Of a stretch of 64,000 nt of DNA, positions 1 through 64,000 are shown one piece after another. The notes beneath the pieces were generated by a model. The model was given only the letters and a program-made list of their open reading frames with translations. It did no database searches and had not been told where the DNA came from. The translations under genes and the position numbers were made by a program. The stretch is from a bacterium (lineage in GTDB: Bacteria; Patescibacteriota; Patescibacteriia; UBA2196): contig DAOOOW010000002.1 in the NCBI GenBank assembly GCA_035387885.1, positions 7,869 to 71,868 on the forward strand. The letters are read 5' to 3'. Each line of letters starts with the position of its first letter. The first letter of the stretch is position 1.

Positions 1-2
1 AG

Positions 3-281
3 GAACTTTTTAGAGCTTATTTTGGCGAGGGAAATTATCGTCTTTTGTTAGAACAAAAAAATCAAAAACGTTTTGGATGTTCTATTGATAAACTGGAAAG
101 TTTGTTTATTGGTTATGGCCCTGAAAATGAAAAAATAATGCTTGATATAATTAAGGGGAAAAAAGTTGTTTTAGAGGCGATAGAAGGCTCGGGGGTTGAT
201 ATACAATATACAAACTTAAAAAAAATATTTTCTAATATTGATTTAATTATTAAACCAAGACCAACATTTAAAATTGAATAG
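3..281 (+). CDS. 3' end of a gene that begins upstream of the window; product unknown
   Basis: Reading frame is open from the window edge to the stop at 279-281. The ORF track shows only the Met-initiated 45..281 part. No family recognised. Confidence 0.35.
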   Translation, partial: ELFRAYFGEGNYRLLLEQKNQKRFGCSIDKLESLFIGYGPENEKIMLDIIKGKKVVLEAIEGSGVDIQYTNLKKIFSNIDLIIKPRPTFKIE

Positions 282-323
282 AGACTCCATTTAAAATGTA
301 GGACGATTAAAATAAGATTTTGT

Positions 324-352
324 TTGACATATCTTTTTAAAAAAAATATAAT
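324..352 (+). promoter_or_regulatory. Sigma70-type promoter (TTGACA-17-TATAAT) driving tRNA-Leu
   Basis: TTGACA at 324-329, a 17-nt spacer, TATAAT at 347-352. The tRNA starts about 20 nt downstream. Confidence 0.6.
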
Positions 353-371
353 ATTCTTATTGATACATTTT

Positions 372-455
372 GCCCAGGTGGTGAAACTGGTATACACTCA
401 AGACTTAAAATCTTGCGGTCGCAAGGCCATGCGGGTTCGACCCCCGCCCTGGGCA
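372..455 (+). tRNA. tRNA-Leu (anticodon TAA), type II with long variable arm
   Basis: Acceptor GCCCAGG/CCTGGGC, anticodon loop CTTAAAA, variable arm CGGTCGCAAGGCCATGC, T-arm GGTTCGACCCC. No CCA encoded. Confidence 0.85.
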
Positions 456-463
456 AATTAAAG

Positions 464-489
464 GCCAGCTGTTTTTACAGTTGGTTTTT
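464..489 (+). terminator. Intrinsic terminator hairpin after tRNA-Leu
   Basis: CCAGCTG-TTTTTAC-AGTTGG stem-loop (one G.U pair) followed by a T-run. Confidence 0.45.
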
Positions 490-598
490 AATTTTGTTGT
501 CATCCCAGACCATATCGGGGATCCAGGATTTTAATTTGCTTAATTTAAGTTTTTGTTATAAAATTAAACCAATATAAATAATAAAAAAAGTTGTTTTT

Positions 599-1045
599 AT
601 GTTTAATCACATAATAAGTTTATTTATTGCTAATTTTTTAGCTATTTATTCTTTTCGTTTTTTTCTAACCGCTAAGGTTCTATTAATAGATAAGAAAATA
701 TTGAGTTCCGATTACCATCATCCTATTTGGGTGAATGTAATAAATTTTCTTGAAGCGACTATTTTTGTAGTTTTCTCACTTTTTAACAAAGATATTATAT
801 TTTTGAATTATTTGCTAGTGGCGGTTTTTCTTTCTTTAATTTATGCTCTTTTATTAAAGATTGAGTACATAAAAATAATTAAGGCAAATTATAGATACAA
901 CTGGCAACGTCTTGGTTATTTAATTCATTATAAAATTATCTTTTTAAATCAAACGGCACAAAAAGTTCATAAAATTATAAAGATGATAATTATATTTTTA
1001 ATAGTATTACCAATTATTTATAAAATAATGAATATATTTTTTTGA
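599..1045 (+). CDS. Hypothetical small membrane protein
   Basis: 148-aa hydrophobic ORF that overlaps the glyQS start by 4 nt. Very AT-rich, no recognised family. Confidence 0.3.
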   Translation: MFNHIISLFIANFLAIYSFRFFLTAKVLLIDKKILSSDYHHPIWVNVINFLEATIFVVFSLFNKDIIFLNYLLVAVFLSLIYALLLKIEYIKIIKANYRYNWQRLGYLIHYKIIFLNQTAQKVHKIIKMIIIFLIVLPIIYKIMNIFF

Positions 1046-2376
1046 GTAAAAATATGAAAACAGATATTAATAAGGTGTCTGTCACATCAGACAAAATGGA
1101 AAAAATAATTTCTCTGTGCAAGAGGCGCGGTTTTGTTTTTCCAGGTTCAGAAATTTATGGCGGTCTGCAAGGATTTTATGATTATGGTCCTTTGGGGGTA
1201 GAGATGAAAAATAATTTAAAAAAACTTTGGTGGCAATGGATGACGCGCCAACATGAAAATATTGTTGGCCTTGATGGCGCCATAATTACTAACCCCAAAG
1301 TTTGGGAAGCTTCTGGCCATCTAAAAAGTTTTGTTGACCCACTGGTTGAATGCAAGAAATGTCATCATCGTTTTAAAGCTGATGATTTGGCTGAAGAAAT
1401 GAAAAAATGTCCAGATTGTGCTGGAGAATTAACCGCGCCACGGATGTATAACACTTTAGTGCCAACCGAACTGGGAGTGATTGAGAGTGAAAAGACCAAA
1501 GCCTATCTCAGGGGTGAAGCCTGCCAAACAATTTATTTGAATTATAAAAATGTTTTAAATTCTACACGTGGCTTAAAAATTCCTTTTGGTATTTGTCAAA
1601 TTGGCAAAGCTTTTCGCAATGAAGTTACTCCGGGTAATTTTCTTTTTCGCCAAAGAGAATTTGAACAATGGGATTTGCAATGGTTTTGTCATCCGGATGA
1701 AATGGCCAAGTGGTTTGCATATTGGAAAAACGAAAGAATGAATTGGTATCAAGCAATTTTTACGCATCCAGAAAATCTTGGTTTTTATGAACATGAAAAA
1801 TTAGCTCATTATGCTAAAAAAGCTTTTGATATAGAATATCTGGCTTCACCAATTGGCAAAGAAATGGAGGGCCTTCATTGGCGCGGGGATTGGGATTTAT
1901 CTAATCACGCTAAATTTTCTGGTGAAGATTTGAGTTATTTTGATGCAGAAAAAAATGAAAAATTTGTGCCCCACATTGTAGAAACTTCTGGCGGAGTTGA
2001 TCGCACATTTTTGTTTTTATTGCTTGACGCCTATACAGAAGAAGAGGGCAGAGTGGTTTTAAAATTAAATTACAAAATCGCACCATACAAAGTCGCAGTT
2101 TTTCCGCTTTTAGCCAACAAACCTCAACTTGTTGAAAAAGCCAAAGAGATTTATAACAATTTAAAAAAAGAATTTAATGTCGCCTGGGACGAACGCGGTA
2201 ATATTGGCAAAAGATATTATTCTCAAGATGAAATTGGCACTCCATTTTGCGTCACCATTGATTTTGATTCTCTGGAAGACAAAAAAGTGACCATACGCGA
2301 TAGAGACACCATGAAGCAAGAACGTGTTGCTGTAGAAGATTTACACAATTACTTAACAAAAGTATTGTCATCCTAA
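1042..2376 (+). CDS. glyQS: Glycine--tRNA ligase, dimeric (alpha2) class II type
   Basis: The N-terminus RGFVFPGSEIYGGLQGFYDYGPLGVE and the class II motifs are typical of dimeric GlyRS. It contains a Cys/His insertion, CKKCHHRF...CPDC. Confidence 0.85.
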   Translation: MSKNMKTDINKVSVTSDKMEKIISLCKRRGFVFPGSEIYGGLQGFYDYGPLGVEMKNNLKKLWWQWMTRQHENIVGLDGAIITNPKVWEASGHLKSFVDPLVECKKCHHRFKADDLAEEMKKCPDCAGELTAPRMYNTLVPTELGVIESEKTKAYLRGEACQTIYLNYKNVLNSTRGLKIPFGICQIGKAFRNEVTPGNFLFRQREFEQWDLQWFCHPDEMAKWFAYWKNERMNWYQAIFTHPENLGFYEHEKLAHYAKKAFDIEYLASPIGKEMEGLHWRGDWDLSNHAKFSGEDLSYFDAEKNEKFVPHIVETSGGVDRTFLFLLLDAYTEEEGRVVLKLNYKIAPYKVAVFPLLANKPQLVEKAKEIYNNLKKEFNVAWDERGNIGKRYYSQDEIGTPFCVTIDFDSLEDKKVTIRDRDTMKQERVAVEDLHNYLTKVLSS

Positions 2377-2400
2377 ATTTGATTTAGGATCCAGAAAATT

Positions 2401-2897
2401 ATGAAGAAAGCTTTATTGTCATTGATGTACAAAAGGGTTTTTTAAATCTTGCCACAAAAAATTTTCCAGTTAAAATTAAAAAGTATTTAGAACAAAATAA
2501 ACATAAATTTGATTTAATTTTGTTTACTCAATATTTAAATCGACTCAATAGTCAATTTGTTAAATTTTTTAATTGGCGTGGCTTTATTGATAAAAAAGAA
2601 AATGATTTATGTGAAGAAATTAAATCCTTTATTAGCAAAAATAATTTATTTAAGAAGTATACTTACGGCAGTTTTGTGGATGATAAATTATTAAAAATTT
2701 TAAAGAAAAATAAAATTGAAGAAGTGTATCTTGTGGGCATTGCTACAGAAAATTGTGTTTTAAATTTTGCTAGGGATGCTTTTGATAGGGGATTCAAAAT
2801 TACAGTTTTAAAAAACTACTGCTTAAGCGATTCTGATAAAAAATTACACAAAGCAGCTTTGAAAATTATTAAAAACAATATTGGGGAAGTCAAATAA
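2401..2897 (+). CDS. Isochorismatase-family (cysteine hydrolase) protein; N-terminus apparently interrupted by a 1-nt frameshift
   Basis: The catalytic-Cys region LVGIATENCVLNFARDAFDRGF is present. The conserved N-terminal IVIDVQKGF motif is encoded upstream of the track ORF (2520..2897) in the same frame, but without a start codon. An ATG at 2401 (MKKALLS..) lies in another frame and stops after 14 codons. Confidence 0.5.
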
Positions 2898-2902
2898 ATT
2901 TT

Positions 2903-4168
2903 ATGCAAAAATATACTTTAAAAAATAAAACCAGAGTAATTTTAACGCCACTTAAAGGCACCAAGGCAGTGACGATTTTGGTTTTATATGGCGTGGGTTC
3001 GCGTTATGAAAGTGAAGAATTGGCTGGCATGTCGCATTTTTTAGAACACATGATGTTTAAAGGTACAACTAAAAGACCAAACACTCTGGCCTTGTCCAAA
3101 GAATTGGATCAAGTGGGGGCGCAATTTAATGCCTACACTGGTAAAGATCAAACAGGTTATTGGATTAAAGTTAATAGTGAACATTTAGATTTGGGTTTAG
3201 ATATGCTTTCAGACATGCTCCATAATTCTAAATTTGACGCTGAAGAATTAAACAGAGAAAAAGGCACGATTATAGAAGAAATAAATATGTATGAAGATAC
3301 TCCAGCCAGACACGTGGAGAGTTTGTTAGAAGAAATAGTTTTTAAAGGTAATACCTTGGCTCGTGATATTGCTGGTTCTAAAAAAACTGTCTCGTCTACT
3401 ACCAGAGAAAAAATGTTGGCCTATTGGCAAAAAAAATATAGTCCTCAAAGTTGCGTCATTAGTATTGCTGGTAAATTTAATCTTAATCAACTTAAAAAAA
3501 ATCTTGTTAAATATTTTGGCCAGGAAATGTCTCAGAGTAAAAAAAATAGTTTTGTTAAGTTCCGAGAATTTCAAAACAAACCGCAGCTTAAATTACAATA
3601 CAAAAAAACAGAGCAAGTGCATCTTTCTTTTGGTTTTACTGGGCCGAAATTAGCTGATAAAGATTTAATGGCCACGCAACTTTTGTCAGTTATTTTAGGT
3701 GGTTCGATGAGTTCCAGATTATTTATCAATATTCGCGAACGCCATGGTCTTTGTTATTATATTCGCGCCAGTCATGATCCTGTGCAAGATACGGGAATTT
3801 TTAATATTTCCGCTGGTCTTGATAAAAAAAGAATATTTACCGCTATCGAATTAATCTTGGAAGAAATAAGAAAAACTAAAAATCAAGGTATTACACTCGA
3901 AGAATTGAGTAAAGCCAAAGAATTTTTAAAAGGCCATTTAATTTTAGAAATGGAAGATTCCAGTAGTGTTGCCGATTGGTATGGCCGGCAGGAATTAATG
4001 TTAAATAAAACTAAAACGCCAGAAGAAAAAATTAAACAATTAATGGCTGTTAAAAAAACCTTTATTGATGCTGTGGCCAAGAAAATTTTTCAAACCAGCA
4101 AATTAAACCTGGCTTTAATTGGACCGTTTAAAAAGGAACAAGAATTTTTAAAATTACTTAAAATATAA
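2903..4168 (+). CDS. M16-family zinc peptidase (insulinase/pitrilysin-like)
   Basis: Inverted zinc motif HFLEHMMFKGT (HxxEH) near the N-terminus. The length and layout fit M16B. Confidence 0.8.
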   Translation: MQKYTLKNKTRVILTPLKGTKAVTILVLYGVGSRYESEELAGMSHFLEHMMFKGTTKRPNTLALSKELDQVGAQFNAYTGKDQTGYWIKVNSEHLDLGLDMLSDMLHNSKFDAEELNREKGTIIEEINMYEDTPARHVESLLEEIVFKGNTLARDIAGSKKTVSSTTREKMLAYWQKKYSPQSCVISIAGKFNLNQLKKNLVKYFGQEMSQSKKNSFVKFREFQNKPQLKLQYKKTEQVHLSFGFTGPKLADKDLMATQLLSVILGGSMSSRLFINIRERHGLCYYIRASHDPVQDTGIFNISAGLDKKRIFTAIELILEEIRKTKNQGITLEELSKAKEFLKGHLILEMEDSSSVADWYGRQELMLNKTKTPEEKIKQLMAVKKTFIDAVAKKIFQTSKLNLALIGPFKKEQEFLKLLKI

Positions 4169-4178
4169 CAAATACAAT

Positions 4179-4292
4179 TCTTAATTTCTAATTTTGAATT
4201 TTAAAATAAATCTTAATTTTATAATTTTTAAAATTGAAATATTATAAAATTATTTCAAAATTCCAAAATTAAAAATTCAAAATTTTAATCCT
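4179..4292 (+). repeat. AT-rich promoter-proximal repeat, copy 1 (related to 10890..10985)
   Basis: Shares TAATTTCTAATTTTGAATTTT... and ...AAATTATTTCAAAATTNNAAAATTAAAAATT with the region upstream of clpP. Confidence 0.5.
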
Positions 4293-5318
4293 ATGTCTTC
4301 TCAAACCTCTATTTCTTACACCTCAATTTTCCGCGTGGTGGCCGTACTTTTAGCACTTTTTGTTGCCTATGTAATTCGCGATGTTATTGGGTTATTATTT
4401 GTAGCCATAGTCATTGCGGCGGCTTTGGATCCTTTTGTAGATTATTTGCAAAAACATAAAATTCCGCGCTCAGTTTCTATTTTAGTGATTTTTTTAATTA
4501 CTTTGTCATTATTTAGTTTGGTGATTGTATTACTAATCCCACCCATTTCAGAACAAGTGGGACAATTAGCCAGAAACTTACCGGATTATTATGAAAAAGT
4601 GGCCTTAGGTTTTAATCGTTTAGGTTCTGATGGATCAGGCTCATCAGTCCCAGCAACTCTGCCGGACGCTCTTTCAAGTCTTAGTTCTAATTTGGCTGGT
4701 GCCACTGGTGGAGTGTTTACTACTTTAACAGGAATTTTTGGTGGTTTGATATCTCTGGTTTCTTTATTAGTGATTGTTTTTTATTTAATGGTCCAAGAAG
4801 ATGGTATTAAATATTATGTTAAACAAATTGTTCCAGAAAAATATAAAAAATATTCACTTGATTTATTTGATCGCATTCAAAATAAACTGGGTTTGTGGCT
4901 AAGAGGACAATTAATTTTGTGTTTGATGGTTGGTTTAGCAGTTTATATTGGTTTAACAATTTTAGGAGTTAAATATGCATTACTCTTGGGTTTTGTGGCA
5001 GCTATTACGGAAATAATACCTTATGTTGGTCCATTTATTGGGGCTATTCCAGGTGTCTTTATTGCTTTTTCAGATTCTCTAACGAAAGTTTTGTTGGTAG
5101 TTTTGGTATATTTTATTGTTCAACAACTAGAAAATAGTGTTTTGGTACCGAAAGTAATGCAAAAATCAGTGGGCTTGGATGCTGTGGTGGTTGTGGTGGC
5201 AATTTTAGTTGGTGGTTCACTTGGCGGAATTGTAGGTGCCCTTTTAGCAGTACCAGTGGCAGTCATTGTTGAAGTTGTTGCTGTAGACTTTATTAATAAA
5301 AAATATCCTCAAGCTTAA
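4293..5318 (+). CDS. AI-2E family transporter (PerM/UPF0118)
   Basis: Polytopic membrane protein with the characteristic N-terminal and C-terminal conserved blocks of the AI-2E family. Confidence 0.75.
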   Translation: MSSQTSISYTSIFRVVAVLLALFVAYVIRDVIGLLFVAIVIAAALDPFVDYLQKHKIPRSVSILVIFLITLSLFSLVIVLLIPPISEQVGQLARNLPDYYEKVALGFNRLGSDGSGSSVPATLPDALSSLSSNLAGATGGVFTTLTGIFGGLISLVSLLVIVFYLMVQEDGIKYYVKQIVPEKYKKYSLDLFDRIQNKLGLWLRGQLILCLMVGLAVYIGLTILGVKYALLLGFVAAITEIIPYVGPFIGAIPGVFIAFSDSLTKVLLVVLVYFIVQQLENSVLVPKVMQKSVGLDAVVVVVAILVGGSLGGIVGALLAVPVAVIVEVVAVDFINKKYPQA

Positions 5319-5319
5319 T

Positions 5320-6129
5320 ATGTTATATATAGTCGCTACACCAATTGGCAATTTGGAAGACATAACATTGCGTGCGCTTAGAATTTTTAAGAGTGTTGAT
5401 TATATTTTATGTGAAGATACGCGCGTCACCAAAAAACTTTTAGATCATTATGAAATTTATCCTATCAAATCTTTGGTCAAAGACCAAAGTGCCAAGCAAT
5501 TTGACAGGCTAAATAAAAAATTAATTAGTTATCATCAGCATAGTAGTGACAAAAAGATTCAGGAAATTCTTGAATTAATAAAAAATAATAATGTAGCATT
5601 AGTCACTGATGCTGGTACACCAGGTATTTCTGATCCGGGAAATAAATTGATTGCGCGTTTGGTAGAGACGAGGCATTGCCTCGTTTCTTCTAATACCAAC
5701 ATTGTACCTGTCCCTGGCCCCTCGGCTTTAATTACCGCACTTTCTATTTCTGGTTTGCCAACTGATAAATTTATTTTTAAAGGTTTTGTGCCTCATAAAA
5801 AAGGCCGTGAAACTTTTTTGCGTCAGGTTTTAGATTCAGAAGAGACTGTGGTTTTTTATGAATCCTGTCATCGAATTTTAAAAACACTTTCCGCGCTATG
5901 TTATCCGTCTTTTTGTCATTCCCGCGAAAGCGGGAATCCAGAAAAAGATAACTGGATCCCCGATCAAGTCAGGGATGACAAAAAAGAAAAACACCTTGTT
6001 GTCTGTCGTGAACTAACTAAAAAATTTGAAACTATTTATCGTGGCACTGCTAATGAAATTTTAGAACAAATAAAAAAGGACTTCCCGACGGGAAATCCTA
6101 AAGGCGAATTTGTCGTGATTAGTGGTTAA
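5320..6129 (+). CDS. rsmI: 16S rRNA (cytidine1402-2'-O)-methyltransferase RsmI, carrying a 66-bp in-frame palindromic repeat insertion
   Basis: N-terminus LYIVATPIGNLEDITLRALRIFKSVDYILCEDTR. The insertion at 5915-5980 (TGTCATTCCCGCGAAAGCGGGAATCC...GGATCCCCGATCAAGTCAGGGATGACA) encodes CHSRESGNPEKDNWIPDQVRDD. Confidence 0.8.
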   Translation: MLYIVATPIGNLEDITLRALRIFKSVDYILCEDTRVTKKLLDHYEIYPIKSLVKDQSAKQFDRLNKKLISYHQHSSDKKIQEILELIKNNNVALVTDAGTPGISDPGNKLIARLVETRHCLVSSNTNIVPVPGPSALITALSISGLPTDKFIFKGFVPHKKGRETFLRQVLDSEETVVFYESCHRILKTLSALCYPSFCHSRESGNPEKDNWIPDQVRDDKKEKHLVVCRELTKKFETIYRGTANEILEQIKKDFPTGNPKGEFVVISG

Positions 6130-6134
6130 AATTG

Positions 6135-6335
6135 TCACTTAATCACAAACGCAGAAATCAATTTGAAATATTGATTTAATATCAATAAACCCACCAAGAT
6201 GCAAATAATACAAAACCCTTGAAAACCAATAATTGGTGGACGACCAAACTCTGTGGCTCTCTCGATGTTTTTATTAATAATTAAACCCGCTACTCCTAAT
6301 ATCAAAAAAATAATGCCAAAAAAAAGATTCCACAT
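6135..6335 (-). CDS. Small two-TM membrane protein (hypothetical)
   Basis: An internal Met of the track ORF 6135..6461 is preceded by a strong RBS (AGGAGG, 4 nt spacer). Starting at the upstream Met would overlap metG. Confidence 0.45.
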   Translation of the reverse strand: MWNLFFGIIFLILGVAGLIINKNIERATEFGRPPIIGFQGFCIICILVGLLILNQYFKLISAFVIK

Positions 6336-6377
6336 AGTTCCTCCTGTTGTTGGATTACGAAATTTTAAAACCTTTTT

Positions 6378-7820
6378 ATGTCTAATAAATTTTATCTTAC
6401 CACAACTCTGCCTTATGTCAATGCTGAACCACACATTGGTTTTGCTTTGGAAATTATTCAAGCCGATGTTCTAGCGCGCTGGCACAGATTTTTAGGTCAG
6501 GAAGTTTTTTTTAATACTGGCACAGATGAACATGGTTTGAAAATTTATCGTAAAGCTTTGGCAGAAAATAAAACTCCCCAAGATTATTGCAATGAATACG
6601 CCACCAAATTTGATAATTTAAAAAGTGCTTTAAATTTAAGTTATAATAATTTTATCCGCACTACTGATGAACACCACACCAAGGCGGCCCAGGAGTTTTG
6701 GCAACGTTGCGAGAAAAATGGTGATATCTACAAAAAAAATTATAGCGTAAAATATTGTGTGGGTTGTGAACTAGAAAAAACCGAATCAGAACTGGTTAAT
6801 AACAAATGTCCAATTCATCCAAATTTAGACTTGGAATTAATTGCTGAAGAAAATTATTTTTTTAGTTTTTCCAAATATCAAGATAAACTTTTAGAATTAT
6901 ATAAAAATAACCCAGAGTTTGTTGTGCCTACCCATCGCTTGCATGAAATAAAAAATTTTGTGGAGGGCGGTTTAGAAGATTTTAGTATTTCTCGATTGAA
7001 AGAAAAAATGCCATGGGGCATTTCTGTGCCAGGCGATGAAAACCATGTGATGTATGTTTGGTTTGACGCTTTGGTTAATTATATTTCCTGTCTGGGTTGG
7101 CCAGATGATGAAAAAAAGTTTAAAGAATTTTGGCCAGGAACGCAAGTGGCAGGCAAAGATAATTTACGTCAACAAACTGCCATGTGGCAAGCCATGTTAA
7201 TGTCTGCTGGTTTACCAAATTCCAAACAAATTTTTATTCATGGTTTTATCACTGCTGGTGGAGAAAAAATGAGTAAATCACTTGGCAATGTGGTTAACCC
7301 TTTTGAGTTAGTTGAAAAATATGGCACTGATGCTATACGTTATTATCTTTTAGCAAAACTTCCACCATATGAAGATGGTGATTATACTGAAGAAAAATTT
7401 AAAGAAGCCTATACTGCTGACCTTTGCAACGGCCTTGGCAACCTTGTCTCGCGATTTTCTAATCTAATCGAAAAGAATAATCTTACTTTGCCATCCCGAC
7501 GAAAGTCGGGATCCAGCAATATTGATGGTAATCAATTGTCAAAAACATTTTCCGACAAATTATCTCACTATAAATTCAATGAAGCCCTAGAAGTTCTCTG
7601 GGCCAAACTTCGTGCTTGTGATGAAACAATTACCAAAACAGAACCTTGGAAAATTAAAGATCAAGAAAAACTCAAAGAAATTTTAGAGCCTATTGCAGAG
7701 GATATTTTAAATGTGGCCATTTTGCTCCAACCCTTTATGCCTAGTACGGCTGAAAAAATAATCAAGACTTTTACAGCAGAAAAAATTGTCAAAAGCGAAC
7801 CATTATTTCCAAGAATATAA
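6378..7820 (+). CDS. metG: Methionine--tRNA ligase (short form)
   Basis: LPYVNAEPHIGF (HIGH-type motif) and KMSKSLGN. A 23-bp hairpin repeat (ATCCCGACGAAAGTCGGGAT) lies in-frame at 7492-7514. Confidence 0.9.
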   Translation: MSNKFYLTTTLPYVNAEPHIGFALEIIQADVLARWHRFLGQEVFFNTGTDEHGLKIYRKALAENKTPQDYCNEYATKFDNLKSALNLSYNNFIRTTDEHHTKAAQEFWQRCEKNGDIYKKNYSVKYCVGCELEKTESELVNNKCPIHPNLDLELIAEENYFFSFSKYQDKLLELYKNNPEFVVPTHRLHEIKNFVEGGLEDFSISRLKEKMPWGISVPGDENHVMYVWFDALVNYISCLGWPDDEKKFKEFWPGTQVAGKDNLRQQTAMWQAMLMSAGLPNSKQIFIHGFITAGGEKMSKSLGNVVNPFELVEKYGTDAIRYYLLAKLPPYEDGDYTEEKFKEAYTADLCNGLGNLVSRFSNLIEKNNLTLPSRRKSGSSNIDGNQLSKTFSDKLSHYKFNEALEVLWAKLRACDETITKTEPWKIKDQEKLKEILEPIAEDILNVAILLQPFMPSTAEKIIKTFTAEKIVKSEPLFPRI

Positions 7821-7822
7821 TA

Positions 7823-7895
7823 CGAATTATTACAAATTATTTGCGAATTATATTAATTGAATTTTATTCGCACAATTCGCAAATAATTCGCTAAT
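7823..7895 (+). repeat. AATTCGC-box cluster upstream of the cvpA-like gene
   Basis: TTGCGAATTA...TTCGCACAATTCGCAAATAATTCGCTAATAATTAGCATA. The same boxes recur upstream of hup, rplK, rplA, GT2 57915 and downstream of 59769. Confidence 0.45.
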
Positions 7896-7912
7896 AATTA
7901 GCATAAAAACTT

Positions 7913-8428
7913 ATGACCATTTTAGATTTCATTCTCATTATTATTCTTTTTTTCTTCACCTTTTCTGGCTTTTGGTTTGGTTTAATCCACACGCTTGGAG
8001 CGCTTGTTGGCACTATTGCTGGCGTTTTAATTGCTGGTCATTATTTTGAAACTGGCACCAGTTTAATTAGTCCCATATTTATGGGTAATACTAATTTGGC
8101 CAGAATTGTGGCTTTTATTTTAATTTTTATTATTGTCAATCGTTTGGTTGGTTTAGTTTTTTGGCTTATCAATAAATTGTTTAATGTCATTGCTATTATT
8201 CCATTTTTAAAAACCATCAACCGTTTGGCTGGAGCAGTACTTGGTTTTTTAGAAGGTTCTTTGGTTTTAGGGGTAGTCATAATTATGATTGGTAAATTTC
8301 CTTTTGCAAATTTTATTATTCCAGCCATTGATGTTTCTAAAGTAGCTAAATATCTAATTTCTGTGGGCAAAATTCTCATGCCTCTTCTGCCAGAAATTGT
8401 TAAACATGCGCAATCATTTATTAAATAA
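7913..8428 (+). CDS. cvpA: CvpA-family membrane protein
   Basis: Four-TM protein whose N-terminus ILDFILIIILFFFTFSGFWFGLI... and length fit the colicin V production protein family. Confidence 0.55.
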   Translation: MTILDFILIIILFFFTFSGFWFGLIHTLGALVGTIAGVLIAGHYFETGTSLISPIFMGNTNLARIVAFILIFIIVNRLVGLVFWLINKLFNVIAIIPFLKTINRLAGAVLGFLEGSLVLGVVIIMIGKFPFANFIIPAIDVSKVAKYLISVGKILMPLLPEIVKHAQSFIK

Positions 8429-8444
8429 TTCGTTTACCCACCTG

Positions 8445-8485
8445 CGCTCCATGGCGACCAATTATCGCTCCGGCGGATAAACTCC
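8445..8485 (+). repeat. Palindromic repeat copy (CGCTCCGGCGGATAAACTC family); inverted partner lies inside tatD at 9067..9098
   Basis: 8445-8477 is the reverse complement of 9067-9098 with 31 of 33 positions matching. The 3' part CGCTCCGGCGGATAAACTC recurs in gyrB at 50574-50592. Confidence 0.7.
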
Positions 8486-8605
8486 AGTTTTAAAATAATA
8501 TTATCTTAAAAATAAGAACCTGCCCCTGCCTAGCCAGCAGGCAGTCGCCGTAGTCCAATTATGAAAATAGTTGTGATAGAAAATCGGCGAAGGCGGGCAA
8601 AGATT

Positions 8606-9439
8606 ATGCCACTAATCGATTCTCACTGCCATCTAAATTCTAAGGAATTTGAGAATAACTATAAAGAAATAATTGCCGATTGTCTTGAAAAAGAAATCGG
8701 TCTTCTTAACATTGGCGCGGATTTTGAAACCTCCAAACGCGCTGTAGAAATTGCTAGCGAGTATCCCAATAAACCAATTTACGCTTCTATTGGTATGCAC
8801 CCAGAAAGCATTCAGGAAAATTTTGATGCTGAAAAATTTCAAAAATTAATTAACCCCAAAACCGTGGCTGTTGGTGAAATCGGTTTAGAATATTTTTTTG
8901 ATAATAAGCAGGAATTAAAGGAAAAACAACAAGAATTATTTAGACAACAATTAAATTTTGCCATAAAAAATAATTTACCAGTAATTTTACACGCCCGTGG
9001 TTCAAAATTAAATCCCTACGATGTATATGAGGACATGTTAGATATTTTAAAAAAACAGGAACCTGCCCGCCGGAGCGATAATTGGTCGCGATGGAGCGAA
9101 GGCGGGGAGAAGGGTGTCGTCCACTGTTTTAGCGCTAGCCAGGAAATCGCTCAAAAATTTCTTGATCTGGGTTTTTATATTGGCCTAACTGGTTTAATTA
9201 CCTTTAAAAACAAATCAGTTGACAGTTTGCGCCAAACTGTTAAAATGATTCCTTTGGAGCGTCTTTTAGTGGAAACCGACACGCCATATATGACCCCAGA
9301 ACCACACAGGGGTGAGAAAAATTTGCCCCAATACACTGAATTTGTGGCCAGGAAACTAGCCGCAATAAAAGGTGTGAGTTATACAGAAATTTGTAAAATC
9401 ACCACAGAAAATTTTAAAAAATTGTTTTTAAAAAAATAA
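8606..9439 (+). CDS. tatD: TatD-family metal-dependent hydrolase/DNase, with an in-frame repeat insertion
   Basis: PLIDSHCHL start, internal HCFSG-type motif (VVHCFSAS). The inserted peptide PARRSDNWSRWSEGGEK is encoded by the palindromic element at 9062-9106. The upstream part of track ORF 8561.. is a repeat, not coding. Confidence 0.8.
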   Translation: MPLIDSHCHLNSKEFENNYKEIIADCLEKEIGLLNIGADFETSKRAVEIASEYPNKPIYASIGMHPESIQENFDAEKFQKLINPKTVAVGEIGLEYFFDNKQELKEKQQELFRQQLNFAIKNNLPVILHARGSKLNPYDVYEDMLDILKKQEPARRSDNWSRWSEGGEKGVVHCFSASQEIAQKFLDLGFYIGLTGLITFKNKSVDSLRQTVKMIPLERLLVETDTPYMTPEPHRGEKNLPQYTEFVARKLAAIKGVSYTEICKITTENFKKLFLKK

Positions 9440-9443
9440 TTTG

Positions 9444-9471
9444 TTCGCTCCAGTCTCCTGACTGGAGCGGC
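9444..9471 (+). repeat. CGCTCCAGTC-TCCT-GACTGGAGCG hairpin element downstream of tatD
   Basis: Perfect 10-bp stem with no T-run, so it is a repeat rather than a classic terminator. Variants occur at 15927-15951, 25327-25421 and in the 70-bp repeat. Confidence 0.5.
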
Positions 9472-9475
9472 AATG

Positions 9476-9546
9476 CTTCCTTAATGTAAAAGATTTTAAT
9501 TACATTATTGAACATAAAGCCTCCAGTCAGGAGACATGGAGGCAAC
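9476..9546 (+). repeat. 70-bp repeat copy 1; its SD-containing hairpin sits immediately upstream of rbfA
   Basis: Near-identical to 29993..30064. Contains the GCCTCCAGTC-AGGA-GACaTGGAGGC hairpin. Confidence 0.7.
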
Positions 9547-9552
9547 ATAGTT

Positions 9553-9885
9553 ATGCCCATCCCTCGCACCGACAAACTCAACAAAGAATTTCAACATTTG
9601 ATTGCCGAATTTGTGACAAGAGAACTAGATTTACCGATTGATTTTTTAGTTACTATTACTCATGTAGCCATAGATGGTGGATTATCTGAAGCTAGAATTT
9701 GGCTTTCTGTTTTACCTTTTGAAAAATCAGAAATAGCCATTGGTGAATTAATTAAAAATAAGCAAAACTTGGTTAATTATTTAAACAAAAATTTAAGCAT
9801 TAGAAGAATTCCACGTTTATTGTTTTTAATAGATGAAACAGAACAAGAAGCCACAGAGTTGGAGAAAATAATTAACAAAAATTAG
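9553..9885 (+). CDS. rbfA: Ribosome-binding factor A
   Basis: An internal Met of track ORF 9508.. gives an RbfA-sized protein (about 110 aa) with the KH-like core LPIDFLVTITHVAIDGGLSEARIWLSV. Confidence 0.7.
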   Translation: MPIPRTDKLNKEFQHLIAEFVTRELDLPIDFLVTITHVAIDGGLSEARIWLSVLPFEKSEIAIGELIKNKQNLVNYLNKNLSIRRIPRLLFLIDETEQEATELEKIINKN

Positions 9886-9887
9886 AA

Positions 9888-10895
9888 ATGACAACCACCG
9901 TAAAAAACATGTCCAACTTGAGCCCTACCATTGTTAACCAAATCTTCGACGCCGTTAAAAGCGCCAATAATATTCTTTTAGTTTCTCATATTCATCCAGA
10001 TGGTGATTCGCTGAGTTCCATGTTGGCTTTTTATAAATTTTTATTAAAAAATGATAAACAAGCTACCATGTTTGTGGCCGACAACTTGCCACCAGATTTT
10101 AATTTTTTAGTTAATTTTAATCAGATAGAAACTAATTTTGTTAATTTAAAAAATGAAAAATTTGATTTAATTGTTTTTCTAGATTGCGGAGATTATGAGA
10201 GGAGTGGGCTTAAAGATCATCAAGAAAAAATAACCAATACTCAAACTATCAATATCGATCATCATTATTCTAATAATAAATTTGCTAATGTTAATTTGGT
10301 CATGCCCAGCATGTCTTCTACAGCAGAAATTTTGTTCCACTTTTTTGAACAGATAAATTTTATTTTAGATATTAATGTGGCCAGTTTGCTTTTAACTGGT
10401 ATTCTAACAGACACCAATTTTTTTGTTTATTCTAATGCCAATGCCGTAACTTTAAAAGTGGCTGGAGAGTTAATAAAATTGGGCGCTAAAACCAATGTTG
10501 TTTTAGAGAATGTTTATCAAGGCCTGCCTTACAAAAGTTTAAAAATTTTTGGTAAGGCTCTGGCTCGTTTGAATATTAATCAAGAAAATAAATTAGCTAC
10601 CACAGCTATTTTTTTAGATGATTTGGAGGAAAGCAGAGTTACGAGTGATGATTTGGAAGGTTTGAATGATCATTTGAATAGAATGTTTGATGTCGAAGGA
10701 ACTTGTGTGTTTAAAGAAGCTGAAAATGGGTTAATTAAAGGCAGTTTACGCACCATGAAAAACAATGTCGATGTTTCGCTATTTGCTCAAAAATATGGTG
10801 GTGGAGGACATAAAAAAGCGGCTGGCTTTAAAACTGCTGGTAAAATTGTTAAAACAGAAGAAGGAGGGTGGAAGATAGAAAAGACAAATTTTTAA
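9888..10895 (+). CDS. nrnA: DHH/DHHA1 phosphoesterase (NrnA-like oligoribonuclease/pAp phosphatase)
   Basis: Motifs HIHPDGDSLSS, NIDHH and the DHHA1 motif GGGHKKAAG. Confidence 0.8.
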   Translation: MTTTVKNMSNLSPTIVNQIFDAVKSANNILLVSHIHPDGDSLSSMLAFYKFLLKNDKQATMFVADNLPPDFNFLVNFNQIETNFVNLKNEKFDLIVFLDCGDYERSGLKDHQEKITNTQTINIDHHYSNNKFANVNLVMPSMSSTAEILFHFFEQINFILDINVASLLLTGILTDTNFFVYSNANAVTLKVAGELIKLGAKTNVVLENVYQGLPYKSLKIFGKALARLNINQENKLATTAIFLDDLEESRVTSDDLEGLNDHLNRMFDVEGTCVFKEAENGLIKGSLRTMKNNVDVSLFAQKYGGGGHKKAAGFKTAGKIVKTEEGGWKIEKTNF

Positions 10896-10985
10896 TTTCT
10901 AATTTTGAATTTTTAAAAATTAAAATATTCAAAATTATTTCAAAATTGTAAAATTAAAAATTAAAAATTTTTTAAACTTGACTCT
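10890..10985 (+). repeat. AT-rich promoter-proximal repeat, copy 2 (related to 4179..4292), overlapping a clpP promoter
   Basis: Shared TAATTTCTAATTTTGAATTTTT block. TTGACT-17-TAATAT lies directly downstream at about 10976-11006. Confidence 0.5.
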
Positions 10986-11014
10986 TAATAAAACACCATA
11001 TAATATATAAACAT

Positions 11015-11590
11015 ATGAATCTCATACCTACTGTTATTGAAAAAACCAATTTAGGTGAACGAGCCTATGATATTTATTCTCGTTTGCTTAAGGACCGCAT
11101 AATTTTTTTAGGCTCGGCTATTGATGACGCAATAGCCAACACTGTCATTGCCCAATTGCTTTTTTTAGATTCGGAAGATAATAAAAAAGATATCAAATTA
11201 TATATTAATTCCCCGGGTGGTTCGGTTACTGCAGGCCTGGCCATTTATGACACTATGCAATATGTTAAAGCTGATGTTTCCACAATTTGCGTGGGGACTG
11301 CTGCCTCGATGGGCGCCGTAATTTTGGCTGCTGGAGCCAAAGGTAAGAGATTGGCTTTGCCCAATGCGGAAATAATGTTGCATCAAGTTATGGGCGGAGC
11401 TGAAGGTCAAGCTATTGATATAAAAATTAGGGCTGAACATATTTTAAAAGTTAAAGATAAATTAAATAAAATTTTAGCCGAACATATTGGCCAAAGTTTA
11501 GATAAAATAGAGAAAGATTCTGATCGCGATTTTTTTATGACTGCTGAAGAAGCTAAAAAATATGGTTTAATAGACAAGATAATTAAATAA
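11015..11590 (+). CDS. clpP: ATP-dependent Clp protease proteolytic subunit
   Basis: Catalytic Ser/His blocks GTAASMGA and MLHQVMGG. The whole length is strongly ClpP-like. Confidence 0.92.
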
Positions 11591-11621
11591 TAAATTTATA
11601 ACTTATAGATGGAGGTAGGTA

Positions 11622-12098
11622 ATGACTGGACAAAATATTCGACTGGCTGTGATTTTTTTGGTTATTACAGAAGATTCCCATGGTAAAAAAATAATTGCCA
11701 TTGGTAAAAAAAGATCAAACTCGCCCAAATTTATGGCTGGTTGTTGGCATATTCCTGGTGGCACTAGTTGTTTAAGTGATTATCTTAATTTAAAATCTTT
11801 TGCCGAGCTTATTCAAAGAATTGCCGAACGAGAAGCTAAAGAAGAATTGGGTGTTGAAGTTGATTTTAAAAAAATTCTCCATTCACAGGCAATTATAAAG
11901 CCAGATAAAGGCGAATTTTTGCAAATGGTCTACGTGCTTTGTCGTCCGGTAGATAATTCACAAATAAATTTAAAGCACGGCAGCGATTTAGAAGATGCTA
12001 AATGGGTGCCTTTTAATAAAGTTTTAGAATATTTGGATGTCAAAGCCATTGAGCATCTGCCTGATGGTATCAAATTATTTATTACTTCTTTTGTTTAA
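11622..12098 (+). CDS. NUDIX hydrolase
   Basis: NUDIX box ...AELIQRIAEREAKEELGV (REUxEExGU). Confidence 0.65.
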   Translation: MTGQNIRLAVIFLVITEDSHGKKIIAIGKKRSNSPKFMAGCWHIPGGTSCLSDYLNLKSFAELIQRIAEREAKEELGVEVDFKKILHSQAIIKPDKGEFLQMVYVLCRPVDNSQINLKHGSDLEDAKWVPFNKVLEYLDVKAIEHLPDGIKLFITSFV

Positions 12099-12114
12099 AA
12101 AACGGAGGCAAGCA

Positions 12115-12654
12115 ATGGGTAATGCACAATTATCTCTAGGTTTGGTTATTATCAATACTCAACAGGAAATTTTGCTGATCAGAAAAAAAGATGAAAAACG
12201 ATGGCATCTTTGCTGGTGTGAAATGAAAATTGGAGAGTCATTTAAAAATGCGATTAAAAAATCTATGAGAGAGTTTTTTTCTGTTATTGGTGCAGAAATT
12301 GGTGGTGTGGTTTATTTAGGGACTTCTGTCCTTCAAGAAGAGTATCTTATTGGAGGAGAAAATTCAGTTTCGATTCTTGTGCAAGTGATTATACAGAGAC
12401 CAAAAAAAATTATAACCCCCAAATGGTGGGAAGCTAAATGGTTTTCAATTAAAGGATTGTCTAAACAAAACAATGTTGCATCCTGGCTTGGGGAAGAACT
12501 CGACAGGTTAAGCAGAAGAATTGGAAAAACGGATGGGAATCTTCTTACGGTGGATGATTTTGATCCAGAATCTTTTGAAATAACAAAAACTTTGTTAAAA
12601 GATATGGAAGCATTGAATGACGATAGAGAGCCGGAATGGCCTGGCGATCGTTAA
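12115..12654 (+). CDS. Hypothetical protein, possibly a degenerate NUDIX-fold protein with an acidic C-terminal tail
   Basis: Start at the ATG 7 nt after GGAGG (internal to track ORF 12037..). The GESFKNAIKKSMREFFSVIG stretch resembles a NUDIX box that lacks the catalytic EE. Confidence 0.4.
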   Translation: MGNAQLSLGLVIINTQQEILLIRKKDEKRWHLCWCEMKIGESFKNAIKKSMREFFSVIGAEIGGVVYLGTSVLQEEYLIGGENSVSILVQVIIQRPKKIITPKWWEAKWFSIKGLSKQNNVASWLGEELDRLSRRIGKTDGNLLTVDDFDPESFEITKTLLKDMEALNDDREPEWPGDR

Positions 12655-12676
12655 TTGCAAAAAAAATATATCTTTA

Positions 12677-12705
12677 CACCGAGCGCGATTTGCTCGGTTT
12701 TTTAT
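12677..12705 (+). terminator. Intrinsic terminator
   Basis: CACCGAGC-GCGATTT-GCTCGGT stem followed by TTTTTTATTTT. Confidence 0.7.
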
Positions 12706-12711
12706 TTTATC

Positions 12712-12740
12712 TTGCCAAAAAAACTTTTTAATGCTATAAT
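12712..12740 (+). promoter_or_regulatory. Candidate sigma70 promoter (TTGCCA-17-TATAAT), about 300 nt upstream of rny
   Basis: Hexamers at 12712-12717 and 12735-12740 with 17-nt spacing. Confidence 0.4.
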
Positions 12741-13038
12741 TAAAATATTAAAAATTAATTACTTCCAAAAATATAAAAATAAGGGATTAGAAAAGATTTT
12801 TGGCTAACATTAGTATAAATTATTTTGAATTTTTTAAATACAATTAGCTGCTATGAAATCAGTTTTTGACTTATCAAACATTTTAAATATAAATTATCTT
12901 TTAGATAAAAAAATCTAATATTTTTTGTTGTCTATTTTTGATTGCTAATTTTAAAATTAATTCAATAACAATTTAATTAAAATCTTTTTAAACTCCCATG
13001 ATTGAAATTTTTTATATTTCAGGAAATCAGGGAGTTTT

Positions 13039-14550
13039 ATGATACTTTATTTAATTATTGGTTTAGTAGCGGGACTTGGCGGAGGTTATTTAATTCGTCG
13101 TTATGTTGCCAGTCGCTACGCTGAAAATGCTGAAGCTAAGGCCGAAAAAATTTTGGAAGAAGCTAAAAATAAACAAAGAGATTTATTGATTGAAGCTAAA
13201 GATAAGGCTTTAAAAATTATCGATGAGGCTAAAAAAGACGAGCAAGACAGACGTAAAGAAATTAGTTCTTTGCAAATACGTTTGGAAAAAAGGGAAACTC
13301 TTTTTGATCAAAAATTGTTGGAATTTGAAGATAAAAAACAACAACTTTTAGACAAAGTAGAAAAAGTGGAAAAAGTTAAACAAGATATTGAGACAGTTAA
13401 AGAAGAACAAATGGCTAAGCTGCAAAAAATTGCAGAAATGACTAAAGATCAGGCTCAAAAAGTTTTATTGGATAACACCGAAAGAACTGTCAAAGAAGAA
13501 TTACTTTCTTTAATGCGCAAAGTGGAAAATCAAACTCAAGAAGAATTAGATAAAAAAGCTAAAGAACTCTTGACTTTGGCTATTGAAAGATGCGCGTCTT
13601 CTCATGCGGCCGAAACTACTAGCTCGACCGTTTCTATACCAAGTGATGAAATGAAAGGTAGAATTATTGGTAAAGAAGGTCGCAATATTAAAACTTTAGA
13701 AAATATGTTGGGGGTAGAAATAATTGTGGATGATACGCCTGGTGCTATTATTGTTTCAGGATTTTCTCCCATCAGAAGACAAGTGGCTAAATTGACTTTA
13801 GAAAAACTTGTTGCTGATGGTCGAATCCATCCTGGCAGAATTGAAGAGACTATTGAACAAGTTAAAAAAGAATTAGCTTTGGAAATTAAAAAAGCTGGTG
13901 AAGATGCTGCCTATCAATTAGGTATTGCTGGTTTAGATCCTAAGTTAATTCAAATTTTGGGTCGCTTAAAATATCGTACTTCTTATGGGCAAAATGTTTT
14001 ACAACATTCCATTGAAGTAGCCAATTTATCGGGTTTATTGGCCGAAGAATTAGGTGTTAATGCGTCATTAGCTAAAAAAGCTGGTTTATTACATGATATT
14101 GGTAAAGCAGTAGATCATGAAGTTGAAGGCACTCATCCAGAAATTGGCTATAACATTTTGAAAAAATATGGTATGCCAGAAGAAGTGGCCAAAGTGGCTA
14201 TTGAGCATCATTTGGATCACCCAGAGACATTACTTGGTGCTATTGGCAAAGTAGCTGATGCAATTTCTGGGGCTAGATTGGGTGCTAGAAAAGATTCTTA
14301 TGAAAATTATATCCAAAGATTGGGTGAATTAGAAGATACAGCCAAAGCATTTGAAGGTGTGGAAAAAGTTTATGCCATTCAAGCCGGTAGAGAGGTGCGT
14401 ATTTTTATTTCTCCAGAAAAAATTGATGATTATGCAGCTAAAAAATTGGCTCGTGAGATTGCCAATAAAATTGAACAAGAATTAAAATATCCTGGAGAAA
14501 TTAAAGTTAATGTGATTAGGGAAACAAGAGTTATTGAATATGCAAGATAA
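13039..14550 (+). CDS. rny: Ribonuclease Y
   Basis: N-terminal TM, coiled-coil region, KH domain (GKEGRNIKTLE...) and HD domain (LHDIGK). Confidence 0.92.
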   Translation: MILYLIIGLVAGLGGGYLIRRYVASRYAENAEAKAEKILEEAKNKQRDLLIEAKDKALKIIDEAKKDEQDRRKEISSLQIRLEKRETLFDQKLLEFEDKKQQLLDKVEKVEKVKQDIETVKEEQMAKLQKIAEMTKDQAQKVLLDNTERTVKEELLSLMRKVENQTQEELDKKAKELLTLAIERCASSHAAETTSSTVSIPSDEMKGRIIGKEGRNIKTLENMLGVEIIVDDTPGAIIVSGFSPIRRQVAKLTLEKLVADGRIHPGRIEETIEQVKKELALEIKKAGEDAAYQLGIAGLDPKLIQILGRLKYRTSYGQNVLQHSIEVANLSGLLAEELGVNASLAKKAGLLHDIGKAVDHEVEGTHPEIGYNILKKYGMPEEVAKVAIEHHLDHPETLLGAIGKVADAISGARLGARKDSYENYIQRLGELEDTAKAFEGVEKVYAIQAGREVRIFISPEKIDDYAAKKLAREIANKIEQELKYPGEIKVNVIRETRVIEYAR

Positions 14551-14554
14551 GCAT

Positions 14555-14675
14555 TACTAAAGTTTATCCCGAGTGTCTATTTTGGTCGCTTTGAACCGAA
14601 CTTGCCTACCGGTAGGCGGGGGATCTCATTTTTAAAATTAGAGATCTCTCACTAATCGCTCGAGATAAACTTGGA
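14555..14675 (+). repeat. Intergenic palindromic repeat element (GTTTATCCCGAG ... CTCGAGATAAAC termini)
   Basis: Terminal inverted repeats with one mismatch, with internal CCTACCGGTAGG and GAGATCTCTC sub-palindromes. Same family as 42655.., 45394.., 51700.., 54355... Confidence 0.65.
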
Positions 14676-14681
14676 AATTTT

Positions 14682-15476
14682 ATGACCATTATTTTTTTTG
14701 GAGATATTGTTGGGAAAATTGGCCGCGAGGCCATAAAAAAAGTTTTGCCAGAGCTTAACAAGAAATTTAAGCCAGATTTAATTATGGCCAATGTAGAGAA
14801 TTTGGCTCATGGCAAAGGAGTAACTGAAAAAACTTTAGATGAAATGGTAGAAGCCGGTATTAATATTTTTACTTCTGGTAATCATATTACTAAAAAGGGT
14901 GAGTTTGGAAAAATTTTAAGTGATGAAAAATATCAATTAGTGAGACCAGCTAATTATCCACCCACGGTGGTTGGTCGAGAATATTTAAAATTGAAAATAA
15001 AAAATAAAAATGTTTTTATTTTGAATTTTTTAGGCAGAGTTTTTTTTAGAGAAACAGTAGATTGTCCGTTTAGAAAATTTGATGAAATATACAATTTGCT
15101 TAAAATTAAAAAAAATGATATAGTTTTAATAGATTTTCACGCTGAAGCAACTTCAGAAAAGCGAGCTTTTGGTTGGTATGTTGATGGTCGGGCTAGTGCA
15201 CTGTTTGGGACGCATACTCACATTGAAACAGCTGATGAGAAAATTTTGCCCCTTGGGACTGGCTATATTACAGATGTAGGCATGACCGGAGGTTTAGAAA
15301 CTGTGATTGGTGTAAAAAAAGATAATATTATTGAAGGTTTTTTATCCCAAACCACTGTTTTGCACGAATTTCCAGAAACTGGACCAGTGGAAGTCAATGC
15401 TCTTTTGATAAAAATCGATGATCAATCTGGCAAGTGTTGGGAGCTCAAAAGAATCCATAAAGAAATAAAAATTTAA
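14682..15476 (+). CDS. ymdB: YmdB-like metallophosphoesterase (2',3'-cyclic nucleotide phosphodiesterase family, TIGR00282-like)
   Basis: IIFFGDIVGKIGREAI...MANVENLAHGKG...SGNH motifs. Adjacent to rny, as in the Bacillus rny-ymdB arrangement. Confidence 0.75.
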   Translation: MTIIFFGDIVGKIGREAIKKVLPELNKKFKPDLIMANVENLAHGKGVTEKTLDEMVEAGINIFTSGNHITKKGEFGKILSDEKYQLVRPANYPPTVVGREYLKLKIKNKNVFILNFLGRVFFRETVDCPFRKFDEIYNLLKIKKNDIVLIDFHAEATSEKRAFGWYVDGRASALFGTHTHIETADEKILPLGTGYITDVGMTGGLETVIGVKKDNIIEGFLSQTTVLHEFPETGPVEVNALLIKIDDQSGKCWELKRIHKEIKI

Positions 15477-15477
15477 T

Positions 15478-15560
15478 TTGCGAATTATTACCAATTTAAT
15501 ACTAATTTTGCGAATTATTAAATTCGCATTATTCGCTAATAATTTGTAATAATTAGCATA
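15478..15560 (+). repeat. AATTCGC / TTTGTAATAATT box cluster upstream of hup
   Basis: TTTGCGAATTATTAAATTCGCATTATTCGCTAATAATTTGTAATAATTAGCATA, ending 7 nt before the hup ATG. Confidence 0.45.
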
Positions 15561-15566
15561 CTTGAT

Positions 15567-15845
15567 ATGAACAAATCAGAACTCATTATGTCTTTAGCAG
15601 AAAAACTTTCTGTGGAAAAAGCGGTCGCTGAAAAAATGCTTAATACTTTGGTTGATATGATTGTAGAAGAATTAAAAAAAGGCGGGGAAGTAACTATTAC
15701 AGGTTTTGGAACTTTTTTGGCGAAACGTCGAGAAGCTCGCATGGGTGTTAACCCCCAAAATCCTAGCGAGAAAATTCAGATTCATGCTGTGACCGTGCCG
15801 AAATTTAAAGCTGGTAAAACCTTGAAAGATGCCTTGAAAGCTTAA
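15567..15845 (+). CDS. hup: DNA-binding protein HU
   Basis: MNKSELI...GGEVTITGFGTF...R.GRNPQT-like arm. 92 aa. Confidence 0.9.
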   Translation: MNKSELIMSLAEKLSVEKAVAEKMLNTLVDMIVEELKKGGEVTITGFGTFLAKRREARMGVNPQNPSEKIQIHAVTVPKFKAGKTLKDALKA

Positions 15846-15959
15846 TTCTTTAATTGTAAACTCAAGCGACTATTTTAGTTGTTAAGAGTTTGGGGATCCT
15901 TTTTTTAATTTTCTAATCATTTTTTCGCTCCAGTCTTTTGATTGGAGCGTTGGTGTATT

Positions 15960-16958
15960 ATGCCAAAATATAAAATTGGAACTAAATACATTGCCAATCG
16001 TTTAGACAAATTTCTTTTTGAAAAAATAAAAAAATTTTCTCGTTCTCAAATTCAAAAGCAAATAAAAGATGGATTAATTTTAGTGAACAATAAAATTATT
16101 CAGCCACATTATTTTTTAAAAGAAAAAGATGTTATAGAAATAAAGAAATCAGAAATTAAGAAATTGGGGGATAGTGGTTCTCTCCAGTCTCCAAACCGGA
16201 GCGACAACGTATTAAACCACCAATCAGGAGACCAGAGGGAACAGCCAATAGAAATAATTTTTGAAACCCCAGATTATTTAGTCATTAATAAACCAGAAGG
16301 TTTATTGGTGCATCCAGGCAATGTTCACTCCGACAAAACTTTGATTGATTGGTTAATTAAAAAATATCCGAGTATTAAAAAAGTTTTTGATAAAGATAAT
16401 AAGATTGGTAAAACCAGACCGGGCATTGTTCATCGACTAGATCGTGATGTTTCTGGTTTAATGGTCATTGCTAAAACTCAGCCCATGTTTGATTATTTAA
16501 AAAATCAGTTTAAAGATAGAGTCATCAAAAAAGAGTATTTAGCTTTGGTTCATGGCGAAGTTTCTTTAGATGTTGGTAGAATCGAGCGTGCACTCATTCG
16601 TTCTAAAAAAACTGGTTTAATAGCTGCGCAAACAGAAGAAAATTCGCTTGGTAAAGAAGCCATTACTGAATTTTCGGTTATACAAAGATATAAAAAATAT
16701 ACACTTTTGCAGATTAAACTTTTAACCGGTCGCACTCATCAAATTCGCGTGCATCTTAAAAGTATTGGTCATAGTATTTTAGGCGATAAACTCTATATAA
16801 CTCGCAATATTCGTCTTAAAGCCAAAAAACCAACAGTAAACAATATTTTTTTATTATCTAAAAAATTGGGTTTTTATGATTTGGAAAATAATTGGCAAGA
16901 ATTCAAAATTAAAGAACCAAAATGGTGGCTTGAATATTTAAAGATTTTAAAATCTTGA
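15960..16958 (+). CDS. RluA-family pseudouridine synthase (RluD-like, S4 domain plus catalytic domain) with an in-frame repeat insertion in the inter-domain linker
   Basis: HRLDRDVSGLMVIAKT catalytic motif. A roughly 60-bp element at 16190-16250 (CTCCAGTCTCC...GGAGACCAGAG) encodes SLQSPNRSDNVLNHQSGDQRE. Confidence 0.75.
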   Translation: MPKYKIGTKYIANRLDKFLFEKIKKFSRSQIQKQIKDGLILVNNKIIQPHYFLKEKDVIEIKKSEIKKLGDSGSLQSPNRSDNVLNHQSGDQREQPIEIIFETPDYLVINKPEGLLVHPGNVHSDKTLIDWLIKKYPSIKKVFDKDNKIGKTRPGIVHRLDRDVSGLMVIAKTQPMFDYLKNQFKDRVIKKEYLALVHGEVSLDVGRIERALIRSKKTGLIAAQTEENSLGKEAITEFSVIQRYKKYTLLQIKLLTGRTHQIRVHLKSIGHSILGDKLYITRNIRLKAKKPTVNNIFLLSKKLGFYDLENNWQEFKIKEPKWWLEYLKILKS

Positions 16959-17091
16959 CACGTTTTTATAATTATATTACTATAAAAATAACTAAATTTA
17001 TCAACCATAAACACGAATTTTGTATAAATTGGATTTTAAAACCATAATTCATAATTCATTCCGCCAGTTGGCGGATCATAATTTAAATTTT

Positions 17092-17454
17092 ATGTCAGAA
17101 GTTCAAAAAACAGAAGCAATCGAATTAACAAATCTTAAACCAGGTATGGTGGTTAAGGTTTATGAGAAAATTAAAGATATTGATGCTAAGGGCAAAGAAA
17201 GAACCCGTTCTCAGATTTTTGAGGGCACGGTTTTAGCAGTTAAAAACTCTAAAACTAGTATGGGTTCTTTTGTTGTTAGAAAAATTTCCGAAGGCGTGGG
17301 CGTGGAAAAAATTTATCCTTTGCAATCACCTTTAATTGAAAAGATAATTTTTGTTAAACAGATTAAAGTTAATCGCGCCAAGCTTTATTATTTAAGAAAT
17401 TACAAAAAAAGATTAAAAGAAAAGAAAGTAATTAAAGTTAAAAAAGAAGTTTAA
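17092..17454 (+). CDS. rplS: Ribosomal protein L19
   Basis: MVVKVYEKIKD..RSQIFEGTVLA core. Start set at the internal Met; the upstream part of the track ORF contains a CCGCCAGTTGGCGG palindrome. Confidence 0.85.
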   Translation: MSEVQKTEAIELTNLKPGMVVKVYEKIKDIDAKGKERTRSQIFEGTVLAVKNSKTSMGSFVVRKISEGVGVEKIYPLQSPLIEKIIFVKQIKVNRAKLYYLRNYKKRLKEKKVIKVKKEV

Positions 17455-17572
17455 TTAATTTGATTTATTGTTATTTTTTGCTATAATAAAAGCGATTCCT
17501 TCGCTTTTATTTGTTTATAATAATATCCCGTAGGGACAGGTTTCAAACCTGTCCCTACAAAATAAAATTTCC

Positions 17573-17656
17573 TGCGGACGTGGCGGAATTGGTATACGCG
17601 CAGCCTTGAGGTGGCTGTGGTCGCAAGGCCTTGGAGGTTCAAGTCCTCTCGTCCGC
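17573..17656 (+). tRNA. tRNA-Leu (anticodon GAG), type II
   Basis: Acceptor GCGGACG/CGTCCGC, anticodon loop TTGAGGT, long variable arm TGGTCGCAAGGCCTTGG, T-arm GGTTCAAGTCC. Confidence 0.8.
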
Positions 17657-17675
17657 ATTTACTCAAGAAACTGTT

Positions 17676-18356
17676 ATGAAAAATATTTTCATAATTCCAG
17701 GCTATGGGATACCTAAAAATATCTTAAAAGATGAACCATGTAAAAGATATTTGGGTTTGGTTTTTAATCAAATTTATCAAATTTGTTTAGATAAAAAAGA
17801 GCATAAGCCCATAATAATTTTTTGTGGTGGGCATACGGATATTTTTAAGCCTTATAAAAGAACAGAATCTGCAGAAATGAAAAAACTATTTTTATGGTTT
17901 GCCAAACGAGATTTTGTTAAAAATTATACTAAGAGTTGGCAATATAAAATAGAAAATAAATCATTATCAACTGTTGAGAATTTACTATTTGTTAAAAAAA
18001 TTACTGATACATTAAATGGAGAAAAATATTTTTATATTTTTGTGGAGTATACACGGATATTTAAGATAAAAACTTTTGCCAAAAGGATATTTGTTAATAA
18101 ATTTTCAATTATAGATTTAGATTTTGATTTATCCATTAATCGTTATAGAGATCCAGAATTTATAAAGAAGAAAGAAAAAATAGAGATTAAATTTGGCTTA
18201 AAATCTATAAAAGATTATAAATTTTTGTTAGAGTACAGAAAGGTTTTACACGAAAGATTGTCTTTTTTCAGAAATCTTGGTCCGCAACAGCATAAAGAGG
18301 CAATTAATATTTGGTGGCAAAATAAAATAAAAGAATTAGAAAATATGGGCGCTTAG
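17676..18356 (+). CDS. DUF218-domain protein (YdcF/SanA/ElyC family)
   Basis: IIIFCGGHTD ... RTESAEMKK ... SLSTVENL blocks typical of DUF218. The 3' end overlaps the tRNA-Val start by about 10 nt. Confidence 0.5.
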   Translation: MKNIFIIPGYGIPKNILKDEPCKRYLGLVFNQIYQICLDKKEHKPIIIFCGGHTDIFKPYKRTESAEMKKLFLWFAKRDFVKNYTKSWQYKIENKSLSTVENLLFVKKITDTLNGEKYFYIFVEYTRIFKIKTFAKRIFVNKFSIIDLDFDLSINRYRDPEFIKKKEKIEIKFGLKSIKDYKFLLEYRKVLHERLSFFRNLGPQQHKEAINIWWQNKIKELENMGA

Positions 18357-18423
18357 CTCAGCTGGTTAGAGCGACTCGTTTACACCGAGTAGGCCAGGGG
18401 TTCGAATCCCTTAGCGCCCACCA
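18347..18423 (+). tRNA. tRNA-Val (anticodon TAC), CCA encoded
   Basis: Acceptor GGGCGCT/AGCGCCC, anticodon loop TTTACAC, T-arm GGTTCGAATCC, 3' CCA. Confidence 0.85.
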
Positions 18424-18430
18424 AATTGAA

Positions 18431-19549
18431 ATGGATCTAATAAAACATCCCAATCCAGAAATTAAAAATGGAGATAACGAGTTATTAGTAGCACATCCTG
18501 ATTTTTTAGAGCAATTAAAAAAATTTCCGTTAAAGATTCAAAGAGATTTTATGGAATTGTCTAGGTGTTCTCAGTTGATGATTTTACAAACAGAGAAAGT
18601 GCGTAAATCAAATAAAGAAACAAATAAAAGTAGAAGTTTTTATATCGAGACAGGAACAGAGGAACAGTGGGAGGAAATTAGTCGAGAAATACGTCATGAA
18701 AAAGGAGATTATTCTGAAGAGGAAATTGAGGAAATGGATTTGTCGGAGATAGAATTGATTATTAGACAAGTTTTACATTCTTTTTTTCGATATTTAAAAG
18801 AAAGGGAAGGAATGGGTGATAGATTTTTCGTCGATCAAGAAGTTGTTAAAGAATTATTGAATTTATTGTGGTCAGGTCGTAAAGAAAATTCTTTCACTTC
18901 ATTTGAACCAGATTATTATAAAGAAATAAGAGCTGAATATGATAGATTGAACGAAGAAAAGAGGAAGCTTGTTGCAGAATTACAAAAAATGGCAACTAAA
19001 AAACTTAATCGGCCGATGAAAAAAAGATTTACAGATTTAAATGCATTATTAGTTCAAGAATTTGGTTATATTTTTCGAGGTGTTGATGGAAGTAGTTATG
19101 AAAGTGAATGGGGTGGTGCTCCTAAGAAAGATCGTTTAAAAATTTTAAAAAGTGAATTGAGTTTACAACAAAGCGAAATAACTCAGCAAAAAACTTTGGC
19201 CTATGCACTTAAATATTTTAGTGCTGAAGAATTTGCAGTTATATTTAACGAGATTTTAGAATCCAGAGCTTCCTTTTTAAGGAAGAAAAATCCAAAATTT
19301 CTTAATGACGCGATTAAGGCAATTGAATCTTGGTTTGTTTTGCATGAAAGTGAAAAACCGCTTAAAGAAAAAAAAGAATTAACTGGCGATAAAAAAGAAA
19401 AAATTGGAAAAATTATAAAACATTTTTGGCGATTATTTAATTCTTATTTACGGCTTTTAAAAGAACCTAGTGCCGAAGAACAACAATTAAGTGGAACAGT
19501 TAGTCAATTAAGTGTTGCGCTTAATCTTCTTAATAAAATAAATTCTTAA
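18431..19549 (+). CDS. Hypothetical protein (372 aa, highly charged, predicted helical)
   Basis: Long ORF with a consistent codon style and no recognisable motif. Lies between tRNA-Val and tRNA-Ala. Confidence 0.5.
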   Translation: MDLIKHPNPEIKNGDNELLVAHPDFLEQLKKFPLKIQRDFMELSRCSQLMILQTEKVRKSNKETNKSRSFYIETGTEEQWEEISREIRHEKGDYSEEEIEEMDLSEIELIIRQVLHSFFRYLKEREGMGDRFFVDQEVVKELLNLLWSGRKENSFTSFEPDYYKEIRAEYDRLNEEKRKLVAELQKMATKKLNRPMKKRFTDLNALLVQEFGYIFRGVDGSSYESEWGGAPKKDRLKILKSELSLQQSEITQQKTLAYALKYFSAEEFAVIFNEILESRASFLRKKNPKFLNDAIKAIESWFVLHESEKPLKEKKELTGDKKEKIGKIIKHFWRLFNSYLRLLKEPSAEEQQLSGTVSQLSVALNLLNKINS

Positions 19550-19568
19550 ATTAATAGTTTTATATTTT

Positions 19569-19820
19569 ATGAAATACGTCATTTCTATTTTGGGTTTGAT
19601 TATTGGTTTTTTTCTGGTTATTAAAACGGAATGGATGATCCGGAATTTTGGTTATTCAGAATGGGCGGAAACAAAATTTGCTATGTGGGGCGGTTCGCGC
19701 ATGGCCTATAAATTGGGTGGTATAATAATTATTATTGTGTCTATAATGTGGGCGACTGGTTGGGCCCAAGATATTTTAGTGGCCATTTTTACCCCAGGCA
19801 AAAGAATTGGAATTGAATAA
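19569..19820 (+). CDS. Small membrane protein (hypothetical)
   Basis: 83 aa with two predicted TM helices. Confidence 0.35.
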   Translation: MKYVISILGLIIGFFLVIKTEWMIRNFGYSEWAETKFAMWGGSRMAYKLGGIIIIIVSIMWATGWAQDILVAIFTPGKRIGIE

Positions 19821-19906
19821 AAAGCGAATAATGAATTATGAATTATGGTTTTTAATTTTTTTATTTTTCCCGTTATTCATGATTCATAATTCATAATACA
19901 AATTTT

Positions 19907-19982
19907 GGGCCCTTAGCTCATTTGGTAGAGCACCTGCTTTGCAAGCAGGGGGTGACCGGTTCGAGCCCGGTAGGGTCCACCA
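19907..19982 (+). tRNA. tRNA-Ala (anticodon TGC), CCA encoded
   Basis: G3:U70 pair in the acceptor GGGCCCT/AGGGTCC, anticodon loop TTTGCAA, 3' CCA. Confidence 0.88.
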
Positions 19983-20023
19983 TTTACTTTAATCGTTTGT
20001 TTAAAGAATAAAATTATCTGAAA

Positions 20024-20099
20024 CCTGCTTTGTATGCAGTGGGGGTTAAAAAGACACCCAAGTGTCTTTTTAACGGTTCGAGTCCAGTAGGGTCCACCA
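20024..20099 (+). pseudogene. 3' fragment of a tRNA-Ala-like gene (anticodon arm to CCA end) carrying an inserted hairpin; no 5' half
   Basis: CCTGCTTTGTATGCAG anticodon-arm relic, inserted AAAAAGACACCCAAGTGTCTTTTT hairpin, then GGTTCGAGTCCAGTAGGGTCCACCA matching the Ala T-arm/acceptor/CCA. No matching 5' acceptor strand upstream. Confidence 0.6.
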
Positions 20100-20141
20100 T
20101 TTTTTTATATTATTTTAAACTATTTATATCTGCACATATCT

Positions 20142-20585
20142 ATGAGTTCAGAACATAAAGACACATATTTCGTCGCAGTAAAAGTTTTTTTTAAAAAAGA
20201 TGGCAAGCTTTTGATATTGAAAGACAATTTTGGAGATTGGGATTTGCCAGGTGGCAGGATTAAAAAAGATGAGTTTGAGGCTCCACTTGACCAGATTATC
20301 AAACGTAAAATGTCCGAAGAATTGGGTAACGACATTAAATATACTATTGGTAAACCAATCGTTTTTTTAAGACATGAAAGAGTTGAACAGAGTGAAGGAA
20401 ATCCAACCGTAAGGATATTTGCTGTTGGTTATGAAGGTGTTTTGGAGAATGGGACAATTCAGCTTTCGGAAAGGCATCCAGAAATGCTCTGGGTTGATCC
20501 AAATGATTTTGAGCCCGAAAAGTATTTTAAAGGAGGTTGGTTGAAAGGAGTCCGCGAATATTTGAGCATTCATAATAAAAATTAA
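20142..20585 (+). CDS. NUDIX hydrolase
   Basis: GGRIKKDEFEAPLDQIIKRKMSEELG NUDIX box. Confidence 0.65.
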   Translation: MSSEHKDTYFVAVKVFFKKDGKLLILKDNFGDWDLPGGRIKKDEFEAPLDQIIKRKMSEELGNDIKYTIGKPIVFLRHERVEQSEGNPTVRIFAVGYEGVLENGTIQLSERHPEMLWVDPNDFEPEKYFKGGWLKGVREYLSIHNKN

Positions 20586-20717
20586 TTTTGATAATCTGGT
20601 GTCAAAACTGGCACAGACGCAGTTCGCCAATAAAAATTTCACCCTTAGGATGAAATTTTTATTTTGTAAAATTATTATATTTTTGCTAAACTAAAGCTAA
20701 TTATGTAAGATGATTTT

Positions 20718-22205
20718 ATGATTCAAACCAAAACTCTCACTCAAAATACCGCCTATTATACTGGCGCTTTAATTTTGCAAAAGATTTTGGCTTTTGTTTA
20801 TTTTACCTTTTTGGCTAGGGGACTTGGGGTAGAGGATTTGGGTAAATATAGTTTTGCTTTTTCTTTCACAACAATTTTTTCAGTATTCGTTGATGTGGGT
20901 TTAAATTCTGTTTTAACTCGTGAAATTGCTAAAGATAGAAATAAAACCAAGGAAATTTTGGTCAATGTGCTTGGAGTAAAATTGCTGTTAGGTTTTTTCA
21001 CCTATTTTTTAGTTGTGGCCGTAATTAATTTTATGGGCTATCCAGAATTGACCAAACAATTGGTTTATCTAACTGGTATGATTATGCTTCTGGATACTTT
21101 TTCAGCTACATTTTGGGGAGTGCTTCGCGGTCATCAAAATTTAAAATATGAAAGTCTGGGTATAATTTTTTTTCAAGTTTCGATTGTAGTCGTTGGTGCA
21201 ATTTTGTTATTAATGAATGTTGGTGTGGTAGCGCAAGTTTTAGCAGTCACGGCTGGCAGTTCTTTTTTATGTCTTTATTCTTTTATAGAAATGCGTCGTC
21301 GGTTGCATTTGAAATTGCAAGTTAGTTGGGATAAGAAATTAATTAAAGCTTTATTAAAAATATCTATCCCTTTTGCCTTAACCGGAATTTTAGCCAGGTT
21401 AAACACTCAAGTGGACACAATTTTTTTATCCAAAATTGGTTGTGTCTCCCAAAATATTTGTGATAATAATGTGGGTATCTATGCCGTAGCCACTAAAATT
21501 ACTTTAGCTATCCATTTTGTACCTTTAGCTTTTGTGGCGGCGCTTTTTCCAGCTTTGGCTGAATATTATGCTACTGATAAAAAAAGGTTGGCTGATGCTT
21601 TTGAAAAAGCCATGCGTTATTTGATGTTCATGGCTATGCCGATCGCTATAGGCATTGGAGTTTTAGCGCCAGATTTTATAGCCAAAATTTTTGGCGCAGA
21701 ATATGGATCAGCGGTTTTGCCTTTGCAAATTTTAATGATTTCTTTGCCGTTTTTGTTTTTGACTTTTCCCATTGGTTCACTTCTAAATGCCACTTCTCGT
21801 CAGATGAAAAATACCCGTCAAGTGGCTGTGGCTGTGTTAGTAAATTTTCTTTTAAATTTATATTTAATACCTAAAATTAATTATGTCGGCGGAGCTGTTT
21901 CTTCTTTAGTAAGCACTTTGGCAATGTTTTATTTGGGTCTTAGGGCGTGTAGACAAGTAATGGATTATGACAAAAAATTTTTATGGAAAAGTTTTTTGCA
22001 ATATCTTTTTTCTGCCACAATTATGGGCATAATTTTATGGCTGTTGCTTTTTAAAATTAATTTTATAATTTTAATTATTCTCGGTGTGATAATTTATTTT
22101 ATCTGCCTTTTTACTCTTGGCGCTTTTACCAAAAAAGATTTAGACGAAATGCTTTGGTCATTAAAAATTAAAAAAAATAATCCTCCTAATAATTCTGCCA
22201 TTTAA
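20718..22205 (+). CDS. Polysaccharide/oligosaccharide flippase (Wzx-like, MOP superfamily)
   Basis: About 14 TM segments. The N-terminal block YYTGALILQKILAFVYFTFLARGLGVEDLGKYSFAF is typical of Wzx/RfbX flippases. Confidence 0.75.
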   Translation: MIQTKTLTQNTAYYTGALILQKILAFVYFTFLARGLGVEDLGKYSFAFSFTTIFSVFVDVGLNSVLTREIAKDRNKTKEILVNVLGVKLLLGFFTYFLVVAVINFMGYPELTKQLVYLTGMIMLLDTFSATFWGVLRGHQNLKYESLGIIFFQVSIVVVGAILLLMNVGVVAQVLAVTAGSSFLCLYSFIEMRRRLHLKLQVSWDKKLIKALLKISIPFALTGILARLNTQVDTIFLSKIGCVSQNICDNNVGIYAVATKITLAIHFVPLAFVAALFPALAEYYATDKKRLADAFEKAMRYLMFMAMPIAIGIGVLAPDFIAKIFGAEYGSAVLPLQILMISLPFLFLTFPIGSLLNATSRQMKNTRQVAVAVLVNFLLNLYLIPKINYVGGAVSSLVSTLAMFYLGLRACRQVMDYDKKFLWKSFLQYLFSATIMGIILWLLLFKINFIILIILGVIIYFICLFTLGAFTKKDLDEMLWSLKIKKNNPPNNSAI

Positions 22206-22213
22206 TAAATATT

Positions 22214-23398
22214 ATGTCTGCTAAAGAAAAAACCCTCTTAGTCACTCTTGATTTTCCCCCTCTGTTTGGTGGCGTGGCTAATTATTATTTTGAACGAGTT
22301 AAGATATTGTCTAAAGAGGAGATATTTGTTTTAATGAATCAAATTACGGATTACAAATTACAGATTACAAATTACGATTTTAAAATTTATTATAAATCCT
22401 TTTTTACCAAATTGCTTTGGCCTCATTGGCTTCCCCTAATTTGGCATATTTATAGAATTGTTAAAAAAGAAAAAATAAATAAAATTTGGGTGGGGCAAGT
22501 TTTACCAGTAGGCACGGCGGTTTGGGGGATATCTCGTCTTTTGTCATTCCAGCGATCCGCCAGCTGGCGGATGAAATCCAGTAATTTTTTTAGTCGAAGA
22601 GATCCTTCGACTTCAGCCTCGCATTGCTCGGCTTCCGTTCAGGATGACAAAATACGTCCTTTGGCGTATTTTGTCACTTGTCATGGCAATGATTTGCTGC
22701 GCGCTAAAAATCAGCCACGAAAATTTAAAATTGCTAAACTTATTTTTCGTGACGCTGAATTTGTTGAAGCTAATACTGAATTTACTAAAAATATTTTAAT
22801 TAATGATTTCCAAATTCCAGCAGAAAAAATTAAAATTGTTTATCCGGTTAATACTTTAAAAAAGGAAATGGTTGACGAAAAAAAAGTTAGTGAGTTGCGT
22901 GAAAAGTATAATCTAATTGGCAAAAAAGTTTTATTAACTGTTGGCCGATTAGTGAAATCCAAAGGCATTGATCAAGTTATTTGTGCCTTGCCAAAAGTTT
23001 TGGAAAAAATACCAGATTTAGTATATTTAATTGTTGGTGATGGACCTGATAAAGAAAGATTAACACAGATTGTTGGCGAATTTGCAGGGACAGGTTACGA
23101 CCTGTCCCTGCCAACCCAAAATAATAAAATAATTTTTATTGGCAGTGTGCTAAACGAAGAATTACCAAATTATTATGCTCTGGCCAATGCTTTTATTTTA
23201 ACTCCGCGAAAGAATTATTTTGGAGATACAGAAAGTTTTGGGATAGTTTATTTAGAAGCCAAAGAATTTGATTTGCCTATTGTTGCTGGCAATGTTGGTG
23301 GAGCTAAAGAAATTGCCAAAGCTTACAATCAAATGCATTTGATTGATTCTGAAAATATAGAAGAAGTGGTAGAAAAAATAATTGCCATAATAAAATAA
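22214..23398 (+). CDS. Glycosyltransferase family 4 (GT-B, retaining) with three in-frame repeat insertions
   Basis: C-terminal GT4 blocks (VGRLVKSKGID..., ESFGIVYLEAKEFDLPIVAGNVGG). Insertions: ATTACAAAT repeat 22352-22380 (ITDYKLQITNY), 108-bp palindromic element 22542-22649, and hairpin TGCAGGGACAGGTTACGACCTGTCCCTGCC at 23084-23112. Confidence 0.7.
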   Translation: MSAKEKTLLVTLDFPPLFGGVANYYFERVKILSKEEIFVLMNQITDYKLQITNYDFKIYYKSFFTKLLWPHWLPLIWHIYRIVKKEKINKIWVGQVLPVGTAVWGISRLLSFQRSASWRMKSSNFFSRRDPSTSASHCSASVQDDKIRPLAYFVTCHGNDLLRAKNQPRKFKIAKLIFRDAEFVEANTEFTKNILINDFQIPAEKIKIVYPVNTLKKEMVDEKKVSELREKYNLIGKKVLLTVGRLVKSKGIDQVICALPKVLEKIPDLVYLIVGDGPDKERLTQIVGEFAGTGYDLSLPTQNNKIIFIGSVLNEELPNYYALANAFILTPRKNYFGDTESFGIVYLEAKEFDLPIVAGNVGGAKEIAKAYNQMHLIDSENIEEVVEKIIAIIK

Positions 23399-23402
23399 AA
23401 AT

Positions 23403-23429
23403 AAAAAAACGGTGGTTTTTTGACCACCG
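23403..23429. terminator. Bidirectional intrinsic terminator
   Basis: AAAAAAACGGTGGTT-TTTT-GACCACCG with A-run and T-run flanks. Confidence 0.55.
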
Positions 23430-23460
23430 AGATGATGTTTAAATCTCGAATTTATAATAA

Positions 23461-23802
23461 TTAATTCTCCTTTATATACAGTTCCCATTTATACGCCAAT
23501 AAAAACTTGCATAGGCCACTTATTAATGTTATTAATAAACAAACATTAATATACTGATTAATTGTAGCCATTGTTTTGATTCCTATTACAAAAACAGAAA
23601 TTGTGGGGATCAACATGCTCAGAACAACAAAAAATGGAAGGAGTCTTAAATTAGAGATTACCATTACCATCTTTTTTGATAGTTTTATATTTTCCTTGTG
23701 TATTTTGATTAATTTAGCCAAAAATGCCAAAATAGCACCAATACTCACGCCAACTAGACTATACATTCCAAGATTAAACCAAACAATCATTGTCTCATTC
23801 AT
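23461..23802 (-). CDS. Hypothetical membrane protein
   Basis: 113-aa ORF with three predicted TM helices between convergent genes. The opposite-strand ORF 23576..23839 is less protein-like. Confidence 0.3.
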   Translation of the reverse strand: MNETMIVWFNLGMYSLVGVSIGAILAFLAKLIKIHKENIKLSKKMVMVISNLRLLPFFVVLSMLIPTISVFVIGIKTMATINQYINVCLLITLISGLCKFLLAYKWELYIKEN

Positions 23803-23844
23803 AATTTATTGTCTCCAGTTTATAAATTTTAAAAAATAATTTTT

Positions 23845-24585
23845 ATGTTGCTCTCAATTATAATTCCAACCTACAACAATCAAAAAAATCTGTCAAGATG
23901 TCTTTTGAGTTTAAAAGAACAAACCGTTTTTGAATTATATAAAAAAGAAGTAGAAGTAATAATAATTAACGATGGTGGTGAATCTTTTGAAATGCACGGG
24001 GTTCTTCCTCTCTCGCATCCGCGGGATCGTCATAATGACATCCTTTATAAAATATTTACCATAAAACATTCTGGTGCGTCAGCGGCTAGAAATTTTGGTT
24101 TTACAAAATTAACCGGCCAATATGTTTTTTTCTGTGATAGTGATGTAATTTTTTTAAAAAATAATGCTCTAGAAAAAATGATAAAAATTTTAGAGCAAAA
24201 TCTAAACAAAGCTTACTGTTACTCATCGTTTAAATTTGGTTGGAAAATATTTAAATTATTTTCTTTTGATCAAGAAAAATTAAAACAAAATAATTATATT
24301 TCCACCATGTCAATAATCCGCCGGAGTGCTTTGGAAAAATTATCATTTCCTAACATTCCTTTTGATGAATCTTTAAAAAAATTTCAAGATTGGGATTTGT
24401 GGTTGGCGCTTTTAAAACTAGGGGAGACTGGAATTTTTTTAGACGAAATTTTGTGGCAAGCCAAGTCAGGGGGCACTATGAGCAAGTGGATTCCTAAAAT
24501 TTTTTATAAAATATTTAAAAATAGTCATAAAGTTCAAGCTTATCAAAAAGCCAAAGAAATTATTATAAAAAAGTACAATTTGTAG
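23845..24585 (+). CDS. Glycosyltransferase family 2
   Basis: IIIPTYNNQKNLSRCLLSL ... NDGG ... DSD(V) motifs of GT-A/GT2. Confidence 0.75.
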   Translation: MLLSIIIPTYNNQKNLSRCLLSLKEQTVFELYKKEVEVIIINDGGESFEMHGVLPLSHPRDRHNDILYKIFTIKHSGASAARNFGFTKLTGQYVFFCDSDVIFLKNNALEKMIKILEQNLNKAYCYSSFKFGWKIFKLFSFDQEKLKQNNYISTMSIIRRSALEKLSFPNIPFDESLKKFQDWDLWLALLKLGETGIFLDEILWQAKSGGTMSKWIPKIFYKIFKNSHKVQAYQKAKEIIIKKYNL

Positions 24586-24651
24586 ATTGCAATAGATTGA
24601 TTGATTTTTAATGTTAATGTGTTAATATGCTAAAATGTTAATATGCTTTAC

Positions 24652-24723
24652 GGCCCGTTCGTCTAGTGGCTAGGACGCCAGGTTCTCATCCTGGTAACAG
24701 GAGTTCGATTCTCCTACGGGCTA
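24652..24723 (+). tRNA. tRNA-Glu (anticodon CTC)
   Basis: GTCTAGTGGCTAGGAC D-arm, anticodon loop TTCTCAT, GGTAACAGGAGTTCGATTCTCC typical of tRNA-Glu. No CCA. Confidence 0.8.
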
Positions 24724-24811
24724 TAAAAACATCTTTATCAGCAAGGTGTTTTTTGTTTGATATTTTAATTCGGGCCTTTTCTTTTTGCTAAAAAAAAGCT
24801 AAGATAGATTT

Positions 24812-25972
24812 ATGAAAATCCTCTATGCAGGTGGTGGCACCATGGGCTCGGTTAGTCCCTTAATTGCTATCCATCAGAAATTAGTGTCAAAGTATCCAGT
24901 GCCAGAGTATCAATGTTTTTGGTTAGGAACACATAATGGACCTGAAAAAGAAGTGGTTGAAAAGGTTGGTATAAAATTTGAAGTTATTGAAAGCGGCAAA
25001 TTCCGCCGTTATTTTGATTTAAAAAATTTGTTAGATTTTTTTAGAATTATTATTGGTTTTTTTCAAGCTCTTTATTGGTGTTTTAAATTTAAACCAGATA
25101 TAATTTTAACTGCTGGTTCATTTATCTCGGTACCAGTAGCCTATGCGGCTTTTTTCTATGGCGCTTCAGTTTTTGTGCATCAACAAGATATTGAAGTTGG
25201 CTTGGCCAATAAATTAATGGCCCCCGTTGCGAAAAAAATAACTGTAGCTCTAGAAAAATCCCTGCAAGATTTTGATTCCAAAAAAGTTGTTTTGGTCGGC
25301 AATCCTGTGCGTTTAAGTTGTTCTGTTCGCTCCAGTCTCCCTGCCTCGTCGGTAGGCGGGCCGACTGGAATGGAATTGTACATTAATGAGCACAAAGTCT
25401 CCAGCCAGGAGACTGGAGCGAACAATAGTATTAACGATTTTAAGTTTCAAAATAATTTACCAACTGTTTTAATTCTTGGCGGTGGCACAGGTGCCATGAC
25501 TATTAATGAATTAGTTTGGCAGTCGTTGCCAGAATTAATAAAATTTTGCAATATTATTCATATTACCGGTAAAGAAAAAAATTTGAATAATGAATCTGGA
25601 ATTATAAATTATGAAAAAAAATATAAAAATTTTGAATTTTTAGATGAACAAAAAATTTATTCAGCTATGCAGGTAGCCGAAGTGGTGGTTACGCGCGCTG
25701 GTATGTCAGCCTTAACTGAGTTGGCCTATTTTAAAAAACCAACCGTCATTATTCCCATTGCTGATTCGCATCAAGAAAAAAATGCTAAATATTTTGCTAA
25801 CCATGAAGCTGCTATTAATTTATCTCAAAAAAATTTAACTAAGGAAAATTTTGTCGCTCAGATAAAAAATTTATTAAATGATAAAAATAGACAACAAGAA
25901 ATGGGGGAGAATATGCAGCAGATTTTTATTGATTATTCCGGCGAAAAATATTTAGAGGAAATTTTAAAATAA
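24812..25972 (+). CDS. MurG-family glycosyltransferase (GT28) with a 100-bp repeat inserted in-frame at the inter-domain linker
   Basis: N-terminal KILYAGGGTMGSVSPLIAI and C-terminal TRAGMSALTELAYFKKPTVIIP blocks. The inserted peptide is VRSSLPASSVGGPTGMELYINEHKVSSQETGAN. Confidence 0.65.
   Translation: MKILYAGGGTMGSVSPLIAIHQKLVSKYPVPEYQCFWLGTHNGPEKEVVEKVGIKFEVIESGKFRRYFDLKNLLDFFRIIIGFFQALYWCFKFKPDIILTAGSFISVPVAYAAFFYGASVFVHQQDIEVGLANKLMAPVAKKITVALEKSLQDFDSKKVVLVGNPVRLSCSVRSSLPASSVGGPTGMELYINEHKVSSQETGANNSINDFKFQNNLPTVLILGGGTGAMTINELVWQSLPELIKFCNIIHITGKEKNLNNESGIINYEKKYKNFEFLDEQKIYSAMQVAEVVVTRAGMSALTELAYFKKPTVIIPIADSHQEKNAKYFANHEAAINLSQKNLTKENFVAQIKNLLNDKNRQQEMGENMQQIFIDYSGEKYLEEILK
25325..25424 (+). 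repeat. Palindromic element with 15-bp terminal inverted repeats (GTTCGCTCCAGTCTCC ... GGAGACTGGAGCGAAC) inside the MurG-like CDS
   Basis: Perfect terminal inverted repeats flank a roughly 70-bp body containing CTGCCTCGTCGGTAGGCGGG. Confidence 0.7.
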
Positions 25973-25976
25973 TTTT

Positions 25977-27407
25977 ATGTCAGAACAAGAATTACTCAAA
26001 AATTTATTTCAGAAATATTTTGGAATTGCAGCTGTGGAAATTAAAGCTCTAAAAGGCGATGGCTCAGATCGCACGGTTTATAGATTGAAAAATGGCCGAC
26101 AAACTGCCATTGGAGTTTATGGTAAAAATCGTAAAGAAAATGAGGCCTTTATTTCTTTTTCTAAAACGCTCTCGGAACAAAAAATAAAAGTTCCAGAAAT
26201 TTATCTTATAGATCTAGATCATAATATTTATTTAGAAGAAGATTTGGGCGATGAGCTGTTGTTTACTTGGCTAGAAAGAATGGGAATGGAAAAAAAAAGT
26301 TTTAACCCATTAATAGTGGGTAAGTATAAAAAAGTATTAAAAGTTTTACCAATTATCCAAATTGTGGCTGGTAAAAATATAAATTACGGCTTGTGTTATC
26401 AGCACATTGAATTTGCTCATGAATCCATGTTGTGGGATATGCATTATTTTAAGTGGAATTTTTTAAATTTATTTTATAAAGACGTGATTGATAATGAATT
26501 ATTAGAAAAAGATTTTAACGCTTTAGCCGATTTTTTATTGCAAGAAAGAAAAGATTTTTTTGTCTATCGAGATTTTCAGTCCAGAAATATCATGTTGAAA
26601 AATGACGAACCATATTTTATAGATTATCAATCTGGTAGGCGCGGGGCCTTGCAATATGATTTAGTCTCTTTACTTTATGATGCTAAGGCCAAAATTCCAG
26701 AGAGTGTCAGAGAAGAATTGTTGGATTTTTATTTAGAAGAAGTTAATAAAATTATAGCAGTAGACAAAGAGAGGTTTAAAAAATATTTTTATGGTTTTGT
26801 TTTAATTAGAATTATGCAGGCCTTGGGAGCTTATGGTTTTTTGGGTGTGGTTAAAAATAAACCGCAATTTTTAAGTAGTATTCCTTTGGCCTTAGAAAAT
26901 TTAGCCGGCTTAAAAGAAAAATTTTCTTTTTTGGAACAAATGCCGATTTTAAAAAAAATTATTGAAAAAATTTCTCAGGCAAACAATTGGTCAGAAATAG
27001 CCCCTGCTAAAAAAGAATTAGTGGTTAGAATTTATAGTTTTGGTTTTGCATATGATAAGCGGCCCCTTGATAACAGTGGCAATAATGGCGGTTTTATTTT
27101 TGATTGTCGCGGTTTGGCTAATCCTTTTTGGGAAGAAAAATTAAAATCCTTAAGTGGTTTGGATGAGGAAGTTAAAAAATATTTAGATGCCAAAGATAGA
27201 GTCCAAAATTTTTTGTGGCATAGTTATGAATTGATAGATTTAACAATAGATAGTTATCAAACTAAAGGTTACATGGATTTAATGGTTTCTTATGGTTGTA
27301 CTGGCGGGCAGCATCGTTCTGTTTATTGCGCTGAAAAATTAGCAGAGCATTTGAAAAATAGAGGTATTAAAACAGTGGTAGAACATTTAGTTTTAGCAAA
27401 AATATGA
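25977..27407 (+). CDS. Fusion protein: AmgK-like anomeric sugar kinase (APH-fold) N-terminal domain joined to a RapZ C-terminal domain
   Basis: APH catalytic loop VYRDFQSRNIML. The C-terminus carries DCRGLANPFW...LSGLD...GCTGGQHRSVYCAEKLAEHLKNRG, matching the RapZ/YvcJ C-terminal domain. Confidence 0.65.
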   Translation: MSEQELLKNLFQKYFGIAAVEIKALKGDGSDRTVYRLKNGRQTAIGVYGKNRKENEAFISFSKTLSEQKIKVPEIYLIDLDHNIYLEEDLGDELLFTWLERMGMEKKSFNPLIVGKYKKVLKVLPIIQIVAGKNINYGLCYQHIEFAHESMLWDMHYFKWNFLNLFYKDVIDNELLEKDFNALADFLLQERKDFFVYRDFQSRNIMLKNDEPYFIDYQSGRRGALQYDLVSLLYDAKAKIPESVREELLDFYLEEVNKIIAVDKERFKKYFYGFVLIRIMQALGAYGFLGVVKNKPQFLSSIPLALENLAGLKEKFSFLEQMPILKKIIEKISQANNWSEIAPAKKELVVRIYSFGFAYDKRPLDNSGNNGGFIFDCRGLANPFWEEKLKSLSGLDEEVKKYLDAKDRVQNFLWHSYELIDLTIDSYQTKGYMDLMVSYGCTGGQHRSVYCAEKLAEHLKNRGIKTVVEHLVLAKI

Positions 27408-28141
27408 AGGCTTTAATTTTGGCTGCAGGATTGGGAACTCGTTTGCGGCCTTTGACTGAAAAAAATCCCAAAGCCTTGATCAAAGTTGGTAGTTTAACAC
27501 TTCTGGAAAGAGCTGTTTTTTATTTACAAAAAAATGGTATTGAAGATATGGCGATTAATGTGCATTATTTAGCGCCACAAATTGTTGGTTTTATAGCTAA
27601 AAATCCGCAGTTAAACATCAAGTTTATTTTTGAAGAAAAAGAAATTTTGGAGACTGGGGGAGCTATAAAAAACGCGGAAAGTTTTTTAAAAGATTCTGAA
27701 CCGTTTGTAGTTTTTAATGTGGATGTTTTAACTAATGCCAATTTAAATTTAGCTCTGGCATTTCATAAAAAAAATCAGGCTTTGGCGACTCTTTTGGTTA
27801 ATAACAGAAACACAGCAAGACCATTTTTGGTTGATGCCAGTGGAAATTTAGCTGGCCATTTTGATAAAAAAAATAATTTAAAGAGAATAGTTTTAAAAAA
27901 ATATCAGACACCCTTAAGAGAAGTTGGTTTTATGGGCATACATATCATTTCTCCAAAAATTTTTGAGTTAATGCCAGAAGATAATTGTTTTAGTGTTGTG
28001 GACTTGTATTTGGGTCTGCTAGCCAAGGGATATTTAATAAATGTTTTTGAATTTAATAAAGCTTATTGGCAAGATGTGGGCACAGTTGAACGTTGGCAAC
28101 AAGCAGAGAATGATTTAAAAAATGGACTAATTTTAAATTAA
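27404..28141 (+). CDS. Sugar-1-phosphate nucleotidyltransferase, MurU-like (N-acetylmuramate alpha-1-phosphate uridylyltransferase family)
   Basis: MKALILAAGLGTRLRPLTEKNPKALIKV N-terminal NTP-transferase motif. Coupled by a 4-nt overlap to the upstream kinase gene. Confidence 0.65.
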   Translation: MKALILAAGLGTRLRPLTEKNPKALIKVGSLTLLERAVFYLQKNGIEDMAINVHYLAPQIVGFIAKNPQLNIKFIFEEKEILETGGAIKNAESFLKDSEPFVVFNVDVLTNANLNLALAFHKKNQALATLLVNNRNTARPFLVDASGNLAGHFDKKNNLKRIVLKKYQTPLREVGFMGIHIISPKIFELMPEDNCFSVVDLYLGLLAKGYLINVFEFNKAYWQDVGTVERWQQAENDLKNGLILN

Positions 28142-28163
28142 AAATAATTTTTGATAAAAAAAT

Positions 28164-28188
28164 AGCCCCTATGTTTAGGGGCTTGTTT
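28164..28188. terminator. Bidirectional terminator between murU-like and prs (convergent)
   Basis: AGCCCCT-ATGTTT-AGGGGCT hairpin with flanking A/T runs. Confidence 0.55.
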
Positions 28189-28191
28189 AAA

Positions 28192-29178
28192 TCATGAAAT
28201 TATTGTGAACTTTTCTGGGAACAAATCAGAAATAGATTCATCTTCATGAGTTCTTTTAATAGCTTCTGCTAATAGCGACCCAACAGAAACAATTTCTACT
28301 TTATCTTTCATGTTTGGCGGAATATTGATAGGCAGAGTGTCGCAGAACCATATTTTTTGGACAGCTGGATGATCTATGTTATCCCAAGCTTGTCCTGACA
28401 ATACCCCGTGAGTTACCGCCAGATAAACAATGTCTGCTCCTTCTTCGACTATTTTGTTAATATTGCCTCGAAGTGTGCCACCAGTATCAATCAGGTCGTC
28501 AACAATAAGCGCATTTCTTTCTCTAACATTACCCATGATGTCTTTAGTGGTACACTGATTGTGCCCTGTTCTTTCTTTGTTGACTATAGCCAAAGGAACA
28601 CATAGCCTATTGGCGTAAGATTTTCCCAATTTTGAGGCTCCGACGTCTGGTGCAACAATTGTTAAATCGGTAATATTTGCCTGTTTAATATGGTCAAGCA
28701 AAAGACCGCTGGTATATAAATGATCAACTGGTATGTCAAAAAAACCTTGAATTTGCGGTGCATGAAATTCAATTGTCAGAACTCTATTTGCTCCAGCTTG
28801 GGTAATTAGGTTGGCTATTAATTTGGCCGTAATCGGCACACGTGGTTGATCTTTTCTGTCTTGTCTGGCATAGCCATAATAAGGAATAACCGCTGTAATT
28901 CTTTTTGCCGAAGCCCTTTTTGCAGCATCTATCATAATGAGAAGCTCTAACAGATTATCAGCTGATGCACCTGTCGATTGAACTAAAAAAACATCACAAC
29001 CGCGGATATTTTCTTCGTATTTTACCCATATTTCTCCATCTGAAAAATTTTTTACTGTTATCGTTCCTAATGCGAATTTTTTTTCCATAAGACGAGAAAG
29101 TTCCTGACAAATTTTTTCAGTCAAGGATAGATTAGCACGTCCGGAAAAAATTTTTAAATCTCCGTAATTAGATGACAT
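28192..29178 (-). CDS. prs: Ribose-phosphate pyrophosphokinase
   Basis: Full-length PRPP synthetase similarity, including the PRPP-binding loop DDLIDTGGT. Confidence 0.9.
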   Translation of the reverse strand: MSSNYGDLKIFSGRANLSLTEKICQELSRLMEKKFALGTITVKNFSDGEIWVKYEENIRGCDVFLVQSTGASADNLLELLIMIDAAKRASAKRITAVIPYYGYARQDRKDQPRVPITAKLIANLITQAGANRVLTIEFHAPQIQGFFDIPVDHLYTSGLLLDHIKQANITDLTIVAPDVGASKLGKSYANRLCVPLAIVNKERTGHNQCTTKDIMGNVRERNALIVDDLIDTGGTLRGNINKIVEEGADIVYLAVTHGVLSGQAWDNIDHPAVQKIWFCDTLPINIPPNMKDKVEIVSVGSLLAEAIKRTHEDESISDLFPEKFTIIS

Positions 29179-29250
29179 TTTACCTCCAATATTTTTATTG
29201 TAAAAATTTTTTTTGACACCTTTACTTTAATTTAGCAATTAAAAAACATT

Positions 29251-29279
29251 TTGGCAAGAGTTCAAAAAAATGTTATAAT
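29251..29279 (+). promoter_or_regulatory. Sigma70 promoter with extended -10 (TTGGCA-17-TGTTATAAT)
   Basis: Hexamers at 29251-29256 and 29274-29279; TG at -15/-14. Lies about 50 nt upstream of the 29330 ORF. Confidence 0.5.
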
Positions 29280-29329
29280 TATCAACAAGATAATCAACAG
29301 ATAACTAAAATAAAAATAAATTTAATTTT

Positions 29330-29941
29330 ATGAATTTACCCCATCATGGTCATGAACAAAGAAAGATTAAAAATCCTAAAAAAGATTTAATGAATGGCGC
29401 TTTAAAATATCTATTGTTTATCAGTGGTATTTTTATGTTTGCTTTCGCCATGTTTTCACCTATCTATGCTATTTTTGTGGAGCAAGTCGGTGGGGGCATT
29501 GAAGTGGCAGCCAATTCTTGGGCCATTTTTGGAGCGGTAGCTGGTTTACTAACTTTTTTATTTAGTCATTATGAAAACGAGATGCATGAAACAGAATTAG
29601 CTATTGCTTGGTCACAATTTGTAGTTGGTTTGGGTTATGTTTTGTTGTGTTTTACAGATAATGTGACAGTTCTTTATATTGATATGATAATTTTAGGTGT
29701 GGGAGAAGCTTTATATTGGCCAGCTTTTCATTCTGTTTTTGCTAAACACACTGATGGTAAAAAATCTACGTCTCAGTGGGGAATTTATGACGGCTTGGCC
29801 TATTTTGTACCAGCTGTTGGTTCAGCCATTGGCGGTTGGTTGGTTGCCAGTTATGGTTTTGAAATAATTTTTGCCATTATGGCAGCCATGTCTTTTTTCT
29901 GCGGTATTTTCATTATTTTATTACCCAGAAAAGCCTTATAG
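29330..29941 (+). CDS. Membrane protein, MFS-like six-TM half-transporter (hypothetical)
   Basis: 203 aa with about six TM helices. Weak MFS-like loop G(x)EALYWPAF. Confidence 0.4.
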   Translation: MNLPHHGHEQRKIKNPKKDLMNGALKYLLFISGIFMFAFAMFSPIYAIFVEQVGGGIEVAANSWAIFGAVAGLLTFLFSHYENEMHETELAIAWSQFVVGLGYVLLCFTDNVTVLYIDMIILGVGEALYWPAFHSVFAKHTDGKKSTSQWGIYDGLAYFVPAVGSAIGGWLVASYGFEIIFAIMAAMSFFCGIFIILLPRKAL

Positions 29942-29992
29942 ATCACAACTATGTCATCCCCGGGCGTAGTTTCGTGCCCCCGGGACGTCAAT

Positions 29993-30064
29993 GTTCCTTA
30001 AAGTAAAAAAATTTTAATCACATTATTGAACAAATAGCCTCCAGTCAGGAGACATGGAGGCAAC
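29993..30064 (+). repeat. 70-bp repeat copy 2 (not followed by a + strand gene)
   Basis: Matches 9476..9546, with the same GCCTCCAGTCAGGAGACATGGAGGC hairpin. Preceded by a TGTCATCCCCGGGCG...CCCCCGGGACG palindrome. Confidence 0.7.
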
Positions 30065-30081
30065 GCAAAATATAATAGCAA

Positions 30082-30107
30082 AAAAACACTTATAAAAAGT
30101 GTTTTTT
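30082..30107. terminator. Bidirectional intrinsic terminator
   Basis: AAAAACACTT-ATAAAA-AGTGTTTTT with T-run; sits between the 70-bp repeat and the dut 3' end. Confidence 0.55.
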
Positions 30108-30119
30108 ATTATTTATTTT

Positions 30120-30542
30120 TTAATACCCACTTGAACTTTGCCAATTTTCCCCACGCTCTGTTTCTGATAATTCTTTAACTTCTTGAATTTCCAGGGGCTC
30201 TATTTTTTGCACTAAAAATTGGGCAATTCTGTTGCCTTTTTCTACTTTGTATTTTTCATGACTAGTGTTTAAAAGACAAACACCAATTTCACCCCTAAAA
30301 TTTGAATCAATTACGCCAGCCAAAGTGGTTAAACCGTGTTTGATGGGCAGTCCAGATCTATCCCAAATTAGCATGACATAACCAGCGGGAATTTCTACAG
30401 CCACGCCGATTTTGAAAGTATAACGCTCGCCAGGCATTAATTCTTTTTCTTCATAAGAATATAAATCCATGCCAGCATCGCCAACTCGGCCATACGTTGG
30501 CATTTGTGCATCAGGATAAATTTTTTTAATTTTGAGATTCAT
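30120..30542 (-). CDS. dut: dUTP diphosphatase
   Basis: All five dUTPase motifs, including RVGDAGMDL and RSGL. Confidence 0.9.
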   Translation of the reverse strand: MNLKIKKIYPDAQMPTYGRVGDAGMDLYSYEEKELMPGERYTFKIGVAVEIPAGYVMLIWDRSGLPIKHGLTTLAGVIDSNFRGEIGVCLLNTSHEKYKVEKGNRIAQFLVQKIEPLEIQEVKELSETERGENWQSSSGY

Positions 30543-31128
30543 TGATTATTTTTTCCAAAATTTTATTAATTTGTGTATGCAGTTCATCTAAAGAACCTTC
30601 ATTAACAATGGTGAAATCGGCCATAGCAATCGGTCCAGCTTTTTCAATATTTTCTATTTCAGCATAATCTCTGGCCTTCGCTTCTTCTTTAGAAAAGGAA
30701 CGAAATTTTAAATTAGGATCAACCTCATATCGACTTTTTCTGTTTTCCAGTCTTTCATAACGAGTTTTAGGGGAAGCATAAACAGCTATAACAATTAAAT
30801 CATCACCATATTTATTTTTTAATTCTTTATATTCAGACCAGCTATAAAGTCCATCAGCTAAAACATTTTTGTCTTCTGAAAGTAGGGCGTCTATTTTTGG
30901 CATATTCAAAATAGCAAAAGCGGCTGGCCCGTATTGTTTTCTTAGTGCTTCTCTAATTGGTCTTTCATTAGCTTCAGTTGGTTCTAAATTTCTTTTTTTT
31001 ATTTCATCTAAAGTAACTTGGCCAAATCTAATATAAGCATAACCTGCTTTAACAAAATATTCTCCCACTTCGCTTTTGCCGGAGCCACAAAGGCCAGAAA
31101 TACAAATTATTTTTTGTTTTTTATTCAT
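30526..31128 (-). CDS. P-loop nucleotide/nucleoside kinase (putative dNMP kinase-like)
   Basis: Walker A ISGLCGSGKS. Small kinase fold embedded between dut and dCMP deaminase. Confidence 0.5.
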   Translation of the reverse strand: MNKKQKIICISGLCGSGKSEVGEYFVKAGYAYIRFGQVTLDEIKKRNLEPTEANERPIREALRKQYGPAAFAILNMPKIDALLSEDKNVLADGLYSWSEYKELKNKYGDDLIVIAVYASPKTRYERLENRKSRYEVDPNLKFRSFSKEEAKARDYAEIENIEKAGPIAMADFTIVNEGSLDELHTQINKILEKIINESQN

Positions 31129-31130
31129 AT

Positions 31131-31628
31131 TTACATGTCTTTATAAGTTTCCATAACATTTTCTATCACATCTAATTGTACATTGGCTTGCTCAAATAAC
31201 TCTCTAGTTAGTTTAGCACCATGATAATGTTTCAAACAGACAACTCTTTTGATACCGACTGCCACTAACATACGAGCACAAACATAACATGGTTCCATTT
31301 TTACATAGATAGTGCAACCATCTAAGGAAATTCCATTTTTGGCAGCTTGGCAAATGGCATTTTGTTCTGCATGAATTGTACGTACGCAATGTTTAGAAAC
31401 TGTGCCGTCATCATTAATCACTTCATGAATGATATGACCTTCATCATCGCAGTGAGCTGTGCCTGGTGGTGAACCAACATAGCCCGTGGCGACGATTCTC
31501 TTATCACGTACAACTACACAGCCGGATCTTCCCCGATCGCAAGTACCTCGTTCACCGATTAATGCGATTAAATTCATAAAATATTCATCCCAACTGGGGC
31601 GAACATGATTTGTTTGTTCTTCTGACAT
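31131..31628 (-). CDS. comEB: dCMP deaminase (ComEB family)
   Basis: Zinc-binding HAEQNAI and PCYVC motifs. Confidence 0.88.
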   Translation of the reverse strand: MSEEQTNHVRPSWDEYFMNLIALIGERGTCDRGRSGCVVVRDKRIVATGYVGSPPGTAHCDDEGHIIHEVINDDGTVSKHCVRTIHAEQNAICQAAKNGISLDGCTIYVKMEPCYVCARMLVAVGIKRVVCLKHYHGAKLTRELFEQANVQLDVIENVMETYKDM

Positions 31629-31753
31629 AAGTTTGAAATTTATTTTTTATAATTATATTTTATCTTATATATGCTCAGTGTCAATTTTTTGTCAAACCAA
31701 AAACCCGCTTTTTTAAAAAGCGAGTTTTAAAATTATATTAAATAATTTTTCAT

Positions 31754-31825
31754 TTGCCGGGGGGCAGAATCGGACTGCCAACGCCAAGATTTTCAGTCTT
31801 GCGCTCTACCATTGAGCTACCCCGG
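31754..31825 (-). tRNA. tRNA-Phe (anticodon GAA)
   Basis: Reverse complement reads GCCGGGGTAGCTCAATGGTAGAGCGCAAGACTGAAAATCTTGG...TCCGATTCTGCCCCCCGGCA. Confidence 0.85.
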
Positions 31826-31836
31826 CAAAAAATAAA

Positions 31837-31875
31837 TGGGCATAGATGGATTTGAACCATCGACATCTACCTTAT
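31837..31875 (-). pseudogene. 3' half (anticodon loop to acceptor) of a variant tRNA-Ile(TAT) copy
   Basis: Reverse complement TATAAGGTAGATGTCGATGGTTCAAATCCATCTATGCCC. Its acceptor TATGCCC pairs with the GGGCATA of fragment 32035..32072, not with the intact gene. Confidence 0.6.
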
Positions 31876-31924
31876 ACTATGTATAATTACTGCGTTCGCA
31901 AAAAATGCAAATGCCAAGGCAATG

Positions 31925-31997
31925 GTGGGCACGGATGGATTTGAACCATCGACATCCACCTTATAAGGGTGGCGCTCTAACCGCTGAGCTACGTGCC
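31925..31997 (-). tRNA. tRNA-Ile (anticodon TAT, i.e. UAU)
   Basis: Reverse complement GGGCACGTAGCTCAGCGGTTAGAGCGCCACCCTTATAAGGTGGATGTCGATGGTTCAAATCCATCCGTGCCCA. Anticodon arm is a perfect palindrome with loop CTTATAA. Confidence 0.8.
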
Positions 31998-32034
31998 CAG
32001 TGGATTTAAGCATTTGCCTTTTTGCTCTCTTGTA

Positions 32035-32072
32035 ATTATAAGGGTGGCGCTCTAACCGCTGAGCTATATGCC
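32035..32072 (-). pseudogene. 5' half (acceptor to anticodon loop) of a variant tRNA-Ile(TAT) copy
   Basis: Reverse complement GGGCATATAGCTCAGCGGTTAGAGCGCCACCCTTATAA. Flanked on both sides by GTAATTATAA (32031-32040 and 32073-32082). Confidence 0.6.
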
Positions 32073-32227
32073 CGTAATTATAAAATACATAATAAATATT
32101 AGCAAGACTTTAGCCCGCTTGTCAAAGTTTTAAAATTATAGTAGAATATACTTATTGATAATTTTTAAACTTTTTACATTTTAAATCTTTTGGGATTTGT
32201 AATTTGTAATTTGTAATTTTAAAAAAT

Positions 32228-32494
32228 ATGCCTCAACAAAAAAATGCTGAAAAATCATTAAGACAGATTAAAAAAAGAACTGCTAAAAACGATAAAATTC
32301 GCAATGGTTTAGATATTTTGACTCGTCAACTTAAAAAAGCTATGGTTCTTAAAGACGCCCCTAAATCTCAAGAATTAGTCAAAAAATTAACCAAAGCTTG
32401 GGATAAAGCCGCTCAAAAAAAAGTTTTAAAGAAAAACACCGCGGCTAGAAAAAAATCCAGAATAATGAAGAAAGTAAATACTTTGAGTAAATAA
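32228..32494 (+). CDS. rpsT: Ribosomal protein S20
   Basis: Basic 88-aa protein with the S20 N-terminal [13 protein letters not shown] and the helical C-terminus. Confidence 0.85.
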
Positions 32495-32501
32495 TATTTT
32501 T

Positions 32502-33038
32502 ATGTCTAAAAATCAAGTAATCATTTTATTGAGTATAATTATTGCTATCTTTTTGGTTGTGGGATATTTTGAGATTGCTAAATGTGATTGCCAAAAAAAT
32601 TTAGAAAATAATTCGGCTGATGTGACTACGGAACAAGAAAATACTATTAATCAAAATCAAGAAATAACTGTTCCGGTTACTGAACCGACTGAACAGTTAA
32701 ATACAAATTCTATGGAATTACAAAAAGAAATTTTAAAAGAAGGTACTGGTGATAAACAAATTGCTAATGGCGAAACTGCCGTGGTTCATTATACTGGTTG
32801 GCTAACTGACGGCACAAAATTTGATTCTAGTGTTGATCGAGGTACGCCTTTTGAATTTAAATTGGGTGCTGGGCAAGTTATTACTGGTTGGGATCAAGGA
32901 GTTTCGGGTATGAAAGTGGGTGAGAAAAGAAAATTAACTATCCCTTATACTTTAGCTTATGGCGAAGCGGGTATTCCTGGCGCCATTCCAGCCAAAGCCA
33001 CTTTAATTTTTGAAGTGGAATTATTGGGAATTAAATAA
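32502..33038 (+). CDS. FKBP-type peptidyl-prolyl cis-trans isomerase with N-terminal membrane anchor
   Basis: [17 protein letters not shown]...[36 protein letters not shown] core. Confidence 0.88.
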
Positions 33039-33077
33039 TAAATTAATTTTTTGTAATCAAATTACAAATTTAAAAGT

Positions 33078-33539
33078 ATGTCAACTTTTTTTTCACCAGA
33101 ACAAAACCAAGAAATAAATCGAAAAAATGAAGAGCAAAGACTTTTGGGATTAGAAAATTTAAGGAATAAAGCCGAAGAATTAGGTTATCAAGAAGTATCT
33201 TCGTTTGAAGAATTAGGACTTACACCAAAAGAATTAGAACGAGCAAAAGATGGTTATGCAACAAAAGAATTTATACATCTTAAAAAAGACGATGAGATTG
33301 AAAGAAAGAAGGGGGGTCTGTTTTTAAAAGCCAATAGAGCAGGTGGAACACCGGTAAAAGTTGTGGCAATTGTTTATGGTACAGACAATGGAAATAATTA
33401 TAATATAGCGGCTGATTTATTTTCTCCTGGTTTTTATGAGGGAATGGGTTGCAATCATGATTTTAATTTTGAAGAGATGGCTGCAAATTTAAAAAATGCT
33501 TTAAAGTTAGAACCTTACCCATTATCTTTTGAAAAATAA
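33078..33539 (+). CDS. Hypothetical protein
   Basis: 153-aa soluble ORF, no recognised motif. Terminator-like hairpin AAAAACCA-N10-TGGTTTTTT just downstream. Confidence 0.45.
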   Translation: MSTFFSPEQNQEINRKNEEQRLLGLENLRNKAEELGYQEVSSFEELGLTPKELERAKDGYATKEFIHLKKDDEIERKKGGLFLKANRAGGTPVKVVAIVYGTDNGNNYNIAADLFSPGFYEGMGCNHDFNFEEMAANLKNALKLEPYPLSFEK

Positions 33540-33639
33540 TTTTTGAATCAAAAACCATTTATTATAGTGGTTTTTTGTTTGCTTGTAAAAAGGGGATTTT
33601 AAGGGTAAAATGAATTTAAATATACATCGTAAGATTGCG

Positions 33640-33790
33640 ATATTTTATCCCCTCCTTTTAAAGGAGGGGCTTAAGCCGAAGGCTAAGGGGGTGGTTATAG
33701 TATTAAGACAAAATTAATTTTTAATACCATGACCGCCCCCTCCGGCTAATCGCCGAGAGACCCCGCCTTTAAAAGGTGGGGATAGGGGAA
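33640..33790 (+). repeat. Composite palindromic repeat cluster (CCCCTCCTTTTAAAGGAGGGG and CCCCGCCTTTAAAAGGTGGGG units)
   Basis: Two related perfect palindromes plus a GC-rich linker. Related CCCCTCCTT(G/T)AAAAGGAGGGG copies at 40975-40998 and 56718-56740 (the latter inside a CDS). Confidence 0.6.
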
Positions 33791-33792
33791 TT

Positions 33793-35403
33793 ATGCTATC
33801 CAAAAATCAATCCAACCTCCAAAAATTTCTGCAAACTCTAAACCAGAGTGCGGTTTTGGATTGGTCAAAAAAATTAATTAAAGAATATCCCAAGGCTGAA
33901 GTCTATTTAGTTGGCGGCGCTGTTAGAGACGCTCTTTTAGGTGTTAAAGATAATAAAGATTTTGATTTTGTGGTCAGAGGCATATCAATGAAAAATTTAG
34001 AAAAATTTTTAGGCCGTTTGGGGTGGGTTGAAAAATTGGGGCGTAATTTTGGCGTTTTAAAATTTAAACCGAAAAAATTTGCTCAAGATAAAAATTCCAG
34101 CCCTATTTTACAAAATAAAAAAGTGCTGGATAAATTTGAACCATTGGATATCGCTTTGCCTCGCAGTGATTTTGCTTTTAATACTGGTGGCTATAAAGAT
34201 GTGCAGGTTAAATTTGATAAAGATTTGAATATAGAAGAAGATTTACTGCGTCGAGATTTTACCATTAATGCTATTGCCTATAATTTGGTTAAAAAAGAGA
34301 TTGTTGATCCATATGGTGGTTTGATTGATTTAAAAAATAAAACCATTCGGGCGGTTGGCCAACCAAAAATTAGATTGCGAGAAGATTATTCCAGAATTTT
34401 AAGAGCCATCAGATTGTCTTGCCAATTAAATTTTGAAATTGAAGAAAAAACACTCACTGCTGTAAAAAAATTAGCAAAAAATTTAAACGCAAAAAATAAA
34501 GCAGGGGAGTGGATAACTCCCAGAGAAACCATTGCTAAAGAAATTTTGCGTGCTTTTTATTATAACCCCATATGCGCTTTTGATTTATGTGACGAGTTAA
34601 ATATTTTTAAAGTTTTAATGCCCGAACTTTTAAAAATGAAAAATTGCACCCAGCCAGCCAATTTTCATTCTGAAGGCGATGTCTGGCAACATACAAAATT
34701 GGCCTTGGAGAAATTAGATAGTAAAGAATTTGTGTTATTTGAAAAAAAGATAGAAAAGTTATTAGTGACAAGTGACAGGCGACAAGTAGAAAAAGAAAAA
34801 AGTGATCAGCTGGAATTAATTTTGGCTGTTATTTTTCATGATATTGGCAAACCTTATGTAAAGGAAACACCAGAAAAAAATGGCACTGACAGAATTCGTT
34901 TTAATGACCATGATAATTTTGGTGCCGATTTAACCAAGAGTATTTGTGAACGCTTAACTTTTTCTTCGCCAGAAAAATATGGGGTGGAAATTGATAATAT
35001 TGTTAAACTTGTTAGAAGGCATATGATGTTAATCAATGGTCATCCAAGTCAATTTCGTCCGACCACCATTGAAAAATATTTTTTTTCTGATAATTTTCCA
35101 GGTATTAATTTACTTAAATTGGCTTATTTGGATTCTTTGGCCACTATCCCCAAGACTGGTAAATTGGAAATGAATTTGGTTGGGGCTTTAATTAAAAGAA
35201 TTAAAGAGTTACAATCTTTAATGGTGCATAAAAAAACCAGAGCACAATTACCCGCACCTTTGCTTGATGGGGTTGAGATTATGAGACTGTTAAAAATTAA
35301 ACCAGGTAAAGAAGTTGGTGAATTAAAAGAAAAACTTCGCGAAGCGCAATTAATTGGGAAAATAAAAAATAAATCCGAAGCTAAAAAATATTTGCAAAAA
35401 TAA
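33793..35403 (+). CDS. cca: CCA-adding tRNA nucleotidyltransferase / poly(A) polymerase family with HD domain
   Basis: Pol-beta head LVGGAVRDALLG..DFDF and HD motif IFHDIGKP. Confidence 0.8.
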   Translation: MLSKNQSNLQKFLQTLNQSAVLDWSKKLIKEYPKAEVYLVGGAVRDALLGVKDNKDFDFVVRGISMKNLEKFLGRLGWVEKLGRNFGVLKFKPKKFAQDKNSSPILQNKKVLDKFEPLDIALPRSDFAFNTGGYKDVQVKFDKDLNIEEDLLRRDFTINAIAYNLVKKEIVDPYGGLIDLKNKTIRAVGQPKIRLREDYSRILRAIRLSCQLNFEIEEKTLTAVKKLAKNLNAKNKAGEWITPRETIAKEILRAFYYNPICAFDLCDELNIFKVLMPELLKMKNCTQPANFHSEGDVWQHTKLALEKLDSKEFVLFEKKIEKLLVTSDRRQVEKEKSDQLELILAVIFHDIGKPYVKETPEKNGTDRIRFNDHDNFGADLTKSICERLTFSSPEKYGVEIDNIVKLVRRHMMLINGHPSQFRPTTIEKYFFSDNFPGINLLKLAYLDSLATIPKTGKLEMNLVGALIKRIKELQSLMVHKKTRAQLPAPLLDGVEIMRLLKIKPGKEVGELKEKLREAQLIGKIKNKSEAKKYLQK

Positions 35404-35405
35404 AA

Positions 35406-35435
35406 AGTCTCCCGTCATCTGACGGGAGATTTTTG
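35406..35435 (+). terminator. Intrinsic terminator after cca
   Basis: GTCTCCCGTCA-TCT-GACGGGAGA followed by TTTTTGG. Confidence 0.7.
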
Positions 35436-35440
35436 GTCAG

Positions 35441-35674
35441 TCAAAAATCAAGGTTTGTCATCTCTGATCGTCTGTTTGTTAAACAATGATTGTTTAACAA
35501 ACTATCTTGCCGTCTAAGCAAGGCTATTGTAGGGCCTTTATCCGCAGTGGTTTCGACTTCATAAGTCTTTTCACTTATTGAAGTTCCCAAAGTCTCGATT
35601 TTTGTTTTAATTTTTTCAGGTTTTTTCGAACAGTAACATTTCGCTTGCCCTGGTGTTATAATGACTACCGCCAC
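35441..35674 (-). CDS. Questionable small ORF (77 aa, GTG start); may instead be a noncoding transcript
   Basis: Only ORF in this 400-bp gap, with a weak RBS. A TTGACA-17-AATAAT promoter candidate lies upstream on the minus strand at about 35775-35815. Confidence 0.2.
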   Translation of the reverse strand: MAVVIITPGQAKCYCSKKPEKIKTKIETLGTSISEKTYEVETTADKGPTIALLRRQDSLLNNHCLTNRRSEMTNLDF

Positions 35675-35821
35675 TAACCATTTGTGGAGAGGTTTTCTTT
35701 ACGCCATCGTGTGGGCCTCCTATTTTTTTTCTAAAACAAACTAGTTATTTTATTAATTTTTATTTTTTTTAAAATTACTTCTAATTATTTCACTTTTTTT
35801 AAAAAATGTCAAATAAAAAAA

Positions 35822-35850
35822 TCTCCCGTTTACAGACGGGAGAGATAGTT
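35822..35850 (-). terminator. Intrinsic terminator for the 35855..36154 gene (minus strand)
   Basis: Minus-strand ATCTCTCCCGTC-TGTAAA-CGGGAGAT followed by TTTTTTTATTT. Confidence 0.65.
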
Positions 35851-35854
35851 GATT

Positions 35855-36154
35855 TTAACCAAGTTTGGTACATGTGATAATCACACCCTTAAGATGTGGC
35901 AATTGACGATGAAAATGTCTTTTGAGATTAGTTTGAGTTGGACCTCTTTTTGAACCAGCAAAAGGCATTCTGTGAATTTGGGCGCTTGGTAGATTATCAC
36001 CGTCAATTGGTTTAGCTGATTCACCATACTCCAAATTGTGCATTTTTTCTTCAATAAGCTGTTGACTGAGAGAATAAAAAATTTCTATTTGTTTTTTTGT
36101 CCAATGAACGATCAATACAAACCATTCTGCTGATGTGTATTTTTTCTTTTGCAT
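35855..36154 (-). CDS. Hypothetical 99-aa soluble protein downstream of a structured leader RNA
   Basis: Strong RBS GGAGG with a 7-nt spacer. No family recognised. Confidence 0.5.
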   Translation of the reverse strand: MQKKKYTSAEWFVLIVHWTKKQIEIFYSLSQQLIEEKMHNLEYGESAKPIDGDNLPSAQIHRMPFAGSKRGPTQTNLKRHFHRQLPHLKGVIITCTKLG

Positions 36155-36235
36155 TTTACCTCCAAAATTATTAGATTTTTATTAAAGTGATAAATTAAGC
36201 CTAATATTTTAATTAAAAAAGTCAAATAAAAAATA

Positions 36236-36402
36236 AAAAGCCCGACCAATTTAGGGCTTCAAGAGGGGGGAAGGTTCCTTGGAGGTTGAACTAAGCTGGC
36301 CGGGCAAAATAGAGCCGGTTATCCTTGGAATAAGTGCCGAGTGTGGAAATTAATTTCCAAGAATAAGCCGGCTTTTGTTGTCTGAATTGATTTGTGTGTT
36401 TA
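36236..36402 (-). ncRNA. Candidate structured RNA (riboswitch/attenuator-like leader, or sRNA) ending in an intrinsic terminator
   Basis: Minus-strand transcript of about 165 nt. It contains a 15-bp helix GCCGG(C)UUAUUCUUGG / CCAAGGAUAACCGGC enclosing an AAAUUAAUUU hairpin, a GGAACCUUCC hairpin, then the terminator AAGCCC-UAAAUUGGUC-GGGCUU plus U-tract (plus coordinates 36236-36262). Confidence 0.35.
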
Positions 36403-36409
36403 TATTTAT

Positions 36410-36438
36410 ATAATAATAAACTGAATAAAAAATGTCAA
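36410..36438 (-). promoter_or_regulatory. Consensus sigma70 promoter on the minus strand (TTGACA-17-TATTAT)
   Basis: Minus-strand -35 at plus 36433-36438 and -10 at plus 36410-36415, with exact 17-nt spacing. Confidence 0.5.
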
Positions 36439-36494
36439 GAGTCATTTAAGGAGTGCTTATTCCCAAAATATTTTTTAAATGTTAAGATATATTT

Positions 36495-36800
36495 ATGTTA
36501 ATCAAAGAAGAAGTTCAACATATTGCCGATTTGGCCAGAATCGAACTGACTAATCAGGAAACAGAAAAATATCAAGAGCAACTTGGTCATATTTTAGATT
36601 ATATGGAAAAATTAAAAGAAGTTGATATTGCTAGTGTTACCGTTTCTGATAGTGGCACAAATGATTTAGAAAATATTTGGCGAGAAGATGCAATTAAAAC
36701 ACAAGATGCAATTAACAACAGTCAAGAAAATGAAACTAATTTAATTGACATGGCGCCAAGTGTGGAAAATCGGCAAGTGAAAGTAAAATCAGTATTTTAA
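36495..36800 (+). CDS. gatC: Asp/Glu-tRNA amidotransferase subunit C
   Basis: About 100 aa with the N-terminus VQHIADLARIELT. Confidence 0.8.
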   Translation: MLIKEEVQHIADLARIELTNQETEKYQEQLGHILDYMEKLKEVDIASVTVSDSGTNDLENIWREDAIKTQDAINNSQENETNLIDMAPSVENRQVKVKSVF

Positions 36801-36831
36801 TTTTTTGTTTTTATTTTATTTTTATAAACAC

Positions 36832-36892
36832 GGGATCCCTCGACTTAGGCCTCGCTTTGTTCGGCCTTCGCTCGGGATGATAACTTTCAAAG
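36832..36892 (+). repeat. Intergenic palindromic repeat (GGGATCCCTCGACT...CGCTCGGGATGATAAACT)
   Basis: Same family as 56470-56516, 45394-45450 and 14555-14675. Confidence 0.6.
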
Positions 36893-38332
36893 ATGATTAA
36901 AGAATTACATCAAAAACTTATTAATAAAGAAATATCCGCAGTGGAACTCACTCGCGATTATTTAGCGCGCGCAGAAGCCAAAAACTCTGAACTTAATGCT
37001 TTTATCACAATAGTTAGTGATTCTGCTTTAAGACAAGCAGTGGCAGTTGATAGAAAAATAAAAAATAATGAAGAAATTTCGTTAATTGCTGGCCTGCCTT
37101 GTAGTATTAAAGATGTCATTATGACAGAGGGTATTAGGACTACAGCTGCATCTAAAATTTTAGAAAATTATATTGCTTCTTATGACGCCACGTCTGTTGG
37201 CAAAATAAAAAATGCTAAGGCTGTAATTTTGGGTAAAAATAATTGCGATGAATTTGCCATGGGCGGCTCTAATGAAAATTCTGGTTTTGGTCCAGTTAAA
37301 AATCCACTTGATTTAGAACGCGTGCCAGGTGGATCTTCTGGTGGCTCTGCAGTAAGTGTGGCTGCGGATTTAGCAGTTTATGCTCTAGGCACAGATACTG
37401 GTGGTTCAGTGCGCCAACCAGCGGCTTTTTGTGGAGTGGTTGGTCTGAAACCAACTTATGGGGCAGTTTCACGTCATGGTTTAATTGCTATGGCTTCATC
37501 ATTAGACCAAATTGGACCATTAACAAAAAATATTGAAGACGCCAAAATTATTTTTGATATAATTAAAGGCAAAGATAAATTTGACTCAACGAGTCAAGAA
37601 TTTCCAATTTCCAACCAGCCTACCGGACGGACAGGTTTCCAATTTCCAATAAATTTTAAAAAATTAAAAATCGGCATTCCTAAAGAATATTTTGTTAAAG
37701 GCATTGACACTGAAGTGGAATCCGCGGTGCGTGAAGTAATAAAAAAAGCAGAAGCATTGGGCGCGGAAATTGTGGAAGTTAGTTTGCCATATACTGAATA
37801 TGCGCTGGCTGTTTATTATATTATCCAACCTGCAGAAGCCAGCGCCAATTTAGCGCGCTTTGATGGCATTCGTTATGGCAAGCGAGCTGAGGCGACTGAA
37901 AATTTAATTGAAGTTTATAAAAAAACTCGCGCGGAATTTTTAGGTGAAGAAGTTAAAAGAAGAATAATGCTCGGCACTTACACTTTATCGGCTGGATATT
38001 TTGACGCTTATTATAAAAAAGCCAACGCAGTTAGAAAATTAATTAAGCAAGATTTTACTAATGTGTTTGAAAGCGTTGATTTATTAATTACTCCAACCAC
38101 ACCTACCTCTGCTTTTAAATTAGGTGAAAAAACTAGCGATCCATTAACAATGTATTTGGAAGATATTTTTACAGTACCGATTAATTTAGCTGGTTTACCG
38201 GCCATGTCCATGCCAGCCGGCCAAACAAAATCCGGTTTGCCCATTGGGGTACAATTAATTGCCCCATGGTTTGGGGAAGATGTTTTGTTTGAGGTGGGGG
38301 AGGAGTTAGAAAGAGTAATCCGTAATATGTAA
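36893..38332 (+). CDS. gatA: Glutamyl-tRNA(Gln)/Asp-tRNA(Asn) amidotransferase subunit A
   Basis: Amidase signature GGSSGGSAVSVAADLAVYALGTDTGGSVRQPAAFCGVVGLKPTYG. Confidence 0.92.
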   Translation: MIKELHQKLINKEISAVELTRDYLARAEAKNSELNAFITIVSDSALRQAVAVDRKIKNNEEISLIAGLPCSIKDVIMTEGIRTTAASKILENYIASYDATSVGKIKNAKAVILGKNNCDEFAMGGSNENSGFGPVKNPLDLERVPGGSSGGSAVSVAADLAVYALGTDTGGSVRQPAAFCGVVGLKPTYGAVSRHGLIAMASSLDQIGPLTKNIEDAKIIFDIIKGKDKFDSTSQEFPISNQPTGRTGFQFPINFKKLKIGIPKEYFVKGIDTEVESAVREVIKKAEALGAEIVEVSLPYTEYALAVYYIIQPAEASANLARFDGIRYGKRAEATENLIEVYKKTRAEFLGEEVKRRIMLGTYTLSAGYFDAYYKKANAVRKLIKQDFTNVFESVDLLITPTTPTSAFKLGEKTSDPLTMYLEDIFTVPINLAGLPAMSMPAGQTKSGLPIGVQLIAPWFGEDVLFEVGEELERVIRNM

Positions 38333-38468
38333 TCCGTAATCTGTAAAAGGAATAAATTGATTTAAAAATTTTATTACCAATTACTAATTACCAATTACAA
38401 ATTACTTTTTGTTGTTTTATTGCCAAATTTTATATTTATGATAGAATAATTCTAGTTTTTTATTGGGC

Positions 38469-38565
38469 GGAGCGGTAGTTCAGTTGGTTAGAACGCTGCC
38501 CTGTCATGGCATGAGGGTTGAAATCTGCCCCAAGGCAGATTTCAACGGTTCAAGTCCCGTCGTAA
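38469..38565 (+). pseudogene. Variant tRNA-Asp-like 5' portion (acceptor 5' strand to T-arm) with a 31-nt hairpin insertion in the variable region; lacks a 3' acceptor strand
   Basis: Identical to tRNA-Asp through the anticodon loop (CTGTCA), then TGGCATGAGGGTTGAAATCTGCCCCAAGGCAGATTTCA and ACGGTTCAAGTCCC. It is followed by GTCGTAAT, not by CCGCTCC. Confidence 0.55.
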
Positions 38566-38608
38566 TATTTTATTTTATTTTTACATTTTAATAAATGGTT
38601 CCCCAAAC

Positions 38609-38682
38609 GGAGCGGTAGTTCAGTTGGTTAGAACGCTGCCCTGTCACGGCAGAGGTCACGGGTTCGAGTCCCGTCCGCTCCG
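38609..38682 (+). tRNA. tRNA-Asp (anticodon GTC)
   Basis: GGAGCGGTAGTTCAGTTGGTTAGAACGCTGCCCTGTCACGGCAGAGGTCACGGGTTCGAGTCCCGTCCGCTCCG. Clean cloverleaf, no CCA. Confidence 0.85.
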
Positions 38683-38722
38683 TTTGGCGAATAATAAAAG
38701 TAAGATGAAATATTATAAAAAA

Positions 38723-38810
38723 CTGTCATGGCATGAGGGTTGAAATCTGCCCCAAGGCAGATTTCAACGGTTCAAGTCCCTGCCTACCGGCAGGCAGACC
38801 GTCCGCTCCG
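38723..38810 (+). pseudogene. Variant tRNA-Asp-like 3' portion (anticodon loop to 3' acceptor end) duplicating 58 nt of 38501..38558 and carrying an 18-nt palindrome in the T-loop
   Basis: CTGTCATGG...GGTTCAAGTCCC is identical to the upstream pseudo-copy. It then continues with TGCCTACCGGCAGGCAGA and CCGTCCGCTCCG (the correct Asp 3' end). Confidence 0.55.
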
Positions 38811-38839
38811 TTTAAAAAAGAATTTTTTAATCTAAAAAC

Positions 38840-39541
38840 ATGCCAGAAATAAACCCAGAAAGAAAAAAAGATGAATTTTGGAAAAGACATTTTGAGTATT
38901 ATGATTTTTTCCAACAGCAGTTTTCCTGGTATCAACAAACAATCAAATTTCACCTCGCGCAGATGGAAGGGTGTGAAAGAATATTGGATACGGGGGCAGG
39001 TAGTGGCAATTTAACAAAAGAATTATTAGAAAAATCCCATAGAGTTGTCGCAATAGATAGTGAAAAATATGCTTTGGAGCAATTAAGAGAAAAAACTAAA
39101 GAAATCGGAAAAAACCTGGAAATTGTAACTAACGATGTTTGCCAGATGGGTTTTGCAGATAATTCATTTGATGGTGTTACTTCAATGTTTCTATTGCCAT
39201 TTATAAAAGATGCAGAAGCATATTTAAGAGAAGTATATAGAATACTAAAGAATGGTGGTAAATTTTCTATTTCAGCCTGGGCACCAGAGCCAGATATTTT
39301 TAAAAGAATAAAAGAAAAAATTGAAGAGGAATTGACACAGAAAAATATTCTTCCGCAAAAACAATTAATGTGGGAAGAATTTTTAAAAACTAGTGCTATA
39401 AATGCCACCAATGTCAAAGAAAGTGGTTTAACGAAAGATAAAATTTTAGGAATGTTAAAAACTTTAAAATTTGTGGATAGCCAAGAATTTGTAGATGTAG
39501 CTTATGAAAAATACGCTTATTTTATAACTTGTAATAAATAA
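38840..39541 (+). CDS. Class I SAM-dependent methyltransferase
   Basis: Motif I ILDTGAGSGNLT and post-I acidic residue (VAIDSE). Confidence 0.7.
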   Translation: MPEINPERKKDEFWKRHFEYYDFFQQQFSWYQQTIKFHLAQMEGCERILDTGAGSGNLTKELLEKSHRVVAIDSEKYALEQLREKTKEIGKNLEIVTNDVCQMGFADNSFDGVTSMFLLPFIKDAEAYLREVYRILKNGGKFSISAWAPEPDIFKRIKEKIEEELTQKNILPQKQLMWEEFLKTSAINATNVKESGLTKDKILGMLKTLKFVDSQEFVDVAYEKYAYFITCNK

Positions 39542-39809
39542 AACCAAAATGCTTAATAAAAATTTAAATTTAAAATATTTATTTACCAATATTTCTGTAG
39601 TCTTTGGTGTGGTTTTGGTCTAGCGAGGAATCTGGTATATTTTGGATGAACTTGATAAATGGCTTTTTGGCGGTAGTTATTTTTGGACAGCTTTAGTTGG
39701 TATAATTATTGGTTTATTGATTTTGTATTTTCCCGACAGAGATTTAAAAGAAATTGGCAAATTATAATAAAAATAAAATTTTTAATTTTGTCTATCACAA
39801 CCGACCTAT

Positions 39810-40499
39810 ATGACTGTTTTTCAATTAAAACTTTTAGCCATTATTACCATGGCGATTGATCATATTGGTCTGTTTTTTTTTCCTGAACATATAACTTGGC
39901 GCATTATCGGTCGATTGGCCTTCCCCATTTTTGCTTGGTTGATTGCCAATGGCGCCAGACACACCCACAACATTAATGCTTATTTAAAACGTCTTTTAAT
40001 TTTTGCTCTAATTTCTCAAATACCTTATTGGCTGGCTTTTCGTTTAATAGATCCAACCTTTATTTCGCCAAACATATTTTTTACGCTATTCCTTGGTTTA
40101 TTGGCTATAAAAATAATTCAGGGAAAAAAGCAGTTGTGGTTAAGTGTTGTTATTACTATTATTTGCGCTTTGTGCGCTTATTTAATGCAAGCTAGTTATG
40201 GCATAGTGGGTGTTTTGTCCATGGTATTTTTTTATATATTTTTTGAGCAAAAAATATATTTGTTTTTATCAGAGGCAATAATTTTCCTGTTGCCACTTAT
40301 GGCGGCTAGTTGGCCTGTTTTCAAACCCTTAAGTCCGTATTTAATGGACAACTTTATTTATCAGCCGGTTTGTCTGGCATCATTATTTTTAATTTTTTTA
40401 TATAATGATCAACAGGGTTTAAAGGCAAAATATTTTTTCTATATTTTTTATCCCGCGCATTTTTTTATTATTTATCTGGTAAAATTAATCGCCTATTAG
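39810..40499 (+). CDS. TraX-family membrane protein
   Basis: N-terminal FQLKLLAIITMAIDHIG, characteristic of TraX (pfam05857-like). No other conjugation genes nearby. Confidence 0.5.
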   Translation: MTVFQLKLLAIITMAIDHIGLFFFPEHITWRIIGRLAFPIFAWLIANGARHTHNINAYLKRLLIFALISQIPYWLAFRLIDPTFISPNIFFTLFLGLLAIKIIQGKKQLWLSVVITIICALCAYLMQASYGIVGVLSMVFFYIFFEQKIYLFLSEAIIFLLPLMAASWPVFKPLSPYLMDNFIYQPVCLASLFLIFLYNDQQGLKAKYFFYIFYPAHFFIIYLVKLIAY

Positions 40500-40617
40500 T
40501 TTGTTATTATTAGCCAATTTGTTATAATATATTTAAGTTTTGTAATATAATTGTGTATAACTGCCAAACATAAAAATTAATCAGTTTAAACTAAAAAGGT
40601 TTAGACAACATAATTTT

Positions 40618-40794
40618 ATGGAAGATATGTTAGTTGTAGGCTCAAAAGTTAAAGCCTATATCAAATCAAAAAATCTACACACCTCTGGCGATTTTGCAGA
40701 AGCCTTGAGCAAAGAAGTAGCTCATATGATCGACAAAGCTGCCAAAAGATGTGAAGACAACAAAAGATCAACTTTAAGACCAAGTGATCTTTAA
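40618..40794 (+). CDS. Small (58 aa) basic protein, possibly histone-fold/DUF1931-like DNA-binding protein
   Basis: MEDMLVVGSKVKAYIKSKNLHTSGDFAEALSKEVAHMIDKAAKRCEDNKRSTLRPSDL. Below the track length cut-off. Followed by the GGGTTTAA/TTAAACCC hairpin. Confidence 0.4.
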   Translation: MEDMLVVGSKVKAYIKSKNLHTSGDFAEALSKEVAHMIDKAAKRCEDNKRSTLRPSDL

Positions 40795-41008
40795 AAAAAC
40801 AGGGTTTAAATTAAACCCAATAAAACGCAAAAATTCGCTGAAATGGGCGGATTTTTGCTTTTAGATAATGTTTGCGGTTTTTATAGATATTTGGTAAAAT
40901 AAAAGGGTAAAAAGTAAAAGTTTAACTCAGCGCCTATTGGCGATTTATTAACCACCCCGCCCGACTTCGTCGAGGCGCCCCTCCTTGAAAAGGAGGGGAC
41001 AGCAAGTC

Positions 41009-41404
41009 ATGTCATTATCCAAATACCTTACTTTAATGACCTTAGCCACCCTACTTTGCTGGGCTTCTTTTATAATTGTAGTTAATACTATTAATCCATT
41101 TAATACAGCAATCTTGGGTTTTGTCTTTTTTTACAGTTCTTTGTTTTTGTCGTTAATTGGTACTCTGTCTATTTTGGGATTTTTATTAAGAAATTTATTA
41201 AATAAAAATCAATTTATTAGTGTGCAGATAATGACTTCTTTTCGTCAAAGTATTTGGTTGGCCCTGATGATTGTTATTGGTTTATATTTACAAAGTCAAA
41301 AATTGGTGGCTTGGTGGAATTTATTAATATTAATACTGCTAATGATTTTATTGGAGTTTTATTTTATTTATCAAAGTGAAGAAACTTTAGAAAAAGAAAA
41401 TTGA
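41009..41404 (+). CDS. Hypothetical membrane protein (4 TM)
   Basis: An internal Met of track ORF 40985.. begins the hydrophobic protein. The upstream region consists of repeat palindromes. Confidence 0.4.
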   Translation: MSLSKYLTLMTLATLLCWASFIIVVNTINPFNTAILGFVFFYSSLFLSLIGTLSILGFLLRNLLNKNQFISVQIMTSFRQSIWLALMIVIGLYLQSQKLVAWWNLLILILLMILLEFYFIYQSEETLEKEN

Positions 41405-41454
41405 TTTTATATTTTTAATGTTAAAAGCAATTATTTTTTGTCATTTCAGACCGT

Positions 41455-41580
41455 TATGTCCCGCAACCGTGGGAGCGGATTGGGAATTCTAGTAGTTGAA
41501 GAAAAAAGCGCGGGTTTAAATCCATGGGATCCCCGCTTTAAGAGCCTAATCGGCATGGCCGGCGGGGATGACAGATAGCA
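41455..41580 (+). repeat. Palindromic repeat element upstream of pheS (TGTCATTTCAGACC ... GGGATCCCCGCTTTAAGAGCCTAATCGGCATGGCCGGCGGGGATGACAG)
   Basis: The 3' module is about 90 percent identical to 55631-55678, the copy upstream of 56071. Confidence 0.65.
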
Positions 41581-41583
41581 TTT

Positions 41584-42651
41584 ATGAAAATTCTACTCCA
41601 AAATTTAAAACAAGAAATTACGGAAAAAATAAAACTTGTCAAAAACGAAGCTGATTTGGAACATTTGCGTTTAGAATATTTAAGTCGCAAAGGCAAATTT
41701 ACCGAAAGTTTAAAAGCCCTTAAAGATGTAGCCGTAGCTGAACGACCAGTTATTGGCAAATTGGCTAATGAAGTTAAACAAGAAGTAGAACATTTATTTG
41801 CCCAAACTCAAAATGCTTTTAGTGGAGAAAATAATTTTAAGCAGTCGGGAGGAAAAAATCCGCCAACTGGCGGAGAAAAAATTTATGATGCTACTTTGCC
41901 TGGTCTTAAAAAACCAATGGGCACTTATCATCCGATTACTCAAATTATCAAAGATTTAAATCAAGCTTTTCAGTCTTTAAATTTTGAAATTTATGAAGAT
42001 AATGAAATTACTACTGAAGAGCAAGCTTTTGATAATTTAAATTTTCCTCCTAATCATCCGGCTAGAGAAAGCATGGATACTTATTGGATAAAAGGCTCGG
42101 AAGATAGAAGTGGTCAAGAAAAACTTTGTTTGCGCCCTCATCTAACTGGCAATAGCGTCAACTATATGAAAATTCATCAGCCGCCATTTCGTTTTGTTTA
42201 TCCGGGCCGAGTTTTTCGCAGCGAAGCCACCGACGCTGGCCATGAAAGATGTTTTTATCAATACGAAGCATTAATTGTGGATGAAAATATTTCTTTTTCT
42301 GCCGGCAAAGTTTTAATTCAAACTATTTTAAATAAAGTTTTTGGTAAAGAAATTCCGGTGCGCATGCGGGCTGGGTTTTTCCCGTTTGTAGAACCAGGTT
42401 TTGAAATTGATATGCAATGTCAGGTTTGCGGGGGAGTTGGTTGCTCTGTTTGCAAACACAATGGTTGGTTGGAAGTAATGCCTGGTGGAGCGCCTCACCC
42501 TAATGTTCTAAAAGCTGGTGGCCTTGATCCAAAAAAATGGCAGGGCTTTTATATTAATGTCGGCCTTGATCGCTTGGTGATGATGAAATATGGCATTGAT
42601 GATGTGCGCCTGATGCATTTTGGTGATTTAAGATTTCTAAGACAATTTTAA
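41584..42651 (+). CDS. pheS: Phenylalanine--tRNA ligase alpha subunit
   Basis: Class II motifs FRSEATDAGHERCFYQYEAL and GFFPFVEPGFEIDMQC. Cys-rich CQVCGGVGCSVCKH insert. Confidence 0.9.
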   Translation: MKILLQNLKQEITEKIKLVKNEADLEHLRLEYLSRKGKFTESLKALKDVAVAERPVIGKLANEVKQEVEHLFAQTQNAFSGENNFKQSGGKNPPTGGEKIYDATLPGLKKPMGTYHPITQIIKDLNQAFQSLNFEIYEDNEITTEEQAFDNLNFPPNHPARESMDTYWIKGSEDRSGQEKLCLRPHLTGNSVNYMKIHQPPFRFVYPGRVFRSEATDAGHERCFYQYEALIVDENISFSAGKVLIQTILNKVFGKEIPVRMRAGFFPFVEPGFEIDMQCQVCGGVGCSVCKHNGWLEVMPGGAPHPNVLKAGGLDPKKWQGFYINVGLDRLVMMKYGIDDVRLMHFGDLRFLRQF

Positions 42652-42654
42652 TTT

Positions 42655-42795
42655 TCAAAGTTTATCCCGAGCGATTAGTTGAGGGATCTCTATTTAGTAA
42701 TCTGTAATAAGTAATATGTAATAAGTAATAAAAACACTTTGTCATCCCGGCTCAAATTGCCACTGGTAATTTTTCGCTGATTCGGGATCCAGAAA
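42655..42795 (+). repeat. Composite intergenic repeat (GTTTATCCCGAGCG...GAGGGATCTC; AT-rich GTAATNNGTAATA tandem; TGTCATCCCGG...TTCGGGATCC)
   Basis: Three of the recurring repeat families are juxtaposed in 140 bp. Confidence 0.6.
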
Positions 42796-42806
42796 TACAA
42801 ATAATT

Positions 42807-43214
42807 ATGAGTATCCCCGTTCATTTGGCAACCAATACTATTATTGGCGCAATATTTTACCGTTTTGGCATTATTGATTTGTTAAAATTTTATTTATTAT
42901 TTATTGCTCTCGGATTTTTATTAGATGTTGATCATGTTTTATATTTTATTATTAAAGAACGAACCTTAAATCCAAAGAAACTATTTACGGCCGGCAGAGC
43001 TGAACGCCGAAAAATGAAAGCTCATCTTTATATTTTTCACTCGCCAGAATTTAATTTGCTTTTATTAATTTTATCTTTTTTTAATCAAATATTTTTTATC
43101 ATATTATTAAGTAATTTAATTCATCTAAGTTTAGATATTATTGAACATTATCGTTTCCATAAAAATTTTAAGTGGTTAAAAGAGTGGAGTTTGATTAATA
43201 ATTTAATTAGATAA
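42807..43214 (+). CDS. Hypothetical membrane protein
   Basis: 135 aa with three or four TM helices. Confidence 0.4.
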   Translation: MSIPVHLATNTIIGAIFYRFGIIDLLKFYLLFIALGFLLDVDHVLYFIIKERTLNPKKLFTAGRAERRKMKAHLYIFHSPEFNLLLLILSFFNQIFFIILLSNLIHLSLDIIEHYRFHKNFKWLKEWSLINNLIR

Positions 43215-43300
43215 AATAATTTTTTCTGGATCATGACTTTCGTCAGGATGACAACTCTTTTTTCCATAATACATTATTCATAATACATAATTCACACCTT

Positions 43301-44380
43301 ATGTCTGTCGTAAAAATTTTTATTTTAACAGTTCTCGCGTTTGTGGGCGCGTTTTGGTGGGCGCCGATTTTGGCGCGCTCTTTACACAAGTGGCAATTAT
43401 GGAAAAAACAAGCGCGTAAATATACGCCCGATGGCCGTGTTTTAGAAACATTCAAAAAAATTGAAAAAGATGACAAGGTCTTTACTCCACGGGGTGGCGG
43501 ACTTTTAATTTGGGTGACAATTTTGGTCCTAGCTTTGGTTATTGCTTTTTTCAATCGTTTGTTTGATGGTTTTTTTACCAATCTTAATTTTTTATCGCGC
43601 GCGGAAACTTGGCTGCCGCTTTTTACTTTGGTAGCGGCTGGGATAATTGGTTTACTTGATGATTTGTTAACTACCCGCTTAGCTGGCGGCAAATATTTAG
43701 GTGGTGGCATGAGTTTGGGCAAGCGCATTATTATTATTTTAATTATTGGCTTAATTGGCGCCTGGTGGTTTCATTTTAAATTGGGCTGGGACACCATTCA
43801 TATCCCTTTTTTTGGTGATTTCTATATTAATGGTTTTTATATTCCGCTTTTTGCCATTACCATGGTGGCGGTTTTTTCTTCAGGTGTAATCGATGGTATT
43901 GATGGGCTTTCTGGCGGTGTGTTCGCTCCGATTTTTGTCACTTTTGGCGTGATTGCCTTTATGCGTGGTCAAGTTAATTTAGCTGCTTTTTGCGCCATGA
44001 TTGCCGGGACTTTGGCCGTGTTTTTGTGGTTTAATGCCCCGCCAGCGCGTTTTTATATTGGTGAAACCGGTATTTTACCTTTAACTACAGTTTTGACCAT
44101 TATTGCCTTTTTAACCAACACTATTTTGCTTTTACCTCTAGCCGGCATTATGCTCGTTTTAACCACTCTTTCTGATATTGTTCAAATTACTTATCGTCAA
44201 TATGGTTTAAGACGCGGTTGGCCCCAAGAAAAACGGCAGTTTTTTATTGCCGCTCCCTTGCACCATAATTTTCAGTTTAAAGGTATTAAAAATGAAACCA
44301 TTGTTATGCGCTATTGGATCATCACGGCCATTGCCTGCGTTACTACTTTAATGATTTATTTGTTGGACAAAGGAATATAA
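43301..44380 (+). CDS. MraY/WecA-family polyprenyl-phosphate sugar-1-phosphate transferase
   Basis: Ten-TM topology and conserved IIGLLDDLL (Mg-binding DD). Confidence 0.6.
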   Translation: MSVVKIFILTVLAFVGAFWWAPILARSLHKWQLWKKQARKYTPDGRVLETFKKIEKDDKVFTPRGGGLLIWVTILVLALVIAFFNRLFDGFFTNLNFLSRAETWLPLFTLVAAGIIGLLDDLLTTRLAGGKYLGGGMSLGKRIIIILIIGLIGAWWFHFKLGWDTIHIPFFGDFYINGFYIPLFAITMVAVFSSGVIDGIDGLSGGVFAPIFVTFGVIAFMRGQVNLAAFCAMIAGTLAVFLWFNAPPARFYIGETGILPLTTVLTIIAFLTNTILLLPLAGIMLVLTTLSDIVQITYRQYGLRRGWPQEKRQFFIAAPLHHNFQFKGIKNETIVMRYWIITAIACVTTLMIYLLDKGI

Positions 44381-44444
44381 TTTCTATTTGTCATCCTGAA
44401 TTTGTTTGCCCCGCATTTGCAGCGGATTCAGGATCCAAAAAATT

Positions 44445-45209
44445 ATGAACCAATTAGAAAAAATAAAAAATACGCCAATAAAAACACCAAAGTGGATTGT
44501 GGATTTAAAATATTTTGACGATCGTTTTAAAGTAAACAATAAAATTAAAAAAAGAAAATTAAATAAAAAACACGGACTATTCGCGGAAAAAATTGTCGAT
44601 TATAGAAAATATGGTTTAAAAGGAGAGAGTTATTATTGGCAATTTAGACAGGAAAAACAATTTAAAAAAATAAAAAATTTATTACCAAAAGAATTTTATT
44701 TACGGAAAAGTATTGTTGAAGATTTGCAAAAAGTTAATAATTTTTTAAAAAAATATAACTTATCTCTGTATGTTAAAAGCGGTTATCGCAATGAAGAAGT
44801 CCAGTTAGCTGCTATTGATTATTTTTCTGCTAAGGGTGATGAAAAACAAAAAATGCTTTTTGCTCAACCCAAAGAAAGAAGTGCTAATCATCCCTATCCT
44901 CATTCCACTGGTGCCACTTTTGATTTAACATTATATGACTTAAAGAGAAAACAATTTATAAATTTAAGATTTAGAAAAGACATTACCGTATTTGGCATTG
45001 AGAGAGTTAAAAAAATAACAACTACGGAAAAGAAAATTAGAGCCTACCGTCGGCTATTATATAATATCCTTTGCACACCAGTTATTTTAGAAAAAGAAAA
45101 TTTATTTACCGCCCATCCATTTGAATATTGGCATTTTTCCCGTGGTGATCAATTGGCTAGATTTTGGTCAGGTTCGGACAAGATGGCTTATTACGGCGAA
45201 GCAAAATAA
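44445..45209 (+). CDS. D-Ala-D-Ala dipeptidase-like M15 peptidase (VanX/DdpX-like)
   Basis: SANHPYPHSTGATFDLTLYD (S-x-H-x-x-G-x-A-x-D) and EYWHFS (E-x-x-H) motifs. The start is internal to track ORF 44406.., whose 5' end is a repeat. Confidence 0.6.
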   Translation: MNQLEKIKNTPIKTPKWIVDLKYFDDRFKVNNKIKKRKLNKKHGLFAEKIVDYRKYGLKGESYYWQFRQEKQFKKIKNLLPKEFYLRKSIVEDLQKVNNFLKKYNLSLYVKSGYRNEEVQLAAIDYFSAKGDEKQKMLFAQPKERSANHPYPHSTGATFDLTLYDLKRKQFINLRFRKDITVFGIERVKKITTTEKKIRAYRRLLYNILCTPVILEKENLFTAHPFEYWHFSRGDQLARFWSGSDKMAYYGEAK

Positions 45210-45211
45210 AT

Positions 45212-46123
45212 ATGTTTAAACTTTTTTACAAAATCAAATATTTTTTCGGCACAATATATCGTGGGTTGATTGGCAGATCCCATAATGCTTTTGACCAGGC
45301 GCCAGAAATAAATAAAGATGTAGAAAATTTTGTAATTGGGAAAAGTGAGGAGGGAAGAGAAATAAGAGTTTATAAAATTGGAAGCCAATCCATGAGATCT
45401 CTCGACTCCTCCGACAGTGCTTTGCCTGCCGGAGTCGCTCGAGATAAACTTAAAAAAATATTATTTGTTGCTGGTATTCATGGCAATGAAGTTGGCACAG
45501 TCAAGTTAGCTGGAAATATTATTAATTATTTTTTTAATGTAACTCCGAGCTTTAGCTCGGATGAATCCGATCTAAAGGCCGGAGTTACAAAAGACCACAC
45601 TCTTTATGTTATTCCTTGTTTAAACCCCGATGGTTATGAGCGTGCCTTAAAAAATCCTGATTATGCGCATCGTGGCCGAGTGGGACGTAATAACAGTCGT
45701 GGTGTAGATTTAAATAGAAATTTTCTAACTCAAAATTTTCAAAAAAATTCCGAGTGGGGTTTTGGCAGAAATTATGGCGATGAAAAAATTGCCGCTTATT
45801 GTGGAGAATTTGGTGGTTCAGAAAGAGAAACGCAAGCTTTAATAAAATTTATTAAACAAGAAAATATTCAAAATTTAATTATGCTTCACAACGCTGGCAA
45901 AGATGTGGTTTATAATTCCGGCGATCAAGTAGCCAAAAAATGGGCAGAAATTTATAACAAATTTACCAAATTTAAAATCAGAACAGATCTAAATTATTCC
46001 GGTGGCGTTGCTGAATGGGCTAAAGAAAATAATATTCATTATTTAACTGTAGAAGGTTCAAGCAGGTGGGGAAGTGATTGGCGAAAACAAAAAAGCGCGG
46101 TTGAAAAAATTATTAATTCATAA
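45212..46123 (+). CDS. M14-family zinc carboxypeptidase (MpaA/gamma-D-Glu-Dap peptidase-like) with an in-frame repeat insertion
   Basis: GIHGNEVGT (HxxE) and GVDLNRNF motifs. The 57-bp element at 45394-45450 encodes RSLDSSDSALPAGVARDKL. Confidence 0.65.
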   Translation: MFKLFYKIKYFFGTIYRGLIGRSHNAFDQAPEINKDVENFVIGKSEEGREIRVYKIGSQSMRSLDSSDSALPAGVARDKLKKILFVAGIHGNEVGTVKLAGNIINYFFNVTPSFSSDESDLKAGVTKDHTLYVIPCLNPDGYERALKNPDYAHRGRVGRNNSRGVDLNRNFLTQNFQKNSEWGFGRNYGDEKIAAYCGEFGGSERETQALIKFIKQENIQNLIMLHNAGKDVVYNSGDQVAKKWAEIYNKFTKFKIRTDLNYSGGVAEWAKENNIHYLTVEGSSRWGSDWRKQKSAVEKIINS

Positions 46124-46141
46124 ATCTTAATTTATAATTTT

Positions 46142-48700
46142 ATGTTATTATCTTTAAACTGGCTTAAACAATATGTTAATTTGCCCAAAAATTTAACGGC
46201 TAAAAAATTAGCTCATGATTTAACCATGTCCACTGTGGAAGTGGAAAGCATTGAAAATCAAGCAGAAATGTTTGATAAAATTGTGGTTGGTAAAATAGTT
46301 GAAGTAAAAAATCATCCGAATGCTGACAAATTAAAATTGGTTAGCGTTGATGTTGGTAAAAACGCCCCCAAAGGGGCTAAGAAAATTGATGTTGTGTGTG
46401 GTGGTATTAATTTGTGCGAAGGCATGTTGGTAGCTGTAGCCTTGCCTGGGAGCAAAGTCCGCTGGCACGGAGAAGGGGATTTGGTGGAATTACAAGAGAC
46501 AGAAATTCGTGGTCAAAAATCTTTTGGTATGATTTGTTCAAGTAATGAAATTGGTTTAGAAAGTATGTTTTCTTGTGGTGAAAAAGAAATTTTGGATTTG
46601 GGCATTGTGGTTCAAGACAGGGCCTTGAACCAACACCTAAAACCGGGGCAAAATTTAGCTGAAGCTTTGGGTTTAGATGACACCATTATTGAATTGGATA
46701 ATAAATCCATTACGCACCGGCCTGATTTATGGAATCATTATGGAGTTGCCAGAGAACTAGCTGTAATATATAAAACTCCTTTGGAGAAATTCCAAATTAC
46801 AAATAACAAATTCCAAATAAATTCCAAATTACAAAATTCAAAATTTAAAAACAATAACTTATCAATTAAAATTCAAGATAAAAAACTTTGTCCACGCTAT
46901 ATTGGTTGCTTAATTAAAAATGTTAAAGTTGGTCCATCGCCAGAATGGTTAGTTAAAAGTTTAGAAGCAGTTGGTTTACGTTCCACAAATAATATTGTGG
47001 ATATTACTAATTATGTGATGTTGGATGTGGGTGAACCAATGCATGCGTTTGATAAAGCAAAGCTTTATCAAACGCAAATCCGAAATCAGAAATCCCTGCC
47101 TCGCCGGCAGGCAGGCGAAATCCGAAAAAATGAAAAAATAGAAATTAATATTAGAACTGCAAAAAATGGTGAAAAAATAAAAACTTTTAATGGGGTGGAA
47201 AGAAAATTGGATGAAAACATACTTGTGATTGCCGACAGTGAAAAACCAATTGCTTTGGCTGGAGTCATGGGCGGACTTGATTCTTCGGTTGATGACAAGA
47301 CAACAGAAATTATTTTAGAAGCGGCCAATTTTGATGCCTTTAATGTGCGTAAAACCACGCAAAAATTAAATATCAGAACCGAAGCATCTAATCGTTTTGA
47401 AAAAAAATTAGCAGGAGAATTTGCTATACTTGGTATGCAAAAAGCTTTGCAATTGATTAAAGAAATAATTCCTGAAGCAGAAATGGGTTCAATGGTTGAT
47501 ATAAATTATGCTAAAAACCCAGATATCAAAATTAAAATTGAACATGAGTTTATTGAGAAAAGAATTGGCCAGGAAATCAGTTCGAAAGAAATAAAAAATA
47601 TTTTGGAAAGATTGGGTTTTGTCGTAGAGACGCAAGATATTGCGTCTCAAAACACGGGATACAAAATAACCGTTCCTTATTGGCGCTCAACTGGCGACAT
47701 TGATTGCCCAGAAGATATTGTGGAAGAAGTTGCCAGAATTTATGGTTATAATAATTTAAAAGATCAACCACTGGGAGTTAAACTGCATAAGCAAATTTTG
47801 CAACCAGAATTTGAATTATGTCAAAAAATTAAAGATTTTTTGGTTTTAAACTCTGGTTTAAACGAGATTTTTAACTATCCTTGGACTGAAGAAATTTACT
47901 TGAAAAAACTGGGGGAAAATGGTAAAATGATTATTGTAGCCAATCCGCCTTCCGAGGCTAATAAATGGCTCCAAAACAGCTTAATTCCCAATTTAGTTAA
48001 AAACATTGAAGATAATTTACGCTATTTTGATGAGTTTGGTATTTTTGAAATGGCTAATGTTTATTTACCCAGTAACCAAGAGTCAAAAATGTTGGCTATT
48101 GGTTTTGTTAGTCCAAAAAACACGGATGCATTTTTATCAGTCAAAGGAATTATAGAAAATATTTTTAATATTTTACAGATTACAGATTATAGATTACAGA
48201 TTACAAAAACATCAGAAAGTTATTTAAATAGTGAAAAAAGTTTAGCTGTGTGTGTAGGTGATAAACAACTTGGTTGGCTTGGAGAACTTAAAAAAGAAAT
48301 TTACCAAAAGTTTAATTTTAAAAATAGAAATATTTGTTTGACGGAAATAAATTTGACTGAGTTGATTGCTGTGGCTAAAAATGTGTCTGTTAAAAAATAT
48401 CAACCCTTGCCACAATTTCCTAGTGTAGTTCGCGATTTGGCCTTTGAGTTGGGTTGGTCAGTAAATTGGGAAAGCGTTAATAAAGAGATCCTGAAACTAG
48501 TTCAGGATGACAACATTAAAAAAGAAACAGAATTTTTATCTGAATTTGATCTTGGGAACAAAAAATCTTTAGCTTTTAGAATAATTTATCAAGCCCATAG
48601 AACCTTAACAGATAAAGAAGTTGATAATATCCAAGAAAAAATTATCAAATTAATTACAGAAAAATTTGCTGGCAAGTTAAGAGTAAATTTGAAAAAATAA
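46142..48700 (+). CDS. pheT: Phenylalanine--tRNA ligase beta subunit
   Basis: N-terminal tRNA-binding domain KIVVGKIVEVKNHPNADKLKLVSVDVG plus B3/4 and B5 domains. Three in-frame repeat insertions: 46793-46862, 47076-47128, 48172-48206. Confidence 0.9.
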   Translation: MLLSLNWLKQYVNLPKNLTAKKLAHDLTMSTVEVESIENQAEMFDKIVVGKIVEVKNHPNADKLKLVSVDVGKNAPKGAKKIDVVCGGINLCEGMLVAVALPGSKVRWHGEGDLVELQETEIRGQKSFGMICSSNEIGLESMFSCGEKEILDLGIVVQDRALNQHLKPGQNLAEALGLDDTIIELDNKSITHRPDLWNHYGVARELAVIYKTPLEKFQITNNKFQINSKLQNSKFKNNNLSIKIQDKKLCPRYIGCLIKNVKVGPSPEWLVKSLEAVGLRSTNNIVDITNYVMLDVGEPMHAFDKAKLYQTQIRNQKSLPRRQAGEIRKNEKIEINIRTAKNGEKIKTFNGVERKLDENILVIADSEKPIALAGVMGGLDSSVDDKTTEIILEAANFDAFNVRKTTQKLNIRTEASNRFEKKLAGEFAILGMQKALQLIKEIIPEAEMGSMVDINYAKNPDIKIKIEHEFIEKRIGQEISSKEIKNILERLGFVVETQDIASQNTGYKITVPYWRSTGDIDCPEDIVEEVARIYGYNNLKDQPLGVKLHKQILQPEFELCQKIKDFLVLNSGLNEIFNYPWTEEIYLKKLGENGKMIIVANPPSEANKWLQNSLIPNLVKNIEDNLRYFDEFGIFEMANVYLPSNQESKMLAIGFVSPKNTDAFLSVKGIIENIFNILQITDYRLQITKTSESYLNSEKSLAVCVGDKQLGWLGELKKEIYQKFNFKNRNICLTEINLTELIAVAKNVSVKKYQPLPQFPSVVRDLAFELGWSVNWESVNKEILKLVQDDNIKKETEFLSEFDLGNKKSLAFRIIYQAHRTLTDKEVDNIQEKIIKLITEKFAGKLRVNLKK

Positions 48701-48720
48701 AAATTAATAATTTTTTATAG

Positions 48721-50904
<2,184 letters not shown>

Positions 50905-50916
50905 TTTTAAAATTTT

Positions 50917-51633
50917 ATGAGTATAAAAATAGACAAAGTTATAAGAGGCGCTCTTGTGGCCGGAAGTCTTTTTATCGGTGCGGAAGGTGTTGAGGCAAAA
51001 CCACCAACAGCAAATCCAAAAAATCGCGAAAAAAAAACAGAAATGAGAAATGAAGTTGAAATCAGTGCCGAGGACGCTTTTGAAAGAGCTAAAAAATATC
51101 TAGCTAAAAAAGAAAAAGAAAATCCTGGCAGAGGAGTAGAAATTTTCAATGATCCCAAGGCAATTGAAAATATTTTGGCCAGAGTTATGATGTCTGAAGA
51201 AAAACGCCATCCCAATCAGTGGCATTTAGCCATTTTAATAGCTTGGACAGTTATTAATCGAGTAAGAAACGGGGGAATGGCTTTAACCTCAGAGGCAGTT
51301 ATGAAAGTTGTTACCCATGATAAAGATTTTGGTTTACAAAGTAAAGGTCGTCCCTATGATACTAGTTATGAGATTTTTACAGAAGATCCAAATATCCAAA
51401 AAAAAACAGCTGGTTATTATCGGATTTTTTCCAGAATGATTTTAGATGGCGAATTTAATGATTACAATAAAGGACAAGTTAGTTTTTTTCATATACAAGC
51501 TCAAAGAGCAGCTCATGCTAAAGACCCTAGTTTGTATCCATCTCCAGAACAGGTTATAAAAAACAGAGAAGGTGAAGGCTTGGAAATAGTATTAGAGATT
51601 CCCGGTTATGTTGTATTTTTTAAAAAAAAATAG
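50917..51633 (+). CDS. Secreted protein, possible cell-wall hydrolase (SleB/CwlJ-like)
   Basis: Signal peptide. The WHLAILIAWTVINRVRNG block resembles the Hydrolase_2 core. Weak assignment. Confidence 0.35.
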   Translation: MSIKIDKVIRGALVAGSLFIGAEGVEAKPPTANPKNREKKTEMRNEVEISAEDAFERAKKYLAKKEKENPGRGVEIFNDPKAIENILARVMMSEEKRHPNQWHLAILIAWTVINRVRNGGMALTSEAVMKVVTHDKDFGLQSKGRPYDTSYEIFTEDPNIQKKTAGYYRIFSRMILDGEFNDYNKGQVSFFHIQAQRAAHAKDPSLYPSPEQVIKNREGEGLEIVLEIPGYVVFFKKK

Positions 51634-51675
51634 CTTGTTTGACAACCTAATGCTGATTATGCTACTCTAATTATA

Positions 51676-51696
51676 GAGACCAAGCAGGTCTTTTTA
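51676..51696 (+). terminator. Intrinsic terminator
   Basis: GAGACC-AAGCA-GGTCTT followed by TTTTT. Confidence 0.5.
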
Positions 51697-51771
51697 AAAT
51701 CCTTAAAGTTTATCTTGAGGCCTCAAGGCTAAGAGATCTCTCTTGTTTGTAAATAAATTAAAAAATAAGAT

Positions 51772-51954
51772 ATGAATAAACTTACCCAGTATTTTTCAGA
51801 GTCAAAAACAGAATTAAAAAAAGTTATTTGGCCCACCAAAAAGCAAACTCTTAACCACACCTTATTGGTTATTGGTTTTTCTTTGGGCATGGCCATTTTT
51901 TTGGGCGCTGTAGATTTGGGTTTAACCAAATTAATGGAATTAATTTTAAAATAA
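51772..51954 (+). CDS. secE: Preprotein translocase subunit SecE
   Basis: 60 aa with a single TM. KKVIWPTKKQT motif. Directly upstream of nusG. Confidence 0.8.
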   Translation: MNKLTQYFSESKTELKKVIWPTKKQTLNHTLLVIGFSLGMAIFLGAVDLGLTKLMELILK

Positions 51955-51955
51955 T

Positions 51956-52501
51956 ATGGCAAAACAATCCTTACAAATGGGCCGCCGTTGGTATGCTCTA
52001 CATACTTATTCTGGCTATGAAGAAAATGTGGCTCATAATTTAAAACAAAGAATTGATTCTTTGGATATGCAGGATAAAATTTTTCAAGTTTTAGTGCCTA
52101 AAGAAAAGAAAATTAAAATAAAAAATGGTCGGCGTACAACTATTGAAGAAAAAATTTATCCTGGTTATGTTTTGATAGATATGATTGTTGATGATGCCTC
52201 CTGGTATGTGGTTCGCAATACACCCAATGTTAATGGTTTTATTGGCGCTGGCAATACACCCACCCCAGTATCTGACGCTGAAATGGAAGCTCTGCAAAAA
52301 AGAATGGGCATTGAAGAACCTAAATATAAATTTGATATTATAGTGGATGATCCTGTTAAAGTGGTGGATGGGCCGTTTAAAGATTTGGAAGGCAAAGTGG
52401 CTGAGGTTGACGAATCAAGAGGTCGGGTTAAAGTTTTGGTCAATATGTTTGGTCGTGAAACTCCTGTGGATTTAGACTTTTTACAAGTAAAGAAAATCTA
52501 A
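51956..52501 (+). CDS. nusG: Transcription termination/antitermination factor NusG
   Basis: NGN domain WYALHTYSGYEENV and KOW domain GKVAEVDESRGRVKVLVNMFGRETPVDL. Confidence 0.92.
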   Translation: MAKQSLQMGRRWYALHTYSGYEENVAHNLKQRIDSLDMQDKIFQVLVPKEKKIKIKNGRRTTIEEKIYPGYVLIDMIVDDASWYVVRNTPNVNGFIGAGNTPTPVSDAEMEALQKRMGIEEPKYKFDIIVDDPVKVVDGPFKDLEGKVAEVDESRGRVKVLVNMFGRETPVDLDFLQVKKI

Positions 52502-52594
52502 CTAATGCGAATTAATAGCGAATTAATAGCGAATGGTGCGAATGAAAAAAATTTGTAAAATTCGTAAAAAATTTGTAATAATTCGGAATTTTAT
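52502..52594 (+). repeat. GCGAATTAATAGCGAAT / AATTTGTAATAATTCG box cluster upstream of rplK
   Basis: Tandem GCGAATTAATAGCG units, then AAATTTGTAAAATTCGTAAAAAATTTGTAATAATTCGG, ending 9 nt before the rplK ATG. Confidence 0.5.
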
Positions 52595-53017
52595 ATGGCA
52601 AAAAACATTAAAACAATTATTAAATTACAAATTAAAGCTGGAGCAGCTAATCCTGCGCCACCTGTTGGTCCAGCTTTGGGTCAGCATGGCTTAAATATTT
52701 CAGAATTTTGTTCTAAATTTAATGAGGCGACCAAAGATAAAATGGGCGATGTTATCCCAGTAGAAATTACAGTTTATGAAGATAGAACTTATGATTTTAA
52801 ATTGAAAACGCCACCAGCCGCGGAATTAATTAAAAAAGCTGCCAAGATTGAAAAAGGTTCTGGTAAGCCCAATTCAGAAAAAGTTGGCAAAATTACTAAA
52901 GCTCAAGTTAGAGAAATTGCTGAAAAGAAAATGGTAGATTTAAACGCGGGTAACTTGGAAGCAGGTATGAAAATTATTGAAGGCACCGCCAGACAAATGG
53001 GCATAACTGTTGAATAA
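52595..53017 (+). CDS. rplK: Ribosomal protein L11
   Basis: [26 protein letters not shown]. Full L11. Confidence 0.95.
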
Positions 53018-53122
53018 ATTTTTAATTTTAAATTTTAAATTTTAAAATAATTTTCAATTTTAAATTTACAATTAATGTATTCTGTCATTCCAATAAAAGC
53101 GGGAATCCAGAAAATTAACATT

Positions 53123-53554
53123 ATGGACCAAGAACAAATTTCATCAACACAAACTCCAGTACAAAATACTGTTTCAAATAATTTTGATGAACAAAAGTTT
53201 GCTAAAAAGGTCAAAACAGCAGGTATTTCGTCAATTATTTATGGTATTTTATTAATTGTGTTGGTAGTATATTATGCTTTAGCAGCTAATAAAATTAGTT
53301 TAGGTACTATATTAATGTTACTCTTTAGTGCAGTTTTTATTGTTTTAGGCATAAAAATTAAAAAAGCTTTATTAAATAGTCAGCGTAATTGGTTGGCTGT
53401 TATTATAGGTTTTAGTATTATAATTATGATTTTAAATTTTGTTTTAAGTGGCAGTATTGGTGGTTTATTAAATTTAGTTTTTTTAGCTATTTTTATTGAT
53501 GGGTATTCTGCTATAAACAGAAAAGAACAAAAATCATTTAACATCACAAAATAA
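53123..53554 (+). CDS. Hypothetical membrane protein inserted between rplK and rplA
   Basis: Four-TM ORF with an internal Met start. The upstream part of track ORF 53075.. overlaps a TGTCATTCC...GGGAATCC repeat. Confidence 0.4.
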   Translation: MDQEQISSTQTPVQNTVSNNFDEQKFAKKVKTAGISSIIYGILLIVLVVYYALAANKISLGTILMLLFSAVFIVLGIKIKKALLNSQRNWLAVIIGFSIIIMILNFVLSGSIGGLLNLVFLAIFIDGYSAINRKEQKSFNITK

Positions 53555-53673
53555 TTTTTTATAATATAAATTAACTTGTGGGAGATTCGCCAGTCCCGAA
53601 TCGCTACAACCACAAAATTATTACATTTTTTATTCGCATAATTCGCACGAAATTTGTAATAATTCGTAATAAA

Positions 53674-54348
53674 ATGAAAAAATCCAAACGCATGTTAGAA
53701 GCAGAATCTAAAATTGATAAAAATAAATTTTATTCTTTAGACGAAGCTCTAACTTTAATTAAAGAAGTTTCCAAAACCAAGTTTGACGAATCTGTGGAAG
53801 CTCATATCAGACTTGGTATTGATCCCTCTAAGGGCGAACAACAAATTAGAGCCAATGTGGTTTTACCTCATGGCGCTGGCAAAGTGAAAAGAGTGGCAGT
53901 GTTTACTGAAAACGAAAAGGAAGCAATTGATGCTGGCGCGGATATTTATGGCGGTAAAGAATTGATTGAAAAAATTAAAAATACTGGGGTGATTGAATTT
54001 GATATTGCTTTGGCTTCACCAGAAATTATGAAAGACATGGCTAGCATTGCTAAAATTTTAGGTCCCAAAGGTTTAATGCCTAGCCCTAAAAATGAAACTG
54101 TTTCTAAAAATATTAAAAAATCTGTAGAAGAATTGAAAAAAGGAAAAATTACTTTTAAAAACGACGAAACAGCTAATATCCATCAATTTATTGGTAAAGT
54201 TTCTTGGAATTTAGTCAAACTTACAGAAAATTATAATGCTTTTATGGAAGCTTTAAAAAAAGCCAAACCCTCTGGTGTTAAAGGCGCTTATATTACGCAA
54301 ATAGTTCTATGTTCTTCTATGGGGCCTGGGGTTAAGATAATTGTATAG
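53674..54348 (+). CDS. rplA: Ribosomal protein L1
   Basis: An internal Met gives an L1-sized protein (about 224 aa) with FDESVEAHIRLGIDP and LGPKGLMPSPK motifs. Preceded by the AAATTTGTAATAATTCGTAAT box. Confidence 0.92.
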   Translation: MKKSKRMLEAESKIDKNKFYSLDEALTLIKEVSKTKFDESVEAHIRLGIDPSKGEQQIRANVVLPHGAGKVKRVAVFTENEKEAIDAGADIYGGKELIEKIKNTGVIEFDIALASPEIMKDMASIAKILGPKGLMPSPKNETVSKNIKKSVEELKKGKITFKNDETANIHQFIGKVSWNLVKLTENYNAFMEALKKAKPSGVKGAYITQIVLCSSMGPGVKIIV

Positions 54349-54506
54349 ATTTTTAGTTTATCCAGAGCGAGCGAAGTTATACAATAGTATAACGAAGTCC
54401 GAGGGATCCCGCGGAAAAATGATCATTATGATTTTATAATAAAAACACCTTTTAGATGAGGTGTTTTTAAGTTGCTAAAAAACCATAATTTAGGTAAACT
54501 TAAGGT

Positions 54507-55499
54507 ATGAAATTGTCTATTATTATTGTTTCTTGGAATACCCGCGAATTGGTTTTAAAATGTTTAAAATCAATTTTTTCTTATTTAAAAAACATTTCTT
54601 TTGATGTTTATTTAGTTGACAACAATTCCACTGACAGCACAGTTGAAGAAGTTGAAAAATATAAAGCAGAAAATAATTTAGAAAATTTGCATATTATTGC
54701 TAATAAAAAGAATGTGGGTTTTGCTCGGGCTAATAATCAAGCGATAACTCTCTGCTGTCATTCTTATGCCAGTCAGGATCTAGAAATAAAAGAAGGAAAT
54801 TCCTGGATCCCCAATCCTGCCTCATTGGCAGATAAGCAAGTCGGGGATGACAAAAATGGCTATTTTTTATTGCTCAACCCAGACACTGAACTTATTGATG
54901 ATTCTTTAATTAAAATGATAGAATTTGCTAAAACAAACCCGGATATTGTTATTGTTGGACCCAAACTTTTAAATATAGATTTAAGTTTACAAAAATCTTG
55001 TCGCCAGTTTCCCAAACTTTTAGATCAGCTTTTAATTCAATTAAAATTTTATAATTTTTGGCCTGAAAAATTTAAAGCTACGCGCGAATATTTTATGTTA
55101 GATTTTGATTATGATAGTAGTGGGGAAGTGGAGCAAGTTATGGGGGCAGCCATGCTTATTAAAAAAAGTGTTTTTGATAAAATTGGTTTATTAGATGAAA
55201 ATTTCTGGGCGATTTTTGAAGAGGTAGATTTTTGTCAACGAGCTAAAGATGTTGGTTATAAAATTTATTATTTTGCGAACACTAAAATTGTTCATCATAA
55301 AGAGCAAAGTTTTGGGCAGTGGAAAAAACTGCGTAAGCAAATAAATTTTAATCATTCGCTATATTATTATTTTAAAAAACACAAACCCATTTGGCAGTTA
55401 TTTATTCTCTGGCTGGTCCAGCCAATAAATTTATTTTTAACTTTAGTGGATATGTTAATTGGCGTTAGACATTTTTTTGGTAAAAGTAAGGATTTGTAA
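54507..55499 (+). CDS. Glycosyltransferase family 2 (rhamnosyltransferase-like) with a repeat insertion of about 97 bp
   Basis: LSIIIVSWNTRELVLKCLKSI ... VDNNSTDST ... DxD region. The TGTCATTC...GGGGATGACAA element at 54756-54852 encodes HSYASQDLEIKEGNSWIPNPASLADKQVGDDK. Confidence 0.75.
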   Translation: MKLSIIIVSWNTRELVLKCLKSIFSYLKNISFDVYLVDNNSTDSTVEEVEKYKAENNLENLHIIANKKNVGFARANNQAITLCCHSYASQDLEIKEGNSWIPNPASLADKQVGDDKNGYFLLLNPDTELIDDSLIKMIEFAKTNPDIVIVGPKLLNIDLSLQKSCRQFPKLLDQLLIQLKFYNFWPEKFKATREYFMLDFDYDSSGEVEQVMGAAMLIKKSVFDKIGLLDENFWAIFEEVDFCQRAKDVGYKIYYFANTKIVHHKEQSFGQWKKLRKQINFNHSLYYYFKKHKPIWQLFILWLVQPINLFLTLVDMLIGVRHFFGKSKDL

Positions 55500-55537
55500 A
55501 ATATTTATTAATAATCATTTATTAAGAGCATCCTTTT

Positions 55538-55685
55538 TACTGTCATTCCCGACCGCCTTCCCGATAGCAATCGGGAGGCGGATCGGGAATCCCGTTGATT
55601 ACAGAAAAAAGTTTGTGTTTATATTCACGAGATCCCCGCTCTGAGAGCCTAATCGGCAGTGCCGGCGGGGATGACAACTAGGGGG
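55538..55685 (+). repeat. Composite palindromic repeat (TGTCATTCCCGACCGCCTTCCCGATAGCAATCGGGAGGCGGATCGGGAATCCC, then GAGATCCCCGCTCTGAGAGCCTAATCGGCAGTGCCGGCGGGGATGACAA)
   Basis: The second module is near-identical to 41530-41578. Confidence 0.65.
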
Positions 55686-55714
55686 GCGAAAGCCATAAAA
55701 CTAGAAAATAAAAA

Positions 55715-55768
55715 ACCCCGAACATTTGTGCACCGTTTGTGTTTAGATGTTCGGGGTAAAGTTTTTTA
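55715..55768 (+). terminator. Terminator-like long hairpin
   Basis: ACCCCGAACAT ... ATGTTCGGGGT (11-bp stem, 20-nt loop) followed by TTTTTT. Confidence 0.5.
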
Positions 55769-56070
55769 CACTTTTATTTTTTTTGGGAATGCAAAAATGT
55801 TTCTTTGGATATTTGGGAAAAAGAAAGAACTGTTGCGTTATTGGGTTTTGTATCCCCAGATAAATTTCTTATAATCATCAGTTCCACTTCTTTTAGAGGA
55901 AAAAATTCTCTATTTGTTTGAAATGTGTAATTGCCGAAAGTTAAATTATTATTATTTGAATAAGTGGCAAGAAAAGAACAAAACCAATAGGTTTCCATAA
56001 ATAATTTCTCCAGTATTTTAATTTTTTGTGAATTTATGTACCTAAAATTTAGCATATTATTATTATTATT

Positions 56071-57834
56071 ATGTCAAGTTTTATTAGTAAAAAATATTTT
56101 TTCATTACATTTTTTCTGCTAATATTAGCAGAAATTTTTTCATATTTAAGTTGGCAAAATCCGCTAATAAATACAATTTGTTTTAGTCTTATAATTTTAA
56201 TCACCTTAATTATATCTTGGCGCAAATTAGAATATGGTTTTTATATTTTATTTGCCGAATTGTTTATTGGCTCATTTGGCTATCTCTTTTCTTTAACAAT
56301 TAATGGCTTTCGCGTATCTTTGCGCATGGGAATCTTTGTGGTGGTGATGGCAACTTGGCTATATCGCTATTTAACGCAATTGACAACGCAATTTAACGCC
56401 AACAAAGATTGTCATTCCGACCGAAGGTCGACAAGTGAAACATTGTCGAACGTAGTGGAGGAATCTAAAAATGAGATCCCTCGACTCCGCTTCGCTCCGC
56501 TCGGGATGACAAAAGAAAAAGCGAGGATAACAAAAAAAACAATGGTCACATTTGCTGTTGTAATTATTTGGGCTTTTATCTGGGGCTTAATTCGTGGCAA
56601 TGGATTTAGTAATGTTTTTTTAGATTTTAATAATTGGCTATACTTTTTAATTATTTTGCCAGTATTTGGTGTTCTAAAAAAATATAACCACCCTGGCTCG
56701 TCCAAATTGCCAGAAGGACTCGCCACCCCTCCTTTAAAAGGAGGGGACAGTAAAAATGTTTTTTTTAAAAATATTATTTCAATTCTTTCTGCGGCCGTAA
56801 TAATTATTTTTTTAAAGACATTTTTTTTATTTTATCTTTTTACCCATGGTTTTGCTGACATTGGTTCGGAAATTTATAGATGGGTGCGCGACACGCGCAT
56901 TGGTGAAATTACTCTAATGGGTGGGGGGCTTTATAGAATATTTATTCAATCGCAAATCTATAGTTTGTTGTTATTTTGTATTTTGTTTTTTAAGGGTTGT
57001 CATCCCGAGCGGAGCGAAGCGGAGTCGAGGGATCCCGTAGATAAAAATAAAAAAGAAAACAACCAAAAATTACCTATTACTTATTACCTATTACTTATTA
57101 CCTCTCTTACCACCATTATTCTTAGCCTCTCCAGAAGTTTCTGGCTTGGCTTAACTGTTAGTTTAATTATTTATTTTTTTTACACATTACACATTATTCA
57201 TTACACATTACTTTTCTTTTTTAAATCCTTTTCAAAACTTCTTATAGTTGTTATTATGAGTTTGTGTCTAATTGTGGCCACACTCTATCTGCCGCCAAAA
57301 AAGGATTATGATTTGTCTGTTTTAATTTCTAAGCGAGGCATTTCCAGTAGCGAGCCAGCCAGTTCTTCTAGAATAAGTCAATTAAAACCTTTGCTTTTGG
57401 CCATTAGCCAGCATCCTATAATTGGTTCTGGCTTTGGCACCACTGTAACTTATAAATCCACTGATCCCCGCGCCATTCAAGAATCATTAAACAATTCTGG
57501 TCTTATTAAGACTTACGCTTTTGAGTGGGGATATTTGGACATGATGTTAAAATTTGGTGCACTGGGATTATTTGCTTACCTATATTTAATTTATTTAATA
57601 ATGAAAAGATTGTTGAATTTCCAATTTCCAATTTCCAATTTCCAAACAAATTGCAAATTTAAAATTCAAAATCAAAAACTTGTTAACCATAATTCATTAT
57701 TCATTATTCATTATTCACTTTTCTTTGCCCTGCTTGCCTTGCTCATTGTTAACATTTTTAGCCCCTATTTAAATCATCCCTTGGGCATTGGCTTCCTCAT
57801 TTTAATGCTAATAGTTGCGAATGAGGGCGAATGA
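56071..57834 (+). CDS. O-antigen ligase/polymerase-family (Wzy_C-like) polytopic membrane protein, heavily interrupted in-frame by repeat elements
   Basis: More than ten TM segments. At least six repeat insertions remain in frame: 56409-56516, 56718-56740, 56999-57041, about 57071-57104, 57607-57662, 57690-57722. Confidence 0.5.
   Translation: MSSFISKKYFFITFFLLILAEIFSYLSWQNPLINTICFSLIILITLIISWRKLEYGFYILFAELFIGSFGYLFSLTINGFRVSLRMGIFVVVMATWLYRYLTQLTTQFNANKDCHSDRRSTSETLSNVVEESKNEIPRLRFAPLGMTKEKARITKKTMVTFAVVIIWAFIWGLIRGNGFSNVFLDFNNWLYFLIILPVFGVLKKYNHPGSSKLPEGLATPPLKGGDSKNVFFKNIISILSAAVIIIFLKTFFLFYLFTHGFADIGSEIYRWVRDTRIGEITLMGGGLYRIFIQSQIYSLLLFCILFFKGCHPERSEAESRDPVDKNKKENNQKLPITYYLLLITSLTTIILSLSRSFWLGLTVSLIIYFFYTLHIIHYTLLFFFKSFSKLLIVVIMSLCLIVATLYLPPKKDYDLSVLISKRGISSSEPASSSRISQLKPLLLAISQHPIIGSGFGTTVTYKSTDPRAIQESLNNSGLIKTYAFEWGYLDMMLKFGALGLFAYLYLIYLIMKRLLNFQFPISNFQTNCKFKIQNQKLVNHNSLFIIHYSLFFALLALLIVNIFSPYLNHPLGIGFLILMLIVANEGE
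56470..56516 (+). repeat. 37-bp repeat GATCCCTCGACTCCGCTTCGCTCCGCTCGGGATGACA inside a CDS; exact inverted copy at 56999..57041
   Basis: 56479-56515 is the exact reverse complement of 57002-57038; the two are separated by about 490 bp of coding sequence. Confidence 0.75.
56999..57041 (+). repeat. Inverted copy of the 37-bp repeat (TGTCATCCCGAGCGGAGCGAAGCGGAGTCGAGGGATC)
   Basis: See 56470..56516. Confidence 0.75.
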
Positions 57835-57914
57835 GTACGAATATTTATTCGCAAAATTCGCTTTAAATTTGCAATAATTCGCAGGAAACATTTTTAACTA
57901 TATAAAATATCTGT

Positions 57915-58967
57915 ATGGAAAAAAAATCACCAACATTATCAGTGTGCATCGTAACCTGGAATTCTATGAAATTCATCCAAGATTGTTTGGAATCTATTTT
58001 ACGTCAGCGAGTTTTTTTAGATAACACGCAAGTTGATTGGACTATTAATATTGTGGACAATGGTTCTGAAGATGGCACAGTAGAATTTATTAAAAAAAAT
58101 TATGCGCAAATTAAAATTTTAAAAAATGTTAATAATTTGGGCTTTTGTCGGGCCTATAATCAGGCCATAAAAATGCACAATTCAGATTGGGTTTTACTTC
58201 TAAATGTGGATACAATTTTAGAACAAAATTTTTTTGAAGAGATGTTTAAAGTTATTTTGACCACCGAAGAGAGAATTGGAGCTTTGGGCCCAAAAGTTTT
58301 AAGATCGGAGACTGTCATTGAAGATGGCTTGCCAAAAGTTTTAAAAAGTAATAGACTAGATTCTTGCGGTTTAGAAATTAAAAAATCCAGATTAGTTAGA
58401 AATATTGGTGAGGGTGAGGAAGATAGTGGACAATATGATGATCATGGTGAGTTTTTTGGATTTTCTGGCACAGCTATTTTTTTAAAAAGGGAAGCGTTAG
58501 AAGATGTAAAAATAGGAGAGGAAATTTTGGACGAAGATTTTTTTGCCTATCAAGACGATTTTGATCTTTTTTACAGATTAAGAAATTATGGCTGGCACAA
58601 TTTATTTGTATCTCAAGCCAAAGTTTATCATTTTCGTTCGGCCAAGATGAACATCTTAAAACCTTGGCAATTTTGGCAAATAATTAGAGCCCGTCGTTCT
58701 AAATCTTTATTAATTAATTATCACTCTTATAAGAATCATCTTTGGGCGCTTATTAAAAATGAAACTTGGCTGAATTTTTTATATCACTCACCATATATTT
58801 TTTGGTTAGAATTTAAAAAGTTTATCTTTATTTTATTTTTTGAGCAAAAAACTTTAAAATCTATAAAAATATTTTTTAAATTATTGCCCAAGATGTTATT
58901 TAAAAGAAAAATTATTATGTCTAGAAAAAAAGTAAATCCGCAAGAACTAAGAAAATGGTTTAAATAA
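57915..58967 (+). CDS. Glycosyltransferase family 2
   Basis: LSVCIVTWNSMKFIQDCLESI ... VDNGSEDGT ... LGFCRAYNQAI. Confidence 0.75.
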   Translation: MEKKSPTLSVCIVTWNSMKFIQDCLESILRQRVFLDNTQVDWTINIVDNGSEDGTVEFIKKNYAQIKILKNVNNLGFCRAYNQAIKMHNSDWVLLLNVDTILEQNFFEEMFKVILTTEERIGALGPKVLRSETVIEDGLPKVLKSNRLDSCGLEIKKSRLVRNIGEGEEDSGQYDDHGEFFGFSGTAIFLKREALEDVKIGEEILDEDFFAYQDDFDLFYRLRNYGWHNLFVSQAKVYHFRSAKMNILKPWQFWQIIRARRSKSLLINYHSYKNHLWALIKNETWLNFLYHSPYIFWLEFKKFIFILFFEQKTLKSIKIFFKLLPKMLFKRKIIMSRKKVNPQELRKWFK

Positions 58968-58971
58968 TTTT

Positions 58972-59769
58972 ATGAAATTATCCATTGTGATTTTAAATTA
59001 TAAGACAAAAAATTTGGTTCGAGAATGTTTAACCAACATTCTGGCTTTAAATTTAAAATTAACCCATGAAATTATAGTCGTGGATAATAATTCCCAAGAT
59101 GGCCTGGAAAAAATGATCAGCGAAGAATTTTCAGAAGTTAAATTTTTTCAAACCGGGGAAAATAAGGGTTGTGGCGCTGGCAATAATTGGGGAGTTAAAA
59201 AAGCTTGGGGTGAGTATGTTTTAATTATCAATCCTGATGTTGTTGTTTTGTCAAATTCTATTGAAAAGTTGGTTAATTTTTTAGATAATAATCAGAAGGT
59301 TGGTCTAATCGCCCCGAAATTACTTTATCCCAACAGAGAAGATCAACCTTCAAGATATCGTTTTCCTAAATTTTATATGCCGGTTTTTATTCGCACCGAA
59401 CTTGGTCTTTTGAAAAAAGGTAAAGAAAAAATAGGGAATTATTTTATGGAAGATGTTAAAAATAATACCCCCCAAGCTGTTGATTGGGTTAGGGGGGCCA
59501 GTTTTTTGATGCGTCGTGATTTGTGGCAAAAAATTAATGGTTTTGATGAAAGATATTTTATTTATTTAGAGGACACAGATCTTTGCCGGCGTGTTTGGTT
59601 GGCTGGTTTTGAGGTTTGGTATTTGCCAGAAGCTGAAATGATTCATTATTATTTTCACGAATCTGGTAGTGGAACCTGGAGACGTGATATTTTAAACAGA
59701 TTAACTTGGGTGCACATTGTTTCTTGGTTTAAATATTTTTGGAAATGGCGAGAAATAACTACGAATTAA
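58972..59769 (+). CDS. Glycosyltransferase family 2
   Basis: LSIVILNYKTKNLVRECLTNI ... VDNNSQDG ... GCGAGNNWG ... EDTDLCRR. Confidence 0.75.
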   Translation: MKLSIVILNYKTKNLVRECLTNILALNLKLTHEIIVVDNNSQDGLEKMISEEFSEVKFFQTGENKGCGAGNNWGVKKAWGEYVLIINPDVVVLSNSIEKLVNFLDNNQKVGLIAPKLLYPNREDQPSRYRFPKFYMPVFIRTELGLLKKGKEKIGNYFMEDVKNNTPQAVDWVRGASFLMRRDLWQKINGFDERYFIYLEDTDLCRRVWLAGFEVWYLPEAEMIHYYFHESGSGTWRRDILNRLTWVHIVSWFKYFWKWREITTN

Positions 59770-59823
59770 TAGCGCCTGTCTGCCGATTAGGCAGAAATAA
59801 CACGTTAATTTTTGCGAATAAAA

Positions 59824-59850
59824 AAACGACACCCCGGGGTGTCGTTTTTA
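59824..59850. terminator. Strong bidirectional intrinsic terminator
   Basis: AAAAAACGACACCCC-GGGGTGTCGTTTTT. Confidence 0.7.
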
Positions 59851-59863
59851 AAATTGATTTATT

Positions 59864-60928
59864 TTATTTTAGCAACACTTCTCTTGCTCCTGGTACAATT
59901 TCTAGCCAAATATTACCAGGCTGAAATTTTATTTCTTGACCATCAAAATCGTAAAAAATTGTTCGCTCTTGCGAACTACTTTTTTGCCAATTGCCACGCA
60001 TGAGTTTACCATTAATAAAAATCCAAGCCCGACCTTGGCCAGTATTGGTAACGCTTAAACGATCAGCTGCGTCCAAATGAATTTCTTCTGGAATAAATTG
60101 GATAATTAAATTTTTAACGCTAATTTGTTCTTGGTTATTGGCATCAATTTGCGGGCTTTCATTTTGGAATCTTAAATATTTTTCCGTTGAGGTATTGTAC
60201 GTATATTTGATGTCAAACAAACTACCAGCCGAATAATCAATATTTATTTCGTTTATTGTTTCCACGAATTTTGTTTCGGCTGGATCAAATTGCCAGACTT
60301 GATAAGTTGGCGTGCTAGTAGCTAGATTAAAATATATTTGGGCGGACTTTATTTTTTCACTATCAGTAAAAAGATTATGAGGAGCTGTGTGATTATTATC
60401 ACGATAAAAAAATAAAGTGCCCAAATAACTGATTTCGTTTAAATCTAAAAGAGCTAAAGTATTGATTTTTTCTAAAGCTTCAACCGAACCACCACTGTGG
60501 CCATAAAGAGCATTAATTTCTTTAACCCAATCAAGATAATATGGTCTGGCGCTTCTTATTGGTCCAATTTTTTTAATTTCATCATTATTAGCAAAAACAG
60601 CCATCATTCTAGTTGTGCCTCCTTCTACAAGACAATTATAAACCACTTGAGCTTGGCTAAGACCTGCTTGTGGCCAGGCGTCAGGGTGGTTGTCAATCAT
60701 GAGAGCCACCGGCCAAATTTCTTTTTCTTCTTGAGTGGTGACGCAAACGCCATCTAATTTTCTGTGGAATTGGCAATTTGATTTTATGTTTTTTATTACT
60801 AATGAATTTGTTATGGGAGCTTTTTTATTTATTAGAATATAACCGCTAATCGCCAATAACAAAATAGCCATTAGAGCAATAATGGCCAAAATTATCTTTT
60901 TCTTAAATATTTTTTTTAAAATATTCAT
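59864..60928 (-). CDS. DUF3048-domain lipoprotein/secreted protein (YerB-like)
   Basis: N-terminal TM/signal, then MIDNHPDAWPQAGLSQAQVVYNCLVEGGTTRMMAVF, characteristic of DUF3048. Confidence 0.55.
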   Translation of the reverse strand: MNILKKIFKKKIILAIIALMAILLLAISGYILINKKAPITNSLVIKNIKSNCQFHRKLDGVCVTTQEEKEIWPVALMIDNHPDAWPQAGLSQAQVVYNCLVEGGTTRMMAVFANNDEIKKIGPIRSARPYYLDWVKEINALYGHSGGSVEALEKINTLALLDLNEISYLGTLFFYRDNNHTAPHNLFTDSEKIKSAQIYFNLATSTPTYQVWQFDPAETKFVETINEINIDYSAGSLFDIKYTYNTSTEKYLRFQNESPQIDANNQEQISVKNLIIQFIPEEIHLDAADRLSVTNTGQGRAWIFINGKLMRGNWQKSSSQERTIFYDFDGQEIKFQPGNIWLEIVPGAREVLLK

Positions 60929-60930
60929 TA

Positions 60931-61446
60931 TTATTCAAAAATTTGTAGAGTATAACCATTGCTGGCTGTCTCAGTAAAATTTTTTTCTGGACAAGACCCA
61001 GAACCATGATCTTTGACATTAAGTTCAAAGTTTTTTATTTGCAAAATAGCAAAAGGTCTTTCACAGCCATATGATCCAGCTGGAAATTTTTGATAAAGAT
61101 AATAATAATTTCCTTGATTAAGAGGGTCTTTATTTTTTTTATCAATAATTTTTTCTTGTCGTAGAATGTTTATAAATTCTTCGGTAGAATGTTCGTGGGG
61201 TTCTAAGGAACTATCCCAACCGTCAAAATCATAATCAGTAGATTCTGGCAATGTGTTAAATTTATTTTGGTAGACGTGTAAAGCTGTTTCTAATTGTTTA
61301 ATGTCTATTTTTCTTTTAATATCTCTAACTTTAGAAAATATTCCATCTATATAATTAATACATATAATTGTTAAAATTAAGACCAAAAACCAAGCAAAAA
61401 TTTTGCCGGCTTTATTATCAGAAATTTGTCGACGAGTCAAATCCAT
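60931..61446 (-). CDS. Membrane-anchored protein with pseudopilin (GspG-like) globular domain; lacks a canonical prepilin leader
   Basis: KQLETALHVYQNKFNTLPES...DGWD...DPLNQGNYYY resembles the T2SS/T4P pseudopilin body. The N-terminus is a TM anchor without the G-FTLIE motif. Confidence 0.35.
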   Translation of the reverse strand: MDLTRRQISDNKAGKIFAWFLVLILTIICINYIDGIFSKVRDIKRKIDIKQLETALHVYQNKFNTLPESTDYDFDGWDSSLEPHEHSTEEFINILRQEKIIDKKNKDPLNQGNYYYLYQKFPAGSYGCERPFAILQIKNFELNVKDHGSGSCPEKNFTETASNGYTLQIFE

Positions 61447-61535
61447 TTTTTATAATACAAAATTGCAAAATTTAATGGAAGGGTAGAATTAAAATATTGT
61501 TCCATGCGTCCTCGCATTTTGTATTTTTTGTTGTC

Positions 61536-62207
61536 TTATTTTTTGTTATCTTTTACTTCTTCGGTTTTACTTTCCGCTGTTGCTTTAGGTGTATTAGTTG
61601 TCTCTCCCGTGGTTACAGTTTCCGGTACCAGGGCAACTTCTTTTTTGGGTTCTTCGGCTAACACAATTACTGTTTCTAGATCTGTTAACAAGGTTAAAGA
61701 TGAGGGCATAATTAAGTCTTTAGCCCGAATAATTGAGCCGATTCCTTTTAAAAGACTTAAATCAATATCAAAATGCGAAATTAAATCTCCTGGCAAACAT
61801 TCCACTTCAATCGTATCTAGTGTCTTTACTAAGACCCCGCCAAAATCTTTAACCGCGGGTGATTCATTAATAAAATTAAGTTCAATAGCAGTTTTAATTT
61901 TTTCTTTCATGTTAACCTGATAAAAATCTAAATGATTAATAGTACCCTTAAGAGGATCATGAGCAATATCTTGAATTAAAACTTTAATAGGGGCGTCTTG
62001 ATCGACCACCAAATCAACCAGCTCTGATTCACTGATTTTATTAAGTAATTTTTGTAATTCAATTTCATCGATGGCTAAATTAAGATTGGCAATTTTATGG
62101 CCATAGAGAACAGCTGGAATTAAACCATTATCTCTCAAGTTTTGTAATTTATTACCGATAATTTTTCTCTTTTGAGCCTTTAGTGTAAAAGTTTGTTGCT
62201 GAGTCAT
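61536..62207 (-). CDS. rplY: Ribosomal protein L25 / general stress protein Ctc form
   Basis: N-terminal L25 domain (RNDGLIPAVLYG) plus the C-terminal Ctc extension and an acidic tail. Confidence 0.85.
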   Translation of the reverse strand: MTQQQTFTLKAQKRKIIGNKLQNLRDNGLIPAVLYGHKIANLNLAIDEIELQKLLNKISESELVDLVVDQDAPIKVLIQDIAHDPLKGTINHLDFYQVNMKEKIKTAIELNFINESPAVKDFGGVLVKTLDTIEVECLPGDLISHFDIDLSLLKGIGSIIRAKDLIMPSSLTLLTDLETVIVLAEEPKKEVALVPETVTTGETTNTPKATAESKTEEVKDNKK

Positions 62208-62376
62208 AAGTTTAAATTATTTTTTAGACTATTTAAATAGTAGTCTATTGCTTTAAAAAAGTCAAATTTAAGATAAAAAAATTTATTTACAAAATAGCAA
62301 GGGAGTGCTATATTTTTGGTGTCAGATGGTGTTCTACAAAAAATAAAACAATTACAATTAAAAATAGGGGGTAGTT

Positions 62377-63300
62377 ATGAAAAGATTTTCTTGGCTAGTG
62401 TTAGTTCTTGGTTGTTTAAATTTTAATTGTTCTTGGTTGGAATTTTTTAAACAAACAACAGATAAGGCGGTGATTATCGTTGAAGAAAGTGATTTTGTTC
62501 AAGACAAGAGTAGTCGGCTGGTTTTAATTGGTAATAAATACAAGTTTTTGGAACTTGATTTGAAGATAGAACGCGGAGCACTAGTGTCTGGTTTTGATTT
62601 TATAATAAAAGGCACTGGAGCTGAAGCCGTAGAGTTTGTAACAGTTGGTGGTCAAGTTATTTATCCTCGAAATAATATGGTAGAGTTCAAAAAATTAAAT
62701 ATTAAATCAGGCAAAATTATTTTTTTTATCACCTTTAAACAAGAACCATTATTCTCGGGCACAAATCTCAGATTTTGTTTACAAACGGTATATAAAAAAA
62801 ACACCGCTGGTAAATTAAAAAAATATAATTCTAATATAACTAGCCAGACAATGATTCTGGTAAATGGTTTTCCGCTTATTGAATCAGAAAAAAATTTTTC
62901 TAAAATTGATGCCGGTAAACTGAAAACAGACGAGTTGGTTGTCGGAGTTAATGAAAAAGGTGGGGAGATATATTTAAAAGAAATAATTTGGGCATGTAAA
63001 GTTACGGGAGCCGAGTTGCTTGATGTTTTTTTATCAGATGGTTTTTCTAAGATTAGAGATGAGCGTTATCATAAAAATCAAGCCTCGGCAGATACTTTTA
63101 GATTTAATTTTAATCTGGCACAAAGACAAATGGTTATTTGGCCAAGACAAGTTAAAAAATTTTATTTAGAAATTAAAATTGATTGGTATAATAAAGTTGA
63201 AATAAAAACCCAACCAGTGGAATTGATTTGGAGTGATGGCAGAAAAGAATTTAGTCAAAAAAATTTGGCTAAAGAGCAAATTATTATTTTTAATTGGTGA
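62377..63300 (+). CDS. Hypothetical secreted/lipoprotein
   Basis: Signal peptide with LGC lipobox-like sequence. No recognisable domain. Confidence 0.45.
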   Translation: MKRFSWLVLVLGCLNFNCSWLEFFKQTTDKAVIIVEESDFVQDKSSRLVLIGNKYKFLELDLKIERGALVSGFDFIIKGTGAEAVEFVTVGGQVIYPRNNMVEFKKLNIKSGKIIFFITFKQEPLFSGTNLRFCLQTVYKKNTAGKLKKYNSNITSQTMILVNGFPLIESEKNFSKIDAGKLKTDELVVGVNEKGGEIYLKEIIWACKVTGAELLDVFLSDGFSKIRDERYHKNQASADTFRFNFNLAQRQMVIWPRQVKKFYLEIKIDWYNKVEIKTQPVELIWSDGRKEFSQKNLAKEQIIIFNW

Positions 63301-63344
63301 TTTCTTAAGCAGTGGTTGTCTAAAACAGCCACTGCTTTTTTTGA

Positions 63345-64000
63345 TTATAATTCTAGGTTTTTTTGTTTTATAAGTTTTTGAAGATGGTTTAGAAAATCTG
63401 TTTTGGAAAATTCTTGAGCCTCTTTTTGGCCACGTTTTCTAATTTGTAATTTGTCTGAAGCCATTTCTTTGTCGCCAATAACCAACATGTAGGGAATTTT
63501 TTCTGCCACAGCTTTGCGAATTTTATTGCCCACAGTTTCATTTTCATCCCAGACTTCCACTCGCATTTCTTCAGCCTTAAATTCTTCAGCCAATTTTCTA
63601 CAATGTTCAATATGTTTTTCACCCACAGAAATTATAACCATTTGGGTAGGCGAGAGCCACAAAGGAAACGCCCCAGCGTAATGTTCAATCAAGACTCCTA
63701 GAAATCTTTCAAATGAACCAAAAAGAGCTCGGTGCAACATATAGGGTTGTTCGTCTTCACCTTGGTTATTAGTAAAAGTCATAGCAAATCTTTCTGGTAA
63801 ATTAAAATCAAATTGTAAAGTAGAACATTGCCATTCGCGACCCAAAGCGTCTTTGACTTTAAAATCCAATTTTGGTCCGTAGAAAACCGCTCCACCAATA
63901 TCTTTTTGGTAATTTAATTTTTTTTCTTGAGCCACGCGTTCTAAGACATTTTCGGTAAATTTCCATCCTTCGTCATTACCAGCGTATTTGCTGTTTTGTG
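63345..64000 (-). CDS. thrS: Threonine--tRNA ligase, C-terminal part (gene continues beyond the window end)
   Basis: Class II motif 3 region and anticodon-binding domain (MVIISVGEKHIEHCRKLAEEF...IPYMLVIGDKE). The minus-strand frame is open to position 64000. Confidence 0.85.
   Translation of the reverse strand, partial: QNSKYAGNDEGWKFTENVLERVAQEKKLNYQKDIGGAVFYGPKLDFKVKDALGREWQCSTLQFDFNLPERFAMTFTNNQGEDEQPYMLHRALFGSFERFLGVLIEHYAGAFPLWLSPTQMVIISVGEKHIEHCRKLAEEFKAEEMRVEVWDENETVGNKIRKAVAEKIPYMLVIGDKEMASDKLQIRKRGQKEAQEFSKTDFLNHLQKLIKQKNLEL

What the first reader, a model, noticed from the sequence alone, without database searches (positions are those of the whole stretch)
5915..5980. Family of short GC-rich palindromic repeats inserted in-frame within at least a dozen conserved housekeeping and envelope genes (Rickettsia-RPE-like behaviour)
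In a strongly AT-rich background, a heterogeneous family of 20-110 bp GC-rich palindromes recurs. The shared cores are TGTCATCC(C)...GG(G)ATGACA, (A)GTTTATCCCGAG...CTCGAGATAAAC(T), GAGATC(C/T)CTCGACTCC..., CGCTCCAGTC-N4-GACTGGAGCG, CGCTCCGGCGGATAAACTC and CTGCCT(C/A)G..CAGGCAG. Besides about 15 intergenic copies, copies lie inside long uninterrupted reading frames of conserved genes. Where the gene family is recognisable, the extra peptide falls between conserved blocks:
- rsmI 5915-5980.
- metG 7492-7514.
- tatD 9062-9106.
- rluD-like 16190-16250, in the S4/catalytic linker.
- GT4 22542-22649 and 23084-23112.
- MurG-like 25325-25424, in the inter-domain linker.
- M14 peptidase 45394-45450.
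- pheT 47076-47128.
- gyrB 50541-50592.
- GT2 54756-54852.
- O-antigen-ligase-like, several copies.
The frames stay open, so these are tolerated peptide insertions, not disruptions. Proliferation of palindromic repeats within coding sequence has been described mainly for Rickettsia RPEs. Seeing it at this density in an unrelated AT-rich lineage is unusual, and it may affect protein surfaces.
Basis: partly seen in the sequence, partly recalled or inferred. Interest (0 to 1): 0.75.

Follow-up and report, generated by a model that had tools for sequence, protein, structure and literature searches.

The report
REP-type palindromes inside CPR genes
An AT-rich genome of an uncultured ultra-small (CPR, Kuenenbacteria-like) bacterium is peppered with short GC-rich hairpin repeats of the known REP/RPE kind, and about one gene in five in this window, including gyrB, pheT, metG, murG and rsmI, carries one or more of them in frame as an extra, probably floppy, protein loop.

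Summary
Strong hairpins are 4-40 times more frequent than in shuffled sequence, and TGTCATYCC occurs 14 times against 0.5 expected. All the listed in-gene copies keep the reading frame. Alignments to solved structures and to relatives 50-92% identical show most as extra residues absent from some or all relatives (rluD: from E. coli RluD only). At several sites a relative carries a different element, and the gyrB site is ambiguous. A sister strain has an extra 45-nt hairpin insert in tatD that the window lacks.

It is not one family but at least six. The main one (TGTC | 8-bp stem starting AT | 4-5-nt loop | CCA tail, often as inverted dimers) meets the published definition of CGTC-1 REPs. That family includes Neisseria dRS3 and Rickettsia RPE-6. 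One unit matches Neisseria copies at 29 of 30 bases. Others are GTAG-tagged or TIR-type palindromes.

AlphaFold models of RsmI and MurG give very low confidence exactly over the inserted residues.

Best reading: selfish REP/REPIN-like repeats, kept in genes only where they preserve the frame and sit in loops or linkers. The mobilising enzyme was not found.

This is a new host lineage and an unusually high intragenic density for a known kind of element.

The parts
2363..2393 (+). AT-decayed CGTC-type unit (TGTC ATCCTAAAT TTG ATTTAGGAT CCA) that supplies the last codons and the stop codon of the glycyl-tRNA synthetase gene
   Evidence: also present in sister strain L088
5458..5508 (+). AT-decayed palindromic insert in rsmI (aa 47-63, YPIKSLVKDQSAKQFDR)
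   Evidence: Absent from most relatives, present in a scattered few. Unique against L081 and L084, folds at -17.6 kcal/mol. pLDDT below 50.
5659..5699 (+). GTAG-tagged hairpin in rsmI (GTAGAGACGAGGC ATT GCCTCGTTTCTTC, peptide VETRHCLVS)
   Evidence: DNA fold z = -6.1. The site is variable and holds other hairpin peptides in relatives.
5914..5980 (+). Inverted dimer of CGTC-1 units in rsmI (TGTC ATTCCCGC GAAA GCGGGAAT CCAG - 10 nt - CTGG ATCCCCGA TCAAG TCAGGGAT GACA), peptide CHSRESGNPEKDNWIPDQVRDD
   Evidence: About 23 extra residues against E. coli RsmI. Absent from or different in relatives. z = -5.7. pLDDT below 50.
7489..7516 (+). Single CGTC-1 unit in metG (TGCC ATCCCGAC GAAA GTCGGGAT CCA), in the linker between the catalytic and anticodon-binding domains
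   Evidence: The site is empty in L084 and holds a longer, different element in L081.
9059..9108 (+). Repeat copy in tatD (CCTGCCCGCCGGAGCGATAATTGGTCGCGATGGAGCGAAGGCGGG)
   Evidence: 92.5% reverse-complement match to intergenic 8437-8476. The same sequence is intergenic in sister strain L092. About 12 extra residues against solved TatD structures. Site empty in L084. Weak hairpin, z = -0.6.
16176..16247 (+). Degenerate TIR-type element (GTTCTCTCCAGTCTCC ... GGAGACCAGAGGGAAC) in the S4-to-catalytic linker of rluD
   Evidence: The linker is about 16 residues longer than in E. coli RluD. z = -1.75.
22541..22650 (+). Composite CGTC-type element in a GT4 glycosyltransferase gene (TGTCATTCC ... GGATGACA with nested hairpins)
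   Evidence: z = -3.8. L090 carries a different TGTCAT-type element at the same site.
23084..23111 (+). Perfect 12-bp hairpin GCAGGGACAGGT TACG ACCTGTCCCTGC in the same GT4 gene
   Evidence: z = -9.0. Absent from L090.
23993..24040 (+). Degenerate element remnant in the GT2 gene at 23845-24585
   Evidence: L090 has a full TGTCAT-type element (CHPHESEDP...) at the same site. Weak fold.
25325..25424 (+). 100-nt TIR-type element (GTTCGCTCCAGTCTCC ... GGAGACTGGAGCGAAC) with a nested CCTGCCT..AGGCGGG hairpin, in the inter-domain linker of murG
   Evidence: Absent from 24 relatives. z = -5.8. pLDDT below 50 for aa 172-205 only. Related copy between genes in another genome, L098.
45394..45450 (+). 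Element in the M14 peptidase gene (GATCTCTCGACTCC ... GGAGTCGCTCGAGATAAAC)
   Evidence: Absent from four relatives including the sister strain.
45538..45589 (+). Second element in the M14 gene (TGTAACTCCG ... CGGAGTTACA)
   Evidence: z = -7.9. Absent from four relatives.
47076..47128 (+). Insert in pheT: GC palindrome CCCTGCCTCGCCGGCAGGCAGG nested in an older AT-rich insert
   Evidence: Absent from 7 GTDB relatives. Present only in the window and L092; a shorter older insert is in L093 and L095; none in L094.
47624..47651 (+). GTAG-tagged hairpin GTAGAGACGCAAGATATTGCGTCTC in a variable loop of pheT
   Evidence: z = -7.6. Variable region.
50540..50592 (+). TIR-type element (TTTATCCGCC ... GGCGGATAAA) in the Toprim-to-C-terminal linker of gyrB
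   Evidence: Right arm matches 8459-8484. z = -3.6. Lacking in sister strain L092, but the linker is hypervariable everywhere.
54756..54852 (+). Decayed CGTC-type dimer with a nested CTGCCTCATTGGCAG hairpin in the GT2 gene at 54507-55499
   Evidence: L093 has the intact form (CHPRESGDP...NQVGDDK). L095 has a GTAGGGAC-type hairpin at the same site. The Pfam GT2 match breaks at this point.
56410..56511 (+). CGTC-type element in the O-antigen-ligase-like (Wzy_C) gene, old: present in all four relatives
   Evidence: z = -4.1
56686..56750 (+). CCCCTCCTTTAAAAGGAGGGG-type element in the Wzy gene
   Evidence: Copies at 33648, 40977 and 56726. Absent from L095. z = -4.0.
56998..57038 (+). Half unit TGTCATCCCGAGCGGAGCGAAGCGGAGTCGAGGGATC in the Wzy gene
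   Evidence: 100% reverse complement of 56475-56512. L093 has a different element here and L095 has none. Not a hairpin by itself.
498..525 (+). Intergenic CGTC-1 unit, at the exact point where similarity to the sister strain breaks off
8431..8484 (+). Intergenic TIR-type element GTTTACCCACC ... GGCGGATAAAC, 3 nt after a stop codon
8514..8552 (+). Intergenic CCTGCCT..AGGCAG hairpin
9441..9546 (+). REPIN-like inverted dimer directly after the tatD stop codon; the whole folds at -52 kcal/mol (RNA parameters)
   Evidence: The same composite lies between other genes in L098.
14601..14672 (+). Intergenic hairpins (TGCCTACCGGTAGGCG; GGGGGATCTC..GAGATCTCTC; CGCTCGAGATAAAC)
15924..15950 (+). Hairpin CGCTCCAGTCTTTTGATTGGAGCG just upstream of, or at the start of, rluD
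17530..17558 (+). Intergenic GTAG hairpin GTAGGGACAGGTTTCAAACCTGTCCCTAC
29952..30064 (+). Second copy of the dimer after a stop codon. The spacer and second hairpin match 9441-9546, but the first hairpin is swapped for a TGTCAT-type one.
33646..33784 (+). Two intergenic CCCC(T/G)CCTTT..AAAGG(A/T)GGGG elements
36830..36882 (+). Intergenic CGTC-type unit (GGGATCCCTCGAC ... CTCGGGATGATA)
38779..38800 (+). CCTGCCTACCGGCAGGCAG hairpin sitting in the T-arm of a truncated tRNA-Asp copy
40948..41002 (+). Intergenic CCCCTCCTTGAAAAGGAGGGG-type element
41500..41573 (+). Intergenic CGTC-type element, 84% identical over 74 nt to 55603-55676
42660..42792 (+). Intergenic GTTTATCCCGAG..GAGGGATCTC unit plus a TGTCATCCCGG...CGGGATCCAG unit, after the pheS stop codon
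43227..43253 (-). Intergenic CGTC-1 unit (TGTC ATCCTGAC GAAA GTCATGAT CCA)
44389..44434 (+). TGTCATCCTGAATTTG...CGGATTCAGGATCC hairpin between genes
55541..55593 (+). Intergenic CGTC-type unit with an enlarged stem (TGTC ATTCCCGACCGCCTTCCCGAT..ATCGGGAGGCGGATCGGGAAT CCC), the strongest hairpin in the window
55603..55676 (+). Intergenic CGTC-type element, the partner of 41500-41573

Best explanation
What it is. These are several families of small, non-coding, hairpin-forming selfish repeats of the REP/REPIN (RPE-like) kind. They have spread in the AT-rich genome of a Kuenenbacteria-like CPR bacterium.

Families. The main family is the CGTC-tagged REP type (tag TGTC/CGTC, 8-bp stem starting AT, 4-5-nt loop, CCA tail). 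It occurs as single units and as inverted dimers. With it are GTAG-tagged hairpins and several palindromes with longer terminal inverted repeats.

Shown.
- The repeats are real.
- They occur between genes, often just after stop codons, and inside genes.
- In-gene copies keep the frame and add residues that relatives lack.
- Copy load differs sharply between close relatives, and one insert is polymorphic between sister strains.
- Elements nest in each other and decay towards A+T.

Inferred.
- Copies land more or less anywhere. Selection removes all in-gene copies except those that add a multiple of three bases without a stop codon in a loop or linker. This is easy because about half of the other frames are also open.
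- The surviving copies are translated as hydrophilic, disordered surface loops that are neutral or nearly so.
- They move as single-stranded DNA hairpins cut and pasted by a trans-acting HUH tyrosine transposase of the RAYT type. This has been argued for the near-identical Neisseria unit. This last step is the least secure (about 0.3), because no such gene was seen.
For: Excess of hairpins and motifs over shuffles.

Same sequences in different contexts:
- tatD copy = intergenic 8437-8476, and is intergenic in L092.
- murG arm = intergenic 9441-9467; gyrB arm = 8459-8484.
- The composite dimer lies between unrelated genes in another genome.

Inserts absent from relatives or solved homologues.

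Strain polymorphism: sister strain L088 has a 45-nt insert with GTAGAGACGCAAAATCTTGCGTCTCTAC in tatD that the window lacks.

Lineage-specific load of strong hairpins per 10 kb: window 5.3, L081 10.6, L090 8.4, against L084 1.45, L089 1.44 and L005/L006 0.

Selection against in-gene copies, by my curated count: about 20 copies in 55.6 kb of coding sequence against about 19-24 in 8.4 kb of intergenic sequence, a 7-8-fold lower density in genes.

Independent assemblies carry the same inserts: the JGI contig is 100% identical over 16,129 nt, and NCBI and Logan contigs also hold them.

Family assignment:
- Five units meet every feature of CGTC-1 REPs, including a CCA tail that was not required by the search (definition in PMC3733652).
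- 29/30 identity to N. gonorrhoeae copies and 28/28 to a Sphingopyxis copy. The Sphingopyxis copy is itself an in-gene dimer in ileS.
- The Neisseria REPIN seed ATTCCCGCGCAGGCGGGAATC is linked to a Group 2 RAYT (bioRxiv 10.1101/2021.07.10.451892).

Loops:
- The MurG model has pLDDT below 50 only at aa 172-205, exactly the insert.
- The RsmI insert residues 201-218 are below 50 and coil.
- Inserts fall in Pfam inter-domain gaps in MetG, RluD, MurG and GyrB.
- Peptides in the used frame are hydrophilic, mean Kyte-Doolittle -1.0.
Against: - No transposase of any kind is in the window.
- No RayT homologue was found among 8,321 ORFs of the 1.64 Mb of related loci held. Only 20-60 kb per genome was available, so this is weak evidence.
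- Di Nocera et al. state that CGTC REPs have no known dedicated transposase.
- No target-site duplication or clean empty site could be defined. The one strain polymorphism lies in a recombined, divergent tract.
- Translation of the inserts is inferred from frame conservation only.
- At several sites (rsmI, GT2, GT4, metG, tatD) different lineages carry different elements at the same position. Simple random insertion does not predict this.
- The hydrophilic-frame preference is not significant: 10 of 18.
Confidence: 0.75

Rival explanations
1. Some or all families are classical MITEs: deletion derivatives of insertion sequences with terminal inverted repeats, moved by a DDE transposase and making target-site duplications. 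They would not be REP/REPIN elements moved as single-stranded hairpins.
For: Several families have long terminal inverted repeats around a non-palindromic middle: GTTCGCTCCAGTCTCC...GGAGACTGGAGCGAAC (murG, 100 nt), GTTTATCCGCC...GGCGGATAAAC, and TGTAACTCCG...CGGAGTTACA. No RAYT was found.
Against: No parental insertion sequence and no DDE transposase were seen in the window or the loci held. No target-site duplication is visible at the filled sites compared with relatives. The main family fits the REP definition unit by unit, not a MITE.
Confidence: 0.15
2. The hairpins are kept because they do something for the cell as RNA or DNA structures. Candidate roles are 3' mRNA stabilisers or terminators between genes, or translation pause sites at domain boundaries inside genes. 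They would not be mere passengers.
For: Many intergenic copies start within about 15 nt of a stop codon and face the same way as the upstream gene: 8431, 9441, 29952, 42660, 44389, 55541, and the L098 copy. This is the known habit of REPs (PMC3733652). Several in-gene copies sit at domain linkers.
Against: In-gene copies are missing from close relatives with the same genes, so they are dispensable. Old copies decay towards A+T and lose their pairing, for example 54756-54852, 2363-2393 and 5458-5508. Load ranges from 0 to 10 per 10 kb among relatives. Linker positions are equally expected from tolerance alone.
Confidence: 0.12
3. The extra peptides are old, vertically inherited, fast-evolving loops of these proteins, and the DNA similarity among them is incidental.
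For: A few copies are old and shared by all relatives examined: Wzy 56410-56511, and the ...QDD remnant near the pheT 3' end. The gyrB site is a linker that varies in all CPR relatives.
Against: The same 25-74-nt sequences recur in unrelated genes and between genes. Most inserts are absent from relatives 60-92% identical. One is polymorphic between sister strains. Motif counts far exceed chance.
Confidence: 0.03
4. The inserts are removed before or during translation, by RNA processing, ribosome hopping as in phage T4 gene 60 or yeast mitochondrial byps, or intein-like protein splicing. The mature proteins would then lack them.
For: Nothing direct. Strong hairpins inside coding sequence are the kind of signal used in translational bypassing (my knowledge of T4 gene 60).
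Against: All of the roughly 20 in-gene copies (18 checked frame by frame) add a multiple of three bases and have no stop codon in the used frame. Bypassing or splicing would not require this. Nothing here suggests take-off and landing codons or intein motifs, although take-off/landing codon pairs were not specifically searched for. Rfam finds only tRNAs.
Confidence: 0.02
5. Assembly or binning artefact: chimeric joins at repeats create apparent inserts.
For: Repeats can confuse short-read assemblers, and the source is a metagenome.
Against: The window is 100% identical over 16,129 nt to an independent JGI contig. The same insert-bearing proteins occur on 3-5 contigs from NCBI, JGI, ENA and Logan assemblies. 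The frames stay open and downstream homology resumes in register.
Confidence: 0.01

Closest known systems
CGTC-tagged REPs, family CGTC-1 (Di Nocera et al. 2013, PMC3733652), which includes Neisseria dRS3 (ATTCCC-N8-GGGAAT) and R. conorii RPE-6
   Same: Unit anatomy is identical: tag CGTC (often TGTC), 8-bp stem starting AT, 4-nt loop, CCA tail, frequent inverted dimers. Sequence matches N. gonorrhoeae copies at 29/30 and a Sphingopyxis copy at 28/28. The window unit ATTCCCGCGAAAGCGGGAAT fits the dRS3 pattern. Some members of the family are intragenic.
   Different: The host is a CPR/Patescibacteria bacterium, a phylum not among the five reported for CGTC repeats. Many window copies have enlarged or nested interiors. 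The intragenic share is much higher: 13 of 69 genes in this window.
Rickettsia palindromic elements (RPE-1 to RPE-10; Ogata et al. 2000 and 2002, as summarised in PMC10969869)
   Same: Palindromic repeats inserted in frame in unrelated housekeeping genes of a small AT-rich genome. They are tolerated as extra surface peptides, and lineage load is uneven.
   Different: RPE-1 is about 150 bp and restricted to Rickettsia. The window elements are 28-110 nt and belong to other sequence families, apart from the CGTC-1 link to RPE-6. Sequence similarity to RPE-1 was not tested.
REPIN-RAYT systems (Bertels and Rainey 2011, PMC3116915; bioRxiv 10.1101/2021.07.10.451892)
   Same: [quoted passage not shown] Singlets appear as decayed remnants. 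The Neisseria REPIN seed differs from the window unit only in three loop bases.
   Different: REPINs are described as extragenic and tied to a single-copy RAYT gene. Here many copies are inside genes, and no RAYT was found in the sequence available.
GTAG-tagged REPs (E. coli REP/BIME and 24 families in PMC3733652)
   Same: Short GC-rich hairpins beginning GTAG at 5662, 17530 and 47624, plus the L088 tatD insert.
   Different: In the window copies GTAG is mostly paired with a 3' CTAC rather than left unpaired. No plasmid-database relatives were found. No RAYT was seen.
Bacterial MITEs found inside genes (Coxiella QMITE1, intragenic ERIC, Anabaena MITEs; PMC10969869)
   Same: Small non-autonomous repeats that can make in-frame fusions with host ORFs.
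   Different: No target-site duplications or parental insertion sequences were seen here, and units are shorter.

Membership tests
CGTC-1 REP (dRS3 / RPE-6 type) | Unpaired terminal tag CGTC, often changed to TGTC or CCTC | tested here: met
   Five canonical units carry TGTC or TGCC. There are 14 exact TGTCATYCC against 0.5 expected. Definition from PMC3733652.
CGTC-1 REP (dRS3 / RPE-6 type) | 8-bp stem with complementary A-T residues in the first and second positions | tested here: met
   ATTCCCGC/GCGGGAAT, ATCCCGAC/GTCGGGAT and similar, with 0-1 mismatch.
CGTC-1 REP (dRS3 / RPE-6 type) | Loop of 4 nt (family 1) or 5 nt | tested here: met
   GAAA in three units, CCATA and CTTGA in one each.
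CGTC-1 REP (dRS3 / RPE-6 type) | Short unpaired tail fitting CCA | tested here: met
   All 5 units end in CCA, although the search did not require it.
CGTC-1 REP (dRS3 / RPE-6 type) | Sequence similarity to accepted members | tested here: met
   29/30 to N. gonorrhoeae copies (at least 40 places in the record), 28/28 to Sphingopyxis, and hits in Azospirillum and Legionella. Fits ATTCCC(N8)GGGAAT.
CGTC-1 REP (dRS3 / RPE-6 type) | Many interspersed copies per genome, commonly as inverted dimers | tested here: inconclusive
   Only 64 kb of this genome was seen. It holds about 15 TGTCAT-type copies including dimers at 5914-5980, 22541-22650, 54756-54852 and 56410-56511. The genome-wide count is not available.
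REPIN-RAYT system | Two REP units in inverted orientation that fold into one hairpin | tested here: met
   5914-5980; 9441-9546 folds at -52 kcal/mol; 29952-30064.
REPIN-RAYT system | A cognate single-copy RAYT (HUH/Y1 transposase) gene flanked by the REP | tested here: inconclusive
   None in the window by Pfam. phmmer with E. coli RayT found nothing in 8,321 ORFs from 1.64 Mb of loci.
REPIN-RAYT system | Extragenic location | tested here: not met
   About 20 copies lie inside 13 conserved genes.
Rickettsia palindromic elements (RPE) | In-frame insertion of a palindromic repeat in conserved genes, with the extra peptide absent from orthologues | tested here: met
Rickettsia palindromic elements (RPE) | Sequence membership in RPE-1 to RPE-10 consensus families | not tested
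   No RPE consensus sequences were available in the tools. The only link is through the literature statement that RPE-6 equals CGTC-1.
MITE | Terminal inverted repeats of 15-30 bp | tested here: met
   The murG element has 16-nt ends; the gyrB and M14 elements have about 10-nt ends.
MITE | Target-site duplication flanking the element | tested here: inconclusive
   None visible at M14, tatD or rsmI when compared with relatives, but the flanks have diverged or recombined.
MITE | Related autonomous insertion sequence with the same ends | tested here: inconclusive
   None in the window or the loci held. Whole genomes were not searched.

The most novel reading that the evidence does not exclude
The CGTC-1/dRS3 unit, identical at 29 of 30 bases in Neisseria and in a CPR bacterium, may belong to one pan-bacterial REPIN system. 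That system would either move between phyla or be held constant by a still unidentified, widely shared enzyme.

In CPR genomes, which have almost no intergenic space, such elements may have become a main source of length variation in essential proteins. They would work through fixed 'landing pads' inside genes, where elements of different families replace one another. Examples are a TGTCAT-type element against a GTAGGGAC-type hairpin at the same codon of rsmI and of a GT2 gene, and different elements at the same sites of metG, tatD and GT4.

That would point to hairpin-targeted insertion or cassette exchange rather than random insertion followed by selection.
Probability: 0.2. Interest if true: 0.7.

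Novelty: new member of a known kind. Interest (0 to 1): 0.5.

Why it matters
Host range. This extends REP/RPE-type coding palindromes to the Candidate Phyla Radiation. I found no report of them there in the searchable open literature. A 2024 review still treats Rickettsia as the outstanding case.

Density. In this window 13 of 69 genes carry them, and RsmI owes about 48 of its 269 residues to three elements. This suggests that in these tiny, gene-dense genomes selfish hairpins are a routine source of protein length variation.

Practical consequences:
- They can mislead gene callers, domain searches (the GT2 Pfam match is split at the insert) and orthologue alignments used for CPR phylogeny.
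- They mark recombination breakpoints between strains.

Open question. The near-identity of the unit to Neisseria dRS3 makes the question of what mobilises CGTC-type REPs testable in a new and very small genome.

Tried and rejected
- The built-in inverted-repeat finder was swamped by AT-rich matches. A perfect-stem scan found only 12 hairpins. A GC-rich 10-mer repeat count was too noisy, 470 against about 150. I replaced these with an energy scan plus shuffles.
- The GTDB scan with GyrB gave only relatives of 64% identity or less. They were useful for PheT but too distant for empty-site analysis. Closer relatives came from protein searches and exact-protein look-ups.
- I first read a TatD length difference (277 against 292 aa) as an insertion polymorphism. 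It was only a different start-codon call, and the JGI contig is identical to the window. The real polymorphism is a different 45-nt insert in L088.
- An 8-mer motif count across loci was not specific in GC-rich genomes. I replaced it with hairpin density in AT-rich loci.
- The search for a RAYT failed: Pfam on 30 window ORFs and phmmer with E. coli RayT on all loci. The single metagenome scan, with the 25-mer GCCTCCAGTCAGGAGACATGGAGGC, returned only two contigs. That was enough to show the element in other genomic contexts but not to find a transposase.
- Rfam: only tRNAs.
- Plasmid-database searches for the CGCTCCAGTC-type and GTAGGGACAGGT-type elements found nothing.
- The test for a preferred hydrophilic reading frame was not significant, 10 of 18.
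- I considered comparing G-T with A-C mismatches to separate RNA-level from DNA-level selection. I dropped it because nearly all genes are on the G-rich strand, which confounds it.


Full report
**Source and setting.** The window is 33% G+C. About 87% is coding, with 69 non-overlapping ORFs, nearly all on the + strand. Bases 1-16129 are 100% identical to JGI metagenome contig Ga0116242_10001173 from sample 3300010355. A sister strain (NCBI MAG GCA_964498445.1, loci L088 and L092) is a mosaic: blocks from 99.9% down to below 85% identity. The nearest named relatives of RsmI and GyrB are Candidatus Kuenenbacteria, which are CPR/Patescibacteria.

- In 50-nt windows, folds of -18 kcal/mol or better form 43 regions, against 1-10 in Markov or local-composition shuffles. 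At -20 or better the count is 31 against 0-3. About ten of these are tRNAs or tRNA fragments, and a few look like ordinary terminators.
- TGTCATYCC occurs 14 times against 0.5 expected.
- Self-BLAST links in-gene copies to intergenic ones. The tatD copy at 9067-9106 is the reverse complement of 8437-8476. The murG arm at 25399-25425 is the reverse complement of 9441-9467. The gyrB arm at 50567-50592 matches 8459-8484. Region 41500-41573 matches 55603-55676. Region 56997-57034 is the exact reverse complement of 56475-56512.
The rluD element is better placed at 16176-16247.
- With DNA parameters, 12 of 18 in-gene copies fold better than all 200 shuffles. The tatD copy, the decayed GT2 copy and one half unit do not.

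**Are they insertions in otherwise conserved proteins?** Pfam confirms the host genes.

Against solved structures:
- RsmI has about 23 extra residues between E. coli positions 170 and 179.
- TatD has about 12 extra residues.
- MurG has about 32 extra residues in the inter-domain linker.
- The RluD S4-to-catalytic linker is about 16 residues longer.

Against relatives:
- The MurG insert is absent from 24 homologues up to 71% identical.
- The PheT insert is absent from seven GTDB relatives. It is present only in the window and its sister strain.
- Two M14 inserts are absent from four syntenic relatives, including the sister strain.
- The GT4 hairpin at 23084 is absent from L090.
- MetG and TatD are empty at these sites in L084.
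- The gyrB copy is missing in the sister strain, but it lies in a linker that varies everywhere.
- The sister strain has an additional 45-nt insert in tatD, containing GTAGAGACGCAAAATCTTGCGTCTCTAC, that the window and two other relatives lack. It lies in a divergent, probably recombined tract.

In total about 20 copies sit in 13 of 69 genes. About 19-24 lie in the 8.4 kb of intergenic DNA. The density is therefore roughly 7-8 times lower in genes (my count).

**Dynamics.**
- Strong-hairpin density per 10 kb is 5.3 in the window, 10.6 in L081 and 8.4 in L090. It is only 1.4 in L084 and L089, and 0 in two other AT-rich CPR loci.
- Elements nest. A CCTGCCT..AGGC hairpin sits inside the murG element, one inside the GT2 element, and the pheT palindrome sits inside an older AT-rich insert.
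- Old copies decay towards A+T and lose their pairing. Some are shared by all relatives, for example Wzy 56410-56511.
- At several sites different lineages hold different elements. In RsmI the same position carries CHSRESGNP..., CHPELVSGS..., CHPEDPPVGGDEGS..., a GTAGGGACAGGT hairpin (L081), or almost nothing. A GT2 gene shows TGTCAT-type elements in the window and L093 but a GTAGGGAC-type hairpin in L095. MetG, TatD, GT4 and another GT2 behave likewise. Either these loops are the few permissive places and are hit repeatedly, or existing hairpins attract or are replaced by new ones. I cannot tell which.
- The similarity break between the two strains at window 493/494 falls exactly at an element.

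**What are they?** There is not one family but at least six.

The main one has this unit: tag TGTC, an 8-bp stem beginning AT, a 4-5-nt loop, and a CCA tail. Five canonical units occur in the window, against about 0.1 in shuffles. All five end in CCA even though the search did not ask for it. This is the published definition of CGTC-1 REPs. In Di Nocera et al. [quoted passage not shown] The same paper states that CGTC-1 elements correspond to dRS3 repeats in Neisseria and to RPE-6 in R. conorii (PMC3733652).

Sequence matches support this assignment:
- The window unit ATTCCCGCGAAAGCGGGAAT fits the dRS3 pattern ATTCCC(N8)GGGAAT (PMC3898611).
- A plasmid-database search found the unit at 29/30 identity in N. 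gonorrhoeae, with at least 40 places in a record that is in fact a chromosome. It was also found in Azospirillum, Legionella, sphingomonads and others (sequence).
- In Sphingopyxis indica an inverted dimer with the same architecture as the rsmI element lies inside ileS.

The rsmI, GT4, GT2 and Wzy elements are inverted dimers of such units with a spacer. This is the REPIN layout. Bertels and Rainey give ATTCCCGCGCAGGCGGGAATC as the Neisseria REPIN seed and link it to a Group 2 RAYT.

Other families are:
- GTAG-tagged hairpins (5662, 17530, 47624, and the L088 insert).
- Palindromes with longer terminal repeats: GTTCGCTCCAGTCTCC, GTTTATCCGCC and TGTAACTCCG.
- CCTGCCT..AGGCAGG hairpins.
- CCCCTCCTTT..AAAGGAGGGG elements.

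Two intergenic composites, 9441-9546 and 29952-30064, share a spacer and a second hairpin but have different first hairpins. The same composite lies between unrelated genes in another metagenome contig.

**Effect on the proteins.**
- AlphaFold2 models built from the family alignments give a confident MurG (mean pLDDT 85). Its only segment below 50 is residues 172-205, exactly the insert.
- In RsmI the insert residues 201-218 and the AT-rich insert at 49-64 are below 50 and modelled as coil.
- Inserts in MetG, RluD, MurG and GyrB fall between Pfam domains. The GT2 Pfam match is cut at the insert.
- The encoded peptides are hydrophilic, with mean Kyte-Doolittle -1.0. On average 2.6 of the other five frames are also free of stop codons, so the elements fit easily into ORFs.

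**Mechanism.** I did not find the mobilising enzyme.
- No transposase is in the window.
- E. coli RayT finds nothing in 8,321 ORFs from the 1.64 Mb of loci held. That is only a small part of each genome.
- Di Nocera et al. note that CGTC REPs lack a known dedicated transposase.
- I saw no target-site duplications.

My best account therefore has two parts. The first I hold with fair confidence: REP/REPIN-type selfish hairpins are filtered by selection to frame-preserving loop positions and translated there. The second I hold at about 0.3: they move as single-stranded hairpins handled by a RAYT-like enzyme.

**Known or new?** In-frame palindromic repeats are classic for Rickettsia. They have also been listed for GTAG and CGTC REPs in several phyla, including in tRNA synthetase and pseudouridine synthase genes. 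The kind is therefore known, and the main family here is a member of it. New points are the host (CPR, not among the phyla reported), the density inside essential genes, and the site sharing between different element families. I found no paper describing this in CPR. The library searched does not cover subscription journals.

Noticed in passing
window 38464-38813: The real tRNA-Asp (38608-38683) sits between two truncated tRNA-Asp-like copies that share an exact 58-nt duplication (38501-38558 = 38723-38780). The first copy has the 5' part, with a TTGAAATCTGCC CCAA GGCAGATTTCAA hairpin in the variable region. The last copy has the 3' end, with a CTGCCTACCGGCAGGCAG hairpin in the T-arm. This looks like a tRNA gene split by an insertion or duplication and then hit by repeats. 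Rfam scores 38469-38532 as a weak tRNA.
   Followed up: partly
window 20074-20102 and 32036-32073: There are partial duplicates of the 3' end of tRNA-Ala (93% over 29 nt) and of part of tRNA-Ile (95% over 38 nt), each about 75-120 nt from the intact gene. These may be scars of integrated elements (att-like repeats).
   Followed up: no
window 31923-31998 (- strand): ARAGORN calls a tRNA-Ile with anticodon TAT (UAU). This is uncommon in bacteria, which usually read AUA with a lysidine-modified CAU tRNA.
   Followed up: no
window 4173-4287, 7820-7914, 10886-10970, 15479-15571: AT-rich intergenic inverted repeats form a separate repeat class (units such as TTTCTAATTTTGAATTTTAAAA and AATTCGCAAATAATT). 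Related AT-rich stretches are also read in frame, for example ...ISNFQ... near the Wzy 3' end.
   Followed up: no
window 53017-53577 versus L092 14267-14535: Between the L11 and L1 ribosomal protein genes the window has a 159-aa ORF with no Pfam match (53075-53554), preceded by a decayed TGTCATTCC..GGGAATCCAG unit. The sister strain instead has an array of GTTTATCCGCC-type repeats, including the same sequence that sits inside tatD in the window.
   Followed up: partly
window versus L088/L092 (GCA_964498445.1): Identity between the two strains is mosaic: 100% over some kilobases, clusters of mismatches elsewhere (6649-6771, 7931-8374, 8809-8864), and GyrB only 92% identical. This suggests frequent homologous recombination with diverged alleles. 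One breakpoint (493/494) abuts an element.
   Followed up: partly
L092 9679-9995 and L093 9673-9933: Relatives carry about 300 nt with a small minus-strand ORF between pheT and gyrB. The window has only 26 nt there.
   Followed up: no
proteins P0270 and P0312: Some CPR GyrB homologues are 1134-1151 aa long and carry an intein domain (PF14890). This is a different kind of in-frame insertion in the same gene family.
   Followed up: no
L101 (Sphingopyxis indica plasmid pMC4, ileS): A CGTC-1 inverted dimer lies inside an isoleucyl-tRNA synthetase gene on a conjugative plasmid. It shows the same unit carried in a gene on a mobile replicon in Alphaproteobacteria.
   Followed up: partly

Follow-up and report, generated by a model that had tools for sequence, protein, structure and literature searches.

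The AmgK-MurU peptidoglycan salvage bypass is found in Pseudomonas putida and Pseudomonas aeruginosa, Legionella, Caulobacter and Tannerella forsythia, and the AmgK of T. forsythia has been functionally validated. The AmgK/MurU pairs of P. putida and T. forsythia were assayed by rescue of fosfomycin-treated E. coli given MurNAc. The RapZ/YvcJ proteins are conserved across bacteria, and what they do is settled only for the enterobacterial GlmY/GlmZ circuit. The APH kinase fold is shared by the LicA/LicC choline pathway, NahK and MTR kinase, none of which is known to us with a RapZ C-terminal domain (RapZ_C). For E. coli RapZ, an RNase E adaptor and GlcN6P sensor, the role of a YVFD strand in the dimer of the C-terminal domain (CTD) has been described (PMC5737377) and the residues of the ligand pocket, H190, T248, G249, H252 and R253 plus C247, have been defined (PMC5737377, PMC9841335). 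The Gram-positive YvcJ needs the Walker-A lysine in its N-terminal P-loop domain to bind UDP-GlcNAc (PMC7525490, PMC10986989). In Firmicutes the yvcJ gene lies directly upstream of glmR and overlaps it; GlmR is a GlcNAc-1-P uridylyltransferase, which makes UDP-amino-sugar from sugar-1-phosphate and UTP (PMC10986989, PMC10128056).

Here we describe a locus in a 64-kb stretch of DNA (the window) from an ultra-small, uncultured patescibacterium, in which an AmgK-like kinase is fused to a RapZ_C domain and coupled to a MurU-like transferase. With a probability of roughly 60% we read it as an amino-sugar salvage pair of the AmgK/MurU type with an accessory RapZ_C module that binds a phosphosugar, where we infer both the substrate and the role of RapZ_C.

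Gene cluster and authenticity of the fusion

The cluster consists of the following elements:

24812..25972, + strand: murG, lipid II GlcNAc transferase, at the head of the apparent operon, with its stop 4 nt before the ATG of the fusion
25977..27407, + strand: kinase-RapZ_C fusion ORF, 476 aa, ATG start, no internal stops
27404-28141, + strand: MurU-like sugar-1-phosphate nucleotidyltransferase, translationally coupled to the fusion by a 4-nt ATGA overlap
28164..28183, no strand: GC-rich hairpin and T-run where the murU-like gene and prs converge, from a consensus scan only

The hairpin is likely to be the end of the operon. The murG product matched the Pfam GT28 N-terminal (3-144) and C-terminal (218-368) domains, with an in-frame insert of ~70 aa between them, and scored 245.1 bits with TIGR01133 (cutoff 250.25). 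The window genes that were scanned proved to be housekeeping genes, with no murA/B or glmS/M/U among them. The cluster adjoins a polysaccharide flippase and GT1/GT2 glycosyltransferases.

Both halves of the fusion were significant in the Pfam profile search: APH (PF01636, residues 22-253, E 1.2e-9) and the RapZ C-terminal domain (PF22740, residues 349-471, E 1.2e-33). The two-domain architecture of the first-pass annotation was thereby borne out, including the C-terminal similarity (116 bits against a cutoff of 27). In the NCBIfam scan of the fusion two AmgK models were the sole real matches besides the RapZ model. We located the motifs YRDFQSRN (aa 197-204), IDYQ (215-218), FIFD (373-376), NPFW (382-385) and CTGGQHRS (441-448), and the AF2 model of the full fusion had a mean pLDDT of 91.1 and a pTM of 0.73. 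The two domains are joined by one further element:

26929..27011, + strand: helical linker between the domains, aa 318-345 (AF2 helices 317-321, 323-334 and 338-341)

Across residues 331-350 of this region the pLDDT drops to 67-75, and P323, L325 and L348 are near-invariant in the homologue alignment. The first-pass annotation had raised a possible frameshift or assembly join near residue 330. That two genes were merged by such an artefact is next to impossible, and we rule it out: the identical protein occurs on three contigs from independent sources, homologues of the same length were found at 84%, 75%, 73% and 70% identity, the linker residues are conserved, and hundreds of independent full-length clusters span several phyla. 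Loci with kinase and RapZ_C as separate genes do occur, with the stop and start falling in the linker region. However, these split versions carry their own stop, Shine-Dalgarno sequence and ATG and therefore represent a different, genuine arrangement.

Kinase half and partner transferase

The features of the kinase half are:

25977..26981, + strand: AmgK-like APH-fold kinase domain, aa 1-335, from Pfam, NCBIfam and Foldseek
26565..26588, + strand: catalytic loop Y-R-D199-F-Q-S-R-N204 (Brenner motif), aligned with HRDYHCRN of Shewanella AmgK
26619..26630, + strand: Mg-binding I-D216-Y-Q motif (DFG equivalent), aligned with IDFQ of Shewanella AmgK

AmgK was the only curated family that matched the full length of the kinase half, with model NF045759 spanning residues 1-317 (E 7.8e-15). 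Identity to the syntenic Shewanella AmgK is 27% (E 8e-21), and across 60 homologues R198, D199, Q201, S202, R203 and N204 of the catalytic loop as well as D216, Y217 and Q218 are invariant. The AmgK-like assignment of the first-pass annotation, made from the catalytic loop, was thus upheld. The scores of 54.8 and 42.5 bits are below the respective equivalog cutoffs of 550 (NF045759) and 500 (NF045698), which are very strict, as the syntenic Shewanella AmgK with 249 bits falls short too. Using the AF2 model, Foldseek gave 3csv as best match (TM 0.77) followed by many further APH-fold kinases, LicA and MtnK among them.

The downstream gene matched NTP_transferase in Pfam (E 8e-23), and its best NCBIfam model was MurU NF045761 with 124 bits, below the cutoff of 250. 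The closest PDB entries were the MurU structures 8hhd (4e-20) and 4y7t (5.6e-18), and the protein is 31% identical to a Shewanella MurU that passes the NCBIfam cutoff. The first reading had named a MurU-like partner joined by a 4-nt overlap; we confirmed the ATGA at 27404 and found a MurU-like gene downstream of the kinase in all 22 loci with downstream DNA, covering at least five phyla, and in further contexts too. The gene order of kinase then transferase supports the pair, being that of canonical amgK-murU. The pair resembles AmgK-MurU in that a kinase of APH fold precedes a uridylyltransferase of NTP_transferase fold, the catalytic motifs are AmgK-like, and no curated family or solved structure is closer to the partner than MurU. 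The window pair differs in its low identity and scores under the curated cutoffs and in the RapZ_C domain, which canonical AmgK (about 340 aa) does not have. The range of the family differs too, taking in Patescibacteria, the FCB group and further phyla from which the route is unreported; the bypass has been described as known from few species only (PMC13046382).

With only 27% identity to AmgK a different sugar substrate is possible. It is nevertheless quite unlikely that the pair activates something other than MurNAc or GlcNAc, for instance a hexosamine or sugar of some other kind that goes into surface glycans, or the substrate of a LicA/LicC-like choline pathway, with RapZ_C tying the pathway to amino-sugar status only indirectly. 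Such a reading would fit the scores far under the AmgK and MurU cutoffs, the flippase and glycosyltransferases beside the cluster, LicA as a structural neighbour, and LicC, which has an N-terminal nucleotide-binding motif in common with the window transferase. It would also fit the neighbourhoods in other phyla: outside Patescibacteria we found no consistently adjacent peptidoglycan or recycling genes and no other conserved neighbours. On the other hand, AmgK and MurU were the top matches in every member tested, and LicA/LicC, NahK and MTR kinase matched more weakly in sequence, profile and structure. The MurU structures cover the full length of the transferase, whereas LicC matches residues 1-79 only; the kinase half has no match to Pfam Choline_kinase and its catalytic-core motifs are AmgK-like. 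Finally, murG adjoins the fusion in Patescibacteria, lying upstream in 6/6 loci of the patescibacterial type and in 0 elsewhere. The MurG neighbour noticed in the first reading is present in the window, but this adjacency is specific to Patescibacteria and does not characterise the family.

Distribution and gene layouts

The fusion family comprises 751 representative clusters at 50% identity (E ≤ 1e-30) and thousands of clusters at 90%, with members in Patescibacteria, Bacteroidota, Ignavibacteriota, Marinimicrobia, KSB1 and others. The domain combination had been called atypical, which is correct in the sense of non-canonical but not in the sense of rare. We observed four layouts, in all of which the module order is kinase, RapZ_C, transferase. 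In the first, as in the window, kinase and RapZ_C are fused and the transferase is separate. The second is an APH-RapZ_C-NTP_transferase triple fusion, with eight independent cases. In the third, found at five loci, the three modules are encoded by separate, translationally coupled genes, with RapZ_C standing alone at 134-148 aa, for example:

5050-5454 of locus L028: stand-alone RapZ_C
5011-5421 of locus L031: stand-alone RapZ_C

In the fourth, which occurs in at least one lineage, kinase and transferase are present with RapZ_C not nearby, an observation in favour of RapZ_C as an accessory module. The strongest evidence, missed in the first pass, is the occurrence of RapZ_C as a separate middle gene and as the middle domain of triple fusions. 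A frameshift suspected in locus L015 was rejected, as reading the DNA revealed a genuine split gene with ATGAGTAA overlap.

This three-part system of kinase, RapZ_C and uridylyltransferase is large, widespread and undescribed. Our literature search returned no publication on the kinase-RapZ_C fusion, no report of AmgK/MurU in CPR and no paper that combines Tannerella and RapZ; a Saccharibacteria genetics paper contained nothing on GlcNAc or MurNAc. Among the top 120 matches of a database search with a Bacteroidaceae member, neither Tannerella nor gut Bacteroides was named.

RapZ_C module

The C-terminal part of the fusion contains:

27012..27404, + strand: RapZ C-terminal domain, aa 346-476, from PF22740, the PDB match and the CTD-only model
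27093..27104, + strand: F-I-F-D376 beta-strand, by alignment the YVFD 179-182 CTD-dimer strand of E. coli RapZ
27297..27320, + strand: phosphate-binding loop C441-T-G-G-Q-H446-R447-S448 (E. coli C247-S254), invariant in 60/60 and 23/23 homologues

The domain is homologous to and nearly superposable on that of E. coli RapZ. It matched PDB 5o5s with E 2.2e-22, and the CTD-only model (pLDDT 94.5) aligned to the same entry with TM 0.91 and rmsd 1.6 Å; overall the model lies 1.3-1.6 Å from the E. coli RapZ-CTD at a sequence identity of 36%. In E. coli numbering, the 23 fusions have C247, T248, G249, G250, H252, R253, S254, F181, D182 and R184 invariant, with F/Y at 179 and V/I at 180, so the C247-S254 loop and the YVFD-type dimer strand are kept; N188 and P189 are kept as well. 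D365, D376, R378, N382 and H470 of the fusion are also invariant among homologues. The fusions differ from E. coli RapZ by a conserved G-G-G-F insertion ahead of the dimer strand and at two positions: pocket residue H190 gives way to F in the clade of the window and to G in the others, and in place of W191 most members have R. Judged by these replacements, the ligand is probably not bound in the way GlcN6P is in E. coli RapZ.

The determinants of RNA binding are gone. Position 270 holds I/V/L instead of K, the K281-R282-K283 tail is missing or unconserved and K251 is mostly Q. Together with the invariant phosphate loop this residue pattern supports the earlier suggestion that RapZ_C would here be a metabolite-binding rather than an RNA-binding module. 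That the fusion is a genuine RNase adaptor RapZ acting on sRNA and glmS is accordingly a highly improbable explanation of the 36% identity and of the RapZ name that PGAP gives to several members. Besides the lost lysines, the N-terminal half is APH and no RapZ-type Walker A was found anywhere in the window; the NCBIfam RapZ model matched at positions 156-275 only, with 114 bits against a cutoff of 244; an Rfam scan of the window returned tRNAs only and no match to GlmY/GlmZ; and the invariant genomic partner is a nucleotidyltransferase. A true RapZ identity is ruled out on these defining features, and as both the P-loop domain and the RNA-binding residues are missing, the NCBI name 'RNase adapter RapZ' is wrong.

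The first-pass annotation had also carried over UDP-GlcNAc binding from the Gram-positive homologues. This does not hold: binding there needs the Walker-A lysine of the N-domain, which is missing here, and with no P-loop domain in the fusion the property is not transferable to the C-domain. We had also considered GlmR as the sole binder of UDP-GlcNAc, which is wrong because YvcJ binds it too through that lysine. YvcJ-GlmR nevertheless resembles the window pair: a kinase-like nucleotide-binding domain and RapZ_C share one protein, the gene lies directly upstream of a uridylyltransferase gene and overlaps it, and YvcJ likewise misses the RNA-binding consensus of RapZ. However, neither the nucleotide-binding domains (P-loop in YvcJ, APH in the fusion) nor the uridylyltransferases (GlmR/YvcK family and NTP_transferase) are homologous, and sugar-kinase activity has not been demonstrated for YvcJ. 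The likeness is by analogy in how the parts are organised; the two do not form one family.

RapZ_C could also be catalytic instead of a sensor, its Cys-x5-Arg-Ser loop performing a step on an amino-sugar phosphate. This step might be the dephosphorylation of MurNAc-6-P or GlcNAc-6-P to feed the kinase (MupP-like) or some other conversion that falls between the reactions of kinase and transferase. The loop sits between strand 434-441 and helix 447-461, which fits the C-x5-R-(S/T) phosphatase arrangement, and RapZ_C equals the kinase domain in its number of invariant polar residues, the loop itself and D365, D376, R378, N382 and H470 being invariant. In E. coli the RapZ C247S variant is inactive and the authors suggest that the -SH group may be catalytic; in addition, after soaking with GlcN6P a crystal of the CTD contained a 'chemically transformed product' (PMC9841335). 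These invariant residues and the published hints of C247 chemistry speak more for catalysis than for pure regulation. Phosphatase activity has moreover been reported for YvcJ and Xanthomonas HpaP, and RapZ_C always takes the place between kinase and transferase, at some loci as a protein of its own. Still, we regard catalysis as distinctly doubtful. The Foldseek search with the CTD model was significant only to RapZ (next E 0.39, no PTP or ArsC entries), so that the motif of a PTP-like phosphatase is there and its fold is unsupported. In the papers covered, the YvcJ and HpaP activities are not mapped to the C-domain; at least one lineage has the kinase and transferase with RapZ_C not nearby, and an anomeric kinase followed by a uridylyltransferase requires no step between.

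Proposed function and significance

Under the preferred reading of a salvage pair with an accessory RapZ_C, the kinase half would phosphorylate MurNAc and/or GlcNAc with ATP to the sugar-1-phosphate, as an AmgK-type anomeric kinase does; both substrate and regiochemistry are here predicted from the AmgK likeness. The coupled MurU-like uridylyltransferase would then convert the salvaged amino sugar to a UDP-sugar that feeds peptidoglycan synthesis; in Patescibacteria the pair is predicted to be co-transcribed with murG. RapZ_C has retained the phosphate-binding loop and the homodimerisation strand but none of the RNA-binding determinants of RapZ, and most likely binds a phosphorylated amino sugar or a sugar-phosphate intermediate. 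In its ligand-bound form it may tune the kinase-transferase pair, or else it may physically couple both enzymes. Feedback regulation of amino-sugar salvage through RapZ_C, as put forward in the first-pass annotation, is plausible.

The system may show the role of RapZ domains before they became RNA adaptors. More tentatively, and on balance unlikely, RapZ_C could be an ancient autonomous module for handling amino-sugar phosphates, possibly a Cys/His/Arg-loop enzyme, that originally served in routes from amino sugar via sugar-1-phosphate to UDP-sugar, with the enterobacterial RNA-adaptor role a late add-on. It would then, as an equally tentative part of that idea, have been joined independently with two unrelated kinase-type domains (APH, and the P-loop in RapZ/YvcJ) and two unrelated uridylyltransferases (MurU-like and GlmR). 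If this were true, the system, whether fused, split or triple-fused, would serve as the simplest model in which to find the long-sought core activity of RapZ/YvcJ, and YvcJ would be predicted to act on, or pass, a sugar phosphate for GlmR.

With this family, an AmgK/MurU-like route would reach into Patescibacteria and a large part of the FCB group, with relevance for the supply of cell-wall precursors in reduced, host-dependent bacteria, for fosfomycin insensitivity and for metabolic cell-wall labelling tools. A RapZ_C with neither RNA-binding residues nor P-loop, linked genetically to kinase and uridylyltransferase and at times a stand-alone protein of 134 aa, also offers a clean system to study ligand and chemistry. 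Many family members are now annotated as 'RNase adapter RapZ' and are misnamed by tests of the defining features.

The fusion gene and its neighbours

The first-pass annotation had described an AmgK-like kinase joined to RapZ's C-terminal domain (RapZ_C). We recovered the open reading frame at the same coordinates, and when both halves were searched by profile each match was significant:

25977-27407, + strand: kinase-RapZ_C fusion, 476 aa
residues 22-253: APH domain, PF01636, E 1.2e-9
residues 349-471: RapZ C-terminal domain, PF22740, E 1.2e-33

The RapZ equivalog model of NCBIfam aligned solely via its positions 156-275 (114 bits, cutoff 244), and the only further real NCBIfam matches were two AmgK models, one of them spanning residues 1-317 (E 7.8e-15). 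In a search of solved structures, E. coli RapZ (5o5s, E 2e-22) was matched by the last 130 residues, and 3csv, a structural-genomics 'aminoglycoside phosphotransferase', by the N-terminal half. The gene junctions also agreed with the first description: 4 nt separate the murG stop from the fusion ATG, and the fusion and the MurU-like gene share an ATGA overlap. A terminator-like hairpin occurs only downstream of the MurU-like gene. For the full-length protein AlphaFold gave a confident model (pLDDT 91.1, pTM 0.73) in which the interdomain linker is helical; the linker is partly conserved. When modelled by itself, the C-terminal domain (CTD; pLDDT 94.5, pTM 0.90) superposes on its E. coli RapZ counterpart at 1.3-1.6 Å, with a TM of up to 0.91 and 36% identity.

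Distribution and module layouts

An assembly artefact is ruled out, as the identical protein was present on three contigs from independent sources. Same-length homologues were found at 84%, 75%, 73% and 70% identity. Both Pfam domains were present, at ∼475 aa, in 120/120 best matches of a word-indexed search and in all of the 120 matches listed when a Bacteroidaceae member served as query in a second search. Of 1.84 billion cluster representatives scanned exhaustively with HMMER, 751 from across phyla reached E <= 1e-30, so that the architecture, earlier called atypical, is so relative to textbook RapZ only and is not rare. Carriers include Patescibacteria (Kuenenbacteria-type), Bacteroidota, Ignavibacteriota, Marinimicrobia, KSB1, 'Vecturithrix', Bdellovibrionales MAGs and cultured isolates such as Mangrovibacterium marinum. 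Conservation is high: Bacteroidaceae members share 57-61% identity with those of Marinimicrobia or Ignavibacteriales. In one representative (P0196, 718 aa) the kinase-RapZ_C unit is preceded by a 3'-5' exonuclease domain (PF01612), which could reflect a merged gene call or an additional fusion.

We surveyed the gene context of 25 genome loci with the fusion, three of them cut by contig ends. A counterpart of the window's MurU-like gene lies directly downstream in 22/22 loci with enough downstream DNA; murG lies upstream only in the six Patescibacteria-type loci, and the remaining flanking genes vary by phylum. Eight of the ten long representatives (712-816 aa) from the exhaustive search are triple fusions, APH-RapZ_C-NTP_transferase, and one of these was verified to be a single called gene. 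On four contigs of independent assemblies the modules are encoded by three separate genes (kinase 337-344 aa, stand-alone RapZ_C 134-136 aa, transferase 243-248 aa), joined by 4-nt overlaps or by a stop followed by GGAG and ATG. A Cytophagia locus is a fifth such case; its split genes overlap at ATGAGTAA, and a frameshift reading was dropped. The order kinase, RapZ_C, transferase is constant. This constancy is strong comparative evidence for RapZ_C as an autonomous module functionally tied to kinase and transferase. RapZ_C is probably accessory, since one lineage has kinase and transferase with no RapZ_C within 4 kb.

In KSB1 contigs (L033, 7360-7983; L034, 5220-5843) the gene immediately upstream of the fusion encodes a NUDIX hydrolase, and such a gene also lies near the split system in locus L031 (7492-8109). 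NUDIX enzymes hydrolyse nucleotide sugars, and in some lineages this one could therefore act as an additional functional partner.

Comparison with AmgK and MurU

The kinase half aligns with the canonical, syntenic Shewanella AmgK over 291 residues (27% identity, E 8e-21) and shares its idiosyncratic motifs GD(A/G)SxR, (H/Y)RD(Y/F)xxRNIMLKNDE, ID(F/Y)Q and YD(V/L)VSLL. Residues R198, D199, Q201, S202, R203, N204, D216, Y217 and Q218 are invariant across 60 family members. Over its full length the transferase shares 31% identity with Shewanella MurU, a protein that scores above the MurU cutoff. Its closest solved structures are P. aeruginosa and P. putida MurU, and a match to LicC is limited to the first 79 residues. 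Neither kinase nor transferase attains its NCBIfam equivalog cutoff; Shewanella AmgK likewise falls below that for AmgK (249 vs 550), so this miss says little. That the pair activates a different substrate is unlikely.

We favour an AmgK/MurU-type route in which salvaged MurNAc and/or GlcNAc would receive a phosphate at C1 and the sugar-1-phosphate would then be uridylylated, supplying peptidoglycan synthesis. RapZ_C most probably contributes phosphosugar binding and dimerisation, and would act as a sensor or as an adaptor linking kinase and transferase. We give this reading a probability of about 0.6. In Patescibacteria the pair shares one apparent operon with murG, and the donor substrate of MurG is UDP-GlcNAc.

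RapZ features kept and lost

We aligned 23 fusions to E. coli RapZ, with residue roles taken from PMC5737377, PMC7073468 and PMC9841335. The loop C247-T-G-G-x-H-R-S254 and residues F181, D182, R184, N188 and P189 are invariant, and the CTD-dimerisation strand is kept as (F/Y)(V/I)FD, preceded by a conserved G-G-G-F insertion. H190 is replaced by G in 18 sequences and by F in the window's clade, and W191 is R (18) or W. The P-loop domain is absent, a hydrophobic residue stands in place of K270, the K281-R282-K283 tail has been lost and Q mostly replaces K251. The protein thus lacks what defines an RNase adaptor, and the name 'RNase adapter RapZ', which members carry in databases beside 'phosphotransferase' and 'RapZ C-terminal domain-containing protein', is a misnomer.

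A serious, if improbable, rival is that RapZ_C is itself catalytic. The invariant Cys-x5-Arg-Ser loop lies between strand and helix; E. coli C247S is inactive, its authors suggesting a catalytic thiol, and a GlcN6P-soaked CTD crystal held a 'chemically transformed product' (PMC9841335). YvcJ and HpaP have also been reported with phosphatase activity. However, Foldseek found no PTP/ArsC-like relative, and one lineage dispenses with the module.

UDP-GlcNAc binding in Gram-positive homologues had been attributed to the C-domain. YvcJ does bind it, but binding is abolished in the N-terminal Walker-A mutants K22A/K18A (PMC7525490, PMC10986989), and that domain is absent from the fusion. The established ligand of the C-domain alone is GlcN6P in E. 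coli (KD ∼10 nM; PMC7073468).

In Firmicutes yvcJ (P-loop domain plus RapZ_C) overlaps glmR (PMC10986989), whose product converts GlcNAc-1-P and UTP to UDP-GlcNAc (PMC10128056). Both systems thus combine a nucleotide-binding kinase-type domain and RapZ_C with an overlapping UDP-amino-sugar-forming transferase, whereas kinase-type domains and transferases are non-homologous and RapZ_C is the sole common element. This gene organisation suggests that the ancestral job of RapZ_C may have been in amino-sugar activation, with RNA binding arising later.

As a sequence the protein is not new, since databases already show its architecture. Our literature search found no publication on the kinase-RapZ_C fusion or the three-module system, and in 2026 the AmgK/MurU route was still listed for few species (PMC13046382). 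The variant and its implications appear undescribed; the main caveat is whether the functionally validated T. forsythia AmgK belongs to this family.

Other features of the window

ORFs 18431-19549 (372 aa) and 62377-63300 (307 aa) had no Pfam match at E <= 1e-5. A GC-rich palindromic mini-element with core GCTCCAGTCTCCTGACTGGAGC is dispersed in this window of 32% GC (25327-25425 inside murG, 9447-9468, 15927-15948, 16169-16203; related 9468-9546, 29986-30064), with three close copies against 0 expected by chance. In murG, one pair of copies brackets an in-frame insert of ∼100 nt (GC 0.53, gene 0.34) that lies between the two GT28 domains, which resembles Rickettsia-type palindromic elements inserting into coding sequence. 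A second family, TTTTGTCATTCC...GGAATCCAG / GATCC...GGATGACAA, has two in-frame copies (∼22545-22660) inside the GT1 glycosyltransferase gene 22214-23398, where it encodes the Ser/Arg-rich peptide SFQRSASWRMKSSNFFSRRDPSTSASHCSASVQDDK (GC 0.48 vs 0.34). Related copies lie at 483-526, 5911-5995, 7486-7520, 53080-53114 and 56475-56512/56997-57034; these other copies are intergenic, and two of them (56475/56997) form a perfect inverted pair of 38 nt with 484 nt between them.

tRNA-like sequences cluster at 38468-38780 and occur at 20029-20086. A 58-nt exact repeat (38501-38558 = 38723-38780) holds the hairpin GGGTTGAAATCTGCC-CCAA-GGCAGATTTCAAC just ahead of the T-arm-like GGTTCAAGTCC, and a weak tRNA call (38469-38532, 31.6 bits) adjoins a strong one (38609-38682). 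A similar hairpin lies 3' of the tRNA at 19907-19979. The cluster may consist of tRNA fragments, or of tRNA genes into which a hairpin has been inserted.

Follow-up and report, generated by a model that had tools for sequence, protein, structure and literature searches.

tRNA genes are favourite landing sites of mobile DNA, and the known elements either restore the tRNA gene into which they insert or, as a few phages do, supply a spare tRNA of their own. Genomic islands and prophages that target tRNA genes, as well as their remnants (CIMEs), are known to use the anticodon loop as a sublocation and are marked by terminal direct repeats and displaced tRNA fragments. In the classical case, the element brings along the 3' portion of the tRNA gene, so that the target is regenerated and only a displaced 3' fragment is left. 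Division in the anticodon loop, with complementary sequences at the break, is found in the split and intron-containing tRNA genes of archaea (Nanoarchaeum, Caldivirga); there, the halves are joined by a bulge-helix-bulge (BHB)-specific endonuclease and a ligase, and they are the sole copy of that tRNA. MITE-like palindromes (Correia/ERIC) are noncoding, measure about 150 bp, have long arms in inverted repeat whose transcript folds into a hairpin, and are accompanied by a short AT-rich target duplication. Experimental precedent for the concept proposed below is provided by the tRNA-dependent lysogeny of actinobacteriophages (Guerrero-Bustamante & Hatfull 2024, PMC10865867).

The locus described here is located in a stretch of 64,000 nt (64 kb; hereafter, the window) of the metagenome-assembled genome of a tiny-genome Patescibacteria bacterium. 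The initial annotation had noticed an intact tRNA-Ile gene lying between the 5' and the 3' half of a second copy, and we could reproduce these coordinates and sequences. On the minus strand, the order is a 5' half (V5), a left arm (s1), the intact tRNA-Ile(UAU) gene (I), a right arm (s2), a 3' half (V3) and then a tRNA-Phe gene. V5 (32036-32073; GGGCATATAGCTCAGCGGTTAGAGCGCCACCCTTATAA) comprises positions 1-38 of the resident tRNA-Ile(UAU) gene, which we named V, and ends in the anticodon-loop sequence CTTATAA. V3 (31837-31876; TATAAGGTAGATGTCGATGGTTCAAATCCATCTATGCCCA) comprises positions 34-73 and carries the substitution G42A, which produces a C28·A42 mismatch in the outer anticodon stem that had previously been overlooked. 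The inner gene I (31926-31998) was detected by ARAGORN and scores 77.4 bits with Rfam RF00005; its acceptor strands are GGGCACG/CGTGCCC, and a CCA is encoded directly 3' of it (31925-31923). The arms s1 (37 nt, 31999-32035; TTACAAGAGAGCAAAAAGGCAAATGCTTAAATCCACT) and s2 (49 nt, 31877-31925; CCATTGCC...TTTTTTGCGAACGCAGTAATTATACATAG) pair with each other. V5 and V3 are 95% (over 38 nt) and 93% (over 40 nt) identical to I, respectively, which is far above chance.

Each junction contains a copy of TATAA, which corresponds to the anticodon and two further bases (32040-32036 on the left, 31876-31872 on the right). Two other features that had been pointed out before are present as well, namely the direct repeat TTATAATTAC on either side of V5 and the inverted resemblance of the insert ends, with the inverted copy GTAATTATA at 31890-31882. 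The tRNA-Phe(GAA) gene (31754-31827, minus strand) starts 9 nt downstream of V3, and this Ile-Phe pairing is kept in all relatives. Upstream of V5 there is a good promoter candidate, TTGACA-18-TAATAT (32096-32125, minus strand), identified by its match to the consensus only; no promoter-like site was detected on this strand within the insert. The upstream site probably drives V5, I, V3 and tRNA-Phe as a single transcript.

Comparison with related genomes, as the initial annotation had proposed, revealed the uninterrupted gene. V is present without insert at the orthologous position in five Kuenenbacteria-like lineages (L116, L085, L086, L004/L092), where it scores 75.5-78 bits with Rfam. In these genes, V5 and V3 are joined exactly through a single TTATAA. 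Over all of its 38 nt, V5 is identical to the start of the uninterrupted gene of L116, L085 and L086, and V3 is 97.7% identical to V of L116. The contigs obtained through S20 with P0003 and P0006 ended before the tRNA gene. These empty sites support the view that the anticodon loop of a paralogue received an insert of about 158 bp, bearing a whole tRNA gene, with a short target duplication. They also bear on the compensating acceptor changes of the two halves. The outer strands GGGCATA and TATGCCC do pair with each other and differ from those of I, but they provide no evidence for a split-gene function: V in the empty sites also has GGGCATA/TATGCCC, and the resident genes of other lineages have GGGCATG or GGGCACG, so that the halves merely display the resident acceptor stem.

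The scenario that the initial annotation had set against its own reading, in which three tandem tRNA-Ile genes underwent separate deletions, is excluded by the empty sites. Local duplication and deletion, whether of tandem genes or of duplicated halves, might be suggested by the tRNA fragments that related genomes often have beside intact genes, and by the tRNA-Asp locus described below, if this is taken as a set of tandem units that has undergone an internal deletion. This explanation is nevertheless very improbable, given that a single V equal to V5 plus V3 is found in five lineages, that s1 and s2 have no counterpart at the uninterrupted loci, and that it is implausible for two independent deletions to have stopped at identical bases of the loop.

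One further lineage, L005, carries this cassette with the same junctions (CCCTTATAA|TTAC and TAG|TATAAGG), as does L084, which is the same organism. Between the window and L005, s1 is 82% and s2 86% identical, the latter including 29 identical bases (ATTTTTTGCGAACGCAGTAATTATA plus flanking T's), whereas the identity of the adjoining intergenic DNA (52-54%) equals the shuffled baseline. The inner gene is intact in both filled lineages (77 bits each), and a compensatory T-stem pair distinguishes the two copies. The outer gene of L005, which looks like the older of the two filled lineages, is decayed: its D loop carries a GC-rich hairpin of 33 nt, its D stem is broken, and C27 and A43 form a mismatch. 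A mismatch similar to the C28·A42 of the window is also present in the sole resident gene of L087. The type of the cassette tRNA (GGGCACG/CGTGCCC) is the resident type in the sister lineage L087/L088, so the cassette tRNA originated within the clade. In the tree, the window groups with L085/L116 and L086, which are all empty, and the filled L005 is not its sister; therefore, at least two gains or at least three precise losses are required.

We considered the possibility that the structure is an assembly artefact of mixed strains. The source is metagenome-assembled, the two tRNA variants have 30-nt stretches in common, and short-read unitigs break at this place, two k-mer assemblies from other samples (L002 and L003) ending exactly inside the repeated part of V5. 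However, the structure is identical in a separate assembly (JGI contig L001), and it recurs in a second species, with substitutions of its own, in two assemblies (L005 from NCBI, L084 from ENA). Moreover, the V5/s1 and s2/V3 junctions contain no common k-mer that could mislead a de Bruijn graph, and the arm helix covaries between the two species. We therefore consider an artefact hardly credible.

The complementarity of s1 and s2 corresponds to a helix of about 30 bp, with predicted energies of -27.6 and -26.2 kcal/mol in the two lineages. In none of 1000 and none of 500 shuffles were these values (z of -5.3 to -6.0) reached. The helix consists of a part alpha, formed by 32032-32040 (TATAATTAC, the first five bases of which are the left TATAA copy, 32040-32036) and 31882-31890 (GTAATTATA, followed by CATAG and the right TATAA copy, 31876-31872), and a part beta, formed by 32009-32025 (GCAAAAAGGCAAATGCT) and 31898-31915 (GGCATTTGCATTTTTTGC), all on the minus strand. 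Thus, the left repeat takes in the duplicated target bases and the right repeat stops 5 nt inside the insert, so that the inverted repeat is not cleanly terminal. Similar complementarity was absent from the six other tRNA genes of the window and from the resident Ile genes of L116, L004 and L087; the resident Ile gene of L086 gave a z of -3.1, but that duplex involves sequence of the adjoining tRNA-Phe gene. When the helices of the window and L005 were compared by hand, two compensatory changes (both C-G to T-A, and both in helix beta), two one-sided changes and no disruptive change were counted. This covariation is based on two sequences, because L084, which is from the organism of L005, was the only match in a metagenome-wide scan for any disrupted copy of the anticodon arm (GTTAGAGCGYCACCCTTATAAH). 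In both lineages, the 243 nt as a whole are predicted to form an outer cloverleaf in which the arm helix extends the anticodon arm and the inner cloverleaf closes its tip (z of -5 and -6).

A fold of this kind could be that of an intron. According to this explanation, 158-163 nt would leave the RNA, V would be re-ligated (GGGCATA...CTTATAAGGTAG...TATGCCC, with the spliced loop CACCCTTATAAGGTAGATG), and the nested gene would give both V and I, the arm helix joining the splice sites. The nested-cloverleaf fold in both lineages, the covariation of the arm helix and the patchy, mobile-intron-like distribution fit this explanation, and Patescibacteria are rich in tRNA group I introns (PMC13011429). 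In addition, register 33/34, which is one of six that the TATAA duplication makes possible and hence a weak indication, places U directly before the 5' splice site and G at the end of the insert, the arrangement known from group I introns (exon 1 end ...CCCU, insert end ...CAUAG). However, no group I catalytic core (P3-P9; Rfam Intron_gpI) was detected in the window at the gathering threshold, nor was any group I model or ribozyme match found in region 31600-32300 at E values of up to 10, and the approximately 86 non-tRNA nucleotides are too few for such a core. The exons are also not maintained, as is evident from the 33-nt insertion and the broken D stem in V5 of L005 and from the new anticodon-stem mismatches in both V3 copies. 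Finally, spliced V would be redundant with I.

The fold also speaks against an intron or split tRNA of the BHB type. It lacks a 3-nt bulge, 4-bp helix and 3-nt bulge at the borders; instead, in both the minimum free energy and the centroid folds, a 5' bulge of 3 nt leads into a 9-bp helix, and 10 nucleotides are left unpaired on the 3' side. Domains of an EndA splicing endonuclease or an RtcB-type ligase were not found among the approximately 60 ORFs of the window, and no such endonuclease is known from bacteria. Taken together, splicing, which would make the insert a novel type of intron with two tRNAs arising from one nested gene, is an improbable explanation, and the split or permuted tRNA arrangement that the initial annotation had listed among the mechanisms finds no support.

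The initial annotation had also stated that the same architecture recurs at the tRNA-Asp locus (38469-38810, plus strand). By comparison with L116, this locus is partly analogous. It consists of a 5' part A (38469-38500), a first copy of a 58-nt repeat (R1, 38501-38558), an arm s1' (38559-38608), an intact Asp gene (38609-38682), an arm s2' (38683-38722), the second repeat copy (R2, 38723-38780) and a tail E with the 3' acceptor strand (38781-38810), all on the plus strand. The recurrence is not clean, however, because of the 58-nt repeat and because the outer pieces include a hairpin-bearing 3' fragment, which in L116 lies downstream of an ordinary intact Asp gene. At the Ala locus of the window and at several loci of relatives, displaced tRNA fragments are present beside an intact gene, as left by tRNA-targeting islands. 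In the hairpins of the Asp and Ala fragments, GTTRAAA...TTTYAAC, the order of the boxes is the reverse of that in an integron attC site, and the Ile arms lack the attC boxes 5'-RYYYAAC ... GTTRRRY-3' altogether; attC sites were therefore discarded for all of them.

Several other element classes were evaluated using the junctions deduced from the empty sites. Classical tRNA-targeting integration does not apply: the common core is merely TATAA, and V5 continues with TTAC..., without a regenerated 3' half. A classical integrative element was likewise rejected on account of the 158-bp insert and the absence of an integrase Pfam match in the window, as was a temperate phage with a tyrosine integrase, since the insert contains no ORF and gave no phage or viral-contig match. 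Two successive classical integrations were discarded, since they would require a perfectly matched hybrid inner gene. An IS200/IS605-type insertion was discarded in view of the target duplication (TATAA on both sides, once in the empty sites), and PsiI-type cleavage at TTATAA followed by fragment capture was discarded because the right junction is GTATAA. With regard to MITE or DDE-type elements, the locus has a 5-bp TATAA duplication and complementary arms of about 30 bp, but the right repeat ends 5 nt inside the insert and the left one includes duplicated target bases; the copy number in the window, allowing up to three mismatches in the arms, is one. As in tRNA-dependent lysogeny, the 5-bp TATAA core is in the anticodon loop, the host tRNA gene is not rebuilt, and the inner gene is a tRNA-Ile(UAU) with the same anticodon as V.

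The search for a recombinase that the initial annotation had called for was negative: neither a recombinase nor a transposase was detected by Pfam among the approximately 60 ORFs of the window. BLAST searches against phage and plasmid collections matched only the tRNA part of the cassette. Viral contigs were scanned with the disrupted arm and the s2 motif, with both tRNAs (that of the cassette including its CCA, and that of the resident gene) and with the hairpin/T-arm motif, without any relevant match; the same holds for the predicted junction of an excised circle (GTAATTATACATAGTATAATTAC; GCAGTAATTATACATAGTATAATTACAAGAGAGC). The 18 viral-contig matches to TTTYAACGGTTCRAGTCC belong to an unrelated phage tRNA-like repeat, and two matches to the palindrome were taken as AT-rich chance matches. 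The end of s2 resembles the leader of the L116 tRNA-Phe gene (TTTGCATTTTT...TATA.ATAG), a resemblance too weak for use.

The explanation that we favour, with a probability of about 0.6 as judged from sequence comparison, is the DNA-level insertion of a promoterless cassette of about 158 bp that puts the resident tRNA-Ile(UAU) gene out of action and provides its function instead. The cassette would consist of the complete gene I between two mutually complementary arms, placed in the anticodon loop of V. V would thereby be inactivated, although its sole defect in the window is one C·A mismatch and its inactivity there is inferred, and AUA decoding would pass to I. The inner gene would be transcribed from the promoter of V along with tRNA-Phe. 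The arm helix of about 30 bp may isolate the inner pre-tRNA from the tRNA-like outer halves, and I could be released by RNase III-type cleavage followed by RNase P and 3' trimming. Entry may have occurred through a short-core crossover in the anticodon loop, which is a classical target of tyrosine integrases, although a 5-bp core is short for a tyrosine recombinase. Because the cell would depend on I, the cassette would be hard to lose, barring precise excision.

As for its origin, the replacement cassette may be a miniaturised, trans-mobilised derivative of an element that destroys the host tRNA gene and brings its own tRNA, or it may stem from a one-off insertion. It may have spread between lineages by the action of a recombinase or by homologous recombination via the conserved tRNA sequence on either side. 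The identical junctions in two lineages could reflect a single event spread by homologous recombination. Only tentatively, and with the odds against it, do we propose that the cassette belongs to an undescribed class of miniature mobile elements, in which a promoterless tRNA gene between hairpin arms targets the anticodon loop of the same tRNA and captures its promoter and function. Apart from L005/L084, the cassette was absent from the other 1.3 Mb of loci that we compared; as no second arm copy was found in the window or in viral, phage and plasmid collections, mobility as a dedicated element is deduced from only two filled lineages.

Alternatively, the locus might be a one-off relic, either of a tRNA-dependent integrative element (prophage or ICE) or of an illegitimate join by TTATAA microhomology, of which all but the tRNA, by then essential, was deleted and which has since been moved only by homologous recombination within the conserved sequences of tRNA-Ile and tRNA-Phe. 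The window contains no recombinase gene, the cassette is single-copy, and tRNA-dependent lysogeny provides a precedent. Related genomes commonly hold remnants of small inserts between duplicated tRNA 3' ends. Furthermore, the conserved leader before resident Ile genes has the same sequence as the left junction TTATAATTAC, which is compatible with a microhomology join between the leader TTATAA and the anticodon-loop TTATAA. Recombination is also frequent: the window and L116 are 95-99.8% identical in aligned blocks up to the Asp locus, and their identity forms a mosaic of blocks of 99.8%, 95% and about 80%. Against such a relic, the left homology arm is just 38 nt; since the flank from S20 to V5 is 98.6% identical at the nucleotide level to that of L116, which is empty (GatA, 99% at the amino acid level), an imported tract must end inside V5. 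In addition, arms of about 30 bp with compensatory changes are not expected of prophage arms, and the Asp locus, as another cassette of similar design within this genome, points to a recurring process. We therefore regard a relic as rather unlikely, though more likely than splicing, duplication or misassembly.

In the replacement cassette, the spare tRNA appears to be the entire element. If so, tRNA genes can act as invasive, self-perpetuating units, and this could drive tRNA gene turnover in minimal genomes with one gene per anticodon. The locus is a natural, polymorphic bacterial tRNA gene split in the anticodon loop, whose halves are predicted to be still co-transcribed and foldable, and it bears on the old debate over the origin of tRNA introns and split tRNA genes, for which it would be a living bacterial example of such splitting. 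Where tRNA genes are nested or fragmented in this way, both the annotation of tRNAs in Patescibacteria genomes and the estimates of their completeness will be confounded.

The genetic organization of this locus differs from that of each of the known systems. With respect to genomic islands, both halves of the target are displaced here with a whole gene between them, and the insert is 10 to 1000 times smaller. With the group I introns in anticodon loops of Patescibacteria (Nakagawa et al. 2026, PMC13011429), it shares the phylum, the loop and the patchy distribution, as well as a long helix next to the point of insertion and, possibly, a register with U(-1) and a terminal G; unlike them, it has no catalytic core detectable with Rfam, is too short, contains a tRNA gene and has decaying flanking exons. 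It differs from the split tRNAs of archaea by the lack of a BHB motif, by the complete replacement gene between the halves and by the decay of these halves. Size, hairpin-forming arms, a short AT-rich duplication and the lack of coding capacity are shared with Correia and ERIC elements, whereas the single copy in our data, the functional tRNA cargo, the not strictly terminal repeat and the apparent specificity for one tRNA anticodon loop are not. As in tRNA-dependent lysogeny, the target is a host tRNA gene, commonly in the region of the anticodon loop, which is entered through a short core (8-10 bp there, 5 bp here) and is not rebuilt (PMC10865867). There, however, the element is a whole temperate phage with a tyrosine integrase, arm-type sites and a tRNA gene elsewhere in the phage genome (PMC10865867), whereas here 158 bp hold only a tRNA gene and two complementary arms, no integrase is encoded in the 64 kb, and the host is a Patescibacterium. 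By analogy, the best reading of the locus is that it may represent the logic of tRNA-dependent lysogeny reduced to the tRNA alone.

The tRNA-Ile locus of the window is surrounded by ordinary housekeeping genes of a low-GC (~33%) member of the Patescibacteria; Candidatus Kuenenbacteria is close (GatA 73-76% identical to those of the comparison loci L004, L005, L086 and L087). On the minus strand, it consists of the 5' half of the resident tRNA-Ile(UAU) gene V (V5, 32073-32036, GGGCATATAGCTCAGCGGTTAGAGCGCCACCCTTATAA), an arm of 37 nt (s1, 32035-31999), a complete inner tRNA-Ile(UAU) gene followed by an encoded CCA (I, 31998-31926; ARAGORN, Rfam 77.4 bits), an arm of 49 nt (s2, 31925-31877) and the 3' half of V (V3, 31876-31837, TATAAGGTAGATGTCGATGGTTCAAATCCATCTATGCCCA), with a tRNA-Phe gene 9 nt beyond V3 on the same strand. 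The two halves are 95% and 93% identical to I, and their acceptor strands, GGGCATA and TATGCCC, are complementary to one another rather than to GGGCACG/CGTGCCC of I. Both junctions of the s1-I-s2 cassette carry TATAA, corresponding to anticodon positions 34-38. The initial annotation described this nesting accurately as regards coordinates, acceptor pairing and TATAA at both junctions, and overlooked the G42A change in V3, which leaves the outer anticodon stem with a C·A mismatch.

In most lineages (window 32074-32083; L116, L085, L004, L087), the motif TTATAATTAC lies immediately 5' of the resident tRNA-Ile gene, and it is found again at the V5/s1 junction. It overlaps a -10-like TATAAT too near the tRNA for a normal leader, and may be a promoter, a processing signal or a recombination site. 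Runs of 7-nt tandem repeats (ATTACAA, GTAATCC and ATTACCA types) are located in the intergenic DNA adjoining both the Ile and Asp loci (32189-32216, 38315-38342 and 38373-38400), with similar runs at corresponding places in L004, L087 and L116.

An assembly artefact was ruled out. The JGI contig L001 is identical in sequence to the Ile locus of the window, and two assemblies of a second species (L005, L084) show the same nested architecture with their own substitutions. Moreover, two k-mer assemblies from other samples (L002, L003) break exactly within the V5 stretch that recurs in I, and the unitig L085, from a sample with an uninterrupted gene, passes straight through.

Insertion of a tRNA gene into a paralogue, as previously proposed, is supported by relatives that have an uninterrupted V at the orthologous site. 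L116 (GCA_964498445.1; GatA 99% identical) aligns with the window on both sides in blocks of 95-99.8% nucleotide identity as far as the Asp locus, versus 72-82% downstream of it, and these block-wise differences show that the two genomes are mosaic. S20, the spacer and V5 together are 98.6% identical. The L116 site contains a single uninterrupted gene, ...TTTTATAATTAC-GGGCATATAGCTCAGCGGTTAGAGCGCCACCCTTATAAGGTGGATGTCGATGGTTCAAATCCATCTATGCCCA (Rfam 78 bits), which is exactly V5 and V3 fused through one TTATAA. The site is likewise empty in L085 (S20 97% identical), L086 (81%) and L004/L092. One resident Ile gene is also present in L087/L088, with an acceptor stem of the I type, and in L090, with the acceptor GGGCATG/CATGCCT. 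The empty sites exclude the alternative that three tandem tRNA-Ile genes were trimmed by deletions. The compensating acceptor changes reported earlier represent nothing more than the resident gene's own stem.

The S20 - tRNA-Ile - tRNA-Phe block is inverted in the window (31709-32497) relative to L116 (3362-4525), L086, L004/L092 and L005. Both inversion borders of L116 bear short GC-rich inserts, and a 108-aa ORF lies between Ile and Phe in L116 and probably L085; the window has neither. In L116 (7798-8873), L117 and L118, but not in the window (position ~35769), the CCA-adding enzyme gene and gatC are separated by an insertion sequence carrying an rve (DDE integrase-core) ORF. DDE transposases are thus active in this species; no connection between this insertion sequence and the cassette was found.

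The arms s1 and s2 are complementary almost end to end, with I at the tip: from the left junction inwards, the duplex consists of a 9-bp helix (TATAATTAC/GTAATTATA), an internal loop of 6/7 nt and a second helix of 17-20 bp. The duplex energies, -27.6 kcal/mol in the window and -26.2 kcal/mol in L005 (z -5.3 to -6.0), were not reached by shuffled sequences (0/1000 and 0/500). No such leader/trailer complementarity was detected at the six other tRNA genes of the window or at the resident Ile genes of L116, L004 and L087; the L086 leader scored z -3.1, which we regard as spurious because it pairs with adjoining tRNA-Phe sequence. When the folds of the window and L005 were compared by hand, two pairs of the helix had changed on both sides, from C-G to T-A, and two others on one side only; none of these changes disrupted the helix, and substitutions and indels gather in the loops and junctions. 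In the fold of the whole 243 nt, the arm helix lengthens the anticodon arm of an outer cloverleaf and is capped by the inner cloverleaf (z -5.0 in the window, -6.0 in L005). Since the tRNA strand of the insert contains no promoter-like site and a good one (TTGACA-18-TAATAT) is present upstream of V5, the resident promoter probably drives I along with Phe.

In both lineages with a filled site I is intact, and a compensatory T-stem pair (GATGG/CCATC versus GGTGG/CCACC) indicates that it is functional. In L005, V5 contains a 33-nt GC-rich hairpin within the D loop, its D stem is down to two pairs, and V3 contributes C27·A43; the outer gene of the window has C28·A42 only. V thus appears to be decaying, and the window insertion to be recent. 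It is chiefly this decay that speaks against an intron. The tRNA genes of Patescibacteria often contain group I introns (PMC13011429); the non-tRNA portion of this cassette is only ~86 nt and gave no match to the group I model or any ribozyme, even at E values up to 10. The fold lacks the bulge-helix-bulge of a BHB intron. An intron, the split tRNA considered in the initial annotation and a tandem-deletion origin are all unlikely. Among mobile elements, a classical integrative element was rejected (tRNA not rebuilt, integrase absent), as were an IS200/IS605-type element (target duplication present) and an integron cassette (attC absent).

Filled sites were found only in the window's lineage and L005, with identical junctions (CCCTTATAA/TTAC and TAG/TATAAGG). 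By pairwise identities of GatA, CCA-adding enzyme, GatC and S20, the radiation is star-like. Within it, the window groups with the empty L085/L116 and L086, and L005 is not its sister; the cassette would have been gained at least twice or precisely lost at least three times. Between the window and L005, s1 is 82% and s2 86% identical, versus 52-54% for the adjoining intergenic DNA, which is no better than shuffled sequence; hence, either constraint acts on the cassette or it is younger than the divergence of its hosts. The window lineage acquired the insertion, or L116 lost it, very recently. Neither another copy nor a larger parent element turned up in phage, plasmid, viral and metagenome collections. 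The two filled lineages are compatible both with mobilisation of the cassette in trans by a recombinase and with a one-off relic that spreads by homologous recombination through conserved tRNA sequence, the latter being the less probable. As the window flank is so similar to that of the empty L116, imported DNA would have to stop inside the 38 nt of V5, which is possible but tight.

The initial annotation saw the same architecture at tRNA-Asp (38469-38810); the parallel is only partial. The intact tRNA-Asp (38609-38682) indeed sits between complementary arms (-23.4 kcal/mol, z ~-5), with Asp-like pieces that start in the anticodon loop on either side. Yet what is duplicated around the intact gene is 58 nt long, a perfect direct repeat holding a 13-bp hairpin (GTTGAAATCTGCC-CCAA-GGCAGATTTCAAC) at the variable-loop position, and L116 (11591-11772) contains an ordinary intact Asp gene, a 38-nt spacer and a homologous hairpin-bearing 3' fragment. 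The outer Asp 5' half of the window is therefore the resident 5' half joined at the anticodon loop to that fragment and, as so near a relative (GatA 99%) has only these parts, the rearrangement is recent. In the last Asp piece, the 3' T-stem strand is interrupted by a second small hairpin (CTGCC-TACC-GGCAG).

A unit of this kind also occurs at Ala in the window and comprises an intact tRNA-Ala (19907-19982), a 41-nt spacer and an Ala-like 3' fragment (20024-20099) that spans from the anticodon stem to ...GGGTCCACCA and bears a 13-bp, CCAA-looped hairpin (GTTAAAAAGACAC-CCAA-GTGTCTTTTTAAC) at the variable-loop position. The Ala and Asp fragments have a common module (T38, T43, GRGG, GTTRAAA...TTTYAAC, GGTTCRAGTCC), present in 3 copies in the window versus 0.23 expected; their hairpins resemble intrinsic terminators. 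L093 contains an intact Phe gene and a 3' fragment beginning in the anticodon loop. Together, the Ile, Asp, Ala and Phe loci indicate that anticodon loops have recombined repeatedly in this clade, which favours the earlier suggestion of a mechanism rather than coincidence, but not a single uniform architecture.

Several Patescibacteria contain GC-rich inserts of 40-170 nt between an intact tRNA and its duplicated 3' end (16-75 nt repeats): L005 6331-6412, L025 791-914, L045 12728-12919, L068 2851-3007 and L014 13061-13130. In L014, a GC-rich hairpin (CCTGCCCGCC...GGCGGGG) like that in the D loop of L005 V5 comes after a tRNA-Asp 5' fragment. Such inserts may form a family of small hairpin elements or be remnants of integration. 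L008 (9293-9444, minus strand) encodes a 152-nt RNA with a tRNA-Ala-like acceptor (G3:U70), a T arm and a ~95-nt interruption, which may be an unusually small tmRNA (Rfam 32 bits, E 4e-11, under the gathering score); it adjoins an odd tRNA array (ARAGORN: Asn-ATT and an undetermined 'ct' anticodon). A conserved tRNA-like repeat (ctggggtcagggttttgttg...TTTCAACGGTTCGAGTCCgagtcaggt) after tRNA genes in many viral contigs (IMG/VR, L094-L111) is unrelated to the window, a chance match to the T-arm pattern.

The anticodon loop is a palindromic site favoured by tyrosine integrases. Our preferred reading, to which we assign a probability of about 0.6, is that a short-core crossover in this loop inserted a promoterless tRNA replacement cassette at the DNA level. 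The insertion would disable V, whose promoter and role in AUA decoding would pass to I; the arm helix would insulate the inner pre-tRNA from the tRNA-like outer halves and free it, and the cell would afterwards depend on I. The nested locus is polymorphic between near-identical genomes and common to two distant lineages. The literature searched yielded no description of an isoacceptor gene interrupted in its anticodon loop by a complete tRNA gene. We rate the event as a variant within a known kind, tRNA-targeted insertion with a compensating tRNA, with a lesser but real possibility that it represents a new class of miniature mobile element. The nearest experimentally established logic is the tRNA-dependent lysogeny of actinobacteriophages, which destroy a host tRNA and bring their own (Guerrero-Bustamante & Hatfull 2024, PMC10865867); here, the whole element would be shrunk to the tRNA.
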